Source: Candidatus Omnitrophota bacterium
GTDB taxonomy: Bacteria; Omnitrophota; Gorgyraeia; Zapsychrales; JANLHA01
Reading direction: 5' to 3'
Length of the DNA: 64,000 nucleotides
Assembly (NCBI GenBank): GCA_038222225.1
Contig: JBBRHV010000003.1
Coordinates: 10,331 to 74,330 of the forward strand
The translations under genes were made by a program, and so were the position numbers. The notes under the pieces were generated by a model. It searched no databases. It was not told the origin of the DNA and worked only from the letters and a program-made list of their open reading frames with translations. This document shows positions 1-64,000 of the stretch, in pieces. Positions within the stretch are counted from its first letter, which is position 1; each line of letters begins with the position of its first letter.

Positions 1-1
1 A

Positions 2-346
2 AAAAACTCCCCGCTCATCATCAGCGCCAAAGGAGATATTCAATCCGATCCATACTACCAAAAGGTTGACGGCCTTACGAATGCGCTTATCAATACCCCT
101 GACGTTTCCGGAGTTAAAAGCATCCCCAGCGGCCCTGCAGATCTTAAGGACGCAATGACGAGCTCATTATGGAAACGCATACTGATCTCGCAAGATCAAC
201 GTTCAACAAATATTATTATTTTCCTCGACGATGAAAAATCTTCTGAGAGCATCAAGCCAATTGAAAAGCTTATTAATGACGCCGAAAACAACGACTTCCA
301 ATTAAGTGCCTCCGGCCTCCCCTATATTGTTGAACTGATCAAATGA
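2..346 (+). CDS. Partial ORF (5' end cut by window start), hypothetical; weak resemblance to a periplasmic loop of an RND/MMPL-type exporter. Its stop lies inside the fic 5'-end duplicate.
   Basis: Open frame from position 2 to the TGA at 344-346 (the ORF track gives only the Met-initiated part 155..346). No recognisable catalytic motif. Confidence 0.3.
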   Translation, partial: KNSPLIISAKGDIQSDPYYQKVDGLTNALINTPDVSGVKSIPSGPADLKDAMTSSLWKRILISQDQRSTNIIIFLDDEKSSESIKPIEKLINDAENNDFQLSASGLPYIVELIK

Positions 347-395
347 TCCTTTCTTTCTTTTAACTTATCAAACTCCTTTAAAATAGCCGCTAATT
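325..395 (-). repeat. About 75-bp duplicate of the 5' end of the fic gene (matches 36304..36378; encodes KLAAILKEFDKLKERKDHLIS versus MKLSAILKEFNKLKETKDHLIS).
   Basis: Direct nucleotide similarity seen by eye between 325-395 and 36304-36378; the 91-aa ORF 322..597 ends with the Fic N-terminal peptide. Confidence 0.75.
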
Positions 396-557
396 TCACT
401 ATCAAAACAAGAACTTCCTCAATCTCTGCCCAGAAGTTCAGCAAGACATCATCCTCGGTGATGAAGAAAACTTTCGCGATATCCCCGAATACAAAAGCCG
501 CCCCATCCTTCAGTTGTTCGATCCAAATACTCAGCTCTCCCGATGGAAAAAGATGAC

Positions 558-873
558 GTTCATTTACTAAGTGGCAATTCTGAGAGGACTGATCCATATT
601 GGGCCATAAATGGGACCTTCGAGAGGCATGAGCTTTTTGAATTATCCACAGCTAAGGCATAAACCACAAAACAACGCCCCAATCATGCCCTAACCGTTTG
701 CAACCAACGCGGGCATCCCTCCTTCGGAGGTCGATGCTGCGTAATCATCTAAACCCTGCAAAAAACAGCAGCGTTTAGATACGCAAACCGCATCAAAGAG
801 ATCCCTGACTGCGTTTGGCAATCAGGGATCTTTTTGATTCTAAGAGTCGCTTCCGACACTGTTATACTGGTAG
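558..873 (+). repeat. Repeat R1, a diverged copy of R2/R3: CATTTACTA site, an sRNA-like structured segment (about 650-835) and a terminator hairpin, ending ...CCGACACTGTTATACTGGTAG.
   Basis: Alignable by eye to 33616..33963 and 36711..37142; shared 3' block GATCCCTGACTGCGTTTGGCAATCAGGGATCTTTTTGATTCTAAGAGTCG. Confidence 0.7.
800..835 (+). terminator. Rho-independent terminator hairpin GATCCCTGA-N13-TCAGGGATC followed by TTTTT. Present in all three R copies (also 33890-33922 and 37063-37107).
   Basis: Perfect 9-bp stem plus T-run read directly from the sequence. Confidence 0.6.
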
Positions 874-1350
874 TGGGGGCTAATCGCGGTAGTCATAGCC
901 TCTCTACGTCATTATCCATATCCTATATAATTGAAATTACAAAATCAAAGCAATTTGCGGATCACAGAGAATGCTTTATCAACTGGAGTGATTCGAACCA
1001 ATTAATACCACAATTTGAAGCCAAAAACAACGCGAAAAAATGTCCTATTTGTCCACTTTTTAGACGCCAGAATTTACATAACTATTTGATATATAATCAA
1101 TTGGGGGCGTCCGGAACCTTTAAGGCGGACATAACTTTTTTCGCAATTATAAATATCCAAATCACTTAAAAGGGACATCTTAGCCTTCAAGTTATGAAGT
1201 TGAAGCATATTTTACATAACCCGTTGCTATATAAAGAAAAGACAGATAACCTAACAAGTTGTATGCTGGATTTGTGATCGTTCTAGGGCGACTGAGCACA
1301 TCAAGTTTGAACCTCTTTAATGACCTGAAATAGTTTTTTAAACTAAATTT

Positions 1351-2814
1351 CTACAGTATAGAAGAAAGAAGCCGCATCAAAGAATTCCGCAAATGCACAA
1401 TAGTAGAAGTTTTATTAAAATCTGCCAATGTAACTTCTTTTGAATTCGCCAGATCTTTCAGGATCTGCGCATCTATTTCATTTGTCAATTTTGGATCATA
1501 GAAAACAGCATTAACTTCATAATTCAGACGAAGACTTCTTATATCAAAATTTGCTGTTCCTATAGTACAAATCCGGCTATCACTTGACAGGATTTTCGCA
1601 TGCAAAAATCCTTTTTGATATTGAAAAATCCTTACACCAGACTTAAGAAGCTCTTCGAAATAAGAATATGCTGCCCAGTAAGGAATCAGATTATCCGGCA
1701 CTCCCGTCATCAATACTGTAACCTTAATGCCCCGCATCGCTGCTGTTTTTAAGGCCATAAGTAACGTCGTATCGGGAATAAAATATGGCGAAACAATAGT
1801 GATATTTTTTTGCGCCAGCGTAATAAAAGAGAAATACAGATGCATAATTGCCGGCCACGTTGAATCAAAGCCTGAAGTTGGAAATTGAATTGGAAGATCT
1901 CCCTCTAATCCAAGCTCTTCTGGAATCGGAAAATATTTTTTATCTAAAATATCTTCTTGATTAACAGTGTTGGCCCAATCAATCGAAAAAATTGCATTTA
2001 AAATATTGACGCAGTCTCCTTCAAGACGAATATGCGTATCTCTCCAGGAATCATATTTCTTCCCACCATCTATAACTTCCTGACCGACATTCATGCCGCC
2101 CGTATAGGCAATTTCTCCATCAATGACAGCGATTTTTCGATGATTCCTATAGTTAAAAGTGTGAACCTTAAAAGGCGATAAATAATTAAAGAATGGATAA
2201 ATAAGAACTCCGCCCTTTCTTAATTCGTGAATATACAAACGCCCTAAAGGAAAGAAGCATCCAGAATAATCATATAAAATCCTTACCTCCACACCTTGTT
2301 TCACTTTCTCAAGAAGAAGCGTTTTTAACGTCTGGCCTAAGCTATCATTTGAAGTCCAAATAAAATATTGAAGATGAATAAATTTCTTGGCTTCTTTAAT
2401 GTCCTTAATAAGATATTCAAACTTCTCTTTGCCCGCGTGGAAAACTTTTACCTTATTATTTGTTGTTAGCAGCGATCTTGAGTTGCGGTATAAAAGCGTC
2501 ATCAAGTCGTCTTGATAAACGTTGGACTGGCTCTTCATCTTCTTGATCAGCGCCTCCTGAACCTCATCGATCGGCTTAAATAACGTAATCAGATTCTTAG
2601 CAAGATGCTGTGGAAGCTTCCTTTTCTTATCATAACTTCTTTTCCAATTTCGACCAACAATCAAATAAATCACGAAACCAAACACAGGCAAAAGAATAAA
2701 AATGAATATCCAGGCAAATGTTTCAGAGGGCTGCCTATTGTCCAGCAAAAGAACAATGGCTGTAAAAATAATATAAATATGAAAAGCGATTACAAGAAGA
2801 GGAACAATGCTCAT
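1351..2814 (-). CDS. cls: Cardiolipin synthase (phospholipase D superfamily; two HKD motifs, two N-terminal TM helices).
   Basis: HRKIAVIDGEIAYTGGMN and HAKILSSDSRICTIGTANFD HxK(x4)D motifs; hydrophobic N-terminus. Confidence 0.9.
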   Translation of the reverse strand: MSIVPLLVIAFHIYIIFTAIVLLLDNRQPSETFAWIFIFILLPVFGFVIYLIVGRNWKRSYDKKRKLPQHLAKNLITLFKPIDEVQEALIKKMKSQSNVYQDDLMTLLYRNSRSLLTTNNKVKVFHAGKEKFEYLIKDIKEAKKFIHLQYFIWTSNDSLGQTLKTLLLEKVKQGVEVRILYDYSGCFFPLGRLYIHELRKGGVLIYPFFNYLSPFKVHTFNYRNHRKIAVIDGEIAYTGGMNVGQEVIDGGKKYDSWRDTHIRLEGDCVNILNAIFSIDWANTVNQEDILDKKYFPIPEELGLEGDLPIQFPTSGFDSTWPAIMHLYFSFITLAQKNITIVSPYFIPDTTLLMALKTAAMRGIKVTVLMTGVPDNLIPYWAAYSYFEELLKSGVRIFQYQKGFLHAKILSSDSRICTIGTANFDIRSLRLNYEVNAVFYDPKLTNEIDAQILKDLANSKEVTLADFNKTSTIVHLRNSLMRLLSSIL

Positions 2815-2859
2815 TATGAACTCCTAAAAAGTACTGTTAAAATTTTTATCTATTCTGTC

Positions 2860-3246
2860 TTATTTCGTTACCTTAAAAACCCAGATTTTAAATGTAACGA
2901 AAGTAAAAATAGCAGTCGCCGTCGTTGCGATTATTAAAGCTAAAAAAACCGCCTGCTGACTAGCTTGCAAAACTATCTCATTGACAAAAACATTAACACC
3001 TAATGCGCAAATATTTGCGGCAGTGAATCGCATGACCTCCGTTAAGGATTTTTCATTTTGTTCAAACGTCCAATACTTATTTAACAAATAAGCAATTATA
3101 CCGCCGCAAGTGAACGAAATACATTTAGCCAGGGCAAATGGAAATAAATGGATCAGAACATAATACACAGTGATATCTGTAAAAATAGCAAGCAAGCCTA
3201 CTAGCATAAATCTTAGCAATTCTGATTTATTTTTACTTTTTATCAT
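2860..3246 (-). CDS. GtrA-family membrane protein (polysaccharide/glycolipid synthesis accessory, 4 TM).
   Basis: 128 aa, four hydrophobic helices, RFMLVGLLAIFTDITVYYVL GtrA-like N-terminus. Confidence 0.7.
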   Translation of the reverse strand: MIKSKNKSELLRFMLVGLLAIFTDITVYYVLIHLFPFALAKCISFTCGGIIAYLLNKYWTFEQNEKSLTEVMRFTAANICALGVNVFVNEIVLQASQQAVFLALIIATTATAIFTFVTFKIWVFKVTK

Positions 3247-4576
3247 TGGAAGTATGTTCTCGTATTATTCTTTTAATATTCTTTTGAATTTCCCTTACAA
3301 CCGTTGCTGGAATTCCGGCAATTGCTAAAGCGCCTGCTGAAGATGTATTTGACATTAGATCGGTTTGCATTTTCAGCATTCTCATCGCCTTTCTCCAAGC
3401 ACTATCTTCCACATGACGCTCCTCCTTACGATGCTTTTTTATGGTCGCAGAATAAAGCGCAAGCGCCTTATCAACACAAAGCGGTACGGAATAATTGTCA
3501 GCTGTTTTTTTAGAATTTTTAATCATAACTGCTCGGTCATGTAGAGATAATGCTGCCATCCAATCCAAGCAGGCAGAAAATTCCTTGATATTGTCTTTTT
3601 TGATCATTCTTCCATTTTGTTTGTCTATCAATATATCCCTGACTCCTGGCGCGTCAACCGCCACCACAGGCGTTCCCGCAGCCATCGCCTCTGCTAAAAC
3701 TAATCCCTGCGTTTCACTATGCGATGCAAATACAAAAACATCCAAAGCATCATACGCATTGATAAGCTGTTTTCCTTTTAATGAACCAGTACAGACCAGT
3801 CGATCGGCAAATTTCATTTTTTCAAAACTTTCTTTTATATCCTCCAGCGAAGGACCATTTCCAACAACAACAAAATATGCTTTTTTATTTTTCTTTAAAA
3901 AAGAAATCACTGCTTTGGATAAAAAAACTACATTTTTCTCCGGTGCGATTCGGCCTATGATGCCAACCACAAATGCATCGTTTGGAATACTAAAATATTT
4001 ACGAAATGTTTTACCGTCTCCTTTTTTAAATTCATCAACATAAATACCCGTAGGTACCACATCGATTGGTGCTATTACGCCTCTTTCTTTAAGAAGATCA
4101 GCTACACTTTTACTGGGAGCAATGACCTGATCACACAAATCCGCATAACCTTTTGCAAGCGCGATAACAAATTTTTTCATAGCCCTTGAATCGCCAGGTA
4201 AATAATGCGTGTTTTCTTCATAAATCGTATGATTCGTAAAAACAATTGGTACATTGAACTTTGCTGATGCTCTTAAGGCCGTGTCGCCAACTAAAAAAGG
4301 ATGATGTGTATGAATAATATCCGGTTTAAATTTTTTCAACGTTTGATTCAATTTTTGCGACATTGGCAATTCAACTGAAAAATCTGTATGATTAAACTTT
4401 TGAATCGCAGGAAGGCGAAAAACACCCCTTTCCCTCTTAGAATCTTTCTCGAATTCTGGAGCAATAATTAAAACCTTATGTCCACGTTTGCGATATTCAT
4501 TAGAAAAGACCTCAATCGATATCTCTAAACCCCCAAGAATAGGTTTATACGTATTGGTCATCATGATAATATTCAT
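3233..4576 (-). CDS. Glycosyltransferase family 4 (GT-B, group 1).
   Basis: GIIGRIAPEKN and E-x7-E region ETQGLVLAEAMAAGTPVV typical of GT4. Confidence 0.85.
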   Translation of the reverse strand: MNIIMMTNTYKPILGGLEISIEVFSNEYRKRGHKVLIIAPEFEKDSKRERGVFRLPAIQKFNHTDFSVELPMSQKLNQTLKKFKPDIIHTHHPFLVGDTALRASAKFNVPIVFTNHTIYEENTHYLPGDSRAMKKFVIALAKGYADLCDQVIAPSKSVADLLKERGVIAPIDVVPTGIYVDEFKKGDGKTFRKYFSIPNDAFVVGIIGRIAPEKNVVFLSKAVISFLKKNKKAYFVVVGNGPSLEDIKESFEKMKFADRLVCTGSLKGKQLINAYDALDVFVFASHSETQGLVLAEAMAAGTPVVAVDAPGVRDILIDKQNGRMIKKDNIKEFSACLDWMAALSLHDRAVMIKNSKKTADNYSVPLCVDKALALYSATIKKHRKEERHVEDSAWRKAMRMLKMQTDLMSNTSSAGALAIAGIPATVVREIQKNIKRIIREHTSNDKK

Positions 4577-5227
4577 TTATATTTTCTCTTTTATTAAATT
4601 GTTTACTAAAAAATACACTCCCACAAGTAAAACAAGGGCTACTGCCATTTTCCACCAATGCTGGGGATTGGATAATACGCTTACAAATGAATCACCAAAA
4701 TAAACTAAAGCGATCGAACCCGGCAACATACCAATAATCGTACCCAAGATATACTTCCAATATTTTATTTTTGTTAAACCAATAATAATATTTTGAACAT
4801 CCCACGCAATATTGGGAACTAAGCGAATGATAACAACACTTATCAAACTGTTTTTTTCAATATATTTCTCTACCCTTTCAGCTTTTTTACCAACAATATT
4901 CTCAACCATTTCAGGAGCAATATAGCGGGCAATAAAAAACTGCCACGTTGCACACACAACATAAGCCACCATAATATAAATCAGTCCTTCCCATCCCCAA
5001 ATAACTCCGGCTAGAAGCGTGGCTCCGGTGGCTGGAAATAAAATAAAGGGACGAATTTGAAAAAATAATATATAAACCAGCGGTGCCCAGACGCCATATG
5101 CCGTAACACTTTCCTTTATTCGAACAATATCTATACCCGAATAATCTACGCCCATCTTTTTTAATACAACAAAAAGGGTTATAAATATCGCCGCAAAAAC
5201 ACCTAGTCGAATTAATGTTTTCTTCAT
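4577..5227 (-). CDS. DedA/TVP38/TMEM64 family membrane protein.
   Basis: VTAYGVWAPLVYILFFQIRPFILFPATGATLLAGVIWG signature region; multi-TM. Confidence 0.75.
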   Translation of the reverse strand: MKKTLIRLGVFAAIFITLFVVLKKMGVDYSGIDIVRIKESVTAYGVWAPLVYILFFQIRPFILFPATGATLLAGVIWGWEGLIYIMVAYVVCATWQFFIARYIAPEMVENIVGKKAERVEKYIEKNSLISVVIIRLVPNIAWDVQNIIIGLTKIKYWKYILGTIIGMLPGSIALVYFGDSFVSVLSNPQHWWKMAVALVLLVGVYFLVNNLIKEKI

Positions 5228-7476
5228 GTTAGATTGAATGAGATTTCTTGCTCATCACCGTTTACACTTACTGTGCTCATTCCCGGAATTTTAATTTCCA
5301 TCTGCGGTGGCTCTTTATGCCAATTCGCCTTCCATTGAATAAGAATGTCCTTCTGATGACATTTGATTTCTAATGAAATTTCTCCATAAATTGTCGATGC
5401 CGGACCAAACAATATATTATTTTCCTTCTTAAGCCATTCTAATGGAACGCCGGAACATAAAATTAACTTACCGACTGCTTCTTCCTCTCGGACAAAACAG
5501 TTGCGCATCATTATCATCCATTCCGCTGCGGCCCAGGTATGCTGGCCGTCCCCCATACATCCGCCTTTTGTTTTTGGATGAATCGCCTCCGGCCATTGGC
5601 CCGTGGGAGATGCTAGATCAGCAATTCCCTTCATTAATTGAAAATATCTTTTATCGCCCGCCCTCAAAAATACCTGAGCCATATGCAATGTTAAATAAGG
5701 ATTAATCCCTGAGTGGCTCATATCATGAAAAAAACCATTATTCACCAAACAATGATCAAACAAATACTCTGCTGTATCAGACAATCTGACATTCTCTTGA
5801 ATATTTAACTGCAAAGGATACCCGCAGGCCAACGATCCAACCGCAGATGAATCCAATCGTCGGTAAGGCGATGAAGGAATGGCTTGCCTTTTAATACGGC
5901 TTTCTACATCCTGTAAGCTTTTGTCAACAGCTTGACGCAATAAGTCCGCCTCCCGAGAAAAAACTGCGGATTCTTTTTCTTCACCATACATGAACGCTAA
6001 ATAAGATGCAGCCTCCAATCCTCCAATGCTCCAGAAATCGTCCCAATAATAATAATCATTCGGTCCAAAATGCTCGGCGCTAAAACCTGAAGGCATTAAA
6101 CCCGCATGAATCTTTTTCATATTATCCGCAAGGCGTTTTCTCTTAATCCATCGCGCCCCTTTATGAATCATCTCTTTCCACTCATCCTTCGGCGGCTTAT
6201 TTGTCATTTGAACAAACTTTTGTATAAGCCAAAGAACCTGCCCATTAGAATCCCATTCACCTTCTTGCGACTCAAAGTATCCGCTTATACCTTGCCTCTC
6301 ATGAAATCGATCGATAATACGTTCTGCACGTTCATAAAAACCACAGCATAAAAGAGAATATGTAATAAATACCGCATCACGAAACCAAAATCGTTTATAA
6401 ATGTAGGGCCCGGCATATACATCTTCTGCGGTGTGGGTGATGACTGTCCGCAATGATGAATTGAAAAGATACTGAAAATGCTTATCCGGCACCTCAAGCT
6501 GGCAGGACTTTTCAAGATACTCGATCCAATTTTTTCCGGCATCGGATGATTTTTTTGAAAGTCTCGTTTTTTCTCTTAAAGGAATACTAACTTTTACTTC
6601 CCTTTTTTTGCCTTTTTCTAAATTAAATACAGCTGCAGCACTAGCCATTTCATGAGAACAGCTTATATGCTCTTTTGCGCTGCTTTTCTCATTGAATTGA
6701 TAATAAACATCCCCGTGGTGAAAATCGGATACTACATAATGCTCTGGCTCAATATCAAACAGCACATCGTGCATTTTATTGACTCGCCATCCAGGCCCAC
6801 GCTTTAACAATGAAATATCCTTAACCAAACTAATGCCCTCTGGATTATACGGCCGCAAAGAAACAACTAAACAATTACTATTCTGTCCTTCTGCTGTCAT
6901 CGCAATACAACAAGTTGGATTGCCCTCTTCTTTAATCATTTTGACGCGAGTTGTTAAATGCATATCGCCCGATGAAGACTTGGTCACAACGCTGTTATCT
7001 TCCAATTCCAAATATTGATCAACTTCATTTAACTGTGCAGGAATTAAATCTTTACCATTCTTTGCGACAATCCAAACATCAATTGACCAACTATCCCAAA
7101 AAGGGGTAACTAAGCCACGAGGATCGACTAAGGGAGTTTCTTCCATGTCCGGCAAGCCGACTGCCGTCCAATTTCGGTGCGTTAAATTAATATGCGTTAA
7201 TGAAAAAGAGCGGGGAATAAATGAATCATCCTTTGGATCAAACTGTTTATTCACCCAAAATGGCCAAATCCAGTCTAAATTGTGCTGGATGACCTGTGTA
7301 TTTAACAAGCCCCTGGCATGCAAGACCGCTGTAGCGCGTAATAATTCTGTAGGCGCGAGCACTTCTGAAGGTTGCGCAAATCGACTTATTTTTGTAAAAA
7401 GCCTGACAGGATCTAAAAATCCATGCGCGTGAGCTAAGCGTCTTACAAAATATTTCCAGATAAATCGATTAAACAT
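5224..7476 (-). CDS. Large six-hairpin glycosidase-like protein (GDE_C / amylo-alpha-1,6-glucosidase-like); exact family uncertain.
   Basis: 750 aa; FWFRDAVFI and GYFESQEGEWDSNGQVLWLI resemble GDE_C/GH15-GH63 clan motifs; 4-bp overlap with neighbours suggests an operon. Confidence 0.45.
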   Translation of the reverse strand: MFNRFIWKYFVRRLAHAHGFLDPVRLFTKISRFAQPSEVLAPTELLRATAVLHARGLLNTQVIQHNLDWIWPFWVNKQFDPKDDSFIPRSFSLTHINLTHRNWTAVGLPDMEETPLVDPRGLVTPFWDSWSIDVWIVAKNGKDLIPAQLNEVDQYLELEDNSVVTKSSSGDMHLTTRVKMIKEEGNPTCCIAMTAEGQNSNCLVVSLRPYNPEGISLVKDISLLKRGPGWRVNKMHDVLFDIEPEHYVVSDFHHGDVYYQFNEKSSAKEHISCSHEMASAAAVFNLEKGKKREVKVSIPLREKTRLSKKSSDAGKNWIEYLEKSCQLEVPDKHFQYLFNSSLRTVITHTAEDVYAGPYIYKRFWFRDAVFITYSLLCCGFYERAERIIDRFHERQGISGYFESQEGEWDSNGQVLWLIQKFVQMTNKPPKDEWKEMIHKGARWIKRKRLADNMKKIHAGLMPSGFSAEHFGPNDYYYWDDFWSIGGLEAASYLAFMYGEEKESAVFSREADLLRQAVDKSLQDVESRIKRQAIPSSPYRRLDSSAVGSLACGYPLQLNIQENVRLSDTAEYLFDHCLVNNGFFHDMSHSGINPYLTLHMAQVFLRAGDKRYFQLMKGIADLASPTGQWPEAIHPKTKGGCMGDGQHTWAAAEWMIMMRNCFVREEEAVGKLILCSGVPLEWLKKENNILFGPASTIYGEISLEIKCHQKDILIQWKANWHKEPPQMEIKIPGMSTVSVNGDEQEISFNLT

Positions 7477-7536
7477 AAACTATTTTCTTTCTAATATAAC
7501 AGATATAAACATCTCCTTTAGTCCCATTGCAATTTT

Positions 7537-8325
7537 CTATAATTGAAAATCAGCAATCAAAGGCAGATGATCTGATGCTATTCTTGTTAATTTTGTTGAT
7601 GGAATATCGACTGCATTCAACTCTATGTTCCCTCTGTAAAATATATGGTCTACTTCAAACAATGGATAATAACTAAAAAATGTTTTTTTGTTGTTTTTTA
7701 GGATAAGTTTCGCTTCTTTAAATTCCGTGCGCAGCATTTTGTAAGTTGCTGACCTAGGTCCTGCGTTAAAATCTCCACATAGTATTGTTGGAATATTTTC
7801 ATTCAATCCTTGCGTCCACTTTGCACTTAAAATATCCTCTGCTTGTAACGTTCTTTCGTTAACCCTAAGCCCTAAATGAGTCGTAAAAAAATTAATGACA
7901 TGAGGACCTATTTTAATATTAGCCCATATCATTTCCCGCGATTCATAAAAATATTTTAAAGCTGGAATATGCTTCAGAAAAAATCCCTCCCCACTGAGGC
8001 CAGCCAAACGTTCCGCTTTGACAATATTAAAAGGATGTTGACTCAAAAAAGATATTCCATAATGTTCCCCTTCAAGAGTTATTGCCGGCTGAAAATGACA
8101 ATGCATCCGCAAATACTCGGCAATATATGAAGGCTGATCGATATTCCTTGATGATTTCCTATTAACATCCAATTCCTGCAGAGCAACGATATCGGGGGAA
8201 TACTTCTCTATGACCTGACAAATACGCTCAGGGGAAACTTTACCATCTAGTCCGCGGCAGCTATGGACATTATACGTCATAACCCTTATTTTAGATTTTA
8301 GTTCTTTTTTCTTCATGAACCTCAC
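7537..8325 (-). CDS. Endonuclease/exonuclease/phosphatase (EEP) family protein (YbhP-like).
   Basis: VMTYNVHSCRGLDG...IVALQELD and C-terminal SDHLPLIADF motifs. Confidence 0.85.
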   Translation of the reverse strand: MRFMKKKELKSKIRVMTYNVHSCRGLDGKVSPERICQVIEKYSPDIVALQELDVNRKSSRNIDQPSYIAEYLRMHCHFQPAITLEGEHYGISFLSQHPFNIVKAERLAGLSGEGFFLKHIPALKYFYESREMIWANIKIGPHVINFFTTHLGLRVNERTLQAEDILSAKWTQGLNENIPTILCGDFNAGPRSATYKMLRTEFKEAKLILKNNKKTFFSYYPLFEVDHIFYRGNIELNAVDIPSTKLTRIASDHLPLIADFQL

Positions 8326-8450
8326 AAATGAAGCCTTCTAAACTCCCCGCAGCAAGCGTGCGGGACATCCAGATAGGGCTTCATTCCCCGAGCATATTAA
8401 CCTCGCAGCAAGCTGCGAGGTATTCGAGGGCAATAAAATTCCTACTGACA

Positions 8451-10172
8451 TTAATGCAACAAAATGTTATCCGTCCGCTGTCCATGACTATGAACCATGT
8501 TTTTCCCTGCCTTCTTGGATTTTGATAACTCAATATCCGCCCTTTGGATCAACTCATATCTATTCGTATTGTGAGCCGTACATTGGGCGACACCAATGCT
8601 CACAGTCACCTCCCGTTTCAGTGAAAGAGCTGCCACGGTGCCTCTGATCCTTGCTGCCACGATCTTGGCCGAAGACACATCCGAATCCGGCAAAATAATA
8701 ACAAATTCATCCCCGGCATACCGACATACAATATCAACATCACGTATACTTTGTTCAAAGGCCTTACCCATCTTTTGCAGCAAAGTATCCCCGTCAAGGT
8801 GACCAAAAGTATCATTATATGACTTAAAATCATCCACATCAATCATAAGTAAAGACAACGGTCTTTCTGGATGACGCTTCAATCTTACAATTTCATGATC
8901 TAACATTTTTGAAAAATAACGGAAATTATAAAGATGCGTCAAAGGATCAGTAATGGAAAGATGCGTTAAATCTCGATATAGTTTCGCGTTTTCCATTGCC
9001 ACAGCTACCTGACGCACGAGCATACATAAAATTTTCAGATCTAGGCCGGAAAAGACGATTCCTTCTTTTGACTTTTTATCCGCGACATTAATAAAACCCA
9101 TCACATTACCGCCTAACTTTATCGGCGCGGAGATAAACGACTTAGTCTTATAAGAGACTCCCTTCTTTCTTAAAAATCTCTTATCATGTTCGATGTCAGT
9201 AATTAAAAGCGGCTTACACTCGCGTGCAATAACCCCCGCTACAGACCCTTCTCTCTTAAATTCGCCGCTGTGAATAAACTTATCCTCTATTCCTTTGTGC
9301 CCTTTGATACAAAGTTCACGTGTATCATCATCAACGATCATCAACGAGCACTTTCCCGCCTCAAGCACTTCCATTGTTTTATTAACAATGAAATCAAATA
9401 ATTTATTCGCATCAAAGATGGTGTTTAGATGTTCTTCAATGCCCAGCACCTTTCTGATTTTATTTCTTTCCAAAACAACTTCTTCGTTCAATTCTTTAAG
9501 CTTTTTTTCTATTTCTATGCGCTCTGAAATATCCCGTGCAATGCTGGAAATCCCGATAATATTGCCAAAAGAATTTTTAATGGGGGAAAGTGCTAAAGAA
9601 ATAGGGATTAGGTGCCCATCTTTATGCTTACATACTGTTTGATAATGTTTGATTTCCCCGCCATCATTGACCTCATCTAATAAGCGCATCTCATCAGCTA
9701 ATCTATCTTCAGGAATAATTCGGTTGACTAGCTGACCAATCATCTCGTTTCTTGAATATCCAAAAAGAATTTCCGCAGCCTCATTCCAGCTAAGGACAAT
9801 ATTGTCTGGTGTTTTTCCGATAATGGCATCAAGTGAAGAATCAACAATAGCCGCCAACGTTGCACTGATCATTCGTTCTTTTTTAAATCTCAGACCAGAA
9901 ATAGTCAACGCCCAAATCAAAGCTATTGATACATGCCATATTTTTTCTGTTGATGGGGAAAGTTTCCAGCTGACGATGAGCAACACAGACGCTATGACCG
10001 CAAAAAAATAAACGTTTCTGCTTTTTGAGGATTGCAAAGACAACATAATAACAAGAAGATATAAAACACCGAAAACTGGCCATGAAAATAAACTATCCAT
10101 ACTGAATATAAAAAGCAACAAAATAACACACCCAATAAAAATAAGAGCGTCTTTTGATTTATGCTTTTTCAT
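8451..10172 (-). CDS. Membrane-anchored PAS-GAF-GGDEF diguanylate cyclase-type protein; GGDEF signature reads AGDEF.
   Basis: N-terminal TM helices, PAS and GAF-like regions, RYAGDEFVIILPD active-site region. Confidence 0.85.
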   Translation of the reverse strand: MKKHKSKDALIFIGCVILLLFIFSMDSLFSWPVFGVLYLLVIMLSLQSSKSRNVYFFAVIASVLLIVSWKLSPSTEKIWHVSIALIWALTISGLRFKKERMISATLAAIVDSSLDAIIGKTPDNIVLSWNEAAEILFGYSRNEMIGQLVNRIIPEDRLADEMRLLDEVNDGGEIKHYQTVCKHKDGHLIPISLALSPIKNSFGNIIGISSIARDISERIEIEKKLKELNEEVVLERNKIRKVLGIEEHLNTIFDANKLFDFIVNKTMEVLEAGKCSLMIVDDDTRELCIKGHKGIEDKFIHSGEFKREGSVAGVIARECKPLLITDIEHDKRFLRKKGVSYKTKSFISAPIKLGGNVMGFINVADKKSKEGIVFSGLDLKILCMLVRQVAVAMENAKLYRDLTHLSITDPLTHLYNFRYFSKMLDHEIVRLKRHPERPLSLLMIDVDDFKSYNDTFGHLDGDTLLQKMGKAFEQSIRDVDIVCRYAGDEFVIILPDSDVSSAKIVAARIRGTVAALSLKREVTVSIGVAQCTAHNTNRYELIQRADIELSKSKKAGKNMVHSHGQRTDNILLH

Positions 10173-10277
10173 ACATGTCCGTTCCTTGCCTTTAAGTTTT
10201 ACAAATTTTCTTCAACTTTCCCCATTAAGAAACGTCCTGATCTATTCTTCTTACTTACAAATGATACATCCCTACCA

Positions 10278-10562
10278 TTAATTATTTTCAAAAACAAAAA
10301 CAACTTTGGTGTCAGGCGCAATCATACAGATCCCGTCATTAAAACACGTTTTAACTCCATTGACCACCGCGATACCTTTACGAATATTAAAAACATTCTC
10401 AGACACTTTTTTACAGAAAACAACACAATGATTGTCTTCTTTCTGTTGCCTTTCCAGGCCGCCAAGAACATTTGGCGGGATCAGATACTGATAAAACTTT
10501 TCAGTCTCACACTCTTGCATAAGTTTACTTTCCATAACCCCTTCTCCTTGTTCAAAAATCAT
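10278..10562 (-). CDS. Hypothetical protein (4 Cys), immediately upstream of the diguanylate cyclase.
   Basis: 94-aa ORF, no recognised motif. Confidence 0.35.
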   Translation of the reverse strand: MIFEQGEGVMESKLMQECETEKFYQYLIPPNVLGGLERQQKEDNHCVVFCKKVSENVFNIRKGIAVVNGVKTCFNDGICMIAPDTKVVFVFENN

Positions 10563-10629
10563 TTATCGAAATAGACGCACCTCTCCATTCCGCGCTTCTT
10601 ATCTTCCGCACGCTTAACGGCGTTTCTCC

Positions 10630-10818
10630 TTACCGAATACGCACGCCATTCAAGTCGCCTAATATGCCGAATGATTGCAGCAACCAGATCGCCACAACAA
10701 TAACCACAACGACATTTAAAACAGACTTGATCTTGGGATCCATGGGGATATACGTATTCACTAACCATAGAATGACCCCCACAACAACCAAAGCAATAAT
10801 CATTGAAATTAATGACAT
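10630..10818 (-). CDS. Small two-TM membrane protein (62 aa).
   Basis: Strong RBS AAAGGAGGG before the ATG at 10818; MSLISMIIALVVVGVILWLV...VVVIVVAIWLL. Confidence 0.55.
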   Translation of the reverse strand: MSLISMIIALVVVGVILWLVNTYIPMDPKIKSVLNVVVVIVVAIWLLQSFGILGDLNGVRIR

Positions 10819-11157
10819 TGTCCTACCCTCCTTTTTAGAATTTATCTTAGATAATTGCCAGAGTAACACATAAAATCATGACAATCCGCCGCATTCCCTG
10901 CAAAATATATTGCCCTTATTTTTTTGGTTTAAAAAACCAGGGGCAAGCGACTTTAATGCGCCACCGCAAATGGGTCCAGCAATCCGTATTTTGCCCGTCC
11001 GGCTTCTCTTCAAAATCATTCTCTGAAGAAACCTCAGCATTGTCTTTTCTTCTCTCTTGATATTGTTTCGCCTTATTTTTCATACTTGACCTGCCCTTCA
11101 CCTTTATTTTGGGCATCGTCCCTTTTCTGGTTTTTCATCACTGCTTGCTGTTACCTG

Positions 11158-12012
11158 TCAAACCGTGATCTTTGTCTTTCTAAACCTTATTCCCAGCAAC
11201 CCTAATCCTAAAAGCGCTACGGTAGCCGGTTCCGGAACGACTGCTGAGGAGACATCCGGCACAACTTTACCGTTTGCATCAAATACAAGCCCGCCGCTTA
11301 AACCATGGCTGGCATTGCAAATGGCAGAAATATCGTTTGTATCCATCGTCACTGCGCCCTTTAGCGCAAGGGCTCTGCCGCACAAAATATCTGCATCGGT
11401 AGTCAGCGTGATGCTCTGATCCGCAAGAATATTGCCTATAAATGAAGTCCCTGTGCCGAGAGTCGCAGAAGTGCCAACCTGCCAGAACAGACCATCATTC
11501 AAGCCTGGATTGATCACCGACACCGATGAAGAGGACGCCGTTGTAAGTGTGCTCCCGATCTGAAAAGCCCAGAACGCATTATCAAGACCCTGAGCATCTA
11601 GCGTAAGTGGCCCCGTCAACTGAGCCGACGAGTTAAAATGATAAACGCCTGAAGTAAGCGTGAGTCCGCCAAGATCCTGACCAGTCAGGTCACTAGTGAA
11701 CGGCATATTAAAAAGGCCAGTCCACGCTGTGATGGCATCATTCCGAGCCTGAAGAGACACCCCATCGGGTCCGTGTATCGTTCCAGCAACAGTCCCCGGC
11801 CCTCCGGGAACATCAAAACCAACAATCGCGCTCCCTGGGGAAACACCCAAATCTCCAGTAACGGTACTCGAGCCAGTATTGGCTACCGTCGAACTACCTA
11901 AAACTCCGAAACTCTCCCCCAAACCTAATATCGAAGCAAGCCCTGTGGTAGGACTATGGAAAAAAATGATTACTGCCACGACTGCCGAAATGATTAAATA
12001 TTTGCCTCTCAT
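11158..12012 (-). CDS. PEP-CTERM sorting-domain protein with an ice-binding-like (DUF3494-type) Gly/Thr-rich beta domain.
   Basis: Signal peptide; C-terminal VPEPATVALLGLGLLGIRFRK (PEP motif + TM + basic tail). Confidence 0.8.
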   Translation of the reverse strand: MRGKYLIISAVVAVIIFFHSPTTGLASILGLGESFGVLGSSTVANTGSSTVTGDLGVSPGSAIVGFDVPGGPGTVAGTIHGPDGVSLQARNDAITAWTGLFNMPFTSDLTGQDLGGLTLTSGVYHFNSSAQLTGPLTLDAQGLDNAFWAFQIGSTLTTASSSSVSVINPGLNDGLFWQVGTSATLGTGTSFIGNILADQSITLTTDADILCGRALALKGAVTMDTNDISAICNASHGLSGGLVFDANGKVVPDVSSAVVPEPATVALLGLGLLGIRFRKTKITV

Positions 12013-12084
12013 TTGTGCCCCATCGCGTTATTGTGTTATAAAACTCTATTGTATTATTAAACTCACTACTCCCTATTCATGTCC

Positions 12085-12747
12085 TTATTGACTCATGGTA
12101 GTTGTTGTTGTGGTAGTCGTTGTTGTGCCCATAGTAGTTGGTGCATACAATGTAATATCCCGCGCTTGTTTGTTCCCCTCCACCATCACGTAATCAACCT
12201 TTACCACATCACCGGGCTTTAATACTAATTCGACCGGCTGACTGCTTGGACTTTTCATCACAACGATCGTCTGGGGGTCAAAAATGAAATCAGAAGTCCT
12301 GCGTATTTCATCTTGCCCCATCCTTACCCTTTCTTCAACGACCAGCGTTCCGGCCTGGGTATCGATTGCCTTAAGCTCGCCAAAAGCCTGCTGGAACTCA
12401 GACACGGGCAAGGGTTCAACAATAATTTTTGGTACAACCGAATCCCCTTGACCATCGAGCACTTCAATGGTGACATTTTGACCTGCACGCAAGTCCGCAA
12501 CATTGAGAAACTTCTCATCCTTAGGGTCAGTGACCCTCGTATCATTCTGGCTAATTCGATACGCTGTTGTTTGCGTACCCTTCGGCACGTCTTGATTTAA
12601 CTCTAACTTGCCCGATTGAACATCGACCCATCCAATCTCTCCTGATACACGGTGCGTATCCCTATTCTCCGCGCTGCATACAGAAATGCCCGCAAGCAGC
12701 ACAAAAACCGCAACTGCGACCACGTGTTTAAAATTGTTTGCATTCAT
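12085..12747 (-). CDS. Secreted protein, paralog A (MNANNF... signal peptide, SGEIxxxDxxxGxLxL domain, poly-Thr tail).
   Basis: RBS AAAGGAG; signal peptide; shares N-terminal architecture with 12929..13459. Confidence 0.6.
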   Translation of the reverse strand: MNANNFKHVVAVAVFVLLAGISVCSAENRDTHRVSGEIGWVDVQSGKLELNQDVPKGTQTTAYRISQNDTRVTDPKDEKFLNVADLRAGQNVTIEVLDGQGDSVVPKIIVEPLPVSEFQQAFGELKAIDTQAGTLVVEERVRMGQDEIRRTSDFIFDPQTIVVMKSPSSQPVELVLKPGDVVKVDYVMVEGNKQARDITLYAPTTMGTTTTTTTTTTMSQ

Positions 12748-12928
12748 AGATTGTACTCCTTTTTCATTTTGATTTTCAACGCTATGCTTTCATGAAGCCC
12801 CGCGGACTAAAGTCCGCGGTTCCATTTTCTGCGAGATCCCGCGGGGCGGAATCTCGACCGAAACGCCTCCCATCCCCCATCTAAAGATAGGGGTGTTTCG
12901 GCGTCGGGATAAAAAAAACTGTTGTTTT

Positions 12929-13459
12929 TTAAAACTCCACCTTGACCTGTCCCTCCCCTTTATTCTGCGAATCTTCCATGAGTTGCGTTGCTTCCGCTTT
13001 TTTCTCTGTCTTTTCTTCAGCCTTCATTTTGGCTCGGAATTCTTTATTCTCCTTGCCCTTGAAAACATCCTTAGTTCTCTTAAATTGGGCTTTTTCATCA
13101 GCCCGCTCCTGTGCAGAGCTGGGAGCCACCACAATCCTTTTAACAACCTGACCTTTTTTGCTTTTTTTAATGTCCATCGTGACATACTGGCCTGGCTGCA
13201 GCTCCTTGATCGAACGCAGCTTTTTATCTGAAGAATTCATGATATGTTTTTCATTGCGGCCAATTCTATACTCCATGATCTCTCCCCTGCTTTGGGGAGC
13301 ATCGCTCTTAAGCTGAATCGTACCCAGCGTCAGGTCTATCCCTACAATTTCCCCTGAGACTTGACTCACCTTCGCCGCTTCACAAACGGGCGCAAAAATG
13401 CCAGCGAAAAGCACAACAGCCGCACCCACGATCATCACTTTTAAAAAATTTGCATTCAT
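12929..13459 (-). CDS. Secreted protein, paralog B (MNANFLKV... signal peptide; Lys/Glu-rich C-terminus).
   Basis: Internal Met with RBS AAAGGAG; domain SGEIVGIDLTLGTIQLKSD parallels paralog A. Confidence 0.55.
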   Translation of the reverse strand: MNANFLKVMIVGAAVVLFAGIFAPVCEAAKVSQVSGEIVGIDLTLGTIQLKSDAPQSRGEIMEYRIGRNEKHIMNSSDKKLRSIKELQPGQYVTMDIKKSKKGQVVKRIVVAPSSAQERADEKAQFKRTKDVFKGKENKEFRAKMKAEEKTEKKAEATQLMEDSQNKGEGQVKVEF

Positions 13460-13561
13460 GGCATACACTCCTTTCTGTTCTTCATTCCCAATCCACACCC
13501 CCATGAAAACAGATTTCTTTCCGGTCTTTCATTCCCTCTAAGTTATAAAAAATCCTGATCT

Positions 13562-14026
13562 CTATTCAGCATTCAAAAAAGCAATACGGGCCTTGTGCAT
13601 CCCGGGTAAAACGTCGGTAAAATGCTCCAGCATATCCTCCGAAGATTTCAACTTAACAATCTCCATTTCGCTCTGGTAACGCGCCACATCACATCCGGTT
13701 TCATTTTTAATGATCTTTTCAATGCCGGCCATGCTGCTGGTCTTGGGATCAAATTTGATCATCCTCATGTCTTTTTGATTCAAAGAACTGAACGCCCCTC
13801 CGGGAAGATAAATCGTGCCATTATTAAAATCAACGGCATAGGCAATGATGCCCGGAATAAGAAAGAACAGCAACCCGATCCCGTCCAAGACGGCAATACC
13901 GGCATCGATCTTACCGCCTCTTTGCCCTTTCCGTTCAGGGTACATAATGGTCCCGCAACCCGCTAGTTGAAAAACGAGTACAGTACATATCAACGTATAG
14001 AAGACTTTGGTTATCTTGTTTAACAT
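13562..14026 (-). CDS. Lipoprotein (LAGC lipobox) with an internal hydrophobic segment.
   Basis: MLNKITKVFYTLICTVLVFQLAGCG signal/lipobox. Confidence 0.6.
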   Translation of the reverse strand: MLNKITKVFYTLICTVLVFQLAGCGTIMYPERKGQRGGKIDAGIAVLDGIGLLFFLIPGIIAYAVDFNNGTIYLPGGAFSSLNQKDMRMIKFDPKTSSMAGIEKIIKNETGCDVARYQSEMEIVKLKSSEDMLEHFTDVLPGMHKARIAFLNAE

Positions 14027-14041
14027 ATGCTCCCTTTTTTT

Positions 14042-14458
14042 TTAGATCGTTTTTTTTATGGACCCATCAGCCGACAAAACATCTGCGCTGAGCTCAAACG
14101 CATGCCGCATCATCAATTCAAACGCTTTTTTGCTGAGATGTTCAAAAACAATTCCAAGCACTTCATGGGTCGGCTCTGACTTGGCCCAGGCCACACGGCC
14201 CCGAGTCTTAAAATTTTCTTTATTTGAAAGATAAATTTTCAGTTGAACCTGATGTTGCACGCGCGGATGCCCGAGCACAATGATCGAGGCACCATCCAAA
14301 CTTAAATCCTTCGTAAAAGACTGAACAAGAGGCCCCCTGTCCTTCCCATAACATTCAACGCGTTTATTTACTTCCCAACGGGGAAAATATCTTTTATCGT
14401 ACTTTTTTTCCCTCTGCCCTATGTTCCTTTGCTTGACGTCCAATATACCGTGAGCCAT
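14042..14458 (-). CDS. PilZ-domain c-di-GMP binding protein.
   Basis: KRYFPRWEV (RxxxR-like) and DLSLDGASI (DxSxxG) motifs; GGAGGG RBS before the second ATG. Confidence 0.7.
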   Translation of the reverse strand: MAHGILDVKQRNIGQREKKYDKRYFPRWEVNKRVECYGKDRGPLVQSFTKDLSLDGASIIVLGHPRVQHQVQLKIYLSNKENFKTRGRVAWAKSEPTHEVLGIVFEHLSKKAFELMMRHAFELSADVLSADGSIKKTI

Positions 14459-14564
14459 AGGACCCTCCTTCACCGTTTTCCCATACCGCTAAATGGAACT
14501 CGAAATCCCCGCCAAAATAGTATCTCCAGAGTACCTGTTTATTTGGCGAAGATTCCATTCCCAA

Positions 14565-15137
14565 TTATTTCTTTCCGCTTCTTGAAAAAGGCTCTTTAAC
14601 AACAACCTTGACACCATCGATTGTTCCTGTTGCCGCGTCTTTGACCTTATCCCCCACCGACGCGCTGATGTCATACGCAGCCTTAACAGCTCCGGACGCG
14701 GCTTCAGCAGCTGCTTTTTCCACATCAATACCCGTCTCTTTGGCCGAATGGATAACTCCTTTGATCAATCCTTTGGTTGCGACACCGACATCTCCCCCTA
14801 TATCAAAGGTTGCTTTGATGACCCGGCCGCCTAAGGCCCTGATCACAGTGAGCGCTTCTGCTCCTGCTGCCTTGGATCCCTTTAATATCCCTACAACAAG
14901 TCCCTTGACCCCATCCTCCAGATTTTTTCCGGTTTCCACAATACCGCTGATCGTTGCACTGATCACATCCTGAGCTGATTCGATCAACGCCGCTCCGGTT
15001 TTGCCTGTCTCTTTGGCCAAGTTGCTCACAACTTTGCTGATCGTATCAATGATCGCATTGACAAGATCCCCTGTTCCTGTAATGATACCGACGATATCGT
15101 CCTTCACTGTTTCGACAATCTCTTTTGTTGTGCTCAT
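14565..15137 (-). CDS. Gly/Ala/Val/Ile/Lys-rich repeat protein, predicted all-helical amphipathic (LEA/apolipoprotein/phasin-like); function unknown.
   Basis: 190 aa of about 11-residue periodic repeats (GIVETGKNLEDGVKGLVVGILKG...); RBS GGGAGGTG. Confidence 0.55.
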   Translation of the reverse strand: MSTTKEIVETVKDDIVGIITGTGDLVNAIIDTISKVVSNLAKETGKTGAALIESAQDVISATISGIVETGKNLEDGVKGLVVGILKGSKAAGAEALTVIRALGGRVIKATFDIGGDVGVATKGLIKGVIHSAKETGIDVEKAAAEAASGAVKAAYDISASVGDKVKDAATGTIDGVKVVVKEPFSRSGKK

Positions 15138-15239
15138 TCCACACCTCCCTGCCTGCTGCCGCGTAGACTCCGCAGACTATTTTTTCTTCTTTTATTGAAT
15201 GCTCCATCTGTCAACCGCTGCTGACCGCAGCGACACACA

Positions 15240-16040
15240 TTAGTTCTTGGATAACGTATCATCCAACGTCATGTTATTAACCACACTAGTTACTCCATTA
15301 ACATCATTGGCGACTTTACCAGCCATATCTTTTCCGGCTGCATTACTAGCCTTGCCGCTTAAGGTGACCACGCCATTATTCGTCGTAACCCCGGTCTTAA
15401 AAAAGCTGGTCGAGTGGTGCGTTAAGAGCGCCATTTTAACCTGGGCGGTGATCGATGCATCATCGATCTTGTCAGCCATGGTTGGCTCCTGCATCACCGG
15501 TTTTTTGGCATAGATCGACCTTGAAACTTTGGCGACCGTCATCTCATTCTGGACGTCTTTCACGCCATTGATATCCTTAGCGTATTCCCCGGCCAGATCC
15601 TTTTGCGCCTGATTCGCGGCCTCCCCCTGCAATGTGACGACCCCCTCCTTAACGAAAACCTGAGTATTGATGCCGCTCACATTTCGATTATAAAGAAGCG
15701 AATACTTCACCTGCATGCTGATCCATCCATCAGAGCTTTCAGCCGGAGGAGTATTTTTCAGCTTCAGTTGGTTGTCGACACTTTTGACTCCCGGAAGGCT
15801 TGCCACGGTCTCCTGAGCTAATCCTTTATGCGACCCTTCTTCAACGGTTCCCGTCAACGTGACCACACCGTCCTTGGCCTGAAGGTTGACACTGTCATCT
15901 TTAAGATACGTTTTAAAAACATACGAATTTTTTGCTGACGCTTCAATGCGGTTATCCATCTCAGAGGCGCGCGCAGAAACGCTTGAGAGCAACACAACAG
16001 CTGTGACCGCAATGACGACTTTGGAATAATTGACATTCAT
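15240..16040 (-). CDS. osmY: Periplasmic BON-domain protein (OsmY-like, three BON repeats).
   Basis: Signal peptide; repeated GVVTLTGTV / GVVTLQGEA / GVVTLSGKA BON cores. Confidence 0.8.
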   Translation of the reverse strand: MNVNYSKVVIAVTAVVLLSSVSARASEMDNRIEASAKNSYVFKTYLKDDSVNLQAKDGVVTLTGTVEEGSHKGLAQETVASLPGVKSVDNQLKLKNTPPAESSDGWISMQVKYSLLYNRNVSGINTQVFVKEGVVTLQGEAANQAQKDLAGEYAKDINGVKDVQNEMTVAKVSRSIYAKKPVMQEPTMADKIDDASITAQVKMALLTHHSTSFFKTGVTTNNGVVTLSGKASNAAGKDMAGKVANDVNGVTSVVNNMTLDDTLSKN

Positions 16041-16241
16041 AAAACACCTTCCTTTATAGTAAACTGCTTATGTTTGAATGGACTCTCTTTCTAAAACCGG
16101 CCCAAACCCTGATTCACGCATATGATTCACGCGGTTTTCTTTTTCCCGAGGACAAATATGAGAACCGATAAAATAATAAACACAAAAAATGTCGCTGCCC
16201 AATGCAACATAAGGGCCTCCTTTCTTAAACGATCCCCATGA

Positions 16242-16478
16242 CTACTTCAACAAAGATCCCCGCTGGATCTGATCCTTACGGATGTTATACTCCTGCTGAG
16301 TGATCTTTTTATTCTTCAGGTCTTCATTTAACTGGTTCATTTGTCGCTCTGCCTGAATTTCATATCCGGCTCCCGCGCCTAAAGCCCCGGCCCCGGCGCC
16401 TCCCCAAAAAGATCCGCTGCATCCTGCCAGCACGATCCCTGAAAGCACGATCAATAACCCTATTGATTTTTTCATCAC
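16242..16478 (-). CDS. Small lipoprotein with a glycine zipper (GAGAGALGAGAG).
   Basis: Lipobox LAGCS, Gly-zipper, short helical tail. Confidence 0.6.
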   Translation of the reverse strand: MMKKSIGLLIVLSGIVLAGCSGSFWGGAGAGALGAGAGYEIQAERQMNQLNEDLKNKKITQQEYNIRKDQIQRGSLLK

Positions 16479-16521
16479 GATCCTCCTGCCTCTTTGATGA
16501 GCATTCCCTGCTCATGTGTCT

Positions 16522-16647
16522 TTATATCCGTTGAATACCTGCCCCTGTATTCTCGATATCTTTTCCAGCGCCTTTCACCATATTGCAACCCGAAACTGAA
16601 ACCGCTAAAAATAAGACAATAAGAATCACTACACTTTTATTTTTCAT
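16522..16647 (-). CDS. ecnAB: Entericidin A/B-like small lipoprotein (41 aa).
   Basis: Translated by hand: MKNKSVVILIVLFLAVSVSGCNMVKGAGKDIENTGAGIQRI; matches the entericidin pattern L-x-GCNT-x-GAGKD-x-x-x-G. Confidence 0.6.
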   Translation of the reverse strand: MKNKSVVILIVLFLAVSVSGCNMVKGAGKDIENTGAGIQRI

Positions 16648-16660
16648 GTCCTCCCCCTTT

Positions 16661-17029
16661 CTAAAACGCCAGATTAATCAAATCAACTAGTGTCTGGTCA
16701 TTAAACGGTTTTTGTAAAAATCCTACGGCCCCTGCACTTAAGGCTTGCTCTCTAAGGTGCCCGTTCTTGTCCGCCGTAATGATGATGACCGGGCGCGTGG
16801 AACCGGATTTAATGATCCGTTTTATCGCTTCCCATCCATCCAGTCCCGGCATGTGAAGATCAAGGATCAAACAACCCTCCGTACTATTCGGCACTGCACT
16901 AAAAAATTTCTCTGCCGAAGGAAATGTCTCTACCTTAAATCCAAACGTAACCAGAAGAAATTTAAGAGCACGGCAAATCGATTCATCGTCGTCAACTATA
17001 TAAATATTCTTTTTGAGTATAATCTTCAT
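16661..17029 (-). CDS. Single-domain response regulator (CheY-like receiver).
   Basis: IYIVDDDESICRALKFLL...LILDLHMPGLDGWEAI...KP. Confidence 0.8.
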   Translation of the reverse strand: MKIILKKNIYIVDDDESICRALKFLLVTFGFKVETFPSAEKFFSAVPNSTEGCLILDLHMPGLDGWEAIKRIIKSGSTRPVIIITADKNGHLREQALSAGAVGFLQKPFNDQTLVDLINLAF

Positions 17030-17065
17030 AACGTTATCCTCTTTTTAACTCCATACTAACCACAA

Positions 17066-17674
17066 TCAAGAAAGAAACAATTGTACCTGGGTATCATCCG
17101 CCACCTTCGGCGCCAACACATGGCACATATATAACCGCGCCCGATGAAGCAGGACATAAAGATTTTCAACACTGATATTTAAGATCTCGCATATCTCTGC
17201 AACGTCCATCTGTTCTATTTCCCGAAGGTAAAAAGCCTCTGCGACCGCCTCCGGTAATTCCTGCAGACAATCAAAGAAGGCCGGCCAGAATTTCTTTGTT
17301 TGAGCTTCTTTGCCCGGATCAAGCTCATGGATGCCCAACAAATTCCTGTGTCGGCCTTGTTGATCAAAAAAACTGTTGCTAGCTGCCTCATTTTCCCGAA
17401 CATCTTTGAATGGTTTTTTCTGAAAGACCTTGCGGAAATGATCCCGGATCTTAGCCTCCAGCATATCCGTCAGCCAAACCCCTTCATCTGACAATCCTCC
17501 GAAACGGCGCTTTGTATCTGCCGCAGATAAAAGTGTCTCTTGCACAAGGGTTTCTGCCTGTGCGGAATATTTCACCCGCCTTAAGGCAAGCGTGTAAAGT
17601 TGTTGGCCATACTGATCCACCCACAGATCAGTATCAATAGTCCCCGAACTCTTTTCCTTCAGCACGTGTACCAT
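17066..17674 (-). CDS. ECF-type sigma-70 family sigma factor (alternative upstream start at 17743).
   Basis: Region 2 (LYTLALRRVKYSAQAETLVQETLL) and region 4 (LPEAVAEAFYLREIEQMDVAEICEILNISVENLYVLLHRAR). Confidence 0.75.
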   Translation of the reverse strand: MVHVLKEKSSGTIDTDLWVDQYGQQLYTLALRRVKYSAQAETLVQETLLSAADTKRRFGGLSDEGVWLTDMLEAKIRDHFRKVFQKKPFKDVRENEAASNSFFDQQGRHRNLLGIHELDPGKEAQTKKFWPAFFDCLQELPEAVAEAFYLREIEQMDVAEICEILNISVENLYVLLHRARLYMCHVLAPKVADDTQVQLFLS

Positions 17675-17857
17675 GGCAACCCTCTCATCTTTTTTACCCC
17701 TGAAAAAAGAAACACGCCTTCTGCTCACAGGCTTTAGCTTCACACCTGTTGAGCATTGTAGGCTTTATCAAAAAAAGGACAATTGTACCAGGGTATAACT
17801 GATGAATGAACAGATGCGGACGAAAAAACTCTTTATCACGATGGAAAAAATTTTTAA

Positions 17858-20650
17858 TTATACGAATGATCTTTCGCGCTCTAAAACTCTCAGAAATGCA
17901 TCAACGATCTTAGGTTCAAATCGCGTACCGGAAAATTCCTGAAGCATTCTGAGGGCACTCTCTTTTGGGAACGCCTTGCGGTACGGCCGATCTGAAATCA
18001 ACGCCTCGTATACATCAGCAACGGCAATAATCCTTGCGGCCAAAGGGATTCTTTCTTTCACAAATCCATAAGGATATCCTTTGCCATCCCATCTTTCGTG
18101 ATGATAAAGAAGGGCCGGTATGATCGGATGCAACGAATGAATCGGCCTGATAATATCCACGCCTATCTGAGGATGCCGTTTAACCTCTTCAAACTCTTCT
18201 CTGGTCAGTTCGGACGGTTTATGCAGGATCTCTTCTCTGATCCCGACTTTCCCCAGATCATGCAGCATCATCGCCTGTCCAATAAGCTCAATCTGCTGGG
18301 AAGACAAATTTAACTCACGAGAAATTGCGACGGCATAATCAACGGCCCTTTCACCATGCCCCCCGGTGTCATGATCTTTCAGCTCTATAATTTTTGCGAA
18401 TGCGAATATTTCCTCGATCAAACTTTGATTTGCCCGTAACGTCAGTCGAGCGATTTTATCTTTGAGCGACTTGATGTCGGAAGTTTCCGGAATTGTTGCG
18501 TCCCCCTTCTTTATGTCTGAGAGAGAAAATACCCGGTTGCCGCCGCTCTCTTTGGCCTTATTCAAAATTTTGTCAACAAAATCCACCATCTCCATCCCTT
18601 GAAGAGGACTGTCTTCCGGATATGATGAAACCGCTAATGTTAACTTCAACTTAATAAGATGCGCCTTATCCCCAAAGTTATGTGCCTTGGCCCTTTTCAG
18701 AATTCTTTCAGCCAAGGCGAGGATGCCCGCCTTATCCGTGTCCGGAGATAACACAATAAACTCATCCCCTCCGTAACGGATGACAGTATCATAGGGCCGG
18801 ACGATCTTGGTCAACTCTTGAGCGAACTGCCTTAATATCAAATCGCCGAAGACATGCCCATACACATCATTGATCGACTTAAAATAATCCAGATCCATCA
18901 TAATGAGCGAAAACGGACTAAATGTCCGTTCAGCCTGAGAAAGGCCTCCTTCCAGCGTTTCTTTCAGATAACGATGATTATAAAGACCGGTATGGGAATC
19001 TTTCAAAATCAGCTGTCCCATTTCCTTGCTGAGTTGTTCCCGTTCGGTTTCTGCCATTTTGCGGTCGGTAATATTGCGAATGTTGCATTGGATGACGTTG
19101 ATATGGTCAACGCTATAGACATTGCTGACAAATTCCACATTGATCAAGCGCCCGTCTTTGGTCTGAAGGGGCAAATCTTCATAACGGACATATCCTTGAG
19201 TTTGCAGTTGCTGAAATGCTGTTTTACATCTATTGGTATCTATAAAAGCGCCGACATCCCAGAGTTTCTTTCCTAAAAATTCTTCGCGTGAATAACCCAA
19301 CATATCAACTAAAAATGGATTCACTTCATTGATCTGACTCGTTTCTGCATCAAGAATTAATATCCCATCCTGGGCCGTCTCAAAAAGCCGACGGAACCGG
19401 CTTTCCGAATTCTGCAGGGCATCCTGTAGACGCTTATGTTCGGTGATGTCGCGCCAAACACTTAAAAACATCCACCTCTCTTTGTAACGGGTCAAAGACG
19501 TCGACACCAGGATGTTTTTCTTCGAACCATCCTTTGCGCGAATAACGGTCTCAGTTTCACGGCATCCGTTTTCTGCAACAATTTCGTTTAAAAAGCGCAG
19601 CGCTTCCTGGCTATCTTTAAAATTCGGATGAATAAGGGTATCAAAATCTGAATGATTTGCTTCCTCTATTGTATAACCGCAAATATTTCCCATCCTTGAA
19701 TTAAAAACCTCAAAATGGCCTTTCGTATCCGACAAGGTGATCCCATCGCTCACCTTATCAACAACCATTTGCAGCTCTAAAAAATCATCCAAAAACCCTT
19801 TCTCCACCACTTTGCGTGTGGTTATATCACGAACGACTCCCCACATGCCCCGCGGCTTTCCTTCTTTATCCTTAATAAGCCAAATTTTAAGGCTTACGGG
19901 AAAAACCGTCCCGTCCTTTTTGATATATTCTTTTTCATATTCATCAGCATACCCCTTTTCCAGGATTTGTTTTTCAAAAATATCTTCTTCGAGGCTATGC
20001 CATTTCTCAGGAGTGAACTGCCGGCAAATAAATCCTTTGATTTCCTGCTCAGTATAACCGAGCATTTCTCTGTAAGCCTGATTGGTGTCAATAATATTTC
20101 TCTTCATATCCATCAAGAACATGCCGTCCTTAAACGAATCGTAAAAACTGTGATATTTCTCCTCTGATTCTTTCCATTGAGCCACATCACTCAATTTTTC
20201 TAAAAATTCTTTGATCGATTGGGCCCGGTTAAGAATTTTTTGTGTGGTCTCTAATGAAACTGGCGCGGGACTTAGAGTGTCAAGGGAATCTTCCAGCATC
20301 AGTTCCGCAGCGTAGATATCATTGCCGAATTGATGCGTGATGATTTCTTTAAGGATGGGATTGATGGGGATGGCATTCTGGAATTGAGGAAAATTCGGGC
20401 TCTCTTTCGAAGGTGAGGTCACCGCGCCAATAACATTTTTTATGTCTTTGTACCACAATAAAATCCGATGCGCTTCCTGAATCGGCATCATTTCTTTTTT
20501 TTCAAGCCACCGCTGGCACAGAAGGATGATCGCGGCCACGCTATCCTCAACGCGATGGTAAATAAAATCCCAGACATCCTTTCCAATGCTGATGCCTTCA
20601 TGGTTTATATATTCGTAAAGCTCTTTTTCTCGGGGCATGGGATTGGACAT
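17858..20650 (-). CDS. Cytoplasmic PAS-PAS-PAS-GGDEF-HD-GYP protein (c-di-GMP synthesis and hydrolysis domains).
   Basis: RYGGDEFIVLSPD GGDEF site; HDLGKVGI ... HHERWDGKGYPYG HD-GYP signature. Confidence 0.9.
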   Translation of the reverse strand: MSNPMPREKELYEYINHEGISIGKDVWDFIYHRVEDSVAAIILLCQRWLEKKEMMPIQEAHRILLWYKDIKNVIGAVTSPSKESPNFPQFQNAIPINPILKEIITHQFGNDIYAAELMLEDSLDTLSPAPVSLETTQKILNRAQSIKEFLEKLSDVAQWKESEEKYHSFYDSFKDGMFLMDMKRNIIDTNQAYREMLGYTEQEIKGFICRQFTPEKWHSLEEDIFEKQILEKGYADEYEKEYIKKDGTVFPVSLKIWLIKDKEGKPRGMWGVVRDITTRKVVEKGFLDDFLELQMVVDKVSDGITLSDTKGHFEVFNSRMGNICGYTIEEANHSDFDTLIHPNFKDSQEALRFLNEIVAENGCRETETVIRAKDGSKKNILVSTSLTRYKERWMFLSVWRDITEHKRLQDALQNSESRFRRLFETAQDGILILDAETSQINEVNPFLVDMLGYSREEFLGKKLWDVGAFIDTNRCKTAFQQLQTQGYVRYEDLPLQTKDGRLINVEFVSNVYSVDHINVIQCNIRNITDRKMAETEREQLSKEMGQLILKDSHTGLYNHRYLKETLEGGLSQAERTFSPFSLIMMDLDYFKSINDVYGHVFGDLILRQFAQELTKIVRPYDTVIRYGGDEFIVLSPDTDKAGILALAERILKRAKAHNFGDKAHLIKLKLTLAVSSYPEDSPLQGMEMVDFVDKILNKAKESGGNRVFSLSDIKKGDATIPETSDIKSLKDKIARLTLRANQSLIEEIFAFAKIIELKDHDTGGHGERAVDYAVAISRELNLSSQQIELIGQAMMLHDLGKVGIREEILHKPSELTREEFEEVKRHPQIGVDIIRPIHSLHPIIPALLYHHERWDGKGYPYGFVKERIPLAARIIAVADVYEALISDRPYRKAFPKESALRMLQEFSGTRFEPKIVDAFLRVLERERSFV

Positions 20651-20951
20651 AGCTCTTATTGCACCTCATGAAAAGGCAACCGTATGCCGACACATTGCCA
20701 GACAGTTCGGCTCCCTTTATTTGTTTTTATTGTAGGCCTTATCGTAAACAGGGGCAATTGCACCAGGGTATAACTCAAACCCTGGAACGTTCGGAAGAAA
20801 AAAAACCGCTGTTTTAGAAAAGGGTGTCCCTGCTTGAATGAGACAAGCCATGCCTTTTGGCGAAGATGTTTTGAATGGTATTCTTTGAAAAAAATTTCAC
20901 GTCATATGATCGCTCAAGTTTTCTCTCGCGCTTTTTCTGAATCTGCCGTAC

Positions 20952-21302
20952 TTATGCTTCTGCATCACCAACTTCTACCGTAAAGTTCATTCCTTCCCAG
21001 GTGTTCGTCTCCGACCAAAAAATCGCAAAGGACAACATTTGCTTGCCTGTTATTTTTGCTGTCGGAAGATCGACCTTATAGATGCCAATACCAGTGTCCT
21101 GTGCGTTGGCATCTTGAGCGGTTGTCCAGTTATCCAAACTCCAGTGAATAACTGCCGGTGCGAGCACCTCTATGCGCAGCGTGCTGCCTTTTGGCACCAC
21201 CCTGCACTTCTGATTGTAGCGCCATATGACGTAACGCGATTTCGTTTTATTTTTTTGATAACGCTCTACCCGGTTGAGGCGGGGTATCAAAGACGCGGCC
21301 AT
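20952..21302 (-). CDS. Hypothetical; possibly a remnant of a glycoside hydrolase C-terminal beta-sandwich domain.
   Basis: RIEVLAPAVIHWSLDNW...GIYKVDLP pattern; sits beside a truncated sugar porter. Confidence 0.25.
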   Translation of the reverse strand: MAASLIPRLNRVERYQKNKTKSRYVIWRYNQKCRVVPKGSTLRIEVLAPAVIHWSLDNWTTAQDANAQDTGIGIYKVDLPTAKITGKQMLSFAIFWSETNTWEGMNFTVEVGDAEA

Positions 21303-21317
21303 CCATAAGCGAACGCC

Positions 21318-21788
21318 TTAATTTAATATATTCGGCGTGCGCCCAAACCAAGGGCATCGCTGATCCCAACGGCCTGCCGTAAAACAGCCCTCTCTAGAGA
21401 TATATAACGGAGTCGCAAAAGAGGCGACGCCAATGGCGATCCCTACGATCATTCTACCTTCGATTAACCAGGCAACACTCGATGCCAAAGCAGTCCCAAT
21501 CCCGCCAAACGTAAATATGAGAGCCGCCAGTATTATGATCTTACGCCGTCCAAAACGGTCAGACCAGACGCCGCCGAATATCACTCCTATAATCGCTCCC
21601 AGCAAAACCGCGCTGACGACAAACTCTTGAGCGATCGTTGAAAGCAAAAAATCTTGTTTGACAAAAAGTATGGCGCCGGAAATAACGCCCGTATCATAAC
21701 CAAAAAGCAATCCCCCCAGCGCGGATATTGCCGCAGCGATTTTAACAAATCCCGTATTCTCAACCGCTAAGTCAGAAACATTGTTCAT
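21318..21788 (-). pseudogene. N-terminal about 150-aa fragment of an MFS sugar-porter transporter (truncated).
   Basis: GYDTGVISGA and SDRFGRRK sugar-porter motifs; the ORF ends after about 4 TM whereas family members are about 450-480 aa. Confidence 0.7.
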
Positions 21789-21862
21789 TTAGCCCCCCTT
21801 CTTCCCACTGAATTCGTTCTATCCTTCTCGTTCCACATGAATAAATGAACAAGGATTTACTG

Positions 21863-22033
21863 TCATTTTAAAAATGACACACTGAACAAAGCGCCTAAAA
21901 AACCCCCGTACAAGGCTCCCCGTATTGGTGTGCTAGTCAATGGGCAGACCCCGCTCCTGCATTTTCCATAATATCCCATAACCGCCCCCAAAGAAGCGCC
22001 TGCAATAATAAAACCCAGACTTTTTATGATCAC
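21863..22033 (-). CDS. Small membrane protein with a CxxGxCP motif (56 aa, GTG start).
   Basis: Hand translation VIIKSLGFIIAGASLGAVMGYYGKCRSGVCPLTSTPIRGALYGGFLGALFSVSFLK; GGAGG RBS 5 nt upstream. Confidence 0.45.
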   Translation of the reverse strand: MIIKSLGFIIAGASLGAVMGYYGKCRSGVCPLTSTPIRGALYGGFLGALFSVSFLK

Positions 22034-22054
22034 TTCGGCCTCCGCATAAAATTC

Positions 22055-22288
22055 CTATTTTCTGACAGCCGTTTCAGACTTTATGATTCTTTCCGCTTCC
22101 AGCCAATTATCCATATCCCTTCCGGGGATATGGCCGCTTTTTTCAAAAAGTTCTTGTGCGGTCTTACTCACGCGCTGCTGGAACTCATTCAGATCCATTG
22201 CGACCCGTTCAGACTTTCTGTTCATCACTTTTTCATTTTCCGTTACGTCCATTTTGCTTTTTTCTAATTTAAAATTTTTTTTCACCAT
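22055..22288 (-). CDS. DUF2934-like small protein.
   Basis: DNWLEAERI motif typical of DUF2934. Confidence 0.5.
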   Translation of the reverse strand: MVKKNFKLEKSKMDVTENEKVMNRKSERVAMDLNEFQQRVSKTAQELFEKSGHIPGRDMDNWLEAERIIKSETAVRK

Positions 22289-22528
22289 TTCTTCGTCTCC
22301 TTCGTGTTTAACAGTTCTTTTTAATTTAAAAATGTCTTCAGCTCAATGCCCTTCATCATCTTCGTTTCTATAATATAAATTTGCCTATCAATTAGACGGA
22401 ATTGAACCTGACCCCTTACTGATCTTATTTTAAACCGCGTTTAAAAGAGTTCAATTATACCAAAGTATCATTGGTGAAGTGGACTGTTCGGGAGAAAAAA
22501 AGGAAAGCTGTTTTGGAAAAAACTATGC

Positions 22529-23152
22529 TTATTTGGAAGAAACGAGCCCAGCTTTTTGGGCAAAGTGGATGAGTTCGGTAACGGTTTTGGCTTGCATTTT
22601 TTGCATGACGCGGCTGCGGTGGACCTTGATCGTCTGAAGAGCCGTCCCCCGTTTTAAGGCGATCTGTTTACTCAACATTCCACTGGCCACTAAACGGAAA
22701 ACCTCAAGTTCTCTGGGCGAAAGAGTTTTGATGCAGCGCCATATTTTATCAATTTCGGATTGTTCTTTATTTATAATTTTATCTCTTACAATCGCACGAT
22801 CGATAGCTTCCAGCAAGTCTTTATCAGTGAACGGTTTGGGCAGGAAATCTATGGCCCCCCCCTTCATCGCTTTCACGCTTTTTGGGATGTCCCCGTGTCC
22901 TGAAATAAAAATGATCGGGATGGTTAACCCTCGCATCGTCATTTTTTCCTGCAGAGCAAGCCCGTTTACATGCGGAAGACGCAGGTCTAAAACCAGGCAG
23001 GATGCGGCTTTGGTATGCTTAAAAGCCAAGAAATCGGCTGCGCTTTTAAATGTCTCAACCTGAAAACCGTGTGAGTTTAATAATAAAGCTAAGGCCCGGC
23101 AGACAGAGATATCATCATCAACAACATAAATAATAGGCTTACGATTGGTCAT
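22529..23152 (-). CDS. FixJ/NarL-type response regulator (REC + LuxR HTH).
   Basis: PIIYVVDDDISVCRAL... and LSPRELEVFRLVASGMLSKQIALKRGTALQTIKVHRSRVMQKM. Confidence 0.9.
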   Translation of the reverse strand: MTNRKPIIYVVDDDISVCRALALLLNSHGFQVETFKSAADFLAFKHTKAASCLVLDLRLPHVNGLALQEKMTMRGLTIPIIFISGHGDIPKSVKAMKGGAIDFLPKPFTDKDLLEAIDRAIVRDKIINKEQSEIDKIWRCIKTLSPRELEVFRLVASGMLSKQIALKRGTALQTIKVHRSRVMQKMQAKTVTELIHFAQKAGLVSSK

Positions 23153-24525
23153 AAAGCATCCTTTGTCCCTGTGCTTTTCGCAGGTATCACAGGAACAGTG
23201 AAATAAAAAGTCGCGCCACGATCAGGATTATTCTTAGCTTCTAAACATCCGCCATGAGCTTCAACAATAGAACGGCTGATGGACAACCCCATACCCAAGC
23301 CATCAGGCTTGCTGGTAAAAAAATGTTTAAAGAGCTTTTTCATATTCTCTACCGGAATGCCGCATCCGGAATCCTCGATTTCCACTATAATCGTATCAGA
23401 ATTCTTACACGATGAACGTATCATTAGTTGACGAGATTCATCGCGCGCTTCCATCGCGTCCAAACTGTTACTGATCAGATTCAGAAGAACCTGTTGCAAT
23501 TGGATTCGATCGCCGCGTATAGGAGGAAGCTTCTTAGCTAATTCAGCTTTAATGACCTTATTCCTTACAGTAACGTCTGTCGTAATGAGAACAACCGTTT
23601 CATTAATGATCGCGTTCATATCAAGAGGCTCAAATTCAGGATCGCTTTTCTTAAGCAAAGACCTAAGCCGCCGGATGACCTCCGACGCCCGCTGGTCATC
23701 ATTAACGATGTATTGTAAGATTTCTTGGAGCTGAGGCTCCCGTCCTGCAAACATGCGTTGTGCAGCTTGGGCGTGCGAAAGAATGGCCGTTAAGGGCTGG
23801 CTGATTTCATGAGCGAGGGATGAAAAAAATTCGGCAAGTTTTCCCACTCTCGTGACATGCAAAAGATCTTCACGTTGTTCTTTGATTTCTAAATCCTTCT
23901 GTCGCATGGATGTAACATCCGTTTGAATCCCCGCATAATGGGTAACGATGCCGTTTGCATCACGAACAGGAGAAATGCGCAGGTAATTCCAGAAACTCTC
24001 TCCGTTTTTCCGAAAATTAAGCATCTCTCCATGAAAAGACTTGTCCTGATGTAAAGTGTTTTTTATTTCTTCAGCGATTCTCGGGTCAGCAGCAGCTCCG
24101 TAAAGCAAAAAGTAGTTTTGCCCTATGATGTCTTTCTTGGGCAAACCTGTCATCATATGGAATGATTGATTGGAGTAAATGATCGGAAAATCAATCTTTT
24201 GAGCATCGATAATAAAAATACCATCCGATACCGAGTCCATGACCTTGGTGCGAATGTAGACCTGCTCTTCTGATAGTTTTTCTTTGTCGATCCATGCTTT
24301 TATTTGTCCATTCTTAATTTTTAGCTCATCCGCTTGGTGGCTGACCATCGTGGTTAGCTCATTATGCGTTTTATCTTTATCAGAAATCCGCTTAGAACAA
24401 TGCCGGCGATCCTTATTGCCAGATTCTTTCCCCAAAATCGACTTTTGCGTCTTCGTGCTTTCTTTAATAATCGAATTTAGGGGTTTCTTTTTTTGACCAC
24501 TTTGAGTTAGCTTTTGTTTTTTCAT
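23149..24525 (-). CDS. Soluble PAS sensor histidine kinase (FixL-like).
   Basis: H-box SLAHEISQPLTAI; HATPase GMGLSISRSIVEAHGG; PAS region; 4-bp overlap with the RR gene. Confidence 0.9.
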   Translation of the reverse strand: MKKQKLTQSGQKKKPLNSIIKESTKTQKSILGKESGNKDRRHCSKRISDKDKTHNELTTMVSHQADELKIKNGQIKAWIDKEKLSEEQVYIRTKVMDSVSDGIFIIDAQKIDFPIIYSNQSFHMMTGLPKKDIIGQNYFLLYGAAADPRIAEEIKNTLHQDKSFHGEMLNFRKNGESFWNYLRISPVRDANGIVTHYAGIQTDVTSMRQKDLEIKEQREDLLHVTRVGKLAEFFSSLAHEISQPLTAILSHAQAAQRMFAGREPQLQEILQYIVNDDQRASEVIRRLRSLLKKSDPEFEPLDMNAIINETVVLITTDVTVRNKVIKAELAKKLPPIRGDRIQLQQVLLNLISNSLDAMEARDESRQLMIRSSCKNSDTIIVEIEDSGCGIPVENMKKLFKHFFTSKPDGLGMGLSISRSIVEAHGGCLEAKNNPDRGATFYFTVPVIPAKSTGTKDAL

Positions 24526-24638
24526 TATATGTTCTTTTATTTACATTAAACTATTCTATATTTGCCAACATATACTTTATCAGACACATCATTAAGGGTA
24601 CGCTTCTTGTCATAGTTTCTTTGCGCGAAATATTTGAC

Positions 24639-24839
24639 CTACTCAATCTTACCATCAATACCACCAATGCTACGGTCCTTTTCACCATGAGGCGCAGAAA
24701 AGATAAGCGTCCGTATTTTTTCTATCTTTTTAGCAGTCAAAGGCTTTTCAATAAAATCGGCAGCATGACCTCGAACAGCATCAATGGCCGTTTCTTTTGA
24801 ACTATATCCAGTAAGAATACTCGTACGGACATCAGGCAC
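24639..24839 (-). pseudogene. C-terminal fragment of a receiver (REC) domain; gene remnant.
   Basis: DVRTSILTGYSSKETAIDAVRGHAADFIEKPLT corresponds to the alpha4-beta5-alpha5 part of a REC domain; stops upstream in all frames. Confidence 0.5.
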
Positions 24840-25086
24840 AATAATCCTTTTTAGTTTATTTTTTACATTTTACCATTTTTGTGGAAAAAGGGAAGAACCA
24901 AAAAAGACGTCAGCTTCCCAGCTCCTTGAGTGTGATGAAGGGTGCTAATCGTGAGGGATCTGGCCAGTCTGTGGGGGCACTTCTGCCGTATCTGTTTGGG
25001 GTGGCGAGGTTAAGGGGATTTATGGAGTTAATAAAGGTGTCAGCACCTTTATTTTGAAAAGTGTCTTCCTTCCCCTGCGGGGACCA

Positions 25087-25632
25087 CTAATATTTCGCAT
25101 TCATTTTTTCAAGAAATTCTTGGACCTTGGCCCGCTGACCAAATCCTGTTTGTTCGGCTTCCATGCGCTGGAAATCATTCAAAAGTTTTTTCTGCGCCTC
25201 TAACGATAGGCGCTGATCAGCCATCATATAAAGAATTTGATCTTCCTTATCAATATGCTGCCTCAGCAGCTGCATATACTGTTGAGCATTCTTTACGATC
25301 TGATCAACTCCGCCCCCGTCTTTTTTATAACGCTCAATACCCTCCAGCATGCCTTTGACATATCCCCTTCCCTCATCATGTTCGCTCAGCATGACGCCGA
25401 TCGGCCCACCCTGACGCGGAATACCAGCCTTTTCCATTTCAGGAAAGAGAAGGTCTTCCTCTTTGGCATGATGAGAATGATCCGCAAAGACCCTGATACA
25501 GTCAACGATCTTCTCCAGATGCTCAGAATCAACGCTCTCTCCAGCAATGAGCCGACCGCAAATCCTTTCCAAAACATCCATCACCAATTTGATAACCTTG
25601 TGCTCATCTTTTAAAAATTGTGTAGCATTCAT
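25087..25632 (-). CDS. Hemerythrin-like (HHE cation-binding) domain protein.
   Basis: H..HHAKEEDLLFPEM and HIDKEDQILY motifs. Confidence 0.8.
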   Translation of the reverse strand: MNATQFLKDEHKVIKLVMDVLERICGRLIAGESVDSEHLEKIVDCIRVFADHSHHAKEEDLLFPEMEKAGIPRQGGPIGVMLSEHDEGRGYVKGMLEGIERYKKDGGGVDQIVKNAQQYMQLLRQHIDKEDQILYMMADQRLSLEAQKKLLNDFQRMEAEQTGFGQRAKVQEFLEKMNAKY

Positions 25633-25757
25633 ATGGCAATTCCTTTGTAATAATGCCCGGCCATGACAGAACCGGATTAATAGGACTTTCTATTCAGTCG
25701 AATCTCTCGGTTAGCGACTTACAATATAAAGGTGTCGCCTTTATTGACCTTTATTGA

Positions 25758-25866
25758 TTAAGGCAACCTCTAATAATTCCATTTACAGTCAAAATGAATG
25801 GCTCTTTATCGACGATAGCGGAATCAGTAAATGACTCAAAAATAGCATTTTTAGAGGTTGCCTTAA
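25758..25866. repeat. 109-bp element bounded by a 16-bp inverted repeat (TTAAGGCAACCTCTAA ... TTAGAGGTTGCCTTAA), orientation A. Inverton or MITE-like.
   Basis: Same element at 26245..26353 with identical direct flanks (CACCTTTATTGA ... GTATTGTGTC) but the inner 77 bp reverse-complemented. Confidence 0.75.
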
Positions 25867-25883
25867 GTATTGTGTCCCCAGAA

Positions 25884-26153
25884 TTACAGGGATCCTCTTC
25901 TCTTTGGTTTCTTCTCTACACTTTTCTTAGGGGCCATTTTGCCCCGATTACGAATAATCAAACCGTCTAAAAATCGTCTTAACAGCTGATCGCCGCAAGG
26001 CCTATAATTTTCCTGATCGTCTTTACGAAAAATAGCGGAGAGCTCCGAAGGAGAAACTTCTAATTCAGCGAGTTTAAGGATTTCAATAATATCCGTGTCT
26101 CTTAAATGCAAAGCGATACGAAGCTTTTTCATAATGTCGTTATTGTTAATCAT
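25884..26153 (-). CDS. DUF1456 (YehS-like) protein.
   Basis: NDIMKKLRIALHLRDTDIIEILKLAELEVS...QLLRRFLDGLIIRNRG pattern. Confidence 0.7.
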   Translation of the reverse strand: MINNNDIMKKLRIALHLRDTDIIEILKLAELEVSPSELSAIFRKDDQENYRPCGDQLLRRFLDGLIIRNRGKMAPKKSVEKKPKRRGSL

Positions 26154-26244
26154 CCTTGATCCCTCCTGTGATCCTAACAATTAAGCCATTTCTATCCAAG
26201 CCAATAATAAAGGTGTCAATCACCTTTCTTGTCACCTTTATTGA

Positions 26245-26353
26245 TTAAGGCAACCTCTAAAAATGCTATTTTTGGGTCATTTACTGATTCCGTTATCGTC
26301 GATAAAGAGTCATTCATTTTGACTGTAAATGGAATTATTAGAGGTAGCCTTAA
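26245..26353. repeat. Second copy of the IR-bounded 109-bp element, orientation B (interior inverted relative to copy 1).
   Basis: See 25758..25866. Confidence 0.75.
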
Positions 26354-26381
26354 GTATTGTGTCTCCAGAGTTTTTTTATTT

Positions 26382-27251
26382 TTACAAGCCTCTTAAAATT
26401 TCCGGCCTTAACCTTATCTCCCCGTCCATGGCCGACTTCAGGATATTTAACAACATCATTTTATCTTTTGGAAACGTCCCTTCCAGCGGAAGATAATTTG
26501 AGGCGTGATTTGATCGAAATATCGTTTTTTTAAGATCAAGTCCACTAATAATTTCGTACGATTCTTTTAACAACTCTAAGGAATTCAATTCCTCAAAATC
26601 ACCTCTTGCGGCTTCCTGCGCCAAAGGTGTGCCGAGAATGATCATCAACGACAAAAACGAAAGGTATCTTGGCTGCATCCTGTTTAAGGCTGCGATCGTG
26701 CCTGCGACATGATCTTTAGAATATTTCTTGCCGCCTAAGCCCAACAAAACAATCACCGAAGACTTTATCTGCGCCCTCGCCGCCTTATGAACCCCCTCAA
26801 TCATTTCCTCAACGCTTGAAGATTTTCCACACCGATTTAGTATATCCTGACTGCCGCTTTCTAACCCCATATAGATCAGGCTTAATTTATGATCGGACAG
26901 TTCAGTTAATTCCTGATCATTTTTTCGCGTGATATTGCTTCCGTTTGCATAGCTTGAAATGCGGGTAAGCCGTGGAAAGGACTGCTCCAATTTTTCTAAG
27001 ATTGGAACCAACTTGCTATTGTTCAGAACAAGCGCATCGCCGTCCATCAAAAAAACACGTCTCACATCTTTGTAGTGGCGAGCGTGCCAATCGATATCCG
27101 CAAAGATCTCTTTTTGGTCTTTGATGCGAAAAGCTTTGTTCTTATATGCACCGCAAAAGCTGCAGCTATCAGCCGAACATCCCAGCGTGACTTGCAAAAG
27201 AAAACTATCTGCCTCTGCCGGCGGTCTTATAACGGGTTCTACAATAGCCAT
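26382..27251 (-). CDS. Radical SAM domain protein with an unusual CX4CX2C cluster motif.
   Basis: GCSADSCSFCGAY; later glycine-rich SAM-binding-like segments. Confidence 0.7.
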   Translation of the reverse strand: MAIVEPVIRPPAEADSFLLQVTLGCSADSCSFCGAYKNKAFRIKDQKEIFADIDWHARHYKDVRRVFLMDGDALVLNNSKLVPILEKLEQSFPRLTRISSYANGSNITRKNDQELTELSDHKLSLIYMGLESGSQDILNRCGKSSSVEEMIEGVHKAARAQIKSSVIVLLGLGGKKYSKDHVAGTIAALNRMQPRYLSFLSLMIILGTPLAQEAARGDFEELNSLELLKESYEIISGLDLKKTIFRSNHASNYLPLEGTFPKDKMMLLNILKSAMDGEIRLRPEILRGL

Positions 27252-27356
27252 ATAATTTTACCCTGATTTGATAATAGGGGTCAGCGCCCTATCTTTAAAA
27301 GGGCCTGTCCCTGCCGAAAGGAAACGGTGTCGAGCTAAAGGTGTCCGTCACCTTTA

Positions 27357-27794
27357 TTAATCTCTATTCTTTTTAAACCACTCCTGATAATATTCCTCCT
27401 GCGCATCCGCTTTGCCGCTTGCGACATAATCCTGATACAGCATTTCTCCTAGATCTTCGCGAATAACATCATCAGGAACTCGACCGTCATCAAAATCCCG
27501 GTACATAATAAATAACGTCCTTAAAAGAACACCAATAGGCTTCATAAACTGTTCGGGAACTTCGATCCGAATCGAATCAACTTCCTCAGCATAAAACTTC
27601 GGATCCTTGCGAATAATTACACCTTTTCCCGCGAACTTCTCAATCACGCTTTCCACGGCCTTGACCTTCCCTTCAGAAGATAAGGCATCCCACATACCGG
27701 CACTGCTTTGAACTGAATTCTGAATAGAAGATGTCGCCGCTAATGTGGGACAGCACCATGTACACAAAAACATTATAATTAATATTTTCTGCAT
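27357..27794 (-). CDS. Secreted hypothetical protein (signal peptide; start taken at MQKIL).
   Basis: Hydrophobic MQKILIIMFLCTWCCPTLAATSS leader. The upstream in-frame extension is the translation of a CT tract and is unlikely to be coding. Confidence 0.5.
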   Translation of the reverse strand: MQKILIIMFLCTWCCPTLAATSSIQNSVQSSAGMWDALSSEGKVKAVESVIEKFAGKGVIIRKDPKFYAEEVDSIRIEVPEQFMKPIGVLLRTLFIMYRDFDDGRVPDDVIREDLGEMLYQDYVASGKADAQEEYYQEWFKKNRD

Positions 27795-28011
27795 TTTTAT
27801 TTTTAAAAACCGCTTCCTGATATCCGCAACACGCCCTGTCCACTCACGGTGGACTGTCCCCTTCTCCGTTCTCTTCTCCCTTCTCCTCTCCTTCTCCTTC
27901 TCTTGAGTTGACCCTTTATAAAGGAAACAGCGCATGTAGTTAAACCCGCAGTTAATGAAAGATGTGTTATTTTACTGAAAAAGTAATGATTTTACAAGAA
28001 ATAACCTGTCG

Positions 28012-29046
28012 CTATTTATATATACCCGCCAAACCTTTATCCAACAATTCCTGATTCACATAAACCCCCTCCTCCGCAATGCGGGCGAGGTCATCCGTTC
28101 CCTCCAGCACAAACAGATCAGTCAGATAACGGCCGTACTTTTCCGGGTCCTTATGGGTCTTAACCACCACGCGCTCAACGCCTTTGAGGCGGCCGGTCAA
28201 ATACTCTTTGGCCTTAACCCCGGCTAAAGTGGAAAGCTCCGGGGCATCGATCGCCCGCAGGCGCAGGCGCTGGGTTGTTAACATACCGTAGCCCATATCA
28301 ATGCGCGCCACCAAAGTATCGCCGTCCACCACTCGATCGATCCAGGCGCCGTAAGTATACAGCACCTCACTGGGACCTTTATAGGTTTCCAGCCGGTAAC
28401 CTGCCCCCTCTTTGATCGAGCACACAAGTTTCGAATTGATAAACTTGATATATCCCGCCTCGGCACTGTCAATGGCCACATGAAAACCCAGATCAAGCCT
28501 TGGTGAAAACGGCACGCCGTTTAAATCCGTGCCTTTGCGGATCGCATATAGATAGGGAATGCCGCGCGCACAGGTCAGCTGTCCGCCTTTGAGCTCAACG
28601 CGATGAAGCGCTTCGACGTTTTTGTCGCGAACCAATTCGGTCACCTGCAGGCTCGAAACTCCCTCTTTAATCATCCGGCGCTCAAGCTTGAGCCGTTCTT
28701 TACTATCGGCCACACTGATCAGATGGCGGTAATGCGTCCAGGTCAAGGGCGTGTTGCCCGGACACTGCGGATACATGCGGTAGAACTGAACCATCTTCTG
28801 AAGGACGCGCTCATTCAATTTAAGCTCCTCCCCCAATTTTTGGTACAGCGAAACCCTGTAAGCGGAGCGGTAATCCTTGTCGAGAAAAGATTCGGCGATC
28901 GAGCAGCCGATCTTCCAGTAGGTTTGAACACGGGCGAGGTTTAAAAGATGCTGAGCTTCTTTGAGCCCGGTATCCATGTCCCGGCGGATGGATGTCAGAA
29001 GTTTGGTGAAACGTTTTTCAACCACAACGTTGGCGGGAACGGTCAT
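28012..29046 (-). CDS. DUF1016_N (YhcG N-terminal) domain fused to a staphylococcal-nuclease-like (SNase/thermonuclease) domain; putative nuclease.
   Basis: LLNLARVQTYWKIGCSIAE (DUF1016_N-like) and VVDGDTLVARIDMG...LRLRAIDAPE (SNase DGDT...R..IDAPE). Confidence 0.6.
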   Translation of the reverse strand: MTVPANVVVEKRFTKLLTSIRRDMDTGLKEAQHLLNLARVQTYWKIGCSIAESFLDKDYRSAYRVSLYQKLGEELKLNERVLQKMVQFYRMYPQCPGNTPLTWTHYRHLISVADSKERLKLERRMIKEGVSSLQVTELVRDKNVEALHRVELKGGQLTCARGIPYLYAIRKGTDLNGVPFSPRLDLGFHVAIDSAEAGYIKFINSKLVCSIKEGAGYRLETYKGPSEVLYTYGAWIDRVVDGDTLVARIDMGYGMLTTQRLRLRAIDAPELSTLAGVKAKEYLTGRLKGVERVVVKTHKDPEKYGRYLTDLFVLEGTDDLARIAEEGVYVNQELLDKGLAGIYK

Positions 29047-29057
29047 GGAAATATTAT

Positions 29058-29140
29058 AGAGCGTAGAGGGTAGAGCGTAAAGCGTAGAGGGAAAAAAAGA
29101 CACTAAGACACTAAGACACTCAGGCACTAAGACACTGAAA
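29058..29140. repeat. Two short tandem repeat blocks: (AGCGTAGAGGG)-like x3 and (GACACTAA) x about 5.
   Basis: Read directly from the sequence upstream of the nuclease gene start. Confidence 0.7.
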
Positions 29141-29182
29141 AACGGAAAAACAAAAAACCGCCCTTTGGGGTGGCTTTTTATT

Positions 29183-29195
29183 TGGTAGCCCTGGG
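29183..29195 (-). repeat. Short tRNA-Glu 3'-end-like remnant (TGGTAGCCC..).
   Basis: 9-13 nt identity to the reverse complement of the tRNA-Glu 3' end. Confidence 0.35.
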
Positions 29196-29317
29196 CTTCG
29201 CTAATGCTCAGCCACTTCCTCGGACATTAAGTTTTTCAAAAAACCATTCTTCTTCAAAAATCAAAAACCCCTGCAAAACTCTACAGAGGCTAATAAAAAA
29301 ATTAAATGTACTAATCA

Positions 29318-29596
29318 CTAAATATTCTTCAGAAACCTTTTAATATCGTCGTGATTTCCCGCAAATATAAATTCCACTAAATCCCCTTGCCACCTAAACA
29401 AGATCCTAGCTTTTATGCCCTTGCGCACTTCCCAAAAGTCACCTCTTAAACGCTTTAAGCCAATTCCTTTATGAATACTTTGATCTTGGGACAGCATATC
29501 AATTAGCTGAATTGCAACTTCTTTTATTGCTGCCTTTTCCTTCTCGGAAAAGGATTTCATTGATCGCTTAAATGCCGGCTTAAATTCAAATTTCAT
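29318..29596 (-). CDS. RelE/ParE-family type II toxin.
   Basis: 92 aa; KGIGLKRLRGDFWEVRKGIKARILFRWQGDLVEFIFAGNHDD pattern; 4-bp overlap with the upstream antitoxin. Confidence 0.7.
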   Translation of the reverse strand: MKFEFKPAFKRSMKSFSEKEKAAIKEVAIQLIDMLSQDQSIHKGIGLKRLRGDFWEVRKGIKARILFRWQGDLVEFIFAGNHDDIKRFLKNI

Positions 29597-29856
29597 AAGT
29601 CTTTAAGATGTTCTTTGGCTACTTCTGCACTGGAAATGCTCTTGCCTTTTTCAGCGGCTAGCTTCTCGATCTTAGCCCATTCTTGTTCCGTGTATGGAGA
29701 TTCAGCCGTGACTTTGCAAGGAACCAAAATCACACCATCTTTTGTAATACCAAAACCCACCGCCGAACCTTCTTTTAAATTCAAAAGCTTTCGAATACGA
29801 TTGGGGATCGTGATCTGTCCTTTGGTGGTCATTTTTGCTACTTCTGTGATTGTCAT
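29593..29856 (-). CDS. AbrB/MazE/SpoVT-type antitoxin.
   Basis: MTTKGQITIPNRIRKLLNLKEGSAV swapped-hairpin motif; RBS AAAGGAG. Confidence 0.7.
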   Translation of the reverse strand: MTITEVAKMTTKGQITIPNRIRKLLNLKEGSAVGFGITKDGVILVPCKVTAESPYTEQEWAKIEKLAAEKGKSISSAEVAKEHLKDL

Positions 29857-30182
29857 TTGAAGGCTCCTTTCATTTTTCCTTACATCCTTACTTAAAGGAT
29901 ACCCTACAAGTAACCAACCGTCAACCCTTTTTAAATCCTGAAAGATCTCACAACACTCTTTCAAACATCCTCTCTAATCACAATCAGAAAGCTGCTTAAC
30001 GCAGAAATTTCATCAATATCAACATGCCACTCATTTGTGTGGATGTCAAGATTCTTCTGTTTCCTTTTATTTTCACCACCAAAACCATCACCAAAATCTC
30101 TAAAAAACATAACGCACCTTGATTAACATCGATATGGCTTGAAAAAATGAAGAAAGGGAAGGCAAAAGCCTTCCCTTTTATC

Positions 30183-30213
30183 TGGTAGCCCCAACTAGAT
30201 TTGAACTAACAAC
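30183..30213 (-). repeat. att-like remnant: copy of the 3' about 30 nt of tRNA-Glu (27/31 identical to the reverse complement of 37323-37353).
   Basis: tggtagccccaactagatttgaactaacaac versus tggtagccccaaccggatttgaaccggtgtt. Confidence 0.65.
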
Positions 30214-30449
30214 ACTTTTAGGTCAAAACTATCGAAAAAACATCAAAATTGTGCAGTTTTTTGCCGACTTTCATCATGCTGATAATTCCATCCCTAAATC
30301 CACTACTAAAAACTTCTATCAACGAAATCCCAAATTCAGAGAACCCTTTATCGACTGGCACGATCCATTCCAGTCGATACCATTAAACATTTCAATCAAA
30401 GACCACAAAATGAAGCAGCTTCCTTGAAGCTCCTTTCCCCATCTCCTTA

Positions 30450-31856
30450 TCAAAACTTCTTTCGCTTCTTAAGATGCTTTACCATCTGAACCATATCTTC
30501 CTTATACATAGACTTCAATTGCTCCCACTTTTCATGAGCAAGATCATAGTCGGGATAAAACATCAAGGCCTTTTCAAAACATTTTTCAGCCTTGCGTTTT
30601 TGAAGCAGAAAAACATAACAAACACCCATATTATGCCAAACCACGTGATTATCATCCCATAGCTTTGAATAATGCTGATAAAATTCCAGGGCCTTTTGAT
30701 ATTGCCCTTCTTTCATGCATCGGGCCGCATCATCAAAAAGTTTTTCAACCTTCTGCTTATCATCTGTGTAAATTCTGTTTATCTGAAAGTCATATCCGAA
30801 TTCTTCCTGGGGATTGCCCATCGCTTTGCGTTCCTCCATAATAACTTCTCTGGGCGTCTTTCCGTTAAGTTCTTCAAGAGGAGCAACAAACCATTCATCG
30901 CTCCACCGCTGAATCTTTTCAACAAACTCTTCCTGTTCTTTGGCAGACATTATCTTCATTGGATACAAAAACGTTTTCTCCATTGCGTCCGTACAAGCGC
31001 TCACCAATGTTTTTTCCAAAGGGCCTTTTTCCATACCCTGATGAAGTTCTCCCACAAACTGATTCCAGACATCGTTAAAAGCCTCGCCGAATTCCTCAAC
31101 ACTGACCCACTCCGGAAGCGTCATGCCGCTCAGCACACTTTGCATTATATCCGCCAGATGCTTTTTATCCTTGATCGCCATTCTCATTTCAAGAAAGATA
31201 TCCTCAGCATCGTCATCCGACAAGCCGCCTTCTTTACAAAGCAGAATGAATTTTTTTTCAACAGATAGCTGTTCCGGAACACGCTCTGGAAACAACGCTT
31301 TATACATCTCAAATGCATCCTGTCGATCATGCGATTCAGACGAGTTTTTTAAAAACAAGCCGATGATATCGTACTCCTGTTTCGGAAAAAACAGGCCATC
31401 CGATGCCATTATAAAATAGTTATCAAACGGCAATAATCTTCCGATAATATAATCGCCTTTCCCGGCAGCTCTGCTTCCTCTGGTGTCAAAAATATGATAT
31501 TCCTCCAATGAAATCACATCTTCGCACACAAACTCTTTACCGATCTTTACTGCCTTAACTTTATAAATCCCGAAGCGGTCCTGCCCAATCCGGGAATATA
31601 TTTCATAAAGCTCCCGGGAGATTTTGCCCCTCTCCTCATCCAGGAAAACATCAAAAAGCCTTTTATGATATTTCTCCAATTGGTGATCAAAAATAAACCA
31701 GTCGAAAAACAGCCGGCCGATATTCTGATCGGTAAATGACAAACGGATAAAATCTTTCTGCCGTTCAAACACCTCTTTTTCTATCGCGGAATGACATCGA
31801 ACAAAATCATTGATCGCATCATACATTTTTTTAATAAGGTCTTTATATTCTTTCAT
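30450..31856 (-). CDS. Hypothetical protein with C-terminal TPR repeats; N-terminal about 330 aa unrecognised.
   Basis: C-terminal KALEFYQHYSKL...GVCYVFLLQKRKAEKCFEKALMFYPDYDLAHEKWEQL TPR-like. Confidence 0.5.
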   Translation of the reverse strand: MKEYKDLIKKMYDAINDFVRCHSAIEKEVFERQKDFIRLSFTDQNIGRLFFDWFIFDHQLEKYHKRLFDVFLDEERGKISRELYEIYSRIGQDRFGIYKVKAVKIGKEFVCEDVISLEEYHIFDTRGSRAAGKGDYIIGRLLPFDNYFIMASDGLFFPKQEYDIIGLFLKNSSESHDRQDAFEMYKALFPERVPEQLSVEKKFILLCKEGGLSDDDAEDIFLEMRMAIKDKKHLADIMQSVLSGMTLPEWVSVEEFGEAFNDVWNQFVGELHQGMEKGPLEKTLVSACTDAMEKTFLYPMKIMSAKEQEEFVEKIQRWSDEWFVAPLEELNGKTPREVIMEERKAMGNPQEEFGYDFQINRIYTDDKQKVEKLFDDAARCMKEGQYQKALEFYQHYSKLWDDNHVVWHNMGVCYVFLLQKRKAEKCFEKALMFYPDYDLAHEKWEQLKSMYKEDMVQMVKHLKKRKKF

Positions 31857-32083
31857 TGTGTCAATTTTTGTAGAAACCCCTGATCAATAAATCATTAATA
31901 AATCGTGACCATGTTTTGCTGAAGTTTTCTGCAAGTATAAATTCCACCAAGCCGTCAAAGTTTTTTTCTTTTAGATGCCATAAAATTATTCTGTTTCATA
32001 AAAAATTTTGAATGCCAATTTAAAATTTTTATACAAATAATAGCCTTTTGGAAATGCATAAGTCTATGGTATTCTTACAGTAT

Positions 32084-32263
32084 GAAAGAAACATCCCTCT
32101 TTGAATCAAATCCTTATTTAAAAAATCAGGCTGTACGAAACCGGATGTTTTTAACTGCCGTGAATACCTCGACTGCTATTGAAGGTGTTCATGTCGATAT
32201 CTCATCTCCAAAAAAGCGTTCACGCCAAAACACATCCATATCTAGGAAGATGCTGAAGTAGCC
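32084..32263 (+). pseudogene. Fic-family N-terminal fragment (inhibitory-helix region TSTAIEGVHVDIS), 59 aa.
   Basis: Hand translation MKETSLFESNPYLKNQAVRNRMFLTAVNTSTAIEGVHVDISSPKK... parallels the N-terminus of the intact Fic at 35362..36378. Confidence 0.55.
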
Positions 32264-32490
32264 TTCTTGATTGTCCTTCTGATAACACTCAAAAACATCC
32301 TCTGCATGGGAACATAGTCTCTTCTAAGACCAGATTGTACCGCTGCGATATATTCGGCCTTTTTTCTGCCTTGAATACCGCCAAAATCCAAGGCCGGCAG
32401 CCCTGCCTGAAGAGCCATGATGATAGAAAGAAGTCGCGCAATTCGGCCGTTACCTTCCCGAAACGGATGGATCAGAGACCAATAAAAATA
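32236..32490 (-). pseudogene. Fic-family C-terminal fragment starting at the catalytic motif (YFYWSLIHPFREGNGRIARLL...). No start codon; in frame directly after the HEPN stop codon.
   Basis: HPFxEGNGR Fic motif read by hand. Convergent with the N-terminal fragment on the opposite strand. Confidence 0.7.
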
Positions 32491-32895
32491 TCAAGATAGC
32501 TTGTTCTTCACAAATTCAAAAAACCGCTCACAATCTTTAAACATCTTCTCTGCCTCGTTTTTGCAAACAAGGCGCTCCTCATACTCAGCCATATTTTTCA
32601 TCCGCAAAATCCTCACGATACGGTTGGCGTTTGTCGTGAACTCTTCGGTGTTTTTGATCATTTTAAACAGGACGACCGCCTGATTATGGTCTTCGCCGGC
32701 GCTTCTTTTCCCCAAAAAATAAACGCACATGGCGTCACAGGCGGATATCGTGCAGTGTATCGCATTAATAGCAACAGCATTCCACTGTTGTCCTTGCAAG
32801 GCTTTCTGCGATGCATTAAAACACTCTTGTGCTTTCTGCATAAAATTCGTATACGCTGCGCGCTGAACATCCCGTGTTTTCGGCTTTGCTATCAT
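32491..32895 (-). CDS. HEPN-domain protein (toxin partner of MNT).
   Basis: R-x4-6-H motif (KRSAGEDH); genetic pairing with the MNT gene. Confidence 0.7.
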   Translation of the reverse strand: MIAKPKTRDVQRAAYTNFMQKAQECFNASQKALQGQQWNAVAINAIHCTISACDAMCVYFLGKRSAGEDHNQAVVLFKMIKNTEEFTTNANRIVRILRMKNMAEYEERLVCKNEAEKMFKDCERFFEFVKNKLS

Positions 32896-32907
32896 AACAT
32901 CATCCTC

Positions 32908-33504
32908 CTAGGGGAATAATTGTATTCCTTTTTCGATTTCCTCCAAAAGCTTCAGATCCTTCTTCTGCTGAAACTGTTTTTCCGTCAGAACATACGCAGC
33001 CAATCTGTTGCCAAATTTTTCTAGGCATGTAATAGACAGTCCCTCAAGCGATTCCTCCAGAGACTTTAAACTTTCCTTATTTTGGGTCAAAACAAAAAGA
33101 TCAATATCGCTGTCTGTTTTTTCATCATGACTGGAAACAGATCCGAACAAAACGACTTTAATCAGGCTTTTCTTGGGTAGTCTGCTTAAAATGGTCGTTT
33201 TTAAGGCCACAATCGGCTGTGGCTGCGTGTCAACGATCCCTTTGACAGTATTCAACACATCATAAGCGTAACTCTGAGGATTGACTTTCCAGACATGGGC
33301 CCGCCCTACTCTTTCATAGGAAACAAAATGCCACTGCTCCAGATAGCGCATAACCCGGTTAACCGTCATGTGCGAAATTCCCACCAGAGACGAAATCTCT
33401 CTCTCACTCATGGCGGACTCATGGTTAATCAAAAACCGGACAACCTTGAGTTTCGCCTCAGTATCGATCAATTGAAAAAACGAATCATGAAACTTCATAC
33501 GCAT
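32908..33504 (-). CDS. Minimal nucleotidyltransferase (MNT) with N-terminal winged HTH (antitoxin partner of HEPN).
   Basis: LFGSVSSHDEKTDSDIDLFVL (GS...DxD) motif; wHTH at the N-terminus. Confidence 0.75.
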   Translation of the reverse strand: MRMKFHDSFFQLIDTEAKLKVVRFLINHESAMSEREISSLVGISHMTVNRVMRYLEQWHFVSYERVGRAHVWKVNPQSYAYDVLNTVKGIVDTQPQPIVALKTTILSRLPKKSLIKVVLFGSVSSHDEKTDSDIDLFVLTQNKESLKSLEESLEGLSITCLEKFGNRLAAYVLTEKQFQQKKDLKLLEEIEKGIQLFP

Positions 33505-33506
33505 TC

Positions 33507-33552
33507 CTTTGTAACTTTCATGTTACAAATGTAACATAAATGTTACATAAAA
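33507..33552. promoter_or_regulatory. Operator-like 18-bp perfect palindrome ATGTTACAAATGTAACAT plus an extra TGTTACAT half-site, immediately upstream of the MNT start.
   Basis: Palindrome read directly; the downstream gene encodes a wHTH protein. The TGTAACAT half-site also occurs at about 36645. Confidence 0.5.
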
Positions 33553-33615
33553 TCAATGATTTTATATCGAAATATCAACGGCACCATACGACGCAAAAAC
33601 TCTTTAAACTTCATC

Positions 33616-33963
33616 TTCATTTACTAGAGAGTGGTTGCCCAATTATGGCTAAATCCTAGTAAATGGCTTTTTGGCCATTTTCCCAAAATGCCGATTGCGA
33701 CTATTTTGATTTATTGTCATTTACTAGGGGCCATTTACTAAGTGCCACTTCTGATAGAAATGGCTAGTATCAGACCCAATTTGGCTGTCGCGAGTACTAT
33801 CAATTTTTCCAAATGTAAGCATCCAGCGCCGAAACTACAAAACACCATCCCACTTGCGCCCTAACCCTTTGACACGTCAAGACATGAACGATCCCTGACT
33901 GCGTTTGGCAATCAGGGATCTTTGTGATTCTGAGAGTCGTTTCCGACACTGTTATACTGGTAG
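33616..33963 (+). repeat. Repeat R2 (CATTTACTAG sites x4 in direct/inverted orientation, terminator hairpin, ends ...TTATACTGGTAG); lacks the central sRNA-like segment.
   Basis: Alignable to R3 36711..37142 and R1 558..873. Confidence 0.75.
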
Positions 33964-33999
33964 TGTACGCTGTCCGAAGACACACATGACTCTCACCAT

Positions 34000-35263
34000 T
34001 GATCTTCCCCACTTTAGTGGACAGTTTGTTTAGTTAGGACGGCTCGATTTTCAAACTCAAAAGGACTTAAATAATTGAGCGTTGAATGACTCCGTCTACG
34101 ATTATAATACATCTCTACATATTCAAAGATTTTTCTTCTTGCTTCTTCCCTAGTTCGAAATCGGTACTTGTGAACAAGCTCGACTTTTAACGTGTGGAAG
34201 AAGCTCTCAGCGACGGCATTATCCCAGCAGTCACCTTTTCGGCTCATACTGCCGATAAGCTTATGTTCAGCCAATATCGCCTTGAAATCATTCCCTGCGT
34301 ACTGACTGCCGCGATCTGAGTGACAGATCAATCCTTTATCCGGATTCCGCCTTAGGATCGCCTGTTGCATAGCCCTGGTGGTTAGTGTCGCGGCAATGGT
34401 TTTATCCATGGCCAAACCAACAATCCCCCGCGAAAAAAGATCCAGCACCATCGCCACATATAACCACCCTTGAGAAGTCCAAATATACGTTATATCGAAT
34501 ACCCAGACGGCATTGGGCTTCTCGACCACAAAGTTCCGATTCAAAACATTCGGCCATACCGGATAATCATGCTTCGAGTTCGTCGTTAACCGAAACTTAC
34601 GCTTCTGGACAGCGACGATTCTGGCTTCTCGCATGACCTTCGCCACACGGTTCTCCGAACAACGGATATGTTTGACGTTGTTCAACTGGTCCCAGATTCG
34701 TGGACTGCCGTAATTCTCTTTGTTCTCCACAAACACACATTTTATCTCAATGAGCAATGCTTCATTCTTGATGCGGCCCTGGCTCTTGGGCCGATTTTTG
34801 TATGCGTAATACCCGCTCCTCGACACTTCCAAGGCCCGGCACATCTTCCCGAGCGGAAAGACCAAACGGTTATCGTCTATGAATCCGAACCGTTCTCGGT
34901 CGATTTTGAAAATATGCCGACTGCTTTTTTTAGGATGTCACGCTCCATTTCAACATCACGTAACTGACGCCGTAACGCCGCCAACTCTGTCAAATGACCC
35001 TTGCCGGGAAAAGCCTTCTCTCCCTCATCGCCAAACTGCTTCTTCCAGAGATACAGCCGCCCCGGGTCGATTCCAAGGCTCCTGGCCACCTCTGCGGCCT
35101 TGTGCCCGCCCTCTGTGACCATCTTGACCGCTGACATCTTGAACTCCCGGTCAAACCGCTTCTTCTTCCCGTTTTCTCCTGCCATTGGACACCTCCCGTT
35201 TTTGAGCCGGCTATCATATTAAAACCAACTCTTCGTTGTGTCCACTTTTTCGGGGGAAGATCA
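34000..35263 (-). mobile_element. IS3-family insertion sequence (orfA 34877..35185, orfB 34014..about 34930, A7 -1 frameshift site near 34920; terminal IRs TGATCTTCCCC...).
   Basis: OrfA HTH protein; OrfB rve/DDE integrase core; slippery CTAAAAAAAGC; about 25-bp imperfect terminal inverted repeats at 34000 and 35263. Confidence 0.85.
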
Positions 35264-35361
35264 CTTTATCAACTTGAATAATGCATTCAAGTCGTTACAA
35301 CCGGATTTTTATCCATTCAAATCTTGAAATTTCGCACTCTTTCTTTGGATTTTCATACCAT

Positions 35362-36378
35362 TTATTGCTTTTCCACATATTCAGCCATATCCTGCACCCG
35401 AACATGCCAAGTCTTCCCTCTTTTGACACCCTTTAATTTTCCCCGATTAATTAAATTGCGAAGATAATCTGAAGAGTAATTATAGATTCTTGCCAAATCA
35501 CTCAGCGGCAACTCAGCCTCTTTATTAGTGTGACGAATATCTACTTCCTTAAGGCGTCCTACGGCATCATCCAACCGTCCTATAACAATTTCTTTTATCT
35601 TATCAAAATCCTCCAGACGAATGCATTCATCTACATCATTAACATCAAACTTTTTCCCTTGCTCTATTTTGCGATGAATTAATTCAAAAACATCATCTGC
35701 CTTCTCTAGGGCATCATAATAATACTCACGATCCTTTTTAGAAATACCTTTGATCGCTATATTCATCAACCCACATCCAATGAGAATATACGATAATAAA
35801 ATCCTCCCAGTGCGCCCATTCCCATCAGAAAAAGGATGGATCGATTCAAACCAAACATGTGCTATCGCCGTTAGTTCAATATGATTATATTTCTCTTTTT
35901 TTAGATGATAATTAATCCATTTAACCAATAATTCCGTCGCTGGACGCACATAAAATTCACTAATAGGCGTAAACGTAGATTCTGTAACCTCTGCCCTGCC
36001 CTTACGAAATCCCCCTAAATCTCCGATATAAAATCCCATTTCCTTTTCATAACGCATCAAAAGAGTGTGGATCTGTTTAACATCAGACATACGCACTGAA
36101 AATTCTTCTTCCTTGTGTTGATTTGCCGCATATTCATACATCGCAGATGCTGCTTCAAAATAACCTAGAATAGATGCCGCCTTATGCTTATCCGTTCTTT
36201 TATTATTTTCAAGAATATCAATCAAATCTTTACGATTAGCAAATACTCCTTCAATCGCAATGGAGTTGCGAATCTCATCCTTAAACAAAGAATACCATTC
36301 GGCATTAGAAACGCTGATCAAATGATCCTTTGTTTCTTTTAACTTGTTGAACTCTTTTAAAATAGCTGATAATTTCAT
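35362..36378 (-). CDS. fic: Fic-family protein (intact; HPFSDGNGRTGR motif) with a C-terminal HTH-like region.
   Basis: Fic motif, N-terminal SIAIEGV inhibitory-helix-like motif, 338 aa. Confidence 0.85.
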   Translation of the reverse strand: MKLSAILKEFNKLKETKDHLISVSNAEWYSLFKDEIRNSIAIEGVFANRKDLIDILENNKRTDKHKAASILGYFEAASAMYEYAANQHKEEEFSVRMSDVKQIHTLLMRYEKEMGFYIGDLGGFRKGRAEVTESTFTPISEFYVRPATELLVKWINYHLKKEKYNHIELTAIAHVWFESIHPFSDGNGRTGRILLSYILIGCGLMNIAIKGISKKDREYYYDALEKADDVFELIHRKIEQGKKFDVNDVDECIRLEDFDKIKEIVIGRLDDAVGRLKEVDIRHTNKEAELPLSDLARIYNYSSDYLRNLINRGKLKGVKRGKTWHVRVQDMAEYVEKQ

Positions 36379-36445
36379 GACATATTCCTAAGTAGTGTTA
36401 AATATCAAAATCTATCGAACCACATGTGCTTATTAAAACCAACAA

Positions 36446-36602
36446 GACTTGCGAACCTTTTCTTATGGTTCGATAATAATATATCATATTTATGTGTGAA
36501 ATAAAGCTATTTCTAGTATTTTACCGAACCTTCCGAACCACATCCAATTCTTATTTTTACCCTCAAACTATCGAACCTTTGCGCATGGTTCGGTAAAAGC
36601 CT
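36446..36602. promoter_or_regulatory. Two palindromic CGAACC-N9-10-GGTTCG sites (36446-36470, 36577-36602) plus CGAACC half-sites upstream of fic; putative operators.
   Basis: gcgaaccttttcttatggttcga and atcgaacctttgcgcatggttcgg read directly. Confidence 0.45.
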
Positions 36603-36710
36603 CAAATGTCCGTCTTTTTCTCAGACCCACTAGCTTTCCAGATATGGATATGTAACATAAAAATTGTACAAAACAGCACTTTCATTTTACAAAACACAAA
36701 AACCCCACTA

Positions 36711-37142
36711 TTCATTTACTAGAGAATTTTCGCCATATTCAGGCACAATCCTAGTAAATGAAATTCTGGCTATTCCACCCCAATAGGCATTTTCAAACAT
36801 TTTGATAAATAAGCATTTACTAGGAGCCATTTACTAAAGGCCGATTTTGATAGAAATGGCTAGTATCAGACCCAATTTGGCTGCCGCGAGTACTATCAAT
36901 TTTTCCAAACGTGATCATCCTGCGCCGAAACTACAAAACATCATCCCCATTACGCCCTAACCATTTGCAACGTCAACACAGGCATTACCCCCTTCGGGGG
37001 TTGATGCTGCGCAATCATCTAAACTCTGCAAAAAAACACCAGAGTTTAGATACGCAAACCGCATCAAAAATCCCTGACCGCGTTTGGCAATCAGGGATCT
37101 TTTTGATTCTAAGAGTCGTTTCCGACACTATTATACTGGTAG
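36711..37142 (+). repeat. Repeat R3 (full-length: CATTTACTAG site cluster + sRNA-like structured segment about 36930-37095 + terminator), directly abutting a tRNA-Glu 3'-end copy at 37137.
   Basis: See R1/R2; ends with ...ttatactggtagccccaa. Confidence 0.75.
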
Positions 37143-37148
37143 CCCCAA
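37137..37148 (-). repeat. 12-nt copy of the tRNA-Glu 3' terminus (TGGGGCTACCA+).
   Basis: tggtagccccaa identical to 37323-37334. Confidence 0.4.
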
Positions 37149-37269
37149 GCCGTGGCCCTCTGGCCACTGGCACTTCCTCGCCAGGCTCGGTCGGCCCAGC
37201 CGGGGACGGCCGGCACTTCCTCGGACATTACGTCCTCGGTCGCCGGATTGTATTTTCGCTTCAAAGGGC

Positions 37270-37322
37270 TGAAGCTCTCAAAATAAATCGGGCACGACCT
37301 TTCGGGTCGCGCCCGCTTATTT
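37270..37322. terminator. GC-rich hairpin (CGGGCACGACC-TTTC-GGGTCGCGCCCG) flanked by T/A runs; bidirectional terminator just 3' of tRNA-Glu.
   Basis: Read from the sequence. Confidence 0.5.
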
Positions 37323-37399
37323 TGGTAGCCCCAACCGGATTTGAACCGGTGTTTGATGGCTGAGAACCATCCGTCCTGACCAGGCTAGACGATGGGGCC
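37323..37399 (-). tRNA. tRNA-Glu (anticodon CUC), CCA encoded.
   Basis: Hand-folded cloverleaf: acceptor GGCCCCA/TGGGGCT, anticodon arm GATGG-TTCTCAG-CCATC, T-arm ACCGG-TTCAAAT-CCGGT, D-region TCGTCTAG...AGGAC as in bacterial tRNA-Glu. Confidence 0.85.
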
Positions 37400-37599
37400 A
37401 AATCTCACAACATTTATATTAACAAGCGGGATGAAACATTTCCCGCCAAATCTCTCTTTTCTTCGCCCAATGGTTTCGCTAGTACTCAACCACTCCCTCG
37501 GACATTTTGTCCTCGGTCGCCGGATTTTCACCGGGTTTCGCTCCCTTCGGAGCGCGGAATGGTTTCTCTCCCACTCAAAACGGAAGAAACCATTGGATG

Positions 37600-37703
37600 G
37601 CTGAGCAATGAGGCTTACCTCAAAATCTTTTAGCCAAAGCCTCATTCCCGGCCAACTTGATTGGCCGGCACCATCCGTCCTGACCAGGCTAGACGATGGG
37701 GCC
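37600..37703 (-). repeat. Partial copy of the tRNA-Glu 5' half (positions 1 to about 33, 37668..37703), then a 64-nt hairpin-rich insertion, then the anticodon/3'-stem sequence CTCAGCCATCC. Not a complete tRNA.
   Basis: ccatccgtcctgaccaggctagacgatggggcc identical to 37367-37399; downstream sequence lacks a proper T-arm and acceptor 3' strand. Confidence 0.6.
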
Positions 37704-37986
37704 AAAATTTTTAAACCCATAAAATTGAAATACTTGGAAATACATAGAAAGACGGGGAAATAAAAAAGCTTCCCCCCCCACCGTCCATGGCGCATCCTTC
37801 AATTTCAAGCGCATATCACTCGTATTTCAATCCACTTCTATCATTTTCCACTAGGGATAAATCTTACCACATTTCCCTTATTGGTCAATAAAAATATCCC
37901 GCTGCATTTTTAAGGAAAAGCACCTCCCATAAGACTATTTTTATGATATATTCTTTATAATTAGGAAAATTATCGAGGACCTCAGC

Positions 37987-39177
37987 ATGGCTTTATCCGT
38001 AGGGATCGGTTTTAACAAAGAAAAAAATACAAATCTGGCCGCCGCGGCAGCGATCGAACAGGCCAAACGCAATATCCATGTCGGCCGGATCGACCTCATT
38101 CTGGTTCTGGCAACGCCTCATTATTCCCCTCAAAATATCATTACGGAGATCGGAGACCAGCTGGATTCCCCCCGGGTCATCGGCTGCTCAACGGAAGGGA
38201 TCATCCTTGATAACACGATCCACCGGCGCGGCATTGCCATTGCCCTTTTTCATTCCAATGAGATGAAGTTTGTGACCGGCAGCACTCAACATCTGAACCT
38301 GCAAAACGCCAATCAAGCCGCCGAATCCCTGGTCCAATCCTGCAAATCCGAATACGGACAGAGCGAACGCCAGCTTTTCTTTATTCTGACGGAAGGCGCA
38401 CCAAATAGCATTCCGGATTTTCAGCACCATCTGCGGCGGAACCTTCAGGAAGACCCGGACATCCCCATTATCGGCGCCTGCTGCACAAGCATCCTCGCGC
38501 CCGAGAGCTCCTTTCTTTTTTATAATAACGAAACCATCAAAAAATCCGCGGCCGTCTTTATGGTCGGCGGAAAAGTCAAGGTCAAAATGGCCTGCCGCCA
38601 GGGCTGGCATCCGATCGGACGCCCCCGCTTTATCGATAAAAGTAGCGGCCATATCATTCATGTGATTGACGGACGGCCGGCCATTGAACTCTATCAGACC
38701 TTTTTTCCCGATCAATGCCGTTTTTTAAAAAATCCGTCTTCGTCACTCAACATCTACTATCCGCTGGGTATTGCCAGCGGGAAACGCGGGGTCTTCTTTC
38801 TCCGAAATGTTGTAGATGTTCTTGACGACGGCAGTATCGTCTGTAATGATAATGTCGAGGCTGGCTCACAAATCCACATCATGCTCGGCAACCGGGATTC
38901 CTGCCTGCAGGTCACGAGGAACGCCATCAACGAACTGAAAGGCTTCTTTTCGGATCAGCCTTCGGGCGCGGCGCTCATGATCGCCTCAGAACGGCATGAC
39001 CGGATCCTGGGACGGGCCTTTGAGCGGGAGTTGAACTATTTCAAACGAACGATCGGCGAAGCGATCCCTATCATCGGGTTCGTCAGCCACGGGGAGATCT
39101 TTGATGTGGGAGAACCGCATCAGCAATCTCCGAACTCAAAACAAAACAACAGCTTAATGGTCATCGGTATAAAATAA
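37987..39177 (+). CDS. FIST-domain sensory protein (FIST_N + FIST_C).
   Basis: GRIDLILVLATPHY...PRVIGCSTEGII and C-terminal IIGFVSHGEI patterns. Confidence 0.7.
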   Translation: MALSVGIGFNKEKNTNLAAAAAIEQAKRNIHVGRIDLILVLATPHYSPQNIITEIGDQLDSPRVIGCSTEGIILDNTIHRRGIAIALFHSNEMKFVTGSTQHLNLQNANQAAESLVQSCKSEYGQSERQLFFILTEGAPNSIPDFQHHLRRNLQEDPDIPIIGACCTSILAPESSFLFYNNETIKKSAAVFMVGGKVKVKMACRQGWHPIGRPRFIDKSSGHIIHVIDGRPAIELYQTFFPDQCRFLKNPSSSLNIYYPLGIASGKRGVFFLRNVVDVLDDGSIVCNDNVEAGSQIHIMLGNRDSCLQVTRNAINELKGFFSDQPSGAALMIASERHDRILGRAFERELNYFKRTIGEAIPIIGFVSHGEIFDVGEPHQQSPNSKQNNSLMVIGIK

Positions 39178-39185
39178 AATCACGC

Positions 39186-40664
39186 ATGTTCTGGGCTATC
39201 TTCATAACAAGTCTGTTCCTTTTGATTTCGATCGGCGCCTTCACCGCGCTCTACCAGAAACGTAAGATTCAGAATCTTTCCGCGTCCCTGCAGAAATTTA
39301 AGGAATCCTTTGATGAAATCGACGAGCAGGCCAAACTGATCATCAAGACCGATCTGGAGCTCAACCGCACACAGGAAGAGTTGGATAAACGCCTCAAAGG
39401 GCTCGACGCCCTGCAGGCCATCTCCCGCCTGGTCAGCACCAGTCTGGATGAACGCGAAATTTTTGAACTGCTGGGAGAGCCGCTGGTCTCCGACATGGGG
39501 CTTGAACAGTATTTCTTTCTGATCCTGAACAATCAGGGATCGCTCAACTGCGCCGCTCATTTAGGCGCCTCCGAAGAAGAGTCCAAACGCATCCTGGCCT
39601 TTATCGGAAATAATCTCACGCTGGTCGATCAACTCAAAAACCGCCAAGCCATCTCTTCGATCAACGCCACCGATGACGAACGCGCCTTCTTTTTAAAACA
39701 TTTGAAAACCCGCCATTTTATCATTACGCCGATCATGGCCAAAAATACAATGCTCGGCATCCTGCTGGCGACCAGCCATTCGACAACCTATGCCGTCACC
39801 GAGGGCGACGAGGAAATCGCCTCGATCCTCTCCGATCAGATCGGCCAGGCGATCCAAAACGCCCGTCTGTTTGAAGAGGTCTTTCATTCGCGCCAAAAGC
39901 TCGAACTGATGGTCCAGGAACGCACCCGTCAGCTTCAGGAAGCGCTCTCCAACGTTCAGCAGGTCAGCAAAATGAAATCTGAATTTATTTCCGCCGTCTC
40001 CCATGAGCTGCGCACCCCTTTAACGTCGATTAAAGGATACGCCTCCCTGTTGAGTTCCGGGAAGCTGGGAAACATCCCGGATGCCGTCCGTGAGCGCCTG
40101 GAAAAGATCAATCACCATTCCGACAGCCTGGTTCAGCTGATCAACAACCTTCTGGATATTTCCCGCATTGAGTCAGGGAAGACCGGCATGAAGCGCCAGC
40201 GCTCATCCATCGCCTCCATCATCGACAATGTTCAGGACCTGCTGGCTCCGCAGCTCAAAGAAAAAAATGTCCGTCTGGTCCTTAAAGTTCCGCCGGAGAC
40301 CCCCCAGCTCCTGGTCGATCAGAGCCAGATCGAACGGGTCTTTATCAACCTGGTCGGCAACGCCGTCAAATTCACTCCGTCTGAAGGAACGATCACGGTT
40401 ACGGCAGAACCCAGAGAGAGCGATGTTCTTTTTTCGGTGGCCGATACCGGCATCGGCTTAAAGGAAGACGACCGCCGGAAATTATTTAATGAATTCTACC
40501 GTGTTGATAATGATATCAATCAAAGCATGAAAGGCTCCGGCCTTGGCCTTTCGCTGGCGAAAAAGATCATCGAAGCCCATAACGGCCAGATCTGGGTCGA
40601 TAGTATTTACACAAAGGGATCCACCTTCTCATTCACGATCCCGCATCAGGATGATCAAACATAA
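39186..40664 (+). CDS. Sensor histidine kinase (1 TM, coiled coil, GAF-like, HisKA, HATPase_c).
   Basis: SHELRTPLTSIKGY H-box; N-, G1- and G2-like boxes (DTGIGL, GSGLGLSLAKKI). Confidence 0.9.
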   Translation: MFWAIFITSLFLLISIGAFTALYQKRKIQNLSASLQKFKESFDEIDEQAKLIIKTDLELNRTQEELDKRLKGLDALQAISRLVSTSLDEREIFELLGEPLVSDMGLEQYFFLILNNQGSLNCAAHLGASEEESKRILAFIGNNLTLVDQLKNRQAISSINATDDERAFFLKHLKTRHFIITPIMAKNTMLGILLATSHSTTYAVTEGDEEIASILSDQIGQAIQNARLFEEVFHSRQKLELMVQERTRQLQEALSNVQQVSKMKSEFISAVSHELRTPLTSIKGYASLLSSGKLGNIPDAVRERLEKINHHSDSLVQLINNLLDISRIESGKTGMKRQRSSIASIIDNVQDLLAPQLKEKNVRLVLKVPPETPQLLVDQSQIERVFINLVGNAVKFTPSEGTITVTAEPRESDVLFSVADTGIGLKEDDRRKLFNEFYRVDNDINQSMKGSGLGLSLAKKIIEAHNGQIWVDSIYTKGSTFSFTIPHQDDQT

Positions 40665-40676
40665 AAGGAGTTTTGC

Positions 40677-41609
40677 ATGCCGAGAGCGCGCATTTTAACG
40701 ATTGATGATGACCCGGATATCCTCGATGTCCTGGATTTGACCTTGTCGGAACACTACGATGTCCTTCAGGCCCCCAACGGCCAGGAAGGGCTGATCATCC
40801 TGCAGAACAAAACCCCGAACCTGGTCGTCTGCGACTACATGATGCCGGTCATGAACGGCAAGGAATTCTGCAAAGCCGTCAAAAAGGATGTGCTCCTGCG
40901 CAATATTCCGATCATCATGCTGACCGGCAAAGGCGAAGTCCATGACATGATCGGCGGGATCGAGGCCGGCGCCGATGACTATATCGTCAAGCCTTTTGAG
41001 CCCGAAGCCCTGCTGGCCAGGATCCACATGATCCTGCGCCGAACCGAACAGAGCCTGGACGCCAACCCGCTGACCCATCTTCCGGGCAACACCTCGATCA
41101 CCGAAAAACTTCAGGAATGCATCGACAGCAAGTCGGCCTTTGCCGTCGGGTATGCCGATCTTGACAAATTCAAAATTTATAACGACAAATACGGTTTTGA
41201 AAAGGGAGATGAGATCATCCGGGAAACGGCGCGCGTCATTGTCAAGAATGTCCGCACCATTGCCGGCGAAGACGCTTTTATCGGGCATATCGGCGGAGAC
41301 GATTTTGTTTTTATCACGAACGACAGCATCATTGATGATGTCTGCCGGGGCGTCATTAAGGAATTCGACGCCAACAGCCCGGGCTTCTACACTGAGGAAG
41401 ACCGCCTGGCGAAATATATTGTCGGGAAAGACCGCCTCGGAAATGAAACCCGCGCCGGCCTGCTCTCGATCTCGATTGGGATCGTCAGCAACGCGCATGC
41501 CGAGATCGCCCATATCGCGCAAGTCAGCGAAATCGGGGCAGACCTCAAAAAATATGCCAAGACCTTTGATACCAGTGTTTTTGTGAGAGATAAACGGCGG
41601 GCACTATAA
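40677..41609 (+). CDS. Response regulator: REC + degenerate GGDEF domain (GGDDF).
   Basis: RILTIDDDPDILDVL...VVCDYMMP REC; LDKFKIYNDKYGFEKGDEII ... HIGGDDFVFIT. Confidence 0.85.
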   Translation: MPRARILTIDDDPDILDVLDLTLSEHYDVLQAPNGQEGLIILQNKTPNLVVCDYMMPVMNGKEFCKAVKKDVLLRNIPIIMLTGKGEVHDMIGGIEAGADDYIVKPFEPEALLARIHMILRRTEQSLDANPLTHLPGNTSITEKLQECIDSKSAFAVGYADLDKFKIYNDKYGFEKGDEIIRETARVIVKNVRTIAGEDAFIGHIGGDDFVFITNDSIIDDVCRGVIKEFDANSPGFYTEEDRLAKYIVGKDRLGNETRAGLLSISIGIVSNAHAEIAHIAQVSEIGADLKKYAKTFDTSVFVRDKRRAL

Positions 41610-41615
41610 GACTGC

Positions 41616-41864
41616 TTATGGAAAGGGTCCGAACTGTCCGGCCGGCACCCCGTCACTGCCGACCGCATTCCGGCCGTAAGTTTTCCTGATAACCGTGTTC
41701 ATAAATTCATCCGTGAGATTTTTAGCCCTGACCAAAACTCCGCTTGTCGGGTGAAAAGACAAAAGAACAACGATCACAACCGTCGTTAAAAGAATAATAT
41801 ACTCGAAAGCGGCCTGCGCGTGGCGCCTGGACAAAATGGTTTTACGGATGGCTTGAAGAAACAT
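41616..41864 (-). CDS. TadE/Flp-pilin-like small protein (class III signal-peptide-like N-terminus).
   Basis: RRHAQAAFEYIILLTTVVIVVLL; RBS AGGAG. Confidence 0.45.
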   Translation of the reverse strand: MFLQAIRKTILSRRHAQAAFEYIILLTTVVIVVLLSFHPTSGVLVRAKNLTDEFMNTVIRKTYGRNAVGSDGVPAGQFGPFP

Positions 41865-41957
41865 AACACATCTCCTCTTTTGCTTTAAGTATAGCATTCT
41901 CCTGCAGGGCTGCAAACCGTTTTATCTGTTCCTTGCGCCTGCTTTTGGGCGGGCTTT

Positions 41958-42671
41958 TTAGGACAAACCCAGCGACTTTAATTCCTTCACCAGGCCTTTA
42001 GGGTCATTCGAGCCGAAAAAATAACTGGCGGTCGCCAGAATATTAACCCCGACTTTAACGGCCTGCGGAGCGGTCAATCCGTTGATCCCTCCATCCACCG
42101 AAATGTCCCCCTGGAATGTCCTGGATAACTTTTCGATCTTCGCCAATACGGCAGGCATAAATTGCTGGTGCGCGAATCCCGGATTCACCGACATCAGGAG
42201 CACTCCATCGAGTTCCCCGGCCAACGACCCCAGTTCAACCGGGGTGCCCGGATTAAAGACCAAGAAGGCCTTCTTCCCCAGCTTCTTGATGGTTTGAATA
42301 TCCTGACGGAGAAGGTCATACTCGATATGATCGACCTCTTTGGGAAATTCGCCGTAACCGGCACACCCCGGCCGGCGCCTTCCATAACATTCCGCGTGAA
42401 CCATCAGCACATCCGCCCCGGCTTTCGCGAACGCTTCAATGTGATCCGCAGGATGGTCGATCATCAAATGAGCGTCAATCGGAAGCCTGGTCAAGGGCCG
42501 GATCGCCTCCACGATCAAAGGGCCGATGGTGATCGGGGCCACAAAATGCCCGTCCATCACGTCGACATGAATCCGGTCGGCCCCGCTGGATTCAATCGTC
42601 TTGATCTCCTCGCCCAAGCGGGCAAAGTCGGAGCACAAAACACTAACGCTGATTTGGATAGATTTTTTCAT
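41958..42671 (-). CDS. rpe: Ribulose-phosphate 3-epimerase.
   Basis: ISVSVLCSDFARLGEEIKTIESSGADRIHVDVMDGHFVAPITIGP... canonical Rpe N-terminus. Confidence 0.85.
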   Translation of the reverse strand: MKKSIQISVSVLCSDFARLGEEIKTIESSGADRIHVDVMDGHFVAPITIGPLIVEAIRPLTRLPIDAHLMIDHPADHIEAFAKAGADVLMVHAECYGRRRPGCAGYGEFPKEVDHIEYDLLRQDIQTIKKLGKKAFLVFNPGTPVELGSLAGELDGVLLMSVNPGFAHQQFMPAVLAKIEKLSRTFQGDISVDGGINGLTAPQAVKVGVNILATASYFFGSNDPKGLVKELKSLGLS

Positions 42672-42698
42672 ATGAAATAAGAGAGGTATTAAAATTAA

Positions 42699-42780
<82 letters not shown>

Positions 42781-43008
42781 GAAAAATCAAACTGCATCTC
42801 AAATGCAAACAATGTCCTCGAACCCCACACCATCTGCCGCGGGAGCTGTTTTTCCCTCCAACCTCAGCGGTCAAAACATTTACCGCCACCCGCGCGAAAT
42901 AATATTTGCTAAGAAAACGGATACTGGAAAACAGAATACGGAAAAATTTGAACAACGTCAACCGTTTTTTGATTCTTCCGTCCTCCCCCCTCCATCCTCC
43001 TTCATGAA

Positions 43009-44619
43009 TTATATACTCAACGCTGCCTTAATAAAATCCCTAAAAAGCGGATGCGCCTTATCCGGTTTTGATTTGAATTCCGGATGAAACTGACACGCCA
43101 CAAACCACGGGTGATCCGCGATCTCCAGGATCTCCACCAATCCGGTTTGCGGATTGACACCTGATATCATCGCACCGTTCTTTTCCATAAGCTTCAAATA
43201 TTTTGAATTAAATTCATAACGATGACGGTGCCGTTCGCTGATCATTTCTTTTTTATAGGCCTGAAAAGCTTTTGAAGTTTTGATCAGCTTGCACTGGTAG
43301 GCCCCCAGCCGCATGGTCGCGCCCATATCCTTGACCGCCTTCTGCTCTTCCAGCAAGCTGATGACCGGATACTCCGTTTGAGCATTAAATTCGGTTGAGT
43401 TGGCGTTTTTCATGCCGCAGACATTGCGGGCAAACTCAATCGTCGCCGACTGCATCCCCAGACAGATCCCGAAAAACGGGATGTTCTGTTCGCGGGCAAA
43501 CTGCACGGCCTTGATCTTTCCCTCGATCCCGCGGTTGCCGAATCCGCCGGGGATCAAAATGCCTTTTGAATCCGTCAAGAGCTTGGCCATCCCTTTGGCC
43601 GTTTCCAGATCTTCCGAATCCACTTTATTGATACAGACCCTGGCGTCATTGGCGATCCCGCCGTGAGTCAGCGCCTCATAGATCGACTTATAGGCGTCGG
43701 GCAAGGTAATGTATTTTCCCACCACCGAGATCTTCACCTCTTTGGACGGATGCTTCACCCTCTCCACCACATACTCCGCCCAGTGGGTCAAGTCTTTGTC
43801 CTCGCATTTAATGTTGAGCTTGCGGAAAATCAGGTCGTCGATGCCCTGCTTCTTAAAACACAACGGCACTTCATAGATCGTTTTGACATCGATCGCCTCA
43901 ATGACCGCGTCGCGGTCCACATTGCAGAACAGGGATATTTTTTCTCTCTGTTCCTGCGTGATATGTTTTTCGGTGCGGCATAATAAAATATCCGGCATGA
44001 TCCCGATCTCGCGTAACCGGCCGACGCTGTGTTGCGTGGGTTTTGTCTTGTGCTCCCCGGCGGCCTTAATGTAGGGAAGGAGCGTCACATGAATATTGAG
44101 CGCGTATCCATCGCCCAGTTCCCAACGCATTTGCCGGATCGCCTCCAAGAACGGAAGGCTCTCGATGTCCCCGACCGTCCCGCCGATCTCAACGATCGTC
44201 ACATCAATATCCTTATTTTTAGAAACCGCGCGGATCGAATCCTTGATCTCATTGGTGATGTGAGGAATGATCTGGATGGTTTTTCCCAGATAATCTCCGC
44301 GTCGTTCTTTGGTGATGACGGAATAATAAATTTTGCCGGTCGTGGTATTGCTGGACTTTGAGCACACGCTGTTGGTAAACCGCTCATAATGCCCGAGGTC
44401 CAGATCGGTTTCCGCCCCGTCATCGGTCACATAAACCTCGCCGTGCTGAAAAGGGCTCATCGTGCCGGGATCCACATTGAGATACGGATCGCACTTGATA
44501 AAAGCGACCTTCAGCCCCCTCGTTTCCAATAGCTTGCCGATGGAGGCCGCCGCCAGTCCCTTTCCTAAGCTTGAAACCACACCGCCTGTCACAAAGATGT
44601 ATTTGCTCATAGAATTCAC
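43009..44619 (-). CDS. pyrG: CTP synthase.
   Basis: [17 protein letters not shown]-terminus; GATase domain GICLGMQ; full length. Confidence 0.95.
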
Positions 44620-44640
44620 CTGACTGTTGGTTTTTTCCTC

Positions 44641-46017
44641 TTAACCTTCCAAAAGAAACTTGCTCTGATTAGCCGGGATCTTGACCGGATACTGGCCGGA
44701 AAAACAGGCATGACAAAACTGCTGCCCGTCGGTCATTACCGAAAGCATCCCCTGTCGGCTTAAATATCCCAACGAATCCACTTTGATAAATTTCGCGATC
44801 TCCTCCACCGTTTTGCTGGAGGCGATCAGTTCTTTTTTGCTGGGAAAATCAATGCCGTAAAAACACGGCCACTCGATCGGCGGACAGCTGATCCGCATAT
44901 GAATTTCTTTGACCCCGACCGTGCGCAGCTCTTCAATACGGCTACGGCTCGTCGTCCCCCGGACAATGGAATCCTCGACCACCACCACGCGCTTGCCTTT
45001 CAGGACGTCACGGATCGGGTTCAGCTTGACCCGCACCTGAGATTCCCGGATGAATTGGCTCGGCTGAATAAACGTCCTGCCAACATAATGATTGCGAATC
45101 ATGCCGACTTCAAACGGCAGCCCCAGTTCCTGAGCATATCCCAGGGCCGCATAGTTGCCTGAGTCGGGGATCGCGATCACAAAATCCGCGTCTTTCACCG
45201 GATGCTCCTGGGCCAGCCGCGCGCCTAAGCGCTTGCGGGTCAAATACACATTGTCGTCGAAAATATGGCTGTCCGGACGGGCAAAATAAATGTTTTCAAA
45301 AATACAATGGGCGTGCGTTTCCGTTCCGTTCTTGCCGTACTGGTATGTTTCCAGCTTTTCCTTATTGATGATCACCATCTCGCCGGGCTGGATCTCACGG
45401 ATAAATTCCGCCTTGATCAGGTCCAGCGCGCAGCTCTCGCTGGCCAGCACATATCCGTTCACGGATTTGCCCAGGCACAGCGGCCGAAACCCCTGTGGAT
45501 CACGCGCCCCGACGATGGTATCTCCCACCAGAAAAACCAGCGAAAACGCGCCCTCCAGCTGCCGCAGCACATTGGTGAACATTTCCGCCAGGTCGCTCGT
45601 TTTTTCCTTGGCCAATAAATGAACAATGAGCTCCGAGTCCATGGTCGTCTGAAAAAGCGAGCCTTCCGCTTCAAGCCGGCTGAACAGCTCTGCCGTATTG
45701 GTCAGGTTCCCGTTATGGGCGATCGCGATCGGACGCCCCCGGTGCCGCACCAAAAACGGCTGGGTGTTTTTGATATTACTGGAACCGGTCGTCGAATAAC
45801 GGCAATGGCCGATGGCGGCATAGCCTTTGAGCTTCGCCAGGTCCTGCTCGGTCAAGGCGTCGGCAACCAGGCCGGGACCCTTGATCAGATGCACGTCTTC
45901 CCCGTCAAAGGAGGCAACCCCGGCCGCCTCTTCGCCCCGGTGCTGAAGCGCGTAAAGGCCCAGATAGATCGCCTTGCTCGCCTCAGAATGATTTGAAACT
46001 CCGATAATTCCGCACAT
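44641..46017 (-). CDS. purF: Amidophosphoribosyltransferase.
   Basis: MCGIIGV N-terminal nucleophile Cys; PRTase motif VVVVEDSIVRGTT. Confidence 0.95.
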   Translation of the reverse strand: MCGIIGVSNHSEASKAIYLGLYALQHRGEEAAGVASFDGEDVHLIKGPGLVADALTEQDLAKLKGYAAIGHCRYSTTGSSNIKNTQPFLVRHRGRPIAIAHNGNLTNTAELFSRLEAEGSLFQTTMDSELIVHLLAKEKTSDLAEMFTNVLRQLEGAFSLVFLVGDTIVGARDPQGFRPLCLGKSVNGYVLASESCALDLIKAEFIREIQPGEMVIINKEKLETYQYGKNGTETHAHCIFENIYFARPDSHIFDDNVYLTRKRLGARLAQEHPVKDADFVIAIPDSGNYAALGYAQELGLPFEVGMIRNHYVGRTFIQPSQFIRESQVRVKLNPIRDVLKGKRVVVVEDSIVRGTTSRSRIEELRTVGVKEIHMRISCPPIEWPCFYGIDFPSKKELIASSKTVEEIAKFIKVDSLGYLSRQGMLSVMTDGQQFCHACFSGQYPVKIPANQSKFLLEG

Positions 46018-46162
46018 ATTTATCCCTCAGTAATGACCTAATGAAAAATCTAAACATGTTGAAACAACTCGAAATATATGGAAACATAAAAACCGCGCGC
46101 ATCAAAACCAACCTGAAATTTTTTTATCGCTCCTACACGCTTCGTATTGGGTATTTCGATTG

Positions 46163-46218
46163 CGTCTTGTGTCCTGCGTCCTGCGTCCTGCGTCCTGTGT
46201 CCTGTGTCCTGTGTCCTG
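46163..46218. repeat. Tandem heptanucleotide repeat GTCCTG(C/T) x about 8 in the purF upstream intergenic region.
   Basis: gtcctgcgtcctgcgtcctgcgtcctgtgtcctgtgtcctgtgtcctgc read directly. Confidence 0.8.
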
Positions 46219-46429
46219 CCCTGCGCAAATCGAAGATTAGCACAGGATTGGCCTCCCACGCAAAATAAAATTTTGAATGGGACCTTCTCTTGGCAAATCT
46301 ACGATTTGCTCAAGGCTATACAAACCTACGGTTTGTGTAGGATGTCTTTTCTATTTCTATTTTGTTTCAATGTGCTTCTTTCTTCTTTCTTCTTTCCGCG
46401 TCCCTCTCCGCCACTGCGTTTCAACGCCT

Positions 46430-49400
46430 TCACTTTTTGTAATGTTCCTGCAGCGAGCACACGGACCAGCCGTTTTTCAAACTGACATCCAGGGCATTCA
46501 CGGCCGCCCAGGCCCCCTGCAAAGTGGTGATGCACGGGATATTGTGCAGGATCGCCGCGGCGCGCATCGCGCGCATATCCGATTGACTGCGCTCTCCCGA
46601 CGGTGTATTTAAAATCAGCTGGATCTTGCCTTCTTCGATCAGTTTTAAAAGATCTTTCCGGCCTTCTCCGCACTTATCAACGACTTTTACCTTCACGCCG
46701 TTGGAACGCAGAACTTTTGCGGTCCCCTTGGTGGCCACCAGATCAAACCCCAGGTCCTCCAGCTTTTTGGCCACAAAAATAATATGCCGCTTGTCCTCGT
46801 CATTCACGCTTAAGAAAATGGTCCCCTTCAGCGGAAGCCCCTGGCCGGCGCAGATCTGAGATTTCGCAAACGCCTCGCCGTATGATAACGCAATCCCCAT
46901 GACTTCGCCAGTCGATTTCATTTCCGGGCCGAGCACAATATCCACACCGGAAAAACGGGAAAACGGCAACACCGATTCCTTAATGGAAAAGTGGCGCGGG
47001 TCTTCGCGTTTGAGCACAAAATCCGAAAGCTTTTTTCCAACCATGACCTGCGCCGCGATCTTCGCGACGGGATTTCCAGTGGCCTTCGCCACAAACGGCA
47101 CGGTTCTCGACGCGCGCGGATTGACCTCCAGAACAAAAACATGACTGCCTTTGATGGCATACTGAATATTTAACAACCCGACCACTTTGAGGCCCAGCGC
47201 AATGTCGCGGGTGTGCTGGCGGATACGCTCGATCACGGATTCGCCGATGGTCGGAGGCGGGATCACGCAGGCCGAATCCCCGGAATGGATTCCGGCATTC
47301 TCAATGTGCTCCATGATTCCGGCGACAAAAACGTCTTCGCCGTCACAGATGGCATCCACATCGACTTCAATAGCGTCTTCAATAAATTTGTCGATCAGGA
47401 TCGGCCGCCCTTCGGAAACCTCCTTGGCCTCATCAATAAAGGACAGCATGGTCTTTTCATCGTACACAATTTTCATCGCGCGGCCGCCCAGGACGTAGGA
47501 CGGGCGCGCCAAAACCGGAAATCCGATCGAGCGGGCCGCTTTCAAGGCCTCCTCCGTGGAGGACGCGCACCCGTTGGCAGGCTGTTCCACGCCTAATTTG
47601 GAAATGAACGCCGAGAACCGCTCGCGGTTCTCGGCCATATCGATGGAATCAACCGTCGTCCCCACAATCGGCACGCCGGCCTGCTCCAGGCGATGGGCCA
47701 AATTCAAGGGTGTCTGTCCGCCGTACTGCACGATCACTCCGTCAGGCTTTTCGACATCCACAATATTCATCACGTCTTCAAAGGTCAGCGGCTCAAAATA
47801 CAAACGGTCGGAGGTGTCATAATCGGTCGAGACGGTCTCCGGATTGGAATTGACCATGATCGTCTCGTAGCCCAATTCCTTCATCGCGAAAGACGCGTGA
47901 CAGCAGCAGTAATCAAACTCGATCCCCTGGCCGATCCGGTTGGGGCCGCCCCCTAAAATCATAATTTTTCTGCGCGCGCCCAGCCGCTCATCCATCTTGC
48001 GGTTTTCCAGAACCGCCTCATCCTCAGTCTCATAAGTGGAATAATAATACGGCGTGTACGCCTCAAACTCCGCCGCGCAGGTATCCACCTGCTTGAAAGT
48101 GGCCACGATCCCTAAATTTTTGCGCTTGACGCGGAACTCCAGTTCGGACACCTTCAAAAACTGCGCCATTTGCGCGTCGCTAAAACCCTGTTCCTTGGCT
48201 TTGCGTATCGTCTCTTTGGACAGATCCCCGCTCTTCTCGATCTCCGCCGTCATCTCGCGCTCGAAATTGATCAGCTGCTGAATGTGGGCCAGGAACCAGA
48301 CATCGATCTTGCTGATCTGAGCGACCTCTTCAACCGTCATTCCCTTTTGCAGCGCGTATTTCAGATAAAAAATTCGCGAGGCGTTGGGTTCCATCAGGCG
48401 TTTCCGGATCTTTTCATCCGCGATATCTTTAGACTGCAGTTTATTGTCCAGTCCGATATGCCCGATTTCCAGTCCGCGCAGCGCCTTCTGCAGCGCCTCC
48501 TTGAAGGTGCGTCCAATGGCCATGGTTTCTCCGACGGATTTCATCTGAATGCCCAAAAGATCCTGCGCTTCGGGAAATTTTTCAAATGTAAAACGCGGCG
48601 CCTTCACCACGCAGTAATCGATCGTCGGCTCAAAACTGGCCGGAGTCACGCGGGTAATGTCGTTCCGGATCTCATCCAGGGAATATCCGATCGAAAGCTT
48701 GGCCGCAAATTTGGCGATCGGAAAACCCGTCGCTTTACTGGCCAAGGCCGAACTTCTGGAAACGCGCGGGTTCATCTCGATAACCACCATGCGCCCGTCT
48801 TTGGGGTCCACCGCGAACTGAATATTGGACCCGCCGGTCTCCACGCCGATCTCCCGGATCAACGCCAAGGAGGCGTTACGCATATTCTGATATTCGGCGT
48901 CCGTCAGCGTCTGCTGCGGCGCCACGGTAATGCTGTCTCCGGTATGCACACCCATCGGATCCAGGTTCTCGATCGAGCAGACGATCACCACATTATCTTT
49001 ACAGTCCCGCATGACCTCAAGCTCAAACTCTTTCCACCCCTCGATGGACTCCTCCACCAGGATCTCATGAATGACGCTGCTTGCGATCCCCAGCGCCGCC
49101 ATTTTTGGAAAATCTTCTTTGACCCGTACAATTCCGCCGCCGGTCCCACCCAGCGTGAACGACGAGCGTATGATCAGCGGAAATCCGATCTCCTCGGCAG
49201 CCTTCATCGCCTCATCCATATTATAAGCGAACGCGCTGCGCGGAAGGTCCAACCCGATGCTTTGCACCGCCCGTTTAAAATGTTCCCGGTCTTCCGCTTT
49301 TTTGATCACCTCGTAATCCGCGCCGATCATCTTGACGTTATGCTTTTTTAAAATCCCCTGCTCATAGAGCGCCATGGCCACGTTCAATCCGGTCTGCCCT

Positions 49401-49672
49401 CCCAGCGTCGGCAAAATAGCGTCCGGTTTTTCTTTCTCGATGATCTTCTCAATGAACTCCGGCGTCAGCGGCTCAATATAGGTATGATCCGCGGTCTCCG
49501 GATCAGTCATGATAGTGGCCGGATTGGAATTGACCAGTACAACCTCAAACCCTTCCTGACGAAGGGCCTTGCAGGCCTGGGTCCCGGAATAATCGAACTC
49601 ACACGCCTGGCCGATCACGATCGGGCCGGAGCCGATTAATAAAATTTTATGGATATCTGTACGTTTTGGCAT
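46430..49672 (-). CDS. carB: Carbamoyl-phosphate synthase large subunit.
   Basis: 1080 aa; [29 protein letters not shown] and duplicated ATP-grasp halves. Confidence 0.95.
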
Positions 49673-49907
49673 ATTTTATATCTTAAGAAATAGAAATATA
49701 TAGAAACAAATAAAACACAATTAAAATCCTTAGGAACACATAGAAATATTTAGAAATATTTTGAAACAAAAACCCAAATATCATTGTGCTGATTAATTAA
49801 TTTCTCTTTTCCGCCTCTTCCTTTTATTTCTACTTATTTCCATTTATTTCAACATGTTTCAACCTGCTTCAAGTGTATTTCCACTATATTTCAATGATGT
49901 TTCACTT

Positions 49908-51011
49908 TTACTTCTTGTGCTCTTCCATTAATGTAATAAAATCCTCAAACAAATACTGCGCATCATGCGGCCCCGGCGCTGCTTCCGGATGATGCTGGAC
50001 CGCGTAGATCGGATATTCTTTATGCCGAATACCCTCGACCGTCTGATCGTTCAAATTCGTATTGATAATTTCAATCTTGTTCTTATCCAGGGAATCCATA
50101 TCGACGCAGAACCCGTGGTTCTGTGCCGTGATCCCGATCCGCCCGTTCCGGGAATCCAGAACCGGATGATTGGCGCCGTGATGGCCAAACTTCAATTTAA
50201 AAGTGCGGCCACCCAAGGCCAGGCCCATGATCTGGTTTCCCAGACAAATACCGAAGATCGGCAGCTTCCCGATCGCCTTTTTGGCCTCCAAGATCACATA
50301 CGGCACCGCCGCCGGATCACCCGGCCCATTGGAAATAAACAGTCCATCGGGCTTATACGCCATGATCTGTTCCAGCGTTGTCCCGGCCGGAACCACCTGG
50401 CATTCACATCCCAGACGGGCAAAAATGCGCAAAATATTAAATTTAACCCCGCAATCAATGACCGCCACCCGGAAGCGCGGACGGTCCTTAAATTCACCGT
50501 CGGCAGGCCACACATACGGCGCCTTGCAGGCAACCGCCTTGACCCAATCCGCCCCTTCCATCGAAGGAACCTTTTTCATCTTTTGGGCCAAACTCTTTTG
50601 GTCCAGATCATCCGTGGAAATGATCGCCCGCATCGCTCCGCGCTCACGGATATGACGCGTCAAGGCCCGGGTATCAATCCCCTCAACAGCCATGATCTGA
50701 TGACGGTTTAAATAATCGATCAGGCTCTCGGTAGCCCGAAAATTAGAATGGTAGCGGCAGAATTCCTTAACGAGAAAACCTTTAACATGCACACCGTCGG
50801 ATTCGACGTCTGTTTGATTGACGCCGTAATTGCCTATCAACGGATAGGTCATGGTGACAATTTGGCCGGCATAACTGGGATCGGTGAGAATTTCCTGATA
50901 ACCGCTCATCGCGGTATTAAAGACAACTTCGCCTGAAGTTTCGCCCGCGGTCGCAAGCGTTTGACCGTAATAACAAGTTCCATCTTCTAAATAAACAACT
51001 GCATTTTTCAT
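49908..51011 (-). CDS. carA: Carbamoyl-phosphate synthase small subunit (glutamine amidotransferase).
   Basis: N-terminal CPSase_sm domain + GATase GICLGNQ. Confidence 0.95.
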   Translation of the reverse strand: MKNAVVYLEDGTCYYGQTLATAGETSGEVVFNTAMSGYQEILTDPSYAGQIVTMTYPLIGNYGVNQTDVESDGVHVKGFLVKEFCRYHSNFRATESLIDYLNRHQIMAVEGIDTRALTRHIRERGAMRAIISTDDLDQKSLAQKMKKVPSMEGADWVKAVACKAPYVWPADGEFKDRPRFRVAVIDCGVKFNILRIFARLGCECQVVPAGTTLEQIMAYKPDGLFISNGPGDPAAVPYVILEAKKAIGKLPIFGICLGNQIMGLALGGRTFKLKFGHHGANHPVLDSRNGRIGITAQNHGFCVDMDSLDKNKIEIINTNLNDQTVEGIRHKEYPIYAVQHHPEAAPGPHDAQYLFEDFITLMEEHKK

Positions 51012-51162
51012 AAAATTTTTCTATAAAAAAGGCCCTCTCAAGTCAAAGACTTCGGAGGGCGCCATTGCCCTAAAACCCGCACTACTATAGCGGGCGAGCC
51101 TGCCTTTGTCAAGACTTTTCCTGTAAAAATATCAATTATTGTCGTCGAGAAATCACAAACAC

Positions 51163-51684
51163 TCAAGGAGCCGCTTGTTCCTGGGACAATCCCTGAAGAA
51201 GCACTAAAGCACGCCGAAAATTCTCTTCATTCCGCTCTTTCTGGAAGATCAAAAGACTTTTTTCCGCGTTGGCAATGGCCTGCTCTTTATCGCCCTGCAG
51301 ACCATTGGTAATGGCCAAAAGATAATACAATTCTCCCTGATCCGGAGCCACCCGTAACGCGGCCATGTAGGTCTGAGACGCATTATCAAAATCATTTAAA
51401 TGCATATAGGTCTGCCCCAGAACCAGATAGGGCTGTAGATCCTGAGGATTGCTTTGAATAGCCAATATCAGATTTTGTACCGCCTCTGCCGGCTTAGAGT
51501 CTTGAAGATAGGTGATCGCCTTAGCCAGATATTCGCCGCCCTGCTTGGACTGTGGCGTCTCTACAGAAGCTGTTTGCTCCTGCTGAGTCGTTTGAGGTTG
51601 AGGTGGTTTCTGGCATCCTGTCAGCACAAACATGACCGCCATCACAAAGGCTAGACGTTTCATATACCTGCTCCTTATGTTCAA
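51163..51684 (-). CDS. TPR-repeat lipoprotein.
   Basis: LTGC lipobox; TPR-like helices (AEAVQNLILAIQSNP..., YMAALRVAPDQGELYYLLAI). Confidence 0.6.
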   Translation of the reverse strand: MNIRSRYMKRLAFVMAVMFVLTGCQKPPQPQTTQQEQTASVETPQSKQGGEYLAKAITYLQDSKPAEAVQNLILAIQSNPQDLQPYLVLGQTYMHLNDFDNASQTYMAALRVAPDQGELYYLLAITNGLQGDKEQAIANAEKSLLIFQKERNEENFRRALVLLQGLSQEQAAP

Positions 51685-51821
51685 TGATTAAAATTTAGTT
51701 TATTATACTATAGAATATAGATATATCAATCTTTAGAACATCAGATTGTCGCCTTCTTTTCCTATCCATAAATTCTTGAAAACAAATGGCTTACATAATT
51801 TTTAAAATATAAACCGTTTTA

Positions 51822-52498
51822 TTATGGAGTTTGACCCAGAAAATGCATGATATTGACATTCTCAACAACACTGACCACAGCCGGAGAAAGCCCGGTCCGG
51901 TCTTCTTTAAGAAAACCCTCTGGTGTATCCAGCGCTTGAGCCCATCCCTGCCGAAACGTCTCAATGTTTCCAACCGTTTCCACGTCGATTCTTTTTAAAT
52001 CAATACCACCCGTAGGCACCCCTTCATCGACCGGCCCGCCGCTGAAACGACAAAGCTCACCTCACTCCCAGCGCCCCTCCCCGCTCCCCCTTCCCGCGGC
52101 TTGGCCTGATACGCCAAGAACCGCGCCGCGACCTGTCTCATGAAAGATTTAAACCTTTTTCCATGCGTAAAAACGCCCTCTTCTTCCTCCGACACAAAAA
52201 ACGTTTCTCCGGCCCATTTCGGTCTGCCCAAAATCCGCTGCAATAATACGATCCTGCTCATAAGGGGATAGGTTGACCCAGAAATCCTCTTCCGGAATAG
52301 CCAAGCCGGTGAGAAAGAAATGATCAAAGATTCGCTTTCTTCTTTTAAAGATTCCTCGAACGCCTCTTGAGAGCCGGTATCCACAATAAAATCAAATTCA
52401 AAAGGCTTATCCAAATCAAACTGCAGGCCCTTTAAAAGAACTGGGCTGTAGGGTGGACTGAAGGTGACCAGTTGCCCAACAACGGGCAAAGTTGGCAT
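51822..52498 (-). pseudogene. Two overlapping ORFs in different frames (51995..52498 and 51822..52019) with low-complexity junction; possible frameshifted or decayed gene, function unknown.
   Basis: ORF track only. No motif recognised. Confidence 0.2.
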
Positions 52499-52662
52499 GG
52501 GTTAAGCCAAACAAGGGTGAGGATATATAGAATAAAAAGGGGGAACTCCTAAAAATGCAATAAAAATTGCTTTTTAAAAATAAAAAGTACTAATTTTCGT
52601 ATGTTTTTGCCTATTACACATAATATAAATATATATTTTTCAAAACATCCCTGCTTTTTTGT

Positions 52663-54048
52663 TTGCACTTTTCACGGTTTTTCAGTACAGTATCTTGCAT
52701 GACTCTCTGGATTCTCGGCTTTTTCATTCTGCTGCTCTTGATCGGATTCAAGGTTTCAGCAAAAACCAAAAACCCTTCTCAATTTTATATTGCAGGCGGT
52801 AGCAATTCTCTTTGGATCACGACTGCCAGTCTTCTGGCCACGATCCTGGGCAGTTCCGCGATCTTAGGAACGATCTCATTAAGTTTTAAGATCGGCTGGG
52901 CCGCCGTCTGGCTGATGCTCTCTGCCAGCCTGGGGCTTTTTGCCTTAGTCCCTCTTTCCAAATACGTGCGGCGTTACGGCCAATTTACCCTGCCGGAACT
53001 CTTTGGAAAATTCTTCGGCCCGCAAGCCTTCCGCATCTCTTCGATCATGATCCCCATTGCCTGGACCGGGGTCATCGCGGCTCAAATCATTGGCGGCGGA
53101 AAAATTTTAAATGCGGTCACGCCTTTAAGCTATCCGGCCGGCTGCGTCTGCTGCGGAACCATCTTTATCGGATACACCCTTTTGGGCGGGCAGCTTTCCA
53201 TTCTCAAAACCGATTTCTGGCAGGCCTTACTCATTCTTGCCGGACTGATCACCACGGCTTTCTTCGCAGCCAAAACCCTTGCCGCTCCTTTCGCGCATAC
53301 ACCGCTCAACACCTTTCCCTTTAACGCGCATTTTATGCCGCTGGATCTGGGGATTCTGCTTTTGACCTATGCATCGACTTTTCTGGTGGGTCCTGATATT
53401 TATTCGAGGCTGTTCTGCGCCCGCGACGAACGCACGGCAACCCATAGCGTTCTCTTAACGGCCGCTCTTCTGATCCCCGTAGGGATCCTGTTAACCATGA
53501 TCGGAATCTTCTCTCAGGCGTTATTTCCGTCTGCAGGAGCACGCACTCTGCAATCACTGATCCAAACCCTGCAATTTCTGCTGCCCCCGTGGGCGTTTGT
53601 GGTGATGGTCTTAGGCCTGTTGTCCGCCGTCCTGTCCTCGGCGGATACCACGCTTTTGACCTCGGCCACGATCTTTAACGGGTTGTTTCAGAATTTAAAA
53701 GACTCGGCCTCCATCGCCTTTACCCGGCTCTGGATCGGAATTTTCGGAATCCTGAGCACAACCATCGCGCTCTTTTTTACCAGCATTATTGAAGTCCTGC
53801 TCTTGGCCTTCTCATTTTTTTCCGGAGCCTTCTTGATCCCGGCGGTGGCGGGCTTACTGGGAAAGAAATTTTCACAACGGCGCATCTCCTGGGCCATGCT
53901 CACCGGCGGAACGCTGGCTTTAGCCGGAAAACTCACCGCCCTGTTCCTAAGTCCCACCACCGGACCCCTGCTGATCCTCGCGGCCTTCATGATCAATGCG
54001 GCGATTCTTTTTGTGCCGACACCTCAAACAAAAAAGCCGTTGGCTTAA
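52663..54048 (+). CDS. Sodium:solute symporter (SSS/SLC5) family transporter.
   Basis: 12-13 TM; N-terminal KNPSQFYIAGGSNSLWITTASLLATILGSSAILG typical of SSS family. Confidence 0.7.
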   Translation: MHFSRFFSTVSCMTLWILGFFILLLLIGFKVSAKTKNPSQFYIAGGSNSLWITTASLLATILGSSAILGTISLSFKIGWAAVWLMLSASLGLFALVPLSKYVRRYGQFTLPELFGKFFGPQAFRISSIMIPIAWTGVIAAQIIGGGKILNAVTPLSYPAGCVCCGTIFIGYTLLGGQLSILKTDFWQALLILAGLITTAFFAAKTLAAPFAHTPLNTFPFNAHFMPLDLGILLLTYASTFLVGPDIYSRLFCARDERTATHSVLLTAALLIPVGILLTMIGIFSQALFPSAGARTLQSLIQTLQFLLPPWAFVVMVLGLLSAVLSSADTTLLTSATIFNGLFQNLKDSASIAFTRLWIGIFGILSTTIALFFTSIIEVLLLAFSFFSGAFLIPAVAGLLGKKFSQRRISWAMLTGGTLALAGKLTALFLSPTTGPLLILAAFMINAAILFVPTPQTKKPLA

Positions 54049-54086
54049 ATACAGCCAACGGCTTTTCATCTGGTCATTGTGTTGAA

Positions 54087-55520
54087 TTAAATTTTGTCTT
54101 TTAGAAACTTATGAACACCCTCGGCGGCCAGCTGGCCTTCTTTAATAGCCCAAACCACCAGGGATTGCCCGCGGCGCAAGTCACCTGCCGCAAACACGCC
54201 CTTAACGCTGGTCATAAAATTCTGATCCGCTTTGACATTACCCCGTTCGTCCATTTCAATGCCGAGCTCTTCCACGGCTCCGCTACGGACCGGTCCGAGA
54301 AAGCCCATGGCCAAAAAAACATAATCACAATCCACTTCGAATTCTGAACCCGGGATCTCGTTCATTGAACGCCGACCAGTCTTAGGGTCCTTCTCGCCGA
54401 ATTCCAAGCGCACGGCATGGAGTTTTTTCAGCACGCCGTCGGTGCCGGTCAACCTCTTGGTCAAAACACAATATTCCTGCTGAACGCCTTCTTCATGCGA
54501 ACTGGACTTACGCTCAACAAAGGCCCACTGCGGCCAGGGATTATCCGGCGCGCGATCCTTTGGAGGACGAGGAAGCAACTCAAACTGTTTAACGCTCGCC
54601 GCACCCTGACGGTTGGATGTCCCCACGCAATCCGAGCCCGTATCCCCTCCACCGAGAACGACCACCTTCCTGCCTTTGACATCAATCCGCCCGCCTTCCA
54701 ATTTCAGCCCGCTGTTCAGACGGTTCTGCTGGGTCAGGAACTCCATGGCAAAATAGACGCCCTTCAGGTCTTCTCTGCCGGGGACATTCAGATCGCGCGG
54801 CGCTTCCGCTCCGCCGGAAAGAACGATGGCATCATATTTGTTCTTCAGCGCTGACAATGTCACGTCCCGACCGACATGAACAGCCGTTTTAAATTCAACG
54901 CCTTCCTTTTTCATGATTTCAAGACGGCGGTCAATCACTTTTTTATTCAGTTTAAAATCCGGAATTCCGAAGCGCAGCAAACCGCCAATGCGTTCGTTCT
55001 TTTCATACACGACAACCTTATGGCCGTACTTATTCAGCTGATCAGCGCAGGCTAAACCGGCCGGGCCGGATCCCACAATGGCCACGGTCTTCCCGGTGCG
55101 CGTTTTCGGGGGACGGGGCTTAACCCAGCCCTCTTCATAGGCCCGTTCAATGATCATCAATTCAATGTTTTTAATGGTCACCGCCGGAAAATTATATCCC
55201 AAAACACAGGAATTTTCGCACGGCGCCGGACAGATGCGCCCGGTAAATTCAGGAAAATTATTTGTCTTAAACAAACGATCGATCGCCTCTTCCCAGCGGT
55301 CCTGATACACCAGTTCGTTCCACTCCGGGATCAAATTATCCACCGGGCAGCCGGACTGACAAAAAGGAATTCCGCAATCCATGCAGCGGGCGCCCTGGGC
55401 CTGGATCTCTTCGTTCTTCAGGAACTTCGTGAATTCATTCCAGTGCTTCAGGCGTTCGCCGACCGGCTCCTTGTCCAGATCCTGACGGTCGTGTTTTAGA
55501 AATCCTTTTACTTCTCCCAT
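54087..55520 (-). CDS. gltD: Glutamate synthase small (beta) subunit, NADPH-dependent.
   Basis: Two Cys clusters ([23 protein letters not shown]), FAD/NAD dinucleotide motif [14 protein letters not shown]. Confidence 0.9.
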
Positions 55521-55582
55521 AATACGAATCCTCTTTAAAAGGGACACCGAGCTTAATCATAAACCCGATCTCCATGTTCGCT

Positions 55583-58500
55583 TTATTCCCAGACCGAATC
55601 CCTCGTGACCAACAGTTCCTCGGGCTCCTCCACAGAGCTGTTCTGCTCAATAACCAGCCGGTAATCACGGGGATAAACTTTAACAAACTGCGACAAGACC
55701 TCGTTCCAGTGATCCAGCACAGACCGGGCAACAGCACTGTCAGTATACTGATAATGTGCCCGTATCAACTGCAATAACTCGGCAGAATCCTCCGACGATT
55801 CGACCGGAAGCAGATCAGCCATGCCATCATTGAACCGGGTGTGAAAATCTCCCGCTCTATCCCACACATACGCGATCCCGCCGCTCATCCCCGCGCCGAA
55901 ATTGCGACCGGTAGACCCTAAAACAACAACACGCCCACCAGTCATATATTCACAGCAATGATCCCCCGCGCCTTCAACAACGGCATGGGCCCCGCTGTTA
56001 CGCACGCAGAACCGCTCACCGGCTATTCCTCTAAAATAGGCCTCACCGCAGATCGCGCCGTAAAGAAGAACGTTTCCCACGAGAATATTCTGCTCGGGAA
56101 CGAACGTCGCATTCTTAGGAGGATAAACAATGATTTTTCCGCCGGACAATCCCTTGCCCAAATAATCATTGGCATCGCCCTCTAAAGTGAAGGTAACCCC
56201 CCGCGATAAAAACGCGCCGAAACTCTGTCCGGCTGAGCCGGTAAAATGGATCTTAATGGTGTCTTCCGGAAGGCCTTGCATGCCGTACTTTCTAGCGATA
56301 AAAGAACTCAACATCGCCCCGACGGTGCGGTTAACGTTGCTGATTTCGGAATCAAAACTGACCGGACGACGAGTCTCAATCGCCTTTTTACAATGCTTGA
56401 TCAATTCATTATCAAGCGCTTTTTCCAATCCATGCTGCTGTTTCTCCTCGCAAGAAATCGCAATGTGTCCATAGACGTCAGGTTTATGAAGCACGTAGGT
56501 CAAATCGATGCCTTTGGTCTTCCAATGACCAACAGCTTCCTGCACGTCAAGCATATCCACCCGGCCGATCATTTCTTTAAATGTCCTAAAACCCAGGCCT
56601 GCCATGATCTCGCGGACTTCTTCAGCCACAAACATGAAATAGTTTACAACATGCTCCGGCTTTCCCTCAAATTTCTTGCGCAGTTGCGGGTCCTGTGTTG
56701 CAATTCCGACGGAACAGGTGTTCAAATGACATTTACGCAGCATCACACAACCCATCGTGACGAGCGCGATTGTCCCGAATCCAAACTCATCCGCCCCCAG
56801 CATCGCCGTAATAACGACATCGCGTCCCGTACGGATCAGCCCGTCGGCCTGGACCCGTATGCGGCCGCGAAGGTCATTCATAACCAAAACCTGCTGCGCT
56901 TCAGCCAATCCAAGTTCCATCGGCAACCCCGCATACTTAATCGATGTCTGCGGAGAAGCGCCTGTCCCACCCTCGCCTCCGCTGATCACCACATGGTCCG
57001 CTTTTCCTTTAGACACGCCGGCAGCAACCGTTCCCACGCCAACCTCCGAAACCAGCTTGACACTGATATCCGCGTTTGCGTTCACGTTCTTTAAGTCGTG
57101 GATCAATTGCGCCAAGTCTTCGATCGAATAGATATCATGATGCGGAGGAGGCGAAATAAGTGCAACCCCCGGAGTGGTTAAGCGTGTTTTGGCAATTTCT
57201 GGACTCACCTTATGTCCAGGCAGTTGTCCGCCCTCGCCGGGTTTGGCTCCTTGCGCCATTTTAATCTGGATCTGATCAGCGTTCACTAAATATTCAACCG
57301 TTACGCCGAATCGGCCCTGTGCAACCTGCTTGATGCGGCTCCGTCGATAATCTCCATTGGCATCGCGCTGAAACCGTTCTGGGTCTTCGCCGCCTTCACC
57401 AGTATTGGAAAACCCGCCTAACCGGTTCATGGCTATAGCCAGACACTCATGGGCCTCCCTTGAGATGGATCCATACGACATGCCGCCGGTAGCAAACCGC
57501 TTGACGATCTCCGCAGCCGGCTCGACCTCCTCAATCGGAATGGATTTTTTATTTTTGAATTTCAAAAGCCCTCGGATCGTTGTGAGATTCGTCTGATAAT
57601 TATTCAGGTACTGCGCGAATTCCCGATAGGCCTCCTTATTATTTGTCCGGACCGCATAATGAAGCTTTTGGATCGTATACGGATTGATCTGGTGTTGTTC
57701 GTCATCCTTGCGCCAATGATAAAACCCGCCGCTGTCCAAAAGGCCAACATCCGGTCTCGGCTCTTCGGAATAAACAGCTTCATGCCGCATCAACACTTCT
57801 TGGGCAACATCTTCTATGCCAATACCGCCTATCCGCGAAACAGTGGCCGTAAAATAACGCTTCACAAATTCTTCTGCAAGCCCGACAGCCTCAAAGATCT
57901 GCGCGCCGCAATAGGACTGAACCGTTGAAATCCCCATCTTGGATATAATCTTAAATAGGCCTTTACGCGTACTTTTCAAAAAATTCTTAACCGCAAGTTC
58001 ATGCGTCAGGCCTTCCGGTAAAAGGCCTTTCGACAGACGGTCCGCAATGATCTCGCCGATAAGATAAGGGTTGATCGCGTTACAGCCATACCCGATCAGA
58101 AGGGCGAAATGATGCATTTCGCGCGCTTCCCCTGTCTCAACGATCAAGCTCACCTTGGTCCGGGTCTGCCGGCGCACCAAATGCTGATGCAGCCCCGAGC
58201 AGGCCAAAAGCGCCGGAATCGGCGCATTCTTCTCATTCGTCGCACGATCGGACAGAATCAGGATGTTGCAGCCTTCTTCAATCGCCTTGTCCACCTGCAC
58301 AAAAAGCTCTTCCAAGGCGGACTCTAACCCTTTCTTGCCAAACGCGGCCTCAAAGGTCATTTGCAATGTCCTCGACTGAAAATCAGGATCTTTAAGATCG
58401 CGAATCTTTTCCAGCTCGCGGTTAGTTATTAAAGGTCTTTTTAAACGGATACGCCGGGTGTGGACCTCGGTCTCATCCAGCAGATTTGCCTCAGCCCCCA

Positions 58501-60136
58501 ACAAGACCCGTTCCGACATAACGTTTTCTTCGCGAATCGGATCAATCGGAGGATTCGTCACCTGTGCGAACAGTTGTTTAAAATAATGATACAAAAGCTG
58601 CGGTTTATTTGATAACACCGCCAGCGAAGAATCTGCCCCCATGTAGCCCGTAGCCTCTTCCCCGTTGACGATCATGGGAAGGATCACCATGTTGATATCC
58701 TCAAGGGTATAACCAAAAGCCTTCTGTCGCTGTAAAAGCGTTTTCAGGTCCGGTTCATGATACCGTTTCGGACCCGGAAGGCTTTCCAGATCAACAATAT
58801 TCTTCTGCAGCCACTCGCCGTAAGGCTTTGCGCTCGAGCATTCTTTTTTAAGCTCTGTATCGTCGATAATACGGCCCTGCTGCGTATCGATCAGAAATAT
58901 CTTTCCTGGTCTGAGGCGCTCTTTAGCCTTGACCTGTTGCGGAGCAACCGGAAGAACCCCGGTCTCAGATGCCATGATCACAACATCATCATGAGTAACC
59001 GTGATCCGTGACGGACGAAGGCCGTTCCGGTCCAAGATCGCGCCAATATAGCGTCCATCGGTAAAAGCAATGGATGCCGGTCCGTCCCAGGGCTCCATCA
59101 GGCATGAATGATACTCGTAAAAATCTTTTCTTTCCTGGGACATGCTTTCATGGCTAACCCAGGCCTCCGGAACCATCATCATCAACGCATGCGGCAGGCT
59201 TCGGCCAGACAAGACCAAAAATTCCAGGGCGTTGTCAAAAGTCGCCGAGTCGCTGACGTGCGGAACCACAATCGGCAGGGCCTTTTTTAATTCTTCGTCG
59301 CTGAAAACCTTAGAAACAAAATCTTTCTCGCGCGCTCGCATCCAGTTGAAATTTCCCCGCAAGGTATTAATCTCGCCGTTATGCGCGATCATTCGAAACG
59401 GATGAGCAAGCGCCCACGTCGGGAATGTGTTGGTGCTATAGCGTGAATGAACCATCGCCAAACCCGTTTCAAAATCAGGGTCCGCTAGATCCGTAAAAAA
59501 ACTGTCCACCTGATCCGCCAGCAGCTGGCCTTTATAAACGATTGTTCTTGATGATAAACTACAGAAATAAAAAGATCTCTTCTCTCTCAGGATCGATTCT
59601 TCAATTTTATTAAAAAGACTCTTGCGAATCACATAAAGCTTCAATTCAAACCGCTCTTGCGGCGTCTTTTCTCCACGGCCAATAATGATCTGCCGAAAAA
59701 TCGGCATGCCGGACCTAGCGACGGATCCGATCTTTTCAGGGTCAATCGGCACATCGCGCCACCCGAGGAAAATCTGTCCTTCCTGCCGGACAGCACGTTC
59801 AATCCACTCCTGGATCGTATTGCGCGACTCCAGGTTGCACGGCAAAAACGTCATTCCCACGCCGTAATCGCCCTCGCAGGGCAGATCAATGTTCAATTTT
59901 GCGCATTCTTTGCGAAAAAACTTATCCGGCATTTGGACCAGAATGCCCGCGCCATCACCGGTCAAAGGATCCGAACCGGTCGCACCCCGATGATTGAGAT
60001 TCTCAAGAATCCTGATTCCGTCACGAACCATCTTATGCGTTTTGTGGCCCTTCATATGACAAATAAAACCGACCCCGCAACTATCATGCTCATAAAACGG
60101 ATCATACAGACCTTGTTTTTCCGGATACTGATTCAT
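55583..60136 (-). CDS. gltB: Glutamate synthase large (alpha) subunit.
   Basis: N-terminal Ntn amidotransferase CGVGFIC; FMN and 3Fe-4S regions; about 1517 aa from the MNQYP start with RBS AGAGAGG. Confidence 0.95.
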   Translation of the reverse strand: MNQYPEKQGLYDPFYEHDSCGVGFICHMKGHKTHKMVRDGIRILENLNHRGATGSDPLTGDGAGILVQMPDKFFRKECAKLNIDLPCEGDYGVGMTFLPCNLESRNTIQEWIERAVRQEGQIFLGWRDVPIDPEKIGSVARSGMPIFRQIIIGRGEKTPQERFELKLYVIRKSLFNKIEESILREKRSFYFCSLSSRTIVYKGQLLADQVDSFFTDLADPDFETGLAMVHSRYSTNTFPTWALAHPFRMIAHNGEINTLRGNFNWMRAREKDFVSKVFSDEELKKALPIVVPHVSDSATFDNALEFLVLSGRSLPHALMMMVPEAWVSHESMSQERKDFYEYHSCLMEPWDGPASIAFTDGRYIGAILDRNGLRPSRITVTHDDVVIMASETGVLPVAPQQVKAKERLRPGKIFLIDTQQGRIIDDTELKKECSSAKPYGEWLQKNIVDLESLPGPKRYHEPDLKTLLQRQKAFGYTLEDINMVILPMIVNGEEATGYMGADSSLAVLSNKPQLLYHYFKQLFAQVTNPPIDPIREENVMSERVLLGAEANLLDETEVHTRRIRLKRPLITNRELEKIRDLKDPDFQSRTLQMTFEAAFGKKGLESALEELFVQVDKAIEEGCNILILSDRATNEKNAPIPALLACSGLHQHLVRRQTRTKVSLIVETGEAREMHHFALLIGYGCNAINPYLIGEIIADRLSKGLLPEGLTHELAVKNFLKSTRKGLFKIISKMGISTVQSYCGAQIFEAVGLAEEFVKRYFTATVSRIGGIGIEDVAQEVLMRHEAVYSEEPRPDVGLLDSGGFYHWRKDDEQHQINPYTIQKLHYAVRTNNKEAYREFAQYLNNYQTNLTTIRGLLKFKNKKSIPIEEVEPAAEIVKRFATGGMSYGSISREAHECLAIAMNRLGGFSNTGEGGEDPERFQRDANGDYRRSRIKQVAQGRFGVTVEYLVNADQIQIKMAQGAKPGEGGQLPGHKVSPEIAKTRLTTPGVALISPPPHHDIYSIEDLAQLIHDLKNVNANADISVKLVSEVGVGTVAAGVSKGKADHVVISGGEGGTGASPQTSIKYAGLPMELGLAEAQQVLVMNDLRGRIRVQADGLIRTGRDVVITAMLGADEFGFGTIALVTMGCVMLRKCHLNTCSVGIATQDPQLRKKFEGKPEHVVNYFMFVAEEVREIMAGLGFRTFKEMIGRVDMLDVQEAVGHWKTKGIDLTYVLHKPDVYGHIAISCEEKQQHGLEKALDNELIKHCKKAIETRRPVSFDSEISNVNRTVGAMLSSFIARKYGMQGLPEDTIKIHFTGSAGQSFGAFLSRGVTFTLEGDANDYLGKGLSGGKIIVYPPKNATFVPEQNILVGNVLLYGAICGEAYFRGIAGERFCVRNSGAHAVVEGAGDHCCEYMTGGRVVVLGSTGRNFGAGMSGGIAYVWDRAGDFHTRFNDGMADLLPVESSEDSAELLQLIRAHYQYTDSAVARSVLDHWNEVLSQFVKVYPRDYRLVIEQNSSVEEPEELLVTRDSVWE

Positions 60137-60149
60137 GAACAACCTCTCT

Positions 60150-61838
60150 TTAATACTCTTTATACTTATTAGTAATCGGCAAACGCCAATCCTTACCAAA
60201 TGCCCGCGGCGTGATCTTCACGCCGGGCGGAGCCTGACGGCGTTTATATTCGCTTTGGTCAACCAGCCGGAAAACCCGCTGAACGAGCTCAGAGCTCTGA
60301 GCCTTCTTTAAGATCTGCTTAAAGGAACGCTGCCGTTCAATATAATCAATTAAGATCTCGTCTAGAATTTCATACGCCGGCAAAAAATCCTGATCCGTCT
60401 GATTAAACTTAAGTTCCGCGGAAGGCGGCCGGTCCAAAACCGACTGCGGAATGATCTTCTGACCGGCCAGAGCATTCCGGTAACGCGCCAGCTCATACAC
60501 CCGTGTTTTATAGACATCCTTAATGACCGCAAACCCACCGGACATATCTCCGTAGAGCGTGCAATACCCGACGGCCATCTCGCTTTTGTTCCCGGTGGTC
60601 AAAACCAGCCAGCCGTGTTTATTGGAAAGCGCCATCAAATAATTTCCGCGAATGCGGGCTTGTAAATTTTCTTCCGCCACATTTTCCGGAAGCCCCTGAA
60701 AAACGCCGGACAGTGTTTTAAGATACGCCTCAAAAGTCGGTTTCAGCGGTATCTCGCAAAATTGAATCCCGAAATTCTCAGCAACCGTTCGAGCATCCGC
60801 ATATGTGCCGGCACTGGTATACTGAGACGGCATTGAAACGCCGATCACATTTTTAGATCCGATGGCATCAACGGCAATGCAGGCCACCAAAGAAGAATCA
60901 ATCCCGCCGCTCAAACCGATGACCGCTTTTTGAAACCCGTTCTTGGCCATATAATCCCGTGTCCCTAAAACAAGCGCTTTATAAATACGCTCAATCTTTT
61001 CACTCTTCGGCTGCATTTGGCGCGGCACCGGCGGCTTTTGCCGCCCATTGCCGCAAGTGAGAACAATCACGTCCTTGCCTGGTTTTCTCCGTCTGGAAAG
61101 GCGGGGCAGAACAACATCGGTCACCAGAAAATCTTCCTCAAAAAGACACGCCGTTGACAGAACTTTTCCGTCAGGGGAATACACGCAGCTGCCGCCGTCA
61201 AACACGATCTCATCCTGGCCTCCGACTAAATTCACATAGAACACGAACGCCTGCGCTTCTTTGGCCCGGCGGGATAACAGTTTGTGACGAACTTCTAGCT
61301 TCCCGATATCATACGGAGAGCCGGACATGTTGATCAAGACATCCACGCCCTGCTGAATTTGAAAGGCATGCGCTCCGTTTTCCGGCCAGATGTCTTCACA
61401 GATGCTCAGGCCGATCCGAACATCACCGATCTGAAAAACCGGATTCTGTTCTCCGCGCACAAAATACCGGCGCTCATCAAAAACTCCGTAATTCGGGAGA
61501 TGATGCTTATGATAAATACCGGCAATCTTTCCGCCGCTCAGCACCGCGGCCGCGTTAAAGAGCTGCCCGCTCCGGTCCCGGTCAACAAATCCGACAGCAA
61601 CACTGATGCCGCGCGAATGCGTTTTCAAGGAGTGCAGAAATTTTATATTGTCCGCGACAAAATGCGGTTTTAAAACCAGGTCTTCCGGTGGATAACCGCA
61701 CAGGGTCATTTCCGGAAAAACCACAAGGTCGACCGCCAAATTTTTAGCCTGACTGATCAGGCCTAAAATTTTCTGCCGGTTCCCGCTTAAGTCCCCGACT
61801 GTCGTATTGATTTGAGCCAGCGCAATTCGCATAACCAA
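60150..61838 (-). CDS. nadE: Glutamine-dependent NAD+ synthetase (CN-hydrolase + NAD synthetase domains).
   Basis: MRIALAQINTTVGDLSGN...VVFPEM nitrilase-like N-terminus; SGGIDSS PP-loop. Confidence 0.9.
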   Translation of the reverse strand: MVMRIALAQINTTVGDLSGNRQKILGLISQAKNLAVDLVVFPEMTLCGYPPEDLVLKPHFVADNIKFLHSLKTHSRGISVAVGFVDRDRSGQLFNAAAVLSGGKIAGIYHKHHLPNYGVFDERRYFVRGEQNPVFQIGDVRIGLSICEDIWPENGAHAFQIQQGVDVLINMSGSPYDIGKLEVRHKLLSRRAKEAQAFVFYVNLVGGQDEIVFDGGSCVYSPDGKVLSTACLFEEDFLVTDVVLPRLSRRRKPGKDVIVLTCGNGRQKPPVPRQMQPKSEKIERIYKALVLGTRDYMAKNGFQKAVIGLSGGIDSSLVACIAVDAIGSKNVIGVSMPSQYTSAGTYADARTVAENFGIQFCEIPLKPTFEAYLKTLSGVFQGLPENVAEENLQARIRGNYLMALSNKHGWLVLTTGNKSEMAVGYCTLYGDMSGGFAVIKDVYKTRVYELARYRNALAGQKIIPQSVLDRPPSAELKFNQTDQDFLPAYEILDEILIDYIERQRSFKQILKKAQSSELVQRVFRLVDQSEYKRRQAPPGVKITPRAFGKDWRLPITNKYKEY

Positions 61839-61854
61839 GACCCCTGACGTCCTA

Positions 61855-62556
61855 TTACATTATATTAAGTAAATTATTATATATATTTTCACTTAGTTGG
61901 CAAAACCTTTCTTGATTTTCCTGAAATTCGCGCGCCAAGGAATGCCTCTTTTCAAAAATATCGCCTCTTTCAACAGAACAATACGCCTTTGCCCAAACCT
62001 CTGCCATTTTCTCAGTTATTTCCATATGACACTGAAAACCATAGACTTGCGAACCTAAACGAAAGGCCTGGTTGCGGCATTCGCGCCCCTCCAACAGAAG
62101 CGTTGCCCCTTGCGGCAGGTCAAAGGTATCGCCATGCCATTCAAAATAATTTTCCTGCCGACAAACACCATCAAACAAAGGATCCTTAAGGCCCTGTTCC
62201 GTTAGAGAAAGCGACTTAAACCCGATTTCCTCTTTCTCGCACCGGTACACCTTAGCCCCGGCTGCCTTAGCAATCAGCTGCGCCCCAAGACATAACCCCA
62301 AAGTCGGAACACCTTGATCAATCAAACGCCGGATGAAATCTGTTTCATCACGCAAAAAAGGATACTTCTGTTCTTCATACACATTCATCGGCCCACCCAA
62401 GATCACTGCCAGCTCAATGTCGCTCACCTTCTCCGGCAAAACTTCCCCTACGCTCAATTCAATCGTGCGTGCAAAAAACCCCTGTCTCTCCAGAAACTCT
62501 CCTAGCGTCCCCGGCCCTTCGATATTAATGTTTTTTAGATAAAGCACCATAATCAA
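61855..62556 (-). CDS. Class I glutamine amidotransferase-like protein (GATase1 domain).
   Basis: GLCLGAQLI catalytic Cys region; His/Glu near C-terminus (FQCHMEITEK). Confidence 0.75.
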   Translation of the reverse strand: MIMVLYLKNINIEGPGTLGEFLERQGFFARTIELSVGEVLPEKVSDIELAVILGGPMNVYEEQKYPFLRDETDFIRRLIDQGVPTLGLCLGAQLIAKAAGAKVYRCEKEEIGFKSLSLTEQGLKDPLFDGVCRQENYFEWHGDTFDLPQGATLLLEGRECRNQAFRLGSQVYGFQCHMEITEKMAEVWAKAYCSVERGDIFEKRHSLAREFQENQERFCQLSENIYNNLLNIM

Positions 62557-62817
62557 CCTCGTAGGTTACTTCGTAGGTTAGAACCTACGAAGTTAAATTA
62601 AAAAAGCGTAGCACGTAAAGAAACTTCCACGCTTTACGTCTACGCTCAAATCTTTACGCTTTTTTAAGGGGGTGGAGGTGGACCTGCTGGAAGTCCACCC
62701 CACCAATGGGATGCATCCTACACAACATCCCGATAACCTCCTCTAAACACTCACATCAGCATCTGCTCCTTCCAGCGAAGCATGCTCCTGTGCTGTACAA
62801 ATACGCTCCTGTACACC

Positions 62818-64000
62818 TTAATACATAAATAACATCTCAGCATACGATGGCACCGGCCAAAGATCTTTCGGCACCAGACCCTCAAGCTCATCGATCGGCT
62901 TACGCACAGCCTTCATCGCCTCCTTGATCTTCAAAGGATCAGCCTTGGCAACCGCCTGATCAATTTTTTCCGTCAGGCTCAGTGCCTTTTCGGCTAAACT
63001 TGTGATCTCATCAAGGATCTTTCGCTGCCCGATCATTTTTGTTTTCGTTAAAGACTCCACCGACTTAATCGAGTCTGCCAGTTCTTCCTGATACGTGACA
63101 ACCACCGGAATATACATAGTCTTAACCATGTCTGAGGCCAGCTTGCCTTCATAATCCAGAATTGTGTTATACATCTCCGAATAGACTTCAAAACGGCTCA
63201 CAAGCTCTGTCTTATTCAAAACGCTATGACGGGCAAACAGATCAATGACCTCTTTGCTCTTCATGAACGGTAAAGCTTCCGGCGTTGTTTTCAAATTCGG
63301 CAGGCCGCGCTTTTCAGCTTCCTTAACCCACGCTTCCGTATAATTATCGCCGTTAAAAAGGATTCTCTTGTGCTTCTTAACAATTTTCTGTAAAAGCTTT
63401 TGCACGGCTACATTGAAATCCTTTTTACTGACTTTTTCTAACTCGTCACAGATTTCCACCAGAACATCTGCAACGATGGTATTCAAAATCAGGTTCGGAC
63501 CGGCTAAACTCTGATTAGATCCGGCCGCGCGAAACTCGAACTTCGCGCCCGTAAATGCAAACGGCGATGTCCGGTTGCGGTCAGTGGCGTCGCGCGGGAG
63601 ATCCGGAAGAGAATCCACGCCGACCTTCAGCGTTCCGCCCTGCTTGGATGTCTTGGCGTCGCCCTTCTCGATCTGATCAATAATATCCTGCAGCTGTTCC
63701 CCCAAGAAGATCGAAATAATCGCCGGAGGCGCTTCATGAGAACCTAAACGATGATCATTGCCGGCTGAAGCAACTGCAGCGCGCAATGCCGGCGCCCATG
63801 TATCGACCGCTTTAATGACAGCGCACAGCATCACCAAAAACTTGGCATTGTCATGAGGATTATCCCCCGGAGAAAGCCAATTCTTGCCGTCGGATCCGAC
63901 AACAGACCAGTTGTTGTGTTTGCCTGAACCGTTAATGCCTGCGAACGGTTTTTCATGCAACAGGCAGGCCAAATTATGCTTTTCGGCAACCTTCTGCATG
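62818..64000 (-). CDS. glnN: Glutamine synthetase type III, C-terminal part (gene continues beyond window end).
   Basis: KPFAGINGSGKHNNWS ... TDRNRTSPFAFTGAKFEFRAAGS typical of GSIII; ORF open to the window edge. Confidence 0.85.
   Translation of the reverse strand, partial: MQKVAEKHNLACLLHEKPFAGINGSGKHNNWSVVGSDGKNWLSPGDNPHDNAKFLVMLCAVIKAVDTWAPALRAAVASAGNDHRLGSHEAPPAIISIFLGEQLQDIIDQIEKGDAKTSKQGGTLKVGVDSLPDLPRDATDRNRTSPFAFTGAKFEFRAAGSNQSLAGPNLILNTIVADVLVEICDELEKVSKKDFNVAVQKLLQKIVKKHKRILFNGDNYTEAWVKEAEKRGLPNLKTTPEALPFMKSKEVIDLFARHSVLNKTELVSRFEVYSEMYNTILDYEGKLASDMVKTMYIPVVVTYQEELADSIKSVESLTKTKMIGQRKILDEITSLAEKALSLTEKIDQAVAKADPLKIKEAMKAVRKPIDELEGLVPKDLWPVPSYAEMLFMY

Follow-up and report, generated by a model that had tools for sequence, protein, structure and literature searches.

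The closest described relatives of the protein analysed here are the YhcG/DUF1016 proteins (PF17761 + PF06250; PADLOC candidate system PDC-S02), in which the N-terminal DUF1016_N domain is followed by a PD-(D/E)XK catalytic domain (YhcG_C, motif E-D-E(I/L/V)K). These proteins have been reported next to type I restriction-modification (RM) genes or mobile elements (PMC9881135; PMC3424549). The only experimentally tested PDC-S02 representative that was found, a YhcG-type system, did not appear among the systems that protected E. coli B against the phages T4, T5 or T7 (10.1101/2024.09.26.614923). A description of an architecture joining DUF1016_N to a staphylococcal-nuclease-like (SNase) domain was not found in the literature on DUF1016/YhcG, PDC-S02 and Omnitrophota nucleases. 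Staphylococcal-type SNases are Ca2+-dependent OB-fold enzymes that leave 3'-phosphate ends.

A gene with precisely this architecture is present in the window (the whole stretch of 64 kb that was analysed), where no further copy of it was found. The gene and the three modules of its product are the following:

28012..29127, minus strand: open reading frame in its longest form, GTG start, 371 aa.
28012..29046, minus strand: DUF1016_N-SNase nuclease gene as read from the ATG at 29046 (344 aa), with the stop codon at 28012-28014.
28606..29046, minus strand: DUF1016_N domain at the N-terminus (residues 1-147), all helical, its fold resembling the ParB/Noc/SopB-type helix-turn-helix (HTH).
28360..28599, minus strand: middle beta-rich domain, "pseudo-SN" (residues 150-229).
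28015..28359, minus strand: C-terminal SNase (thermonuclease) domain with its active site intact (residues 230-344).

The public annotation (P0001, 371 aa) starts the nuclease at the GTG at 29127. In the alignment of homologs the N-termini line up with the Met encoded by the ATG at 29046, which is likely the true start. The 27-codon extension that separates GTG 29127 from ATG 29046 consists of translated tandem repeats and would hold the predicted promoter (see below).

The initial annotation had proposed that a YhcG-type N-terminal domain was joined in this protein to an SNase-type domain in place of PD-(D/E)XK, and the HMM searches, the PDC-S02 models and the fold comparisons all agree with it. 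Both domains pass their Pfam thresholds: PF17761 DUF1016_N scores 46.9 bits over residues 24-136 (cut-off 32.8, E 3.8e-12), and PF00565 SNase scores 28.5 bits over residues 260-343 (cut-off 21, E 2.2e-6), where it is matched along positions 1-77 of the 107 in its profile. The Pfam search gave no match to YhcG_C / PD-(D/E)XK (PF06250) even at E<=1. Twenty-two of the PADLOC PDC-S02 models match residues ~10-150 of the nuclease, with E-values down to 5e-19, and of the full-length PDC-S02 (YhcG-type) models, which are 332-357 positions long, only the first ~150 positions align. The direct sequence search of solved structures returned a marginal SNase match (E 0.16), so that a fold comparison was needed. 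The AlphaFold model (pLDDT 90.7) placed the C-terminal domain in the SNase fold, with Foldseek matches to SNase crystal structures at E 8e-7, TM(target) 0.70 and rmsd 1.8-2.4 over ~117 columns.

A closer look at the C-terminal domain showed that the residues D241/D243/T244, R262, D267, E270 and R306 align to D19/D21/T22, R35, D40, E43 and R87 of SNase, respectively. Six of these (D241, D243, T244, R262, E270 and R306) are invariant among 55 homologs and D267 is mostly D. The protein ends before the position of SNase helix α3 and the model shows no further helix, and for this reason activity is not guaranteed. The mean pairwise identity of the SNase module is 52%, compared with 32% for the N-terminal and 26% for the middle module; the higher conservation of the SNase domain is what would be expected if an unchanging cutting domain were paired with a targeting part that varies. 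Taken as a whole, the gene is real and encodes a stand-alone nuclease that is probably active.

The N-terminal domain resembles the DNA-binding domains of ParB, Noc and SopB, with modest scores. In the Foldseek search against the PDB the top 29 matches of this domain are all ParB/Noc/SopB proteins (E 0.012-0.8), with probabilities mostly of 0.87-1.0 at ranks 1-25 and lower beyond. The family profile matched Spo0J/Noc weakly in the PDB (E 0.012-0.03, residues 95-141), and the Pfam HTH_ParB model gave a weak match to residues 100-142 (E 0.088), below its cut-off. As these scores are marginal, the resemblance is taken at the level of the fold and not as family membership.

The middle domain, as judged by profile comparison, is a degenerate second copy of SNase strands 1-3. 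The hhalign comparison of the middle and SNase sub-alignments gave a probability of 94.8% and an E-value of 5e-8, compared with E 0.4-0.5 for the control pairs. The LYxY and DxGF motifs are kept in the middle domain, the catalytic residues are missing, and R161, D185, G187 and F188 vary little or not at all in the homolog alignment. In the full AlphaFold model the pLDDT is 87-96 across this domain. When the N-terminal and middle domains were modeled alone as a fragment, the middle domain came out with low confidence, which made a separate fold search impossible, and its identity thus rests on hhalign.

The fusion is no oddity of this locus: the gene belongs to a large and uniform family of 1,140 clusters at 50% identity (E<=1e-30), nearly all of 320-390 aa and with one architecture. 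Close clusters number 416, and the genomes that represent species contain at least 386 loci. Most members are found in Omnitrophota, others in Leptospiraceae, Latescibacterota and Opitutales, in a patchy distribution over phyla, and 24 Leptospira plasmids, including those of pathogenic Leptospira, carry relatives beside RHS/polymorphic-toxin genes. Two to four paralogs are present in 13 of 63 genomes, and their mutual identity is mostly 28-49%. A phage origin of the full-length protein was considered and rejected, as the IMG/VR viral contigs, the GenBank phages and BFVD gave SNase-only matches. From its distribution and paralogy, the family appears to act, like YhcG, as a single-gene accessory element that moves horizontally.

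The same features of the family bear on a housekeeping role in the DNA metabolism of Omnitrophota and their relatives, be it in repair, in the processing of recombination intermediates, in nucleoid maintenance or in nucleotide salvage via the ParB-like domain. This role would be in keeping with the uniform length and the strongly conserved active site of the family, and with an N-terminal fold that resembles the chromosome organisers ParB and Noc. We regard it as unlikely, given the several divergent paralogs per genome, the patchy occurrence over unrelated phyla with relatives on Leptospira plasmids, and the ties of DUF1016_N elsewhere to RM loci and mobile elements. The neighbourhood of the genes, described next, speaks on both sides of the question.

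Two toxin-antitoxin (TA) modules flank the nuclease region, as had been noted initially:

29318..29856, minus strand: type II toxin-antitoxin pair, made of a MazE/AbrB-type antitoxin (29593-29856) and a RelE/YafQ-like toxin (29318-29596).
32491-33504: HEPN+MNT pair.

The Pfam matches of the nearer pair are to MazE_antitoxin (E 1e-9) and to YafQ_toxin (E 0.002, below the cut-off), and the pair is context and not part of the nuclease unit. The att-like remnants that had been placed beside the gene were not found, the nearest candidates being repeats of ~240 nt at least 4.8 kb away. The nuclease gene has a GC content of 0.53 (GC3 0.63), an outlier in the window with respect to its neighbours (0.37-0.45), and it lies in a low-GC stretch that bears TA pairs and an IS3 transposase. 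A mobile cassette bounded by flanking direct or inverted repeats or by target duplications was also considered, and none was found.

Across the family, a conserved partner (immunity protein, antitoxin or methylase) was sought by all-against-all clustering of the ±5 ORFs around 81 loci and rejected, since no cluster occurred in more than 7 loci; the largest consists of generic response regulators. The 132 immediate flanking ORFs are heterogeneous in Pfam and mostly ordinary (tRNA synthetase, FtsW, sugar/lipid enzymes), with a handful of family matches in PADLOC. RM, TA or Abi genes lie within ±5 ORFs at ~20 of the 81 loci, and type I RM adjoins the nuclease in 4-5 of the 81 (L024, L027, L032, L063). 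The idea of a defence island is consequently weakly supported, as only about a quarter of the loci have RM/TA/Abi genes nearby, no neighbour is conserved and most immediate neighbours are ordinary genes. For a housekeeping role, the ordinary core genes flanking many loci and the lack of a conserved immunity or partner gene are favourable points, set against a synteny that is not conserved and the outlying GC content of this gene within its TA- and IS-bearing stretch.

The stand-alone, multi-copy occurrence in variable contexts and the composition unlike that of the neighbours could also be read as the marks of a selfish homing-type or otherwise mobile single-gene nuclease, which would propagate itself by cleaving unoccupied sites. 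This is very improbable: most paralogs of the same genome separated long ago and are not recent copies, as their low mutual identity indicates, the gene is not inside introns, inteins or conserved genes, and neither cassette-marking repeats nor target duplications accompany it.

Upstream of the coding sequence the following features were located:

29053..29081, minus strand: predicted sigma-70-type promoter, TTTACG-17 nt-TATAAT, which scores 10/12 matches, more than any other site of the region.
29057..29091, minus strand: heptamer array C[C/G]CT[C/T]TA x5 (TRF 29057-29089, period 7, 4.7 copies, score 52).
29098..29137, minus strand: octamer array (T/C/G)AGTG(T/C)CT x5 (TRF 29097-29136, period 8, 5.0 copies, score 66).
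29158..29173, no strand assigned: GC-rich hairpin flanked by A/T runs (terminator scan and sequence).

As the minus strand carries the gene, both arrays are 5' of it, directly upstream as initially described. On that strand the heptamers read CCCTCTA CGCTTTA CGCTCTA CCCTCTA CGCTCTA (29091-29057) and the octamers CAGTGTCT TAGTGCCT GAGTGTCT TAGTGTCT TAGTGTCT (29137-29098). The five-copy octamer block is as it had been reported; the other block, given as (AGCGTAGAGGG)x3, has to be redefined, as that 11-mer is present twice only and the real unit is the heptamer, repeated five times. The observed count was reached in 0 of 100 shuffles for either array, and no shuffle yielded 4 matches of either pattern.

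The heptamer array extends over the -35 box and the spacer of the predicted promoter and into its -10 box, of which it takes in the first 2 nt; the octamers lie upstream of the -35 box, with a T-run between the two arrays. The end of the -10 box lies 6 nt upstream of the ATG at 29046, and transcription would thus be expected to start at or beside the A of this ATG. No Shine-Dalgarno sequence precedes the ATG, which makes the nuclease mRNA a leaderless candidate. The match to consensus suggests this promoter and this leaderless start. The hairpin is a probable intrinsic terminator of the upstream TA operon and would insulate the predicted nuclease promoter from it. The Rfam scan of the leader and its surroundings found two tRNAs only, and no known RNA family for the leader.

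The placement of the heptamers raises the possibility of a phase-variation (contingency) switch, in which slippage would alter the -35/-10 geometry and turn the potentially toxic nuclease ON or OFF in subsets of the cells. A single unit removed or added between the hexamers would shift the 17-nt spacing by 7 nt, and there are two independent arrays directly upstream, both above chance. Nevertheless, the copies are few and imperfect (84-87% matches), and slippage rates would therefore be lower; the single other assembly of the locus (L003, a Logan contig), which comes from the same sample and SRA run, has identical repeats and hence no length variant. Two metagenome scans for other strains carrying the locus found none. 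Among the family, arrays like these (TRF score >=50) lie upstream in 2 of 77 loci, which rules out the repeats as a family feature and leaves nearly all other loci without them. Comparable arrays also precede unrelated genes in the window (46161-46219, 27860-27902, 12029-12064 and 49818-49860), which points to a genome-wide habit and not to a switch specific to the nuclease. We hold such a switch to be a little less likely than the housekeeping role.

The overlap of direct repeats with the predicted core promoter would equally suit an operator, at which a repressor, either the nuclease itself through its ParB-like domain or a neighbouring antitoxin-type regulator, would hold expression low. 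Arrays of short direct repeats in promoters are known targets of ParB-family and RHH regulators, among them omega of pSM19035, and a putative DNA-binding domain is present in the nuclease. An operator is nonetheless more doubtful than a slippage switch, as the homologs are without conserved upstream repeats, the 7- and 8-nt periods leave the sites off a single helix face, and the repeat arrays of other genes in the window differ.

The reading that we favour, with a probability of roughly 0.55, is that of a cytoplasmic, stand-alone, DNA-directed nuclease of three modules, whose most likely role is in genetic conflict. In this model the DUF1016_N domain, with its ParB/Noc-type HTH fold, would bind DNA and probably set the target preference, the catalytically dead SNase half-barrel would pack against the active domain, and the compact SNase domain, with the full set of Ca2+/phosphate-binding and general-base residues, would cut. 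The protein lacks a signal peptide and is therefore predicted to be cytoplasmic. The conflict role could be a restriction-like attack on foreign DNA or an addiction/abortive function; the weak defence context and the PDC-S02 result in E. coli B count against it. With no immunity partner present, self-damage may be limited by the choice of target, by the low cytosolic Ca2+ and/or by tight transcription. The gene would be driven by its own promoter embedded in the heptamer array, probably as a leaderless mRNA. A more specific proposal takes the family as a single-gene immune or abortive system, in which foreign or marked DNA would be recognised through the ParB-type HTH and the SNase domain, silent at resting Ca2+, would fire on infection, with heptamer slippage also switching expression at this locus; we regard this as speculative, and about as doubtful as the slippage switch taken by itself.

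If the three-module nuclease is active as predicted, DUF1016_N would be a portable targeting module that drives two unrelated chemistries, PD-(D/E)XK in YhcG and SNase here. The ParB-like reading of this domain, with its modest scores, would offer a handle on the long-uncharacterised YhcG/PDC-S02 proteins. The family would also be an abundant accessory nuclease of the Omnitrophota, in which hardly any experimental genetics exists, and its plasmid relatives in cultivable pathogenic Leptospira provide an experimental entry point. A further question is how a Ca2+-dependent, non-specific cutter, predicted to be cytoplasmic and with no immunity partner, stays harmless in the cell. The significance is moderate, because conflict proteins are well known to swap nuclease modules and a generic RefSeq annotation already exists for the DUF1016_N-SNase family. 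This family is large, unstudied and centred on Omnitrophota.

The protein was compared with four known systems. Its helical N-terminal domain resembles, at fold level and with marginal scores, the HTH domain of ParB/Noc/SopB; the ParB/Srx CTPase N-terminal domain of ParB is missing from it (Pfam), and the parA/parS partition context of ParB has no equivalent at the family loci, where no neighbour is conserved in 81 loci. With Tudor-SN and other multi-SN proteins, in which tandem SNase-like OB domains include copies that have lost the catalytic residues and serve as nucleic-acid-binding scaffolds, it has in common the tandem arrangement of SNase-like OB domains with one copy lacking these residues; in contrast to Tudor-SN, it is bacterial, duplicates the half-barrel only (strands 1-3), has no Tudor domain and keeps its terminal copy catalytically intact. 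The fold and the full catalytic residue set are those of staphylococcal nuclease (PF00565), from which it differs in being fused to a putative DNA-binding domain and a degenerate half-copy and in lacking the C-terminal helix α3; SNase-only proteins of phages and viral contigs match its residues ~227-343 at 35-44% identity. With YhcG/DUF1016 it shares the homologous N-terminal DUF1016_N domain and the condition of a single-gene, stand-alone nuclease without a conserved partner, with several paralogs and sometimes beside type I RM genes. The differences from YhcG lie in the catalytic domain, an SNase OB-fold in place of PD-(D/E)XK, in the extra pseudo-SN half-domain, which YhcG does not have, and in the taxonomic centre, Omnitrophota as opposed to the Proteobacteria or Bacteroidota of YhcG. 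By its domain composition, the DUF1016_N-SNase protein is the SNase-armed counterpart of YhcG.

The nuclease encoded on the minus strand at 28012–29046 combines, within 344 residues numbered from its ATG, a DUF1016_N domain (residues 24–136, 46.9 bits against a curated Pfam cut-off of 32.8) and an SNase domain (residues 260–343, 28.5 bits against a cut-off of 21). Both domains, which the initial annotation had called from the sequence and proposed to check by an HMM search, are thus supported. No Pfam match to YhcG_C or PD-(D/E)XK was obtained even at E ≤ 1, and the YhcG-type models of the PADLOC candidate system PDC-S02 (332–357 positions) align over the first ~150 positions only. The suggested swap of the catalytic module is real. 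No NCBIfam model describes the whole protein, the only matches being weak and partial ones to thermonucleases. The AlphaFold model (mean pLDDT 90.7, from a 55-sequence alignment) is confident and consists of three parts: helices (residues 5–147), a beta-rich region (~150–229) and an OB-type barrel with helices (231–336). Mean pairwise identity is 52% in the SNase module, 32% in the N-terminal module and 26% in the middle, as would be expected if a constant cutting module were coupled to a variable targeting module. On inspection of the sequence, nothing resembling a signal peptide is apparent in the hydrophilic, helical N-terminus, from which a cytoplasmic location of the enzyme is predicted.

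Crystal structures of SNase were returned when the PDB was searched with this model by Foldseek (E ~8e-7, TM to target 0.70, rmsd ~2 Å, ~117 columns). Pairwise HMM alignment places D241, D243 and T244 at SNase D19, D21 and T22, and R262, D267, E270 and R306 at SNase R35, D40, E43 and R87, positions established in SNase as Ca2+ ligands, as arginines binding phosphate and as the general base. D241, D243, T244, R262, E270 and R306 are invariant in the family alignment and D267 is Asp in nearly all sequences (Asn in two of those shown), showing that selection acts on the active site. The SNase domain ends at about SNase residue 110, without helix α3 (Pfam profile positions 1–77 of 107).

The middle region has no Pfam match. 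In profile–profile comparison, its sub-alignment matched that of the SNase domain with a probability of 94.8% (E 5e-8), against E values of 0.4–0.5 for the control pairs (N-terminal versus either), and the motif RGxLYxY...iDxGF pairs with LYTYxAxVxRVIDGDTLxxxIDxGF of the SNase domain. Judged by this match against the controls, the middle region is a degenerate duplicate of SNase strands 1–3 devoid of the DGDT and R...D.PE residues. Its pLDDT is 87–96 in the whole-protein model versus ~50 in a second model of residues 1–229, and this restriction of confident modelling to the whole protein suggests that the region packs onto the catalytic domain.

The model of residues 1–229 was also used as a query against the PDB. 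The first 29 matches consisted exclusively of DNA-binding domains from ParB, Noc or SopB (E 0.012–0.8), with probabilities mostly above 0.9 at ranks 1–21 and of ~0.2–0.4 for several lower-ranked SopB/ParB entries; the TM to the Noc DNA-binding domain was 0.65. A profile of the N-terminal two-thirds of the family matches Spo0J and Noc over residues 95–141 (E 0.012–0.03), and a sub-threshold Pfam match to HTH_ParB lies at 100–142. The scores are singly marginal and jointly consistent, and a ParB-type HTH DNA-binding domain is the most plausible reading of DUF1016_N. Previous surveys had left the N-terminal domain of YhcG without a confident structural match (PMC1189080).

The gene is not a unique fusion. 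A word-indexed search yielded 416 clusters at 90% identity, almost all of 320–390 aa with both domains, labelled 'thermonuclease family protein' or 'DUF1016 N-terminal domain-containing protein' and, where the source is named, mostly from Candidatus Omnitrophota/Omnitrophica. An exhaustive profile search gave 1,140 clusters at 50% identity (E ≤ 1e-30), the best 150 being nearly all full-length. At least 386 loci in species-representative genomes encode a relative, most of them in Omnitrophota; the remainder come from Leptospiraceae, Latescibacterota, Opitutales/Verrucomicrobiota, Elusimicrobiota and a handful of further taxa. Of the 63 genomes behind the top 80 loci, 13 have 2–4 copies, usually only 28–49% identical. 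In phages and viral contigs, the relatives were confined to SNase-only proteins matching the C-terminal domain, and a literature search found no description of the architecture. Relatives of ~330 aa occur on 24 plasmids of pathogenic Leptospira (28–30% identity, ~80% coverage), near RHS/polymorphic-toxin genes. In these (L164 6827–7825; L165 6827–7819) the Ca2+-ligand Asp equivalent to Asp40 is replaced ('RLHNVWAAE') and the Pfam SNase score is sub-threshold; by sequence, they may form a catalytically altered subgroup.

Some loci show further peculiarities. At the locus of the closest relative (L001, 68% identity, same SRA run), a distinct SNase gene (490–1329, 279 aa) lies 15 nt upstream of the family gene; its product starts with a signal-peptide-like segment and carries a Cys-rich extension at the C-terminus. 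Additional SNase-like ORFs are found near the family gene in L040 and L015. In two Leptospiraceae MAGs (L027 3830–4930; L044 1896–2936) the gene is divided into two ORFs, one for the N-terminal and one for the C-terminal part, which could reflect a frameshift, a pseudogene or an assembly error.

Clustering of the neighbours (±5 ORFs around 81 family genes) revealed no conserved partner across these loci, the commonest cluster being generic response regulators (7 loci). In Pfam and PADLOC scans the 132 immediate neighbours were heterogeneous, with few AbiE, PIN, DUF4143 ATPase (PDC-S01), methyltransferase or reverse-transcriptase matches. They include plain housekeeping genes. A recurrent RM/TA/Abi family gene is present within ±5 ORFs in about 20 of the 81 loci. 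Type I RM genes abut the family gene in four loci, in line with published links of DUF1016/YhcG proteins to type I RM loci and to mobile elements (PMC9881135; PMC3424549). The term defence island claims too much for these surroundings. The observation of the initial annotation is confirmed, and its interpretation is supported in part.

In the window, a YafQ/RelE-like and MazE pair is followed by the nuclease gene and then by a 144-aa protein of no assigned function, with a HEPN+MNT pair and an IS3 transposase at 3.5–6 kb. GC content is 0.37–0.47 (0.42) over 1–37300 versus 0.50–0.54 (0.505) over 37400–64000, a sharp shift that coincides with a tRNA-Glu gene (37323–37399, minus strand). The nuclease gene, with a GC of 0.529 and a GC3 of 0.626 versus 0.37–0.45 for its neighbours, is a compositional outlier in the low-GC part and resembles the high-GC half, which suggests an origin different from that of its immediate neighbours. 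No flanking repeats marking a cassette were found around it. Overall, this looks like a single accessory gene that moves horizontally; that it encodes a selfish homing-type nuclease is very improbable.

The low-GC left part, which may be a large acquired region, also holds TA pairs, the IS3 transposase, a Fic protein, GGDEF signalling proteins, glycosyltransferases and a PLD-like protein. A sequence of ~240–350 nt occurs there in three copies with 82–95% identity (~630–873, 33616–33963 and 36711–37142), one abutting the IS3 transposase gene (34014–34865) and another 180 nt from tRNA-Glu. All three share a terminator-like hairpin (GATCCCTGAC...GTCAGGGATC plus a T-run) and a 40-nt tail, and a UUCG-type hairpin (CCTCCTTCGGAGG) is missing from the middle copy; the sequence has no Rfam match and might represent an sRNA gene, the end of an element or att-type repeats. 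A second copy of the tRNA-Glu 5' half (37657–37706, 88% identity, 304 nt from the intact gene), called by neither ARAGORN nor Rfam, may be a tRNA remnant or pseudogene. Two ~140-nt direct repeats (25747–25885 and 26234–26372, 87–92% identity), each with an internal inverted repeat, bracket a DUF1456 gene (25884–26180).

The ORF spanning the reported interval is longer than the gene considered here (minus strand, 28012..29127, GTG start, 371 aa), and the public entry P0001 adopts the GTG at 29127. The following elements lie upstream of the ATG, in coding-strand order:

29158–29173: terminator-like hairpin closing the toxin–antitoxin operon
29137–29098, minus strand: octamer array (T/C/G)AGTG(T/C)CT x5, followed by a T-run
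29091–29057, minus strand: heptamer array C[C/G]CT[C/T]TA x5, after the T-run
Between the heptamer array and the ATG, minus strand: TAATATTTCC

The N-termini of all homologs (alignment, n = 55) fall at the internal Met encoded at 29046, and the 27 additional codons (29047–29127) merely translate the two arrays. The gene was taken as 28012–29046 for these reasons, and the public model probably starts too early; its extra stretch would also overlap the predicted promoter. The best promoter match of the region (TTTACG-17-TATAAT, 10/12) lies inside the heptamer array, with 6 nt between the end of its predicted -10 box and the first base of the ATG; no Shine-Dalgarno sequence precedes this ATG. The simplest reading is a dedicated promoter that would give a leaderless mRNA.

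Both repeat blocks noticed initially exceed chance, since none of 100 shuffles reached the observed repeat count for either array. The idea that slippage in them varies expression is mechanically possible, as gain or loss of a heptamer between the hexamers would disrupt the 17-nt spacing. However, the sole other assembly of the locus is identical and from the same run, two metagenome scans found no further strain, arrays of this kind lie upstream in only 2 of 77 further family loci, and similar arrays precede unrelated genes in the same window. Phase variation is rated as unlikely, and a function of the repeats as an operator as slightly less likely still. Short tandem repeats near promoters appear to be a general trait of this genome, not a device of the nuclease gene. 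The additional arrays all lie in intergenic regions 5' of minus-strand genes: a heptamer GGACRCA x8.4 (46161–46219, ~144 nt upstream of a gene starting MCGIIG..., 44641–46017), (CCTTCT)x7 / (AGAAGG)x7 (27860–27902, upstream of the ORF next to the nuclease, whose true start is probably 27794) and 18- and 20-mers x2 (12029–12064 and 49818–49860).

Taken together, the protein would be a cytoplasmic, DNA-tethered SNase. DNA binding would fall to the ParB-like DUF1016_N domain and Ca2+-dependent hydrolysis of the backbone to the SNase domain, while the pseudo-SN half-barrel would either buttress the substrate groove or extend it. Its role would lie in conflict, as restriction-like or abortive defence or as addiction, in parallel to the suspected role of YhcG, with self-protection through target choice, low cytosolic Ca2+ or tight expression. 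The lack of a partner, the divergent paralogs, the patchy distribution, the plasmid carriage and the occasional RM adjacency favour such a role. A housekeeping role of the nuclease in DNA metabolism is considered unlikely. Anatomy and biology jointly are given a probability of about 0.55, with high confidence in the former and moderate confidence in the latter. Module swapping among conflict nucleases was already known, and the family is present in databases under generic names; new and testable are its size, its concentration in Omnitrophota, the likely ParB-like nature of DUF1016_N and the half-duplication of SNase within the protein.

With YhcG the nuclease has in common the targeting domain and the stand-alone lifestyle, but it lacks the PD-(D/E)XK domain that defines that group. 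The likeness to ParB is limited to the DNA-binding fold. By fold and active site it is a genuine member of the SNase superfamily, although an atypical one, being intracellular, fused, truncated at α3 and partly duplicated.

Follow-up and report, generated by a model that had tools for sequence, protein, structure and literature searches.

A tRNA-Glu gene and its partial copies

The window analyzed here is a 64,000-nt stretch of a Candidatus Omnitrophota bacterium (GCA_038222225.1, contig JBBRHV010000003.1, positions 10,331-74,330 of the forward strand), taken from a metagenome-assembled (MAG) contig. ARAGORN and Rfam agree on an intact tRNA-Glu(CUC) on the minus strand, in the place given by an earlier note on this DNA. 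Genes, non-coding repeats and short copies of the tRNA 3' end are strung out from this gene to at least position 335 (Table 1). The array segments have a GC content of 0.38-0.44 versus 0.505 for the core, and the shift is located at the tRNA.

Table 1. Features of the array, in order from the 5' side of the tRNA gene
Feature	Position	Strand	Basis
Pseudo-tRNA-Glu, whole but interrupted	37461..37706	-	repeat family D12; sequence
tRNA-Glu(CUC), intact, encoded CCA	37323..37399	-	ARAGORN; Rfam tRNA 56.8 bits
X1, 174-nt GC-rich (0.62) non-coding insert, tRNA to 12-nt remnant	37149..37322	-	sequence
S1, 12-nt tRNA 3'-end copy, joined to module copy 3	37137..37148	-	TGGTAGCCCCAA; tRNA strand TTGGGGCTACCA
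Module copy 3, non-coding, upstream of Fic gene	36711..37142	-	repeat families D1, D2, D10, D11, D13, D17; alignment
Fic/DOC + HTH_17 protein, 338 aa	35362..36378	-	Pfam Fic 8e-17, HTH_17 5e-8; PADLOC SoFic 7e-32
IS3-family element	34000..35263	-	Pfam HTH_Tnp_1, rve, rve_2, rve_3
IS3 orfA	34877-35185	-	
IS3 orfB	34014-34865	-	
S2, CTGGTAG, 7 nt kept, end of module copy 2	33957-33963	-	repeat alignment
Module copy 2, upstream of MNT-HEPN, ends CTGGTAG	33616..33963	-	repeats, alignment
MNT-type nucleotidyltransferase, N-terminal HTH	32908-33504	-	Pfam Polbeta/NTP_transf_2; pair PADLOC PDC-M05A
HEPN protein	32491-32895	-	Pfam HEPN
TPR-repeat protein, 468 aa	30450..31856	-	Pfam TPR_1/TPR_2
S3, 31-nt copy of T-arm + acceptor 3' end, 27/31 nt	30183..30213	-	alignment to tRNA
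AbrB/MazE-type antitoxin	29593-29856	-	Pfam MazE_antitoxin 1e-9
RelE/YafQ-like toxin, weak assignment	29318-29596	-	YafQ_toxin 18.7 bits, below cut-off
X3, U-motif copy adjoining S4	29192-29250	-	repeat families D3, D19
S4, TTTGGTAGCCC, 9 nt or 11 nt with flank	29181-29191	-	context
DUF1016_N + SNase nuclease, first gene past S4	28012..29127	-	Pfam; PADLOC PDC-S02 4e-19
S5, CTGGTAG, 7 nt kept, end of module copy 1	867-873	-	repeat alignment
Module copy 1, ends CTGGTAG, + first 21 Fic codons (335-398)	335..873	-	repeat families D2, D8, D11, D13, D17; alignment

The 3' end of the tRNA-Glu(CTC) gene reads TGGTAGCCCCAACCGGATTTGAACCGG on the plus strand, and an identical tRNA 3' half was found only in Omnitrophota-type MAGs. 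In the window the 11-mer TGGTAGCCCCA is present at exactly three places (30183, 37137 and 37323), always on one strand; shuffled sequence gave an expectation of 0.49 matches, and three or more were reached by 1 of 100 shuffles. The remnants sit on the tRNA strand, and their number is above chance. This count, the shared strand and orthologues in relatives bear out the copies at 37137 (12 nt) and 30183 (27/31 nt) that had been reported before. S3, with a chance expectation of about 1e-7 per window (binomial estimate), is followed by its own terminator (30153-30178), and its T-stem differences stay base-paired (GTTAG/CTAGT versus ACCGG/CCGGT). The earlier caution that short matches could be chance holds for the 7-9-nt matches individually. 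About 0.5 9-mers are expected by chance per window, so S4, reported at 29183 and present over 9-11 nt, could by length alone be one of them; it stands on its context, since it lies on the correct strand, is followed like the other copies by a terminator hairpin (~29152-29176) and has in front of it the U motif that also precedes S1. We likewise accept S2 and S5 (7 nt each) as putative remnants from context, not length.

Three non-coding module copies of roughly 350-540 nt, mutually 78-91% identical, end in CTGGTAG (at 873, 33963 and 37142), and in alignment all three stop at the same base inside the tRNA 3' end. In tRNA orientation, copy 3 starts with CAGTATAAYAG and a terminator hairpin, and it bears CATTTACTAG repeats. 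The 335..873 segment appears to be a truncated third module-Fic islet copy, joined to a piece of an unrelated ORF (2-343, plus strand). The U motif is repeated beside several remnants; X1 contains one copy (37214-37249) and part of a second, together with a terminator hairpin (~37280-37316). The earlier note had missed the modules, the U motif, the CTGGTAG junctions at 867-873 and 33957-33963 and the IS3 element at 34000-35263; the array does occupy the interval it gave, 29183-37703, but extends at least to 335. The 28 kb from 874 to 29182 hold ordinary signalling and envelope genes and may be part of the array, as a candidate only. A Logan contig, assembled independently from the same reads of the same sample, is 100% identical to the window over 820-12814, S5 junction included, and breaks inside the module copy 1 repeat; the window junctions matched by that assembly are those in 820-12814 and from 37677 onward only.

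On the 5' side of the tRNA, what had been described as a 5'-half copy is a whole pseudo-tRNA with interruptions. The half itself is exact over 37 nt (37670..37706 equals 37366..37402, including 3 upstream nt). After it come CTCAGCCATC, the T-arm-like CCGGTGAAAATCCGG and the degenerate acceptor strand TTGGGCG, preceded by inserts of 63, 58 and 49 nt respectively, the last of them with the U motif; the intact tRNA starts ~60 nt further downstream. Relatives lack this insertion: the gap between FIST gene and tRNA is ~255 nt in L004 versus 587 nt in the window.

Fic is the cargo of the first islet, and MNT and HEPN (32491..33504) form a predicted toxin-antitoxin-like pair. Between S3 and S4 lies a two-gene cassette of AbrB/MazE and RelE/YafQ-like genes, the pair previously placed between the 29183 and 30183 remnants. 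Pfam and PADLOC matches show the array cargo to be enriched for toxin and defence families, in keeping with the earlier claim of a cargo dominated by toxin-antitoxin and nuclease genes, as is typical of defence and addiction islands. The IS3 element has inverted repeats TGATCTTCCCC...; with its ends read from the sequence it has no target-site duplication (flanks CAT versus CTT), which indicates a rearrangement at this point.

The same tRNA in related genomes, and the search for a recombinase

The diverged relative L011/L012 has an array in the order tRNA and module_a, Fic, a 12-nt TGGGGCTACCAG remnant and module_b, MNT-HEPN, T-arm remnant. The order FIST-tRNA-module-Fic-module-MNT-HEPN recurs in L011, L012, L013 and L016, which are independent assemblies from other samples. 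Homology between the window and L011 ends exactly after the S3-type (30183) remnant, and S3, which has an orthologous copy in L011, appears to be the outer boundary of an island block common to both. Beyond the S3 counterpart no gene was called in the L011 interval, and the AbrB/RelE-like pair has no DNA counterpart in the L011 sequence that was fetched. The IS3 element is missing from L011, as are X1 (there the tRNA directly abuts the module) and the TPR gene, an insert relative to L011, which has no counterpart between HEPN and remnant. S1 has positional counterparts in the 12-nt remnant of L011 and a 21-nt remnant of L016, where a 165-nt insert is the analogue of X1.

Module copy 3 is 88% identical to module_b of L011 and copy 2 corresponds to the junction of TGGGGCTACCAG with module_b. 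Compared with L011, the modules have changed places with respect to the genes. An X1-like unit that is proximal in the window lies distally in L011, and the flank downstream of Fic resembles that downstream of HEPN in L011. Fic, HEPN and MNT are 85%, 82% and 66% identical to their homologues at the same tRNA in L011 and are mostly more alike than the flanking core proteins (34%, 53%, 73% and 61%). Module DNA is 78-88% identical, versus 64-75% in alignable core stretches (blastn), and the FIST gene gave no blastn match. The higher identity of cassettes and modules argues for lateral acquisition.

Other Omnitrophota carry differing inserts at this tRNA, both large serine recombinase elements and integrase-less mini-cassettes with tRNA fragments, and these inserts appear to be independent events. 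In L016, besides the 3'-side insert and remnant, an 18-nt 5' repeat flanks a GIY-YIG gene; in L009, ~24 nt of the tRNA 3' end are repeated exactly at the borders of a PilZ islet of 1.5 kb; and in L025 an integrase-less TylF + RNase H cassette, reaching from the tRNA to a displaced 46-nt 3' half, is inserted beside a recombinase-bearing element. A large serine recombinase abuts tRNA-Glu in L006, L008 and L024. In these three and L025 the protein (~500 aa; Resolvase, Recombinase and Zn-ribbon) lies at the element edge; its C-terminus is encoded antisense to the tRNA, and the gene ends inside the tRNA sequence. In this large family, the tRNA-antisense peptide forms the end of 86 of 120 close homologues. 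The empty-site comparison proposed earlier yielded supporting arrays and inserts, but no truly empty site in close relatives.

In the window, the ORFs of at least 70 aa within 1-37800 yielded no tyrosine or serine recombinase domain, and neither did ten of the gap ORFs of at least 50 aa in that interval. A tblastn search of the window with the relatives' recombinase matched the tRNA overlap only, in agreement with the earlier note, and the window cassettes have no DNA similarity to the recombinase elements.

Origin of the array

The tRNA-Glu(CUC) is the recombination target. L011 shares the order, and homology with it stops exactly after the 30183 remnant; we therefore read the stretch from the tRNA to at least position 335 as probably a series of small integrative elements that accreted in tandem, have decayed and lack an integrase. 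It is likely to have been built by site-specific recombination that recurred at the tRNA gene. With the varied inserts elsewhere, this sustains the serial integration and decay originally proposed.

From established island biology we infer the following order of events. An incoming element would recombine with a defined tRNA sub-site and bring a replacement for the displaced part, and the older tRNA end and earlier elements would be pushed away from the gene, giving a ladder of remnants on the tRNA strand. One sub-site would be the start of the acceptor 3' strand, the source of the 12-nt remnants S1 and S2 and probably also of S4 and S5; S3 would derive from a second, the T-stem, and the 5'-side duplication from a third, the anticodon loop. 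The elements would have conserved arms, with the module tRNA-proximal and the U motif distal; since these arms are common to them, at least some elements would be of one family and use one recombinase type, whose genes may have been lost or may act from elsewhere in the genome. The surviving cargo would be Fic (SoFic-like), MNT-HEPN, AbrB/RelE-like and the DUF1016-SNase nuclease, with addiction or defence functions favouring retention. Later, IS3 would have inserted, with a rearrangement beside it, and the TPR gene, X1 and the small 5'-side insertions would have been added. The module copies could be due in part to gene conversion or homologous recombination.

An active integron-like platform seems improbable. 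Here the tRNA 3' end would be the primary attachment site, module-gene-U units would be mobile cassettes, and a recombinase would act in trans, the candidate being the tRNA-targeting large serine recombinase family of other Omnitrophota. Such a platform would fit the conserved arms that border the remnants on either side, the cassette and module order that differs from L011 (X1-like unit, swapped modules) and the cassettes more alike than core; it would also fit the L025 cassette beside a recombinase-bearing element and the size of the family with its tRNA-antisense endings (86/120). However, the window has neither a recombinase nor cassettes with DNA similarity to recombinase elements, its remnants do not represent a uniform site but come in three lengths and classes, the degeneration of several to 7-9 nt points to decay more than to activity, and no excision junctions were observed.

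We also consider it unlikely that the array arose with no site-specific integration, through plain homologous recombination and duplication of segments of the tRNA flank (by unequal crossing-over or by rearrangement mediated by IS3), with remnants as segment ends. The modules, at 350-540 nt and 78-91% identity, are long enough for RecA-mediated exchange, but their three copies share one end base within the tRNA 3' end. The swapped modules, the rearrangement at IS3 and the HEPN-like flank downstream of Fic would follow from duplication, whereas the exact stop of L011 homology at a tRNA fragment and the unrelated inserts with tRNA-fragment repeats at this tRNA in several other genomes speak against it, as do three remnant sub-sites, two of which (anticodon-centred and T-stem-region) resemble attP positions in Islander (PMC4383910). 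It is highly improbable that the pattern comes from coincidental matches, or from a chimera or assembly error that joined the contig at the conserved tRNA or at repeats. In favour of this view, any single match of 7-9 nt could be random, the sequence comes from a MAG contig, the GC content shifts at the tRNA and independent Logan contigs break at repeats. Against it, the 31-nt and 37-nt copies are far above chance, assemblies made independently from other samples have the same gene order, and the S5 junction lies inside a Logan contig that matches the window at 100% identity.

Comparison with known systems

Accretion of integrase-less islets at tRNA island hot-spots is already known as a kind. 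Islander (2014; PMC4383910) gives the general model of tRNA-integrated islands with displaced tDNA fragments: it tabulates anticodon-centred and T-stem-region attP positions, lists 5' fragments, the rarer case, in 159 of 3919 islands and tandems of three or more in only 4, requires one integrase per island, and has serine integrases as not known to target tRNA genes. As in those islands, an intact tRNA and same-orientation fragments mark element ends in the window, fragments begin at the T-stem region and anticodon loop, and we see the 5'-fragment case, tandem layout, foreign base composition and accessory cargo. Fragments also begin at the acceptor 3' strand start, the 3'-end class, a third class of tRNA sub-site that Williams reportedly described in 2002. 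Unlike those islands, the window has no integrase in any unit, very small units (0.17-3.7 kb between remnants S1-S4) and an Omnitrophota host; unlike most of them, it has at least five remnants in a single array.

The CIME and accretion literature (PMC5704250, reviewing Pavlovic 2004 and Bellanger 2011) describes tandem accretion of ICE/IME remnants. Like CIMEs, the window units lack integration and transfer genes and keep putative att sites. Unlike CIMEs and ICEs, they show no visible conjugation or relaxase genes or helper ICE, and their mobility is putative; their arms (module and U) are conserved among several cassettes, and insertions lie on both tRNA sides. Integron arrays share the short promoter-less or single-operon cassettes, many of them toxin-antitoxin, stacked at one primary site and separated by a repeated recombination-site-like sequence; they differ in having an IntI integrase, attI and attC structure, whereas the repeated sites in the window are tRNA 3' fragments and its cassettes bring their own upstream regulatory module.

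The window also differs from phiC31/Bxb1/TnpX-type elements in having no large serine recombinase. The elements of L006, L008, L024 and L025 resemble that type, with a serine recombinase at the element edge at this same tRNA, and differ from it in that the gene ends within the tRNA, antisense. The hot-spot is of a familiar kind, now in the poorly known phylum Omnitrophota, and the link to a serine recombinase at a tRNA is a more interesting side lead than the array itself.

Remnants of tRNA-Glu and the units between them

The region is probably a tandem accretion, at tRNA-Glu(CUC), of decayed integrative elements that have no integrase. This gene is one of the two tRNA genes in the window. On the plus strand its 3' end reads TGGTAGCCCCAACCGGATTTGAACCGG, and the 11-mer TGGTAGCCCCA occurs three times in the window in identical orientation (30183, 37137 and 37323), where shuffled sequences give an expectation of 0.49. 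Aligned to the tRNA, the copy at 30183 matches at 27 of 31 nt, with T-stem changes that retain base pairing, while the copies at 37137 and 29183 extend over 12 nt and 9 nt (11 nt including flank), respectively. The positions and descriptions that the earlier note gave for the tRNA and these copies are correct, as are a 5'-half copy beside the gene and an AbrB/MazE and RelE/YafQ-like pair between the remnants at 29183 and 30183. Its description of the array was nevertheless incomplete, missing three copies of a non-coding module, a second repeat (the U motif), an IS3 element and a complete pseudo-tRNA.

The module, of about 350-540 nt, terminates in all copies at identical bases, ...GTTATACTGGTAG (873, 33963 and 37142), and thus reveals two further tRNA-end junctions, S5 and S2, which keep CTGGTAG only. 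Its first part, in the orientation of the tRNA, is CAGTATAAYAG with a terminator hairpin. The U motif (AATCCGGCGACCGAGGAC..AATGTCCGAGGAAGTG...) stands before two of the remnants, those at 37137 and 29183, and is also found inside the 5'-side duplication. Because these arms are conserved, several of the units would belong to one element family; because the remnants fall into three classes, more than one recombinase specificity would have been involved. An Rfam search of 28900-38000 at a permissive threshold returned only the tRNA and weak terminator-like matches, and assigned the remnants, U and the module to neither a second tRNA nor any known RNA family. Exact searches of metagenome and viral contigs yielded no match to the module terminator GCGTTTGGCAATCAGGGATC. 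A single small contig, L016, matched the junction pattern CTACCAGTATAAYAGKGTCG; the tRNA 3'-end pattern had no match in viral contigs.

Read in the same orientation, the array runs from the pseudo-tRNA through the tRNA and the insert X1 to S1 with a module, Fic and the IS3 element; S2 with a module, MNT, HEPN and a TPR gene; S3 with a terminator, AbrB, RelE and U; S4 with a terminator, a nuclease and about 28 kb; and S5 with a module and a truncated Fic. The AbrB/MazE and RelE/YafQ-like genes overlap by 4 nt; the former passes its cut-off (MazE_antitoxin, 1e-9), and the latter scores 18.7 bits for YafQ_toxin, below the cut-off of 30. IS3-family elements have terminal inverted repeats of the form TG...CA and make a 3-4-bp target duplication. 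The element here is flanked by CAT and CTT, and this missing duplication is consistent with later rearrangement. On the core side of the tRNA lie genes for a FIST protein, a histidine kinase and a response regulator-GGDEF protein, and GC content changes from about 0.42 between position 1 and the tRNA to 0.505 beyond it.

Features of the tRNA-Glu array and of the same tRNA in related genomes (window coordinates unless a locus is named)
Feature	Location	Strand	Description
tRNA-Glu(CTC)	37323-37399	minus	intact gene
Pseudo-tRNA	37461-37706	minus	interrupted
5' copy of tRNA	37670-37706		37 nt exact
X1	37149-37322		174-nt GC-rich non-coding insert between tRNA and S1
S1	37137-37148		tRNA remnant
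S2	33957-33963		tRNA-end junction
S3	30183-30213		tRNA remnant
S4	29181-29191		tRNA remnant
S5	867-873		tRNA-end junction
Module copies	335-873, 33616-33963, 36711-37142		repeated non-coding unit
CATTTACTAG / CTAGTAAATG motif sites	36711-36860, 33616-33762, 561-591; L011 7196-7330		within module copies
IS3-family element	34000-35263		orfA (HTH_Tnp_1) and orfB (rve DDE); inverted repeats TGATCTTCCCC.../...GGGGAAGATCA
Fic + HTH_17			array cargo; Pfam; PADLOC SoFic 7e-32
MNT + HEPN			array cargo; Pfam; PADLOC PDC-M05A
TPR protein			array cargo; Pfam
AbrB + RelE-like gene	between 29183 and 30183 remnants		Pfam
DUF1016-SNase nuclease	beyond S4		Pfam; PADLOC PDC-S02
Large serine recombinase	L006:2729-4231	minus	abuts tRNA-Glu 3' end
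Large serine recombinase	L008:4993-6492	plus	abuts tRNA-Glu 3' end
Large serine recombinase	L024:10001-11500	plus	abuts tRNA-Glu 3' end
Large serine recombinase	L025:8443-9942	plus	abuts displaced 3' half

The earlier note saw no integrase at tRNA-Glu, and our searches agree. The Pfam families Phage_integrase, Resolvase and Recombinase were absent from ORFs of at least 70 aa in 1-37800 and from ten of the gap ORFs of at least 50 aa, and tblastn of the window with the recombinase of relatives matched the tRNA only. The array could instead be an active integron-like platform at tRNA-Glu whose recombinase is supplied in trans, which we consider quite unlikely. The repeats between cassettes are tRNA fragments, the module and U, attC-type imperfect palindromes are absent from them, and we found no IntI-type tyrosine recombinase, attI or attC.

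Several smaller repeats accompany these units. In each module copy, CATTTACTAG / CTAGTAAATG motifs occur several times and in either orientation, close to the downstream gene and upstream of MNT-HEPN and Fic. Immediately before Fic (36400-36600) there is another group of inverted repeats, CGAACC...GGTTCG. Both sets are probably operators for cargo-protein HTH domains. Just downstream of Fic, beside the IS3 end, 35258-35334 is homologous to L011 8463-8540, downstream of HEPN, with a second, overlapping copy near 30341-30381. This homology suggests either that the 3' ends of cassettes have recombined or that they share a terminator element. Between the start of the nuclease gene and the S4 terminator (29060-29143) are five overlapping copies of the 8-nt unit AGACACTA, preceded by a GTAGAG/GCGTA-rich repeat. 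Farther away, a repeat pair of about 40-46 nt (25747-25885 and 26234-26372; 87-92% identity, 487 nt apart) lies on either side of a DUF1456 gene (25884-26180). The 30-nt motif AAAAAAGGACAATTGTACCAGGGTATAACT has four intergenic copies (17069, 17771, 20746 and 22443; 73-100% identity) around sigma-factor, response-regulator and GGDEF genes, and may be a shared promoter or operator. At the far end, an ORF fragment on the plus strand (2-343), for which Pfam has no family, runs into a minus-strand Fic remnant comprising the first 21 codons (335-398). The interval 2-398 is a deletion or fusion junction; an RND-type transporter assignment for the fragment had no Pfam support and was dropped.

An interrupted pseudo-tRNA on the 5' side

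What the earlier note took for a 5' half begins a pseudo-tRNA that is complete, though interrupted by inserts. In the minus-strand reading from 37703, the exact 5' half is followed by a 63-nt insert with two stable hairpins in the anticodon loop; by CTCAGCCATC, the anticodon and 3' stem strand; by a 58-nt insert, also with two stable hairpins, in the variable region; by CCGGTGAAAATCCGG, which matches the T-arm at 13 of 15 nt; by a 49-nt insert with the U motif at the T-stem/acceptor junction; and by TTGGGCG, a degenerate acceptor strand. By a rough estimate, the co-linear 10-mer and 13/15 matches would arise by chance with a probability of about 5e-5. The inserts interrupt the pseudo-tRNA in the anticodon loop and at the starts of the T-stem and the acceptor 3' strand, and the other remnants begin at these same three boundaries. 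The 307-nt region has a minimum free energy of -118.5 kcal/mol.

ARAGORN called no tRNA in this sequence, either whole or with the three inserts taken out by hand. Since the sequence is rejected even without its inserts, it is a pseudogene, and a functional intron-containing tRNA at 37461-37706 is ruled out. The simplest account of the 304-nt 5' duplication, which is an inference, is that an element carried in its attP a tRNA-like sequence whose 5' half was functional. By crossover in the anticodon loop, the native 5' half would have been displaced and joined to the degenerate 3' half from the element; this would explain an exact 5' half followed by decayed sequence. Alternatively, the duplication may be a decayed tandem copy of the gene.

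The tRNA-Glu locus in related genomes

An exact search with the 3' half of the tRNA matched only Candidatus Omnitrophota-type MAGs, and the FIST-kinase synteny beside tRNA-Glu is common to the window and six other loci (L004, L005, L008, L011, L024 and L025). One Omnitrophota assembly (L011/L012/L013) shares the array itself. There, the FIST-kinase operon is followed by tRNA-Glu (5102-5178), leading directly into a first module copy (module_a), then by Fic, TGGGGCTACCAG with a second copy (module_b), MNT-HEPN and a T-arm/acceptor fragment with its own terminator. This is the array of the window without X1, IS3, the TPR gene, the AbrB/RelE pair and the 5' insert, for which no counterpart was found in L011. 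The homology crosses the S3-type fragment and ends just past it. Cassette proteins are 85% (Fic), 82% (HEPN) and 66% (MNT) identical between the two, compared with 34% (FIST), 53% (kinase), 73% (response regulator) and 61% (one further protein) for the flanking core. Module DNA is 78-88% identical, versus 64-75% in alignable core stretches, and the FIST gene had no blastn match in L011. The homology break after S3 and these protein and DNA identities mark the block as mobile DNA rather than old chromosome.

These results support and extend the earlier proposal of serial integration and decay of tRNA-targeting elements. Of the comparison with relatives that it envisaged, the break at S3 was observed in L011, but close relatives yielded no fully empty site. 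An origin by homologous recombination or segmental duplication, with no site-specific integration, is a poor explanation, as it is at odds with the identical end-points within the tRNA and with that same break. Chance matches or misassembly are very improbable given independent assemblies from other samples and a contig from an independent assembly of the same sample (Logan) that crosses the S5 junction.

More distant relatives carry unrelated genes directly 3' of tRNA-Glu. Independent events at this tRNA are seen in several loci. In L002 and L005, the next gene after the tRNA is a B12-radical-SAM gene. In L009, a 1.5-kb islet with PilZ lies between the tRNA and a 3'-end copy (about 24 nt exact); in L025, a 2.15-kb cassette of TylF and RNase H, without integrase, separates the tRNA from a displaced 46-nt 3' half. 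On the 3' side of L016, a related metagenome contig, a 165-nt insert is followed by a 21-nt remnant and a module. Just upstream of its tRNA-Glu, a small inserted GIY-YIG nuclease gene (300-790) is flanked by an 18-nt repeat that copies the 5' end of the tRNA and upstream bases with a single mismatch, and parallels the 5'-side insertion of the window.

A tblastx comparison of 1-37400 with the flanks of all relatives left 874-29182 without synteny, and this stretch may be native or part of an island. FIST protein loci in species-representative genomes gave none confirmed as related, and the more distant Fic homologues (P0007, P0025 and P0006) are located away from tRNA-Glu, in contexts that gave no information on an integrase. 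Exact look-ups of FIST, PLD and GtrA matched nothing beyond short Logan contigs from this sample, which did not extend the window leftwards. Independent Logan contigs of the sample (SRR19962012) are 100% identical to the window and stop at 820, inside module copy 1, and at 37677, inside the 5'-half repeat; these repeats therefore break short-read assemblies.

Serine recombinases at tRNA-Glu and comparison with known systems

In four relatives a recombinase of about 500 aa with Resolvase, Recombinase and Zn_ribbon_recom domains sits at this tRNA. All four genes end in 13-14 codons (LVAPTGFEPVFDG) that read the tRNA in antisense, over the stretch between its 3' end and the anticodon loop. The family comprises 850 proteins at E < 1e-40; a G[FVLI]EP terminus, the antisense reading of a tRNA T-arm, occurs in 86 of the 120 closest homologues, and the variants of this tail, GFEPV, GFEPL and GLEPT among them, imply several tRNA species. 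The enzymes at tRNA-Glu may form a clade of serine integrases that target tRNA genes. According to Islander (PMC4383910), no serine integrase was known to do so; no later report was found in the literature searched, which is not proof of novelty. The relatives' recombinase had no match in viral contigs.

The window contains no remnant of the recombinase gene by tblastn and no DNA in common with the recombinase elements, so the link to its cassettes is circumstantial. It is a doubtful but conceivable reading that this clade services the tRNA-Glu of Omnitrophota and that its enzymes, or an equivalent trans-acting recombinase, shuffle the integrase-less module-gene-U cassettes of the window, making an integron-like defence and toxin platform on a tRNA gene.

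Tandem accretion is itself an ordinary phenomenon. The value of this array lies mainly in the phylum, uncultured and with its mobile-element biology almost undescribed, in a ladder without integrase that flanks the tRNA on either side and is unusually dense, and in the lead to a tRNA-associated serine recombinase. It documents the accumulation of accessory toxin and defence genes in Omnitrophota, and tRNA-Glu(CUC) beside the FIST-histidine kinase operon is a concrete conserved attachment locus that explains assembly breaks there and offers a starting point for locating islands in further MAGs. If confirmed, a big family of tRNA-sited large serine recombinases with a tRNA-encoded C-terminus would matter more than the array for integrase biology and the discovery of genome-engineering tools.

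Like the islands that Islander recognises, the locus has an intact tRNA with fragments in direct orientation, which share its strand (37137, 30183, 29183 and, for the 5' copy, 37670), and a homology that ends at such a fragment; unlike them, it has no integrase gene (tyrosine recombinase) inside the island. The three-domain protein that marks the edge of a large serine recombinase element is absent from the window and present at the same tRNA in L006, L008, L024 and L025. Our model for the array is accretion as described for tDNA islands (PMC4383910) and for cis-mobilizable elements, or CIMEs (PMC5704250), which keep att sites after losing their recombination and transfer genes: five remnant junctions bound integrase-less units at one end of a single target gene.

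Follow-up and report, generated by a model that had tools for sequence, protein, structure and literature searches.

The arrangement of toxin-antitoxin (TA) and Fic genes near position 32,500 of the window (the whole stretch of 64,000 nucleotides that was analysed) is likely explained by three elements lying side by side: a complete MNT-HEPN module, the decayed tail of a fic gene, and the intact native partner gene of that fic, which we read as an antitoxin gene. Locally, what took place is the ordinary decay of a gene; it brings to light an unnamed and widespread gene family, to which the small partner gene belongs. The features on which the argument depends are the following.

32082..32261, plus strand: intact small gene, orphaned fic partner and putative FicA-like antitoxin, 59 aa plus stop.
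32242..32475, minus strand: what is left of the 3' part of a VbhT-like fic (class I type), from LIHPFREGNGRIAR through the native stop.
32476..32490, minus strand: junction of 15 nt, TATTTTTATTGGTCT, which reads YFYWS and extends from the HEPN stop to the first clearly Fic-derived codon.
32491..32895, minus strand: complete HEPN toxin gene, 134 aa (Pfam HEPN, E 4.6e-5), with its TGA at 32491-32493.
32908..33504, minus strand: complete MNT antitoxin gene, 198 aa, in which a winged HTH at the N-terminus is joined to a nucleotidyltransferase domain.
33505..33554, minus strand: region preceding MNT that contains nested TGTAACA/TGTTACA palindromes and in which DNA homology to loci L087, L088 and L090 begins.

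The first-pass annotation had placed the plus-strand ORF with its TSTAIEGV at 32084-32263 and had estimated its overlap with the minus-strand frame as about 28 nt; the ORF and the overlap are real, but the actual coordinates are 32082-32261 and the overlap is 20 nt (32242-32261). The ORF carries an NPYL box and the motif S30-T-A-I-E34-G35 (...NTSTAIEGV...). Its family came to light only in an exhaustive phmmer search and with a profile built from four sequences: a word-indexed search for homologues that used just the 59-aa ORF returned nothing, phmmer against 1.84 billion representatives gave 33 matches (best E 7.7e-7), most of them about 50-80 aa long, and the profile search found at least 804 clusters, typically of about 63-68 aa and without a Pfam domain. 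The window's ORF matches positions 1-60 of the 64 in the family HMM with an E-value of 5.5e-22. Searches of Pfam, NCBIfam and PDB-sequence profiles gave no significant match to the family, which is annotated publicly as 'hypothetical protein' and has no Pfam or NCBIfam model.

Among 30 family members, N10, P11, L13, S30, T31, A32 and E34 are invariant; one subclade has E-T-G in place of E-[G/N]. Differences are distributed over the three codon positions as 29/20/51%, with 48% of the differing codons synonymous, and the 51% at third positions indicates a coding gene. AlphaFold2 modelled the monomer with low confidence (pLDDT 62) and a single helix, at residues 16-29, and Foldseek found no meaningful structural match for that model. 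The family occurs in at least 164 genome loci; it extends over Thermodesulfobacteriota, Nitrospirota, anammox Planctomycetota and Gammaproteobacteria and into enterobacterial plasmids, with cultured carriers among plasmids of Citrobacter, Salmonella and Klebsiella. Judged by these sequence comparisons, the small ORF is a separate, conserved, stand-alone gene of a family of about 65 aa.

The genomic context of the family is highly regular. Fic-family sequence is adjacent and convergent in 63 of 80 genome loci that were found via the small ORF alone, and in 36 of these 63 the Fic protein is intact (about 215 aa). The 3' ends overlap in every one of the 36 intact pairs, by 8-68 nt (median 38), and the loci found through Fic alone (L001, L002-5 and L006) all contain a convergent small ORF. 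Citrobacter and Marinomonas plasmids carry an annotated 'Fic family protein' together with a convergent 52-aa 'hypothetical protein' that contains SSTAIETG or SSSAIETG; a tblastn search of the plasmids with the small-family consensus found nothing, and these copies, which represent a shorter variant, were reached only via the Fic gene. Within 500 nt upstream of Fic there is no other conserved neighbour, the largest cluster covering 2 of 36 loci, and the small gene is thus the only conserved neighbour of this VbhT-like Fic clade. The divergence of the Fic protein and that of the small protein are correlated (r = 0.66; none of 5000 permutations was as high). No Fic sequence is found at 17 of the 80 small-gene loci, and many others have a decayed Fic. 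Because the tail-to-tail overlap is native in other genomes, the overlap in the window is inherited and requires no inversion.

Class I Fic proteins are paired with FicA, defined as a small separate antitoxin protein that carries the inhibitory motif, and in the known cases ficA precedes the toxin gene within one operon (PMC5033356). The 59-aa ORF encodes a small separate protein with [S/T]xxxE[G/N], in which S, T, A and E are invariant, and it is linked to Fic proteins (63/80 loci) that have no such motif: across 35 full-length partners no [ST]xxxE[GN] of their own is conserved. These partners are most similar to VbhT (6.6e-16) and to further Fic proteins of the single-domain type. The gene is not directly upstream of ficT in one operon, being convergent in 36/36 intact pairs, and homology to VbhA or YhfG was not found: hhalign of the small family against the two, whose sequences had been checked against PDB 3shg_B and 5jff_B, gave E-values of 0.77 and 0.37 with 1-7 columns aligned, all in the motif.

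From the invariant S-x-x-x-E of the small protein and the lack of such a motif in the partner Fic we infer a class I Fic antitoxin, so that the small protein probably acts as the antitoxin of its Fic partner. By analogy with the FicA/VbhA antitoxins, it would be a putative trans-acting inhibitor, whose invariant glutamate (E34) would reach into the ATP site, up to the second arginine in the motif HPFx[D/E]GNGRxxR. The small gene of the window would then be an orphan putative antitoxin gene, left after its toxin gene was destroyed.

Alternatively, the small protein may be a conserved partner of Fic that is not an antitoxin, such as a regulator or a factor for target specificity or activation, or the gene may act in antisense control of fic. 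In favour of this explanation, homology to VbhA and YhfG is not detectable beyond the motif, the gene order is non-canonical, and a 3' overlap of 8-68 nt would permit antisense effects. In addition, the small gene is kept in 44 of the 80 loci without an intact Fic, and since Fic is absent or decayed at so many small-gene loci the protein could have a function of its own. However, the most conserved feature of the family is S-x-x-x-E(G), the defining signature of Fic inhibitory helices, and the partner proteins lack an inhibitory signature, while antitoxins that persist after the loss of their toxins are a familiar pattern. We therefore consider a role other than that of an antitoxin unlikely.

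A broader proposal is that the locus reveals an undescribed, widespread family of Fic antitoxins encoded tail-to-tail with the toxin, possibly with antisense control, and often outliving the toxin. This we put forward tentatively, as a possibility that falls a little short of an even chance. In the literature searched, no Fic antitoxin was found to be described as encoded convergently with its toxin, which does not in itself prove that there is none. If the proposal is true, inhibition at the protein level could be combined with control by convergent transcription or antisense RNA, and convergent, overlapping genes would be an uncommon regulatory design for a type II TA system. If the small protein is an antitoxin, hundreds of class I Fic genes that look solitary and uninhibited would turn out to have the regulator that they seemed to lack.

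On the minus strand, the first-pass annotation had noted that the HEPN stop (TGA, 32491-32493) is followed in the same frame by a Fic core, and this was confirmed: the frame past the TGA (YFYWSLIHPFREGNGRIARLL...) stays open for 82 codons, up to a TAG at 32242-32244. The Fic core begins at the HPFREGNGR motif, and the catalytic motif HxFx[D/E]GNGRxxR is present as HPFREGNGRIAR. The remnant belongs to Pfam PF02661 (Fic/DOC), scoring 25.9 bits where the cut-off is 24 (E 1.9e-5, over positions 73-91 of the 93 in the profile), and it corresponds to positions 141-212 of a 215-position subfamily Fic HMM (E 4e-33). In the NCBIfam search it matches positions 121-181 of the 186 in TIGR02613 (mobile mystery protein B); membership in that family was considered and rejected, the remnant scoring 29 bits and the full-length partner Fic proteins 48-52 bits against a cut-off of 124.4. 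Identity to the best homologues is up to 75%, and to the window's own intact fic only about 30%.

The first 140 or so codons of this fic are missing. No start codon precedes the catalytic motif, the first in-frame ATG falling after it, and HMM positions 1-140 have no match in any frame of the whole 64 kb even with filters off. The remnant therefore lacks both the complete fold and the start codon of a functional full-length Fic/DOC gene. Its score of 114 bits is within the range of the equivalent region in intact genes (96-130 bits), which indicates that little decay has occurred so far; the Fic tail is a recent pseudogene.

At the junction, where the Fic family consensus reads ...VHTELV-LIHPF, the window has the 15 nt that follow the HEPN stop. 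In the related locus L087, which has the order tRNA-Glu, MNT-HEPN and then unrelated sequence, DNA homology to the window stops within 9 nt of the HEPN stop. We propose that one event, either a deletion or an illegitimate recombination, removed the promoter and codons 1 to about 140 of fic and ended within 15 nt of the HEPN stop. A simple deletion would suffice, because HEPN and the remnant are on the same strand, although deletion and insertion are both compatible with the junction and either may have produced it. Independent assemblies commonly show a fic that is truncated at the 5' end beside a small gene that is intact, with about 13 genuine cases, and in L031 and L070 the cut is at nearly the same codon as in the window. 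We considered a recurrent truncation hot spot from the coincidence of these three cuts at HMM positions 138-141, and rejected it because the truncation points in other loci are scattered between HMM positions 56 and 191, with differing sequences upstream.

The abruptness of the junction and the abundance of repeats in the locus (three copies of the repeat R, an IS3 element and partial tRNA copies) would also be expected if HEPN and fic had been joined by an assembly chimera. However, the junction (32476-32493) lies outside all detected repeats, and the similar truncated fic genes with an intact small gene, including those of L031 and L070, come from independent assemblies. A chimera is thus very improbable.

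The first-pass annotation had interpreted the two ORFs as convergent N- and C-terminal fragments of a single fic gene, cut by an inversion or recombination that brought in the MNT-HEPN operon. A breakpoint inside fic, against the 3' end of MNT-HEPN, is indeed present; the inversion is not supported, convergent overlap being the usual layout elsewhere. The resemblance that suggested a Fic N-terminus is that of STAIEG to the N-terminal inhibitory-helix motif of class II Fic proteins. Apart from this, the ORF shows a weak, non-significant likeness to the N-terminus of the intact fic (E 0.6-6) that is confined to the motif, and 2 of 30 family members give faint DUF4172 matches (E 0.07). The ORF itself has no match to the 215-position Fic HMM with filters off, nor to Pfam Fic, Fic_N or DUF4172. 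Moreover, it belongs to a stand-alone family, the same type of convergent overlap exists beside full-length Fic in 36 genomes and in the annotated plasmids, and the subfamily of the remnant starts with MKK.GRYD...FEPGS..., unlike the plus-strand ORF; the true N-terminal 140 codons are nowhere in the window. The origin of both ORFs from one fic gene is therefore extremely improbable.

The neighbouring module is intact. In most of 80 metagenome loci the match extends over HEPN residues 1 to 133 or 134, and since HEPN ends where its homologues usually end it is full length. MNT, which matches the Pfam families Polbeta and NTP_transf_2 and HTH families, is paired with HEPN at full length in 77 of 80 homologous loci; the NCBIfam MntA model gives 25.7 bits, below its cut-off of 60. 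The two genes are adjacent and both complete, with Pfam matches above the cut-offs. The palindrome upstream of MNT folds with z = -3.6, and 33505..33554 is probably the promoter and operator of the module. Neither this Fic family nor the small gene is found directly downstream of HEPN in any of the 80 HEPN loci, and MNT-HEPN combined with Fic occurs neither among these nor among the 80 small-ORF loci. MNT-HEPN (33554-32491, minus strand) is a complete, self-contained TA module with no functional link to the Fic remnant.

Virtually no credence can be given to readthrough or suppression of the HEPN TGA to make a HEPN-Fic fusion, raised in the first-pass annotation and now a formal possibility only: the frame does stay open for 82 codons past the TGA, with an intact catalytic motif, but a frame match is expected by chance one time in three, HEPN ends at the normal C-terminus of its family, this Fic family lies directly downstream of HEPN in 0/80 homologous HEPN loci, a tail with just the last third of the Fic fold could not form the active site scaffold without the N-terminal two-thirds, and its good preservation is equally explained by recent truncation. 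The frame common to HEPN and the Fic tail is a coincidence without functional meaning.

The remaining features of the surrounding region are listed below.

33529..33965, strand unassigned: repeat R2, with further copies at 36650-37142 and 661-875.
33996..35262, minus strand: IS3-family insertion sequence with terminal inverted repeats TGATCTTCCCC..AGTGGACA, orfA at 34877-35185 and orfB at 34014-34865 (NCBIfam transpos_IS3, E 7e-102).
35362..36378, minus strand: intact fic of another subfamily, 338 aa, class II-like, with N-terminal SIAIEG and C-terminal HTH_17.
37323..37399, minus strand: tRNA-Glu(CTC), the anchor of the island, with a 24-nt copy of its 3' end at 30183-30206.
335-399: fic 5' remnant.
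29318-29964: RelE/ParE-like and AbrB/MazE-like pair.

The intact fic, the fic 5' remnant and the RelE/AbrB pair had all been noted at first reading and are all present. The locus is a mosaic of TA and Fic modules beside tRNA-Glu that also contains the IS3 element, three repeat copies and partial tRNA copies; the idea of a shuffled locus thus holds, without the inversion. An integron-like cassette array was also considered and set aside, as no integrase was found in 23-42 kb and no attC-like sites were established. The annotation of this tRNA-Glu-linked TA island should accordingly be corrected: the truncated fic is a pseudogene, the small gene is an orphan and MNT-HEPN is intact.

Among known systems, the closest to the small gene and its partner is class I FicTA, i.e., VbhT/VbhA of Bartonella schoenbuchensis and EcFicT/EcFicA (Fic/YhfG) of E. 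coli. As in FicTA, a Fic of about 200 aa that consists of a single domain, has the complete HPFx[D/E]GNGRxxR and lacks an intrinsic inhibitory motif is tightly linked to a protein of about 55-65 aa with an invariant S-x-x-x-E(G), and VbhT is the best match of the partner Fic among solved structures. Unlike FicTA, in which the antitoxin gene is upstream in the operon, the small gene lies downstream of fic on the other strand, and the 3' ends of the two overlap. The small family also differs from VbhA and YhfG in its conserved N-terminal NPYL box and in having no significant sequence similarity to them, and one of its subclades reads E-T-G; its antitoxin role is putative. The class II fic of the window has the same type of motif (...SIAIEGV as against ...STAIEGV in the small ORF), but there the helix is within the Fic polypeptide, whereas in the small family the motif is in a separate gene on the opposite strand. 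TIGR02613 and E. coli Fic (NF007672) are short Fic proteins to whose C-terminal thirds the remnant aligns; the full-length partner Fic, with 48-60 bits against cut-offs of 124 (TIGR02613) and 181 (NF007672), is a member of neither.

The MNT-HEPN module resembles the type VII system HepT/MntA, with MNT upstream and HEPN downstream, 12 nt apart, but differs from it in the additional N-terminal winged-HTH domain of MNT. As a whole, the locus is like other decaying TA islands, in which an intact small partner gene lies by a 5'-truncated toxin gene in a tRNA-linked setting with insertion sequences and repeats; compared with other islands of orphan antitoxins and toxin pseudogenes, it is the identity of the partner family alone that is unusual.

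Downstream of the HEPN stop codon, the minus strand carries a fragment of a fic gene, toward which a small ORF on the plus strand runs:

32082-32261, plus strand: small ORF of 59 aa, MKETSLFESNPYLKNQAVRNRMFLTAVNTSTAIEGVHV...
32491-32895, minus strand: HEPN gene, starting 12 nt after the MNT gene, with its TGA stop at 32491-32493
32908-33504, minus strand: MNT gene, encoding a winged HTH and a nucleotidyltransferase

After the HEPN TGA, 82 sense codons (YFYWSLIHPFREGNGRIARLL...KKATSASS) continue in the same frame to a TAG at 32242-32244. This stretch is Fic-like (Pfam Fic, E = 1.9e-5), as the first-pass annotation had recognized, and it aligns with the C-terminal third of short Fic models: positions 121-181 of 186 in TIGR02613, 132-194 of 200 in the E. 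coli Fic model, and 141-212 in an HMM of 215 positions that we built from the Fic partners of the small gene. Positions 1-140 of the latter match nowhere in any frame across the 64 kb, with HMMER filters off; thus, the 5' two-thirds of fic were lost rather than inverted or displaced. The truncation appears recent, since the retained region scores like intact genes (114 bits, against 96-130 bits), shows up to 75% identity to its best homologues, and has an intact catalytic motif. There is no start codon before this motif, and the first in-frame ATG yields only MALQAGL.... At the junction, the TGA is followed by TATTTTTATTGGTCT and then by CTG ATC CAT CCG TTT (L I H P F).

Fic remnants in two other loci (L031, 4151-4381; L070, 720-989) are cut at nearly the same point as that in the window (32242-32490), at HMM positions 138-141, just before HPFREGNGR. 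The upstream DNA differs in each and the remnants are independent; the common site may be a coincidence, since other remnants are cut at positions 56-191.

The small ORF had been described as a Fic N-terminus. The ORF does exist, 2 nt away from its first placement, and it converges on the Fic tail with an overlap of 20 nt, not about 28 bp; in other respects, the sequence observation holds. Its resemblance to the N-terminal part of the intact fic in the window (35362-36378), however, does not go beyond the motif and lacks significance (E = 0.6-6). Instead, the ORF belongs to a stand-alone family. phmmer, run exhaustively against 1.84 billion representative proteins, gave 33 significant matches (best E = 7.7e-7), mostly to small proteins of about 50-80 aa. 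The partner gene was first spotted on contigs encoding homologues of the Fic tail (L001-L006): in L001 and L006, a called gene of 63-65 aa on the opposite strand overlaps the 3' end of fic and encodes MPKKSLKETNPYLKDP...SVSSSTAVEGV..., and L002-L005 contain a variant. A profile of these proteins collected at least 804 clusters, typically of 63-68 aa, none of which has a Pfam domain and for which any name given is 'hypothetical protein'. Residues N10, P11, L13, S30, T31, A32 and E34 are invariant in 30 members, and the window ORF matches positions 1-60 of the 64 in the family HMM (E = 5.5e-22). Over the conserved N-terminal 32 codons, which lie outside the fic overlap, the differences among 78 distinct DNA sequences fall at codon positions 1/2/3 in proportions of 29/20/51%, and 48% of the differing codons are synonymous, a pattern that marks a translated gene. 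Judged by these comparisons, the plus-strand ORF is no fic fragment.

To examine the pairing in other genomes, we scanned genome collections with the small protein as the sole query, kept 80 of 164 loci, and searched all six frames of these with the Fic-partner HMM. Beside the small gene, a single intact Fic ORF of about 215 aa is present in 36 of the 80 loci, a 5'-truncated Fic in 20 (about 7 of them solely through a contig end), and a Fic split by a frameshift or stop in 7, while 17 have no Fic-family sequence there. Every one of the 36 intact pairs overlaps at the 3' ends, the overlap being 8-68 nt (median 38). Convergent overlap is therefore the native layout, and the inversion within fic that had been proposed to explain it is not supported, the 5' part being nowhere in the 64 kb. 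Within 500 nt upstream of Fic, no conserved ORF was found (largest cluster, 2 of 36 loci), so that the small gene is the only conserved partner. When Fic without its overlapping tail is compared with the non-overlapping N-terminus of the small protein, their divergences are correlated (r = 0.66; none of 5000 permutations as high). More distant relatives on two annotated plasmids, C. freundii p6_A and one from Marinomonas, show the same layout: behind the gene for a 'Fic family protein' lies a convergent one for a 52-aa 'hypothetical protein', which reads ...SVASSTAIETG... or ...AASSSAIETG....

Intact pairs often lie in mobile or defence contexts (L028, 4832-6085; L071, 4826-6106; L167, 186-1502; L006, 1-2076 and 5178-6678). 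A P4-type integrase directly precedes some of them, in gammaproteobacterial MAGs and a Citrobacter plasmid, and one sits among type I restriction-modification genes. Many database homologues of the remnant's Fic clade measure only 75-140 aa, even from long contigs, and several are demonstrably frameshifted or 5'-truncated (e.g. L002-L005, 3579-4321). Such findings point to unusually frequent inactivation of the toxin gene, with the small gene remaining intact.

MNT-HEPN is a separate module. In a metagenome scan with HEPN, 77 of 80 loci have MNT (about 198 aa) and HEPN (133-134 aa) together, most with both at full length, and the window HEPN has the C-terminal end that is usual in the family. 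The small gene is absent from all of these loci, and conversely none of the 80 small-gene loci contains MNT, HEPN or the adjacent TPR protein. Since HEPN and the Fic tail share a strand, a single deletion or illegitimate recombination joining the HEPN 3' end to fic codon ~140 would suffice; either arrival of MNT-HEPN or loss of intervening DNA would yield the junction. The suggestion that one stop codon separates the locus from a HEPN-Fic fusion fares poorly: the remnant's Fic family lies directly downstream of HEPN in none of the 80 HEPN loci, the common frame is a coincidence expected one time in three, and a stop-codon change would join only the C-terminal third of the Fic fold to HEPN. Confidence in this reading of the anatomy and history of the locus is high. 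Nothing about the local event is unusual: a toxin pseudogene and its orphaned partner lie beside an intact TA module.

The surroundings include the other elements named in the first-pass annotation (an intact fic, a fic 5' remnant and a RelE/AbrB-type pair):

335-875: 5' remnant of the class II-like fic, with the R copy at 661-875
661-875, 33529-33965 and 36650-37142: repeat R (R1-R3), ~215-490 nt, 81-96% identity
29318-29964: RelE/ParE-like and AbrB/MazE-like pair
30183-30206: 24-nt copy of the tRNA-Glu 3' end, 92% identical, 7.1 kb away
~33996-35262, minus strand: IS3-family element (orfA 34877-35185, orfB 34014-34865)
35362-36378, minus strand: intact fic, class II-like, with a C-terminal HTH_17 domain
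37323-37399, minus strand: tRNA-Glu(CTC)
37670-37706: perfect 37-nt copy of the tRNA-Glu 5' half, ~300 nt upstream

The tRNA gene and its 24-nt 3'-end copy delimit a 7.1-kb island, and the partial copies look like traces of integrations at tRNA-Glu; no integrase gene was found in 23-42 kb. On the minus strand, the order is R3, intact fic, IS3, R2, MNT-HEPN, fic remnant with the small gene, and TPR protein. The IS3 element, between the intact fic and R2, has terminal inverted repeats TGATCTTCCCC..AGTGGACA, and its two ORFs are presumably joined by a frameshift.

Repeat R opens with a hairpin, GATCCCTGATTGCCAAACGCAGTCAGGGATC, and contains several CATTTACTAG motifs. Each copy, read on the minus strand, lies just upstream of a module (fic 5' remnant, MNT-HEPN, intact fic), and R2 lacks a ~65-nt segment present in R1 and R3. 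R may represent an arm of the island, a promoter region or a small mobile element. At 29090-29143, about six copies of an 8-nt tandem repeat (AGACACTA and variants) overlap the 5' end of a DUF1016/SNase-domain ORF (28012-29127).

The closest relative, metagenomic locus L087, is syntenic (FIST gene, tRNA-Glu, MNT-HEPN, ~1 kb, 336-aa fic), with 99% identity in tRNA-Glu, 73% nucleotide identity in MNT-HEPN and 74% identity between its fic and the intact fic. Homology extends from ~50 nt upstream of MNT to at most 9 nt from the HEPN stop, beyond which the sequences are unrelated. MNT-HEPN and fic are in the opposite order to the window. The earlier general remark that TA and Fic genes are being reshuffled here is fair. 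A ~90-nt element after the L087 HEPN stop (3840-3931) is 77% homologous to that after the stop of the intact fic (35267-35357), so that the same downstream element is attached to different modules, whose order after tRNA-Glu is swapped. Relatives of the intact fic of the window (338 aa) also adjoin MNT-HEPN at tRNA-Glu.

Directly upstream of the MNT start (33510-33550, minus strand), nested TGTAACA/TGTTACA half-site palindromes (DNA fold z = -3.6), conserved with L087, L088 and L090, are probably an operator for MNT's own winged-HTH domain. A degenerate copy ends R3 (36650-36673), with no MNT after it.

A by-product of moderate interest is a large unannotated small-protein family, the conserved convergent partner of a VbhT-like Fic clade, of which we found no description in the literature searched. 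Fic enzymes are normally kept inactive by a helix with [S/T]xxxE[G/N], whose glutamate forms a pair with the Fic motif's second arginine; class I systems obtain this helix from a small antitoxin (VbhA, EcFicA/YhfG) encoded upstream in the operon (PMC5033356). The full-length Fic partners have a complete HPFREGNGRxxR motif, score below every NCBIfam cut-off and have VbhT as their best solved relative (E = 6.6e-16); no inhibitory motif is conserved within them. Together with the invariant S-T-A-[VI]-E-(G) core of the small protein, this modestly favours a putative FicA-like trans-inhibitor, and the window gene would then be an orphan antitoxin beside a dead toxin. Against this role, one subclade reads E-T-G, and confidence in the monomer model is low. 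Profile comparison with VbhA and YhfG gave no significant similarity, and the gene order is non-canonical, the known class I antitoxin genes lying upstream in the operon. Overall, the family is probably a new variety of class I Fic antitoxin.
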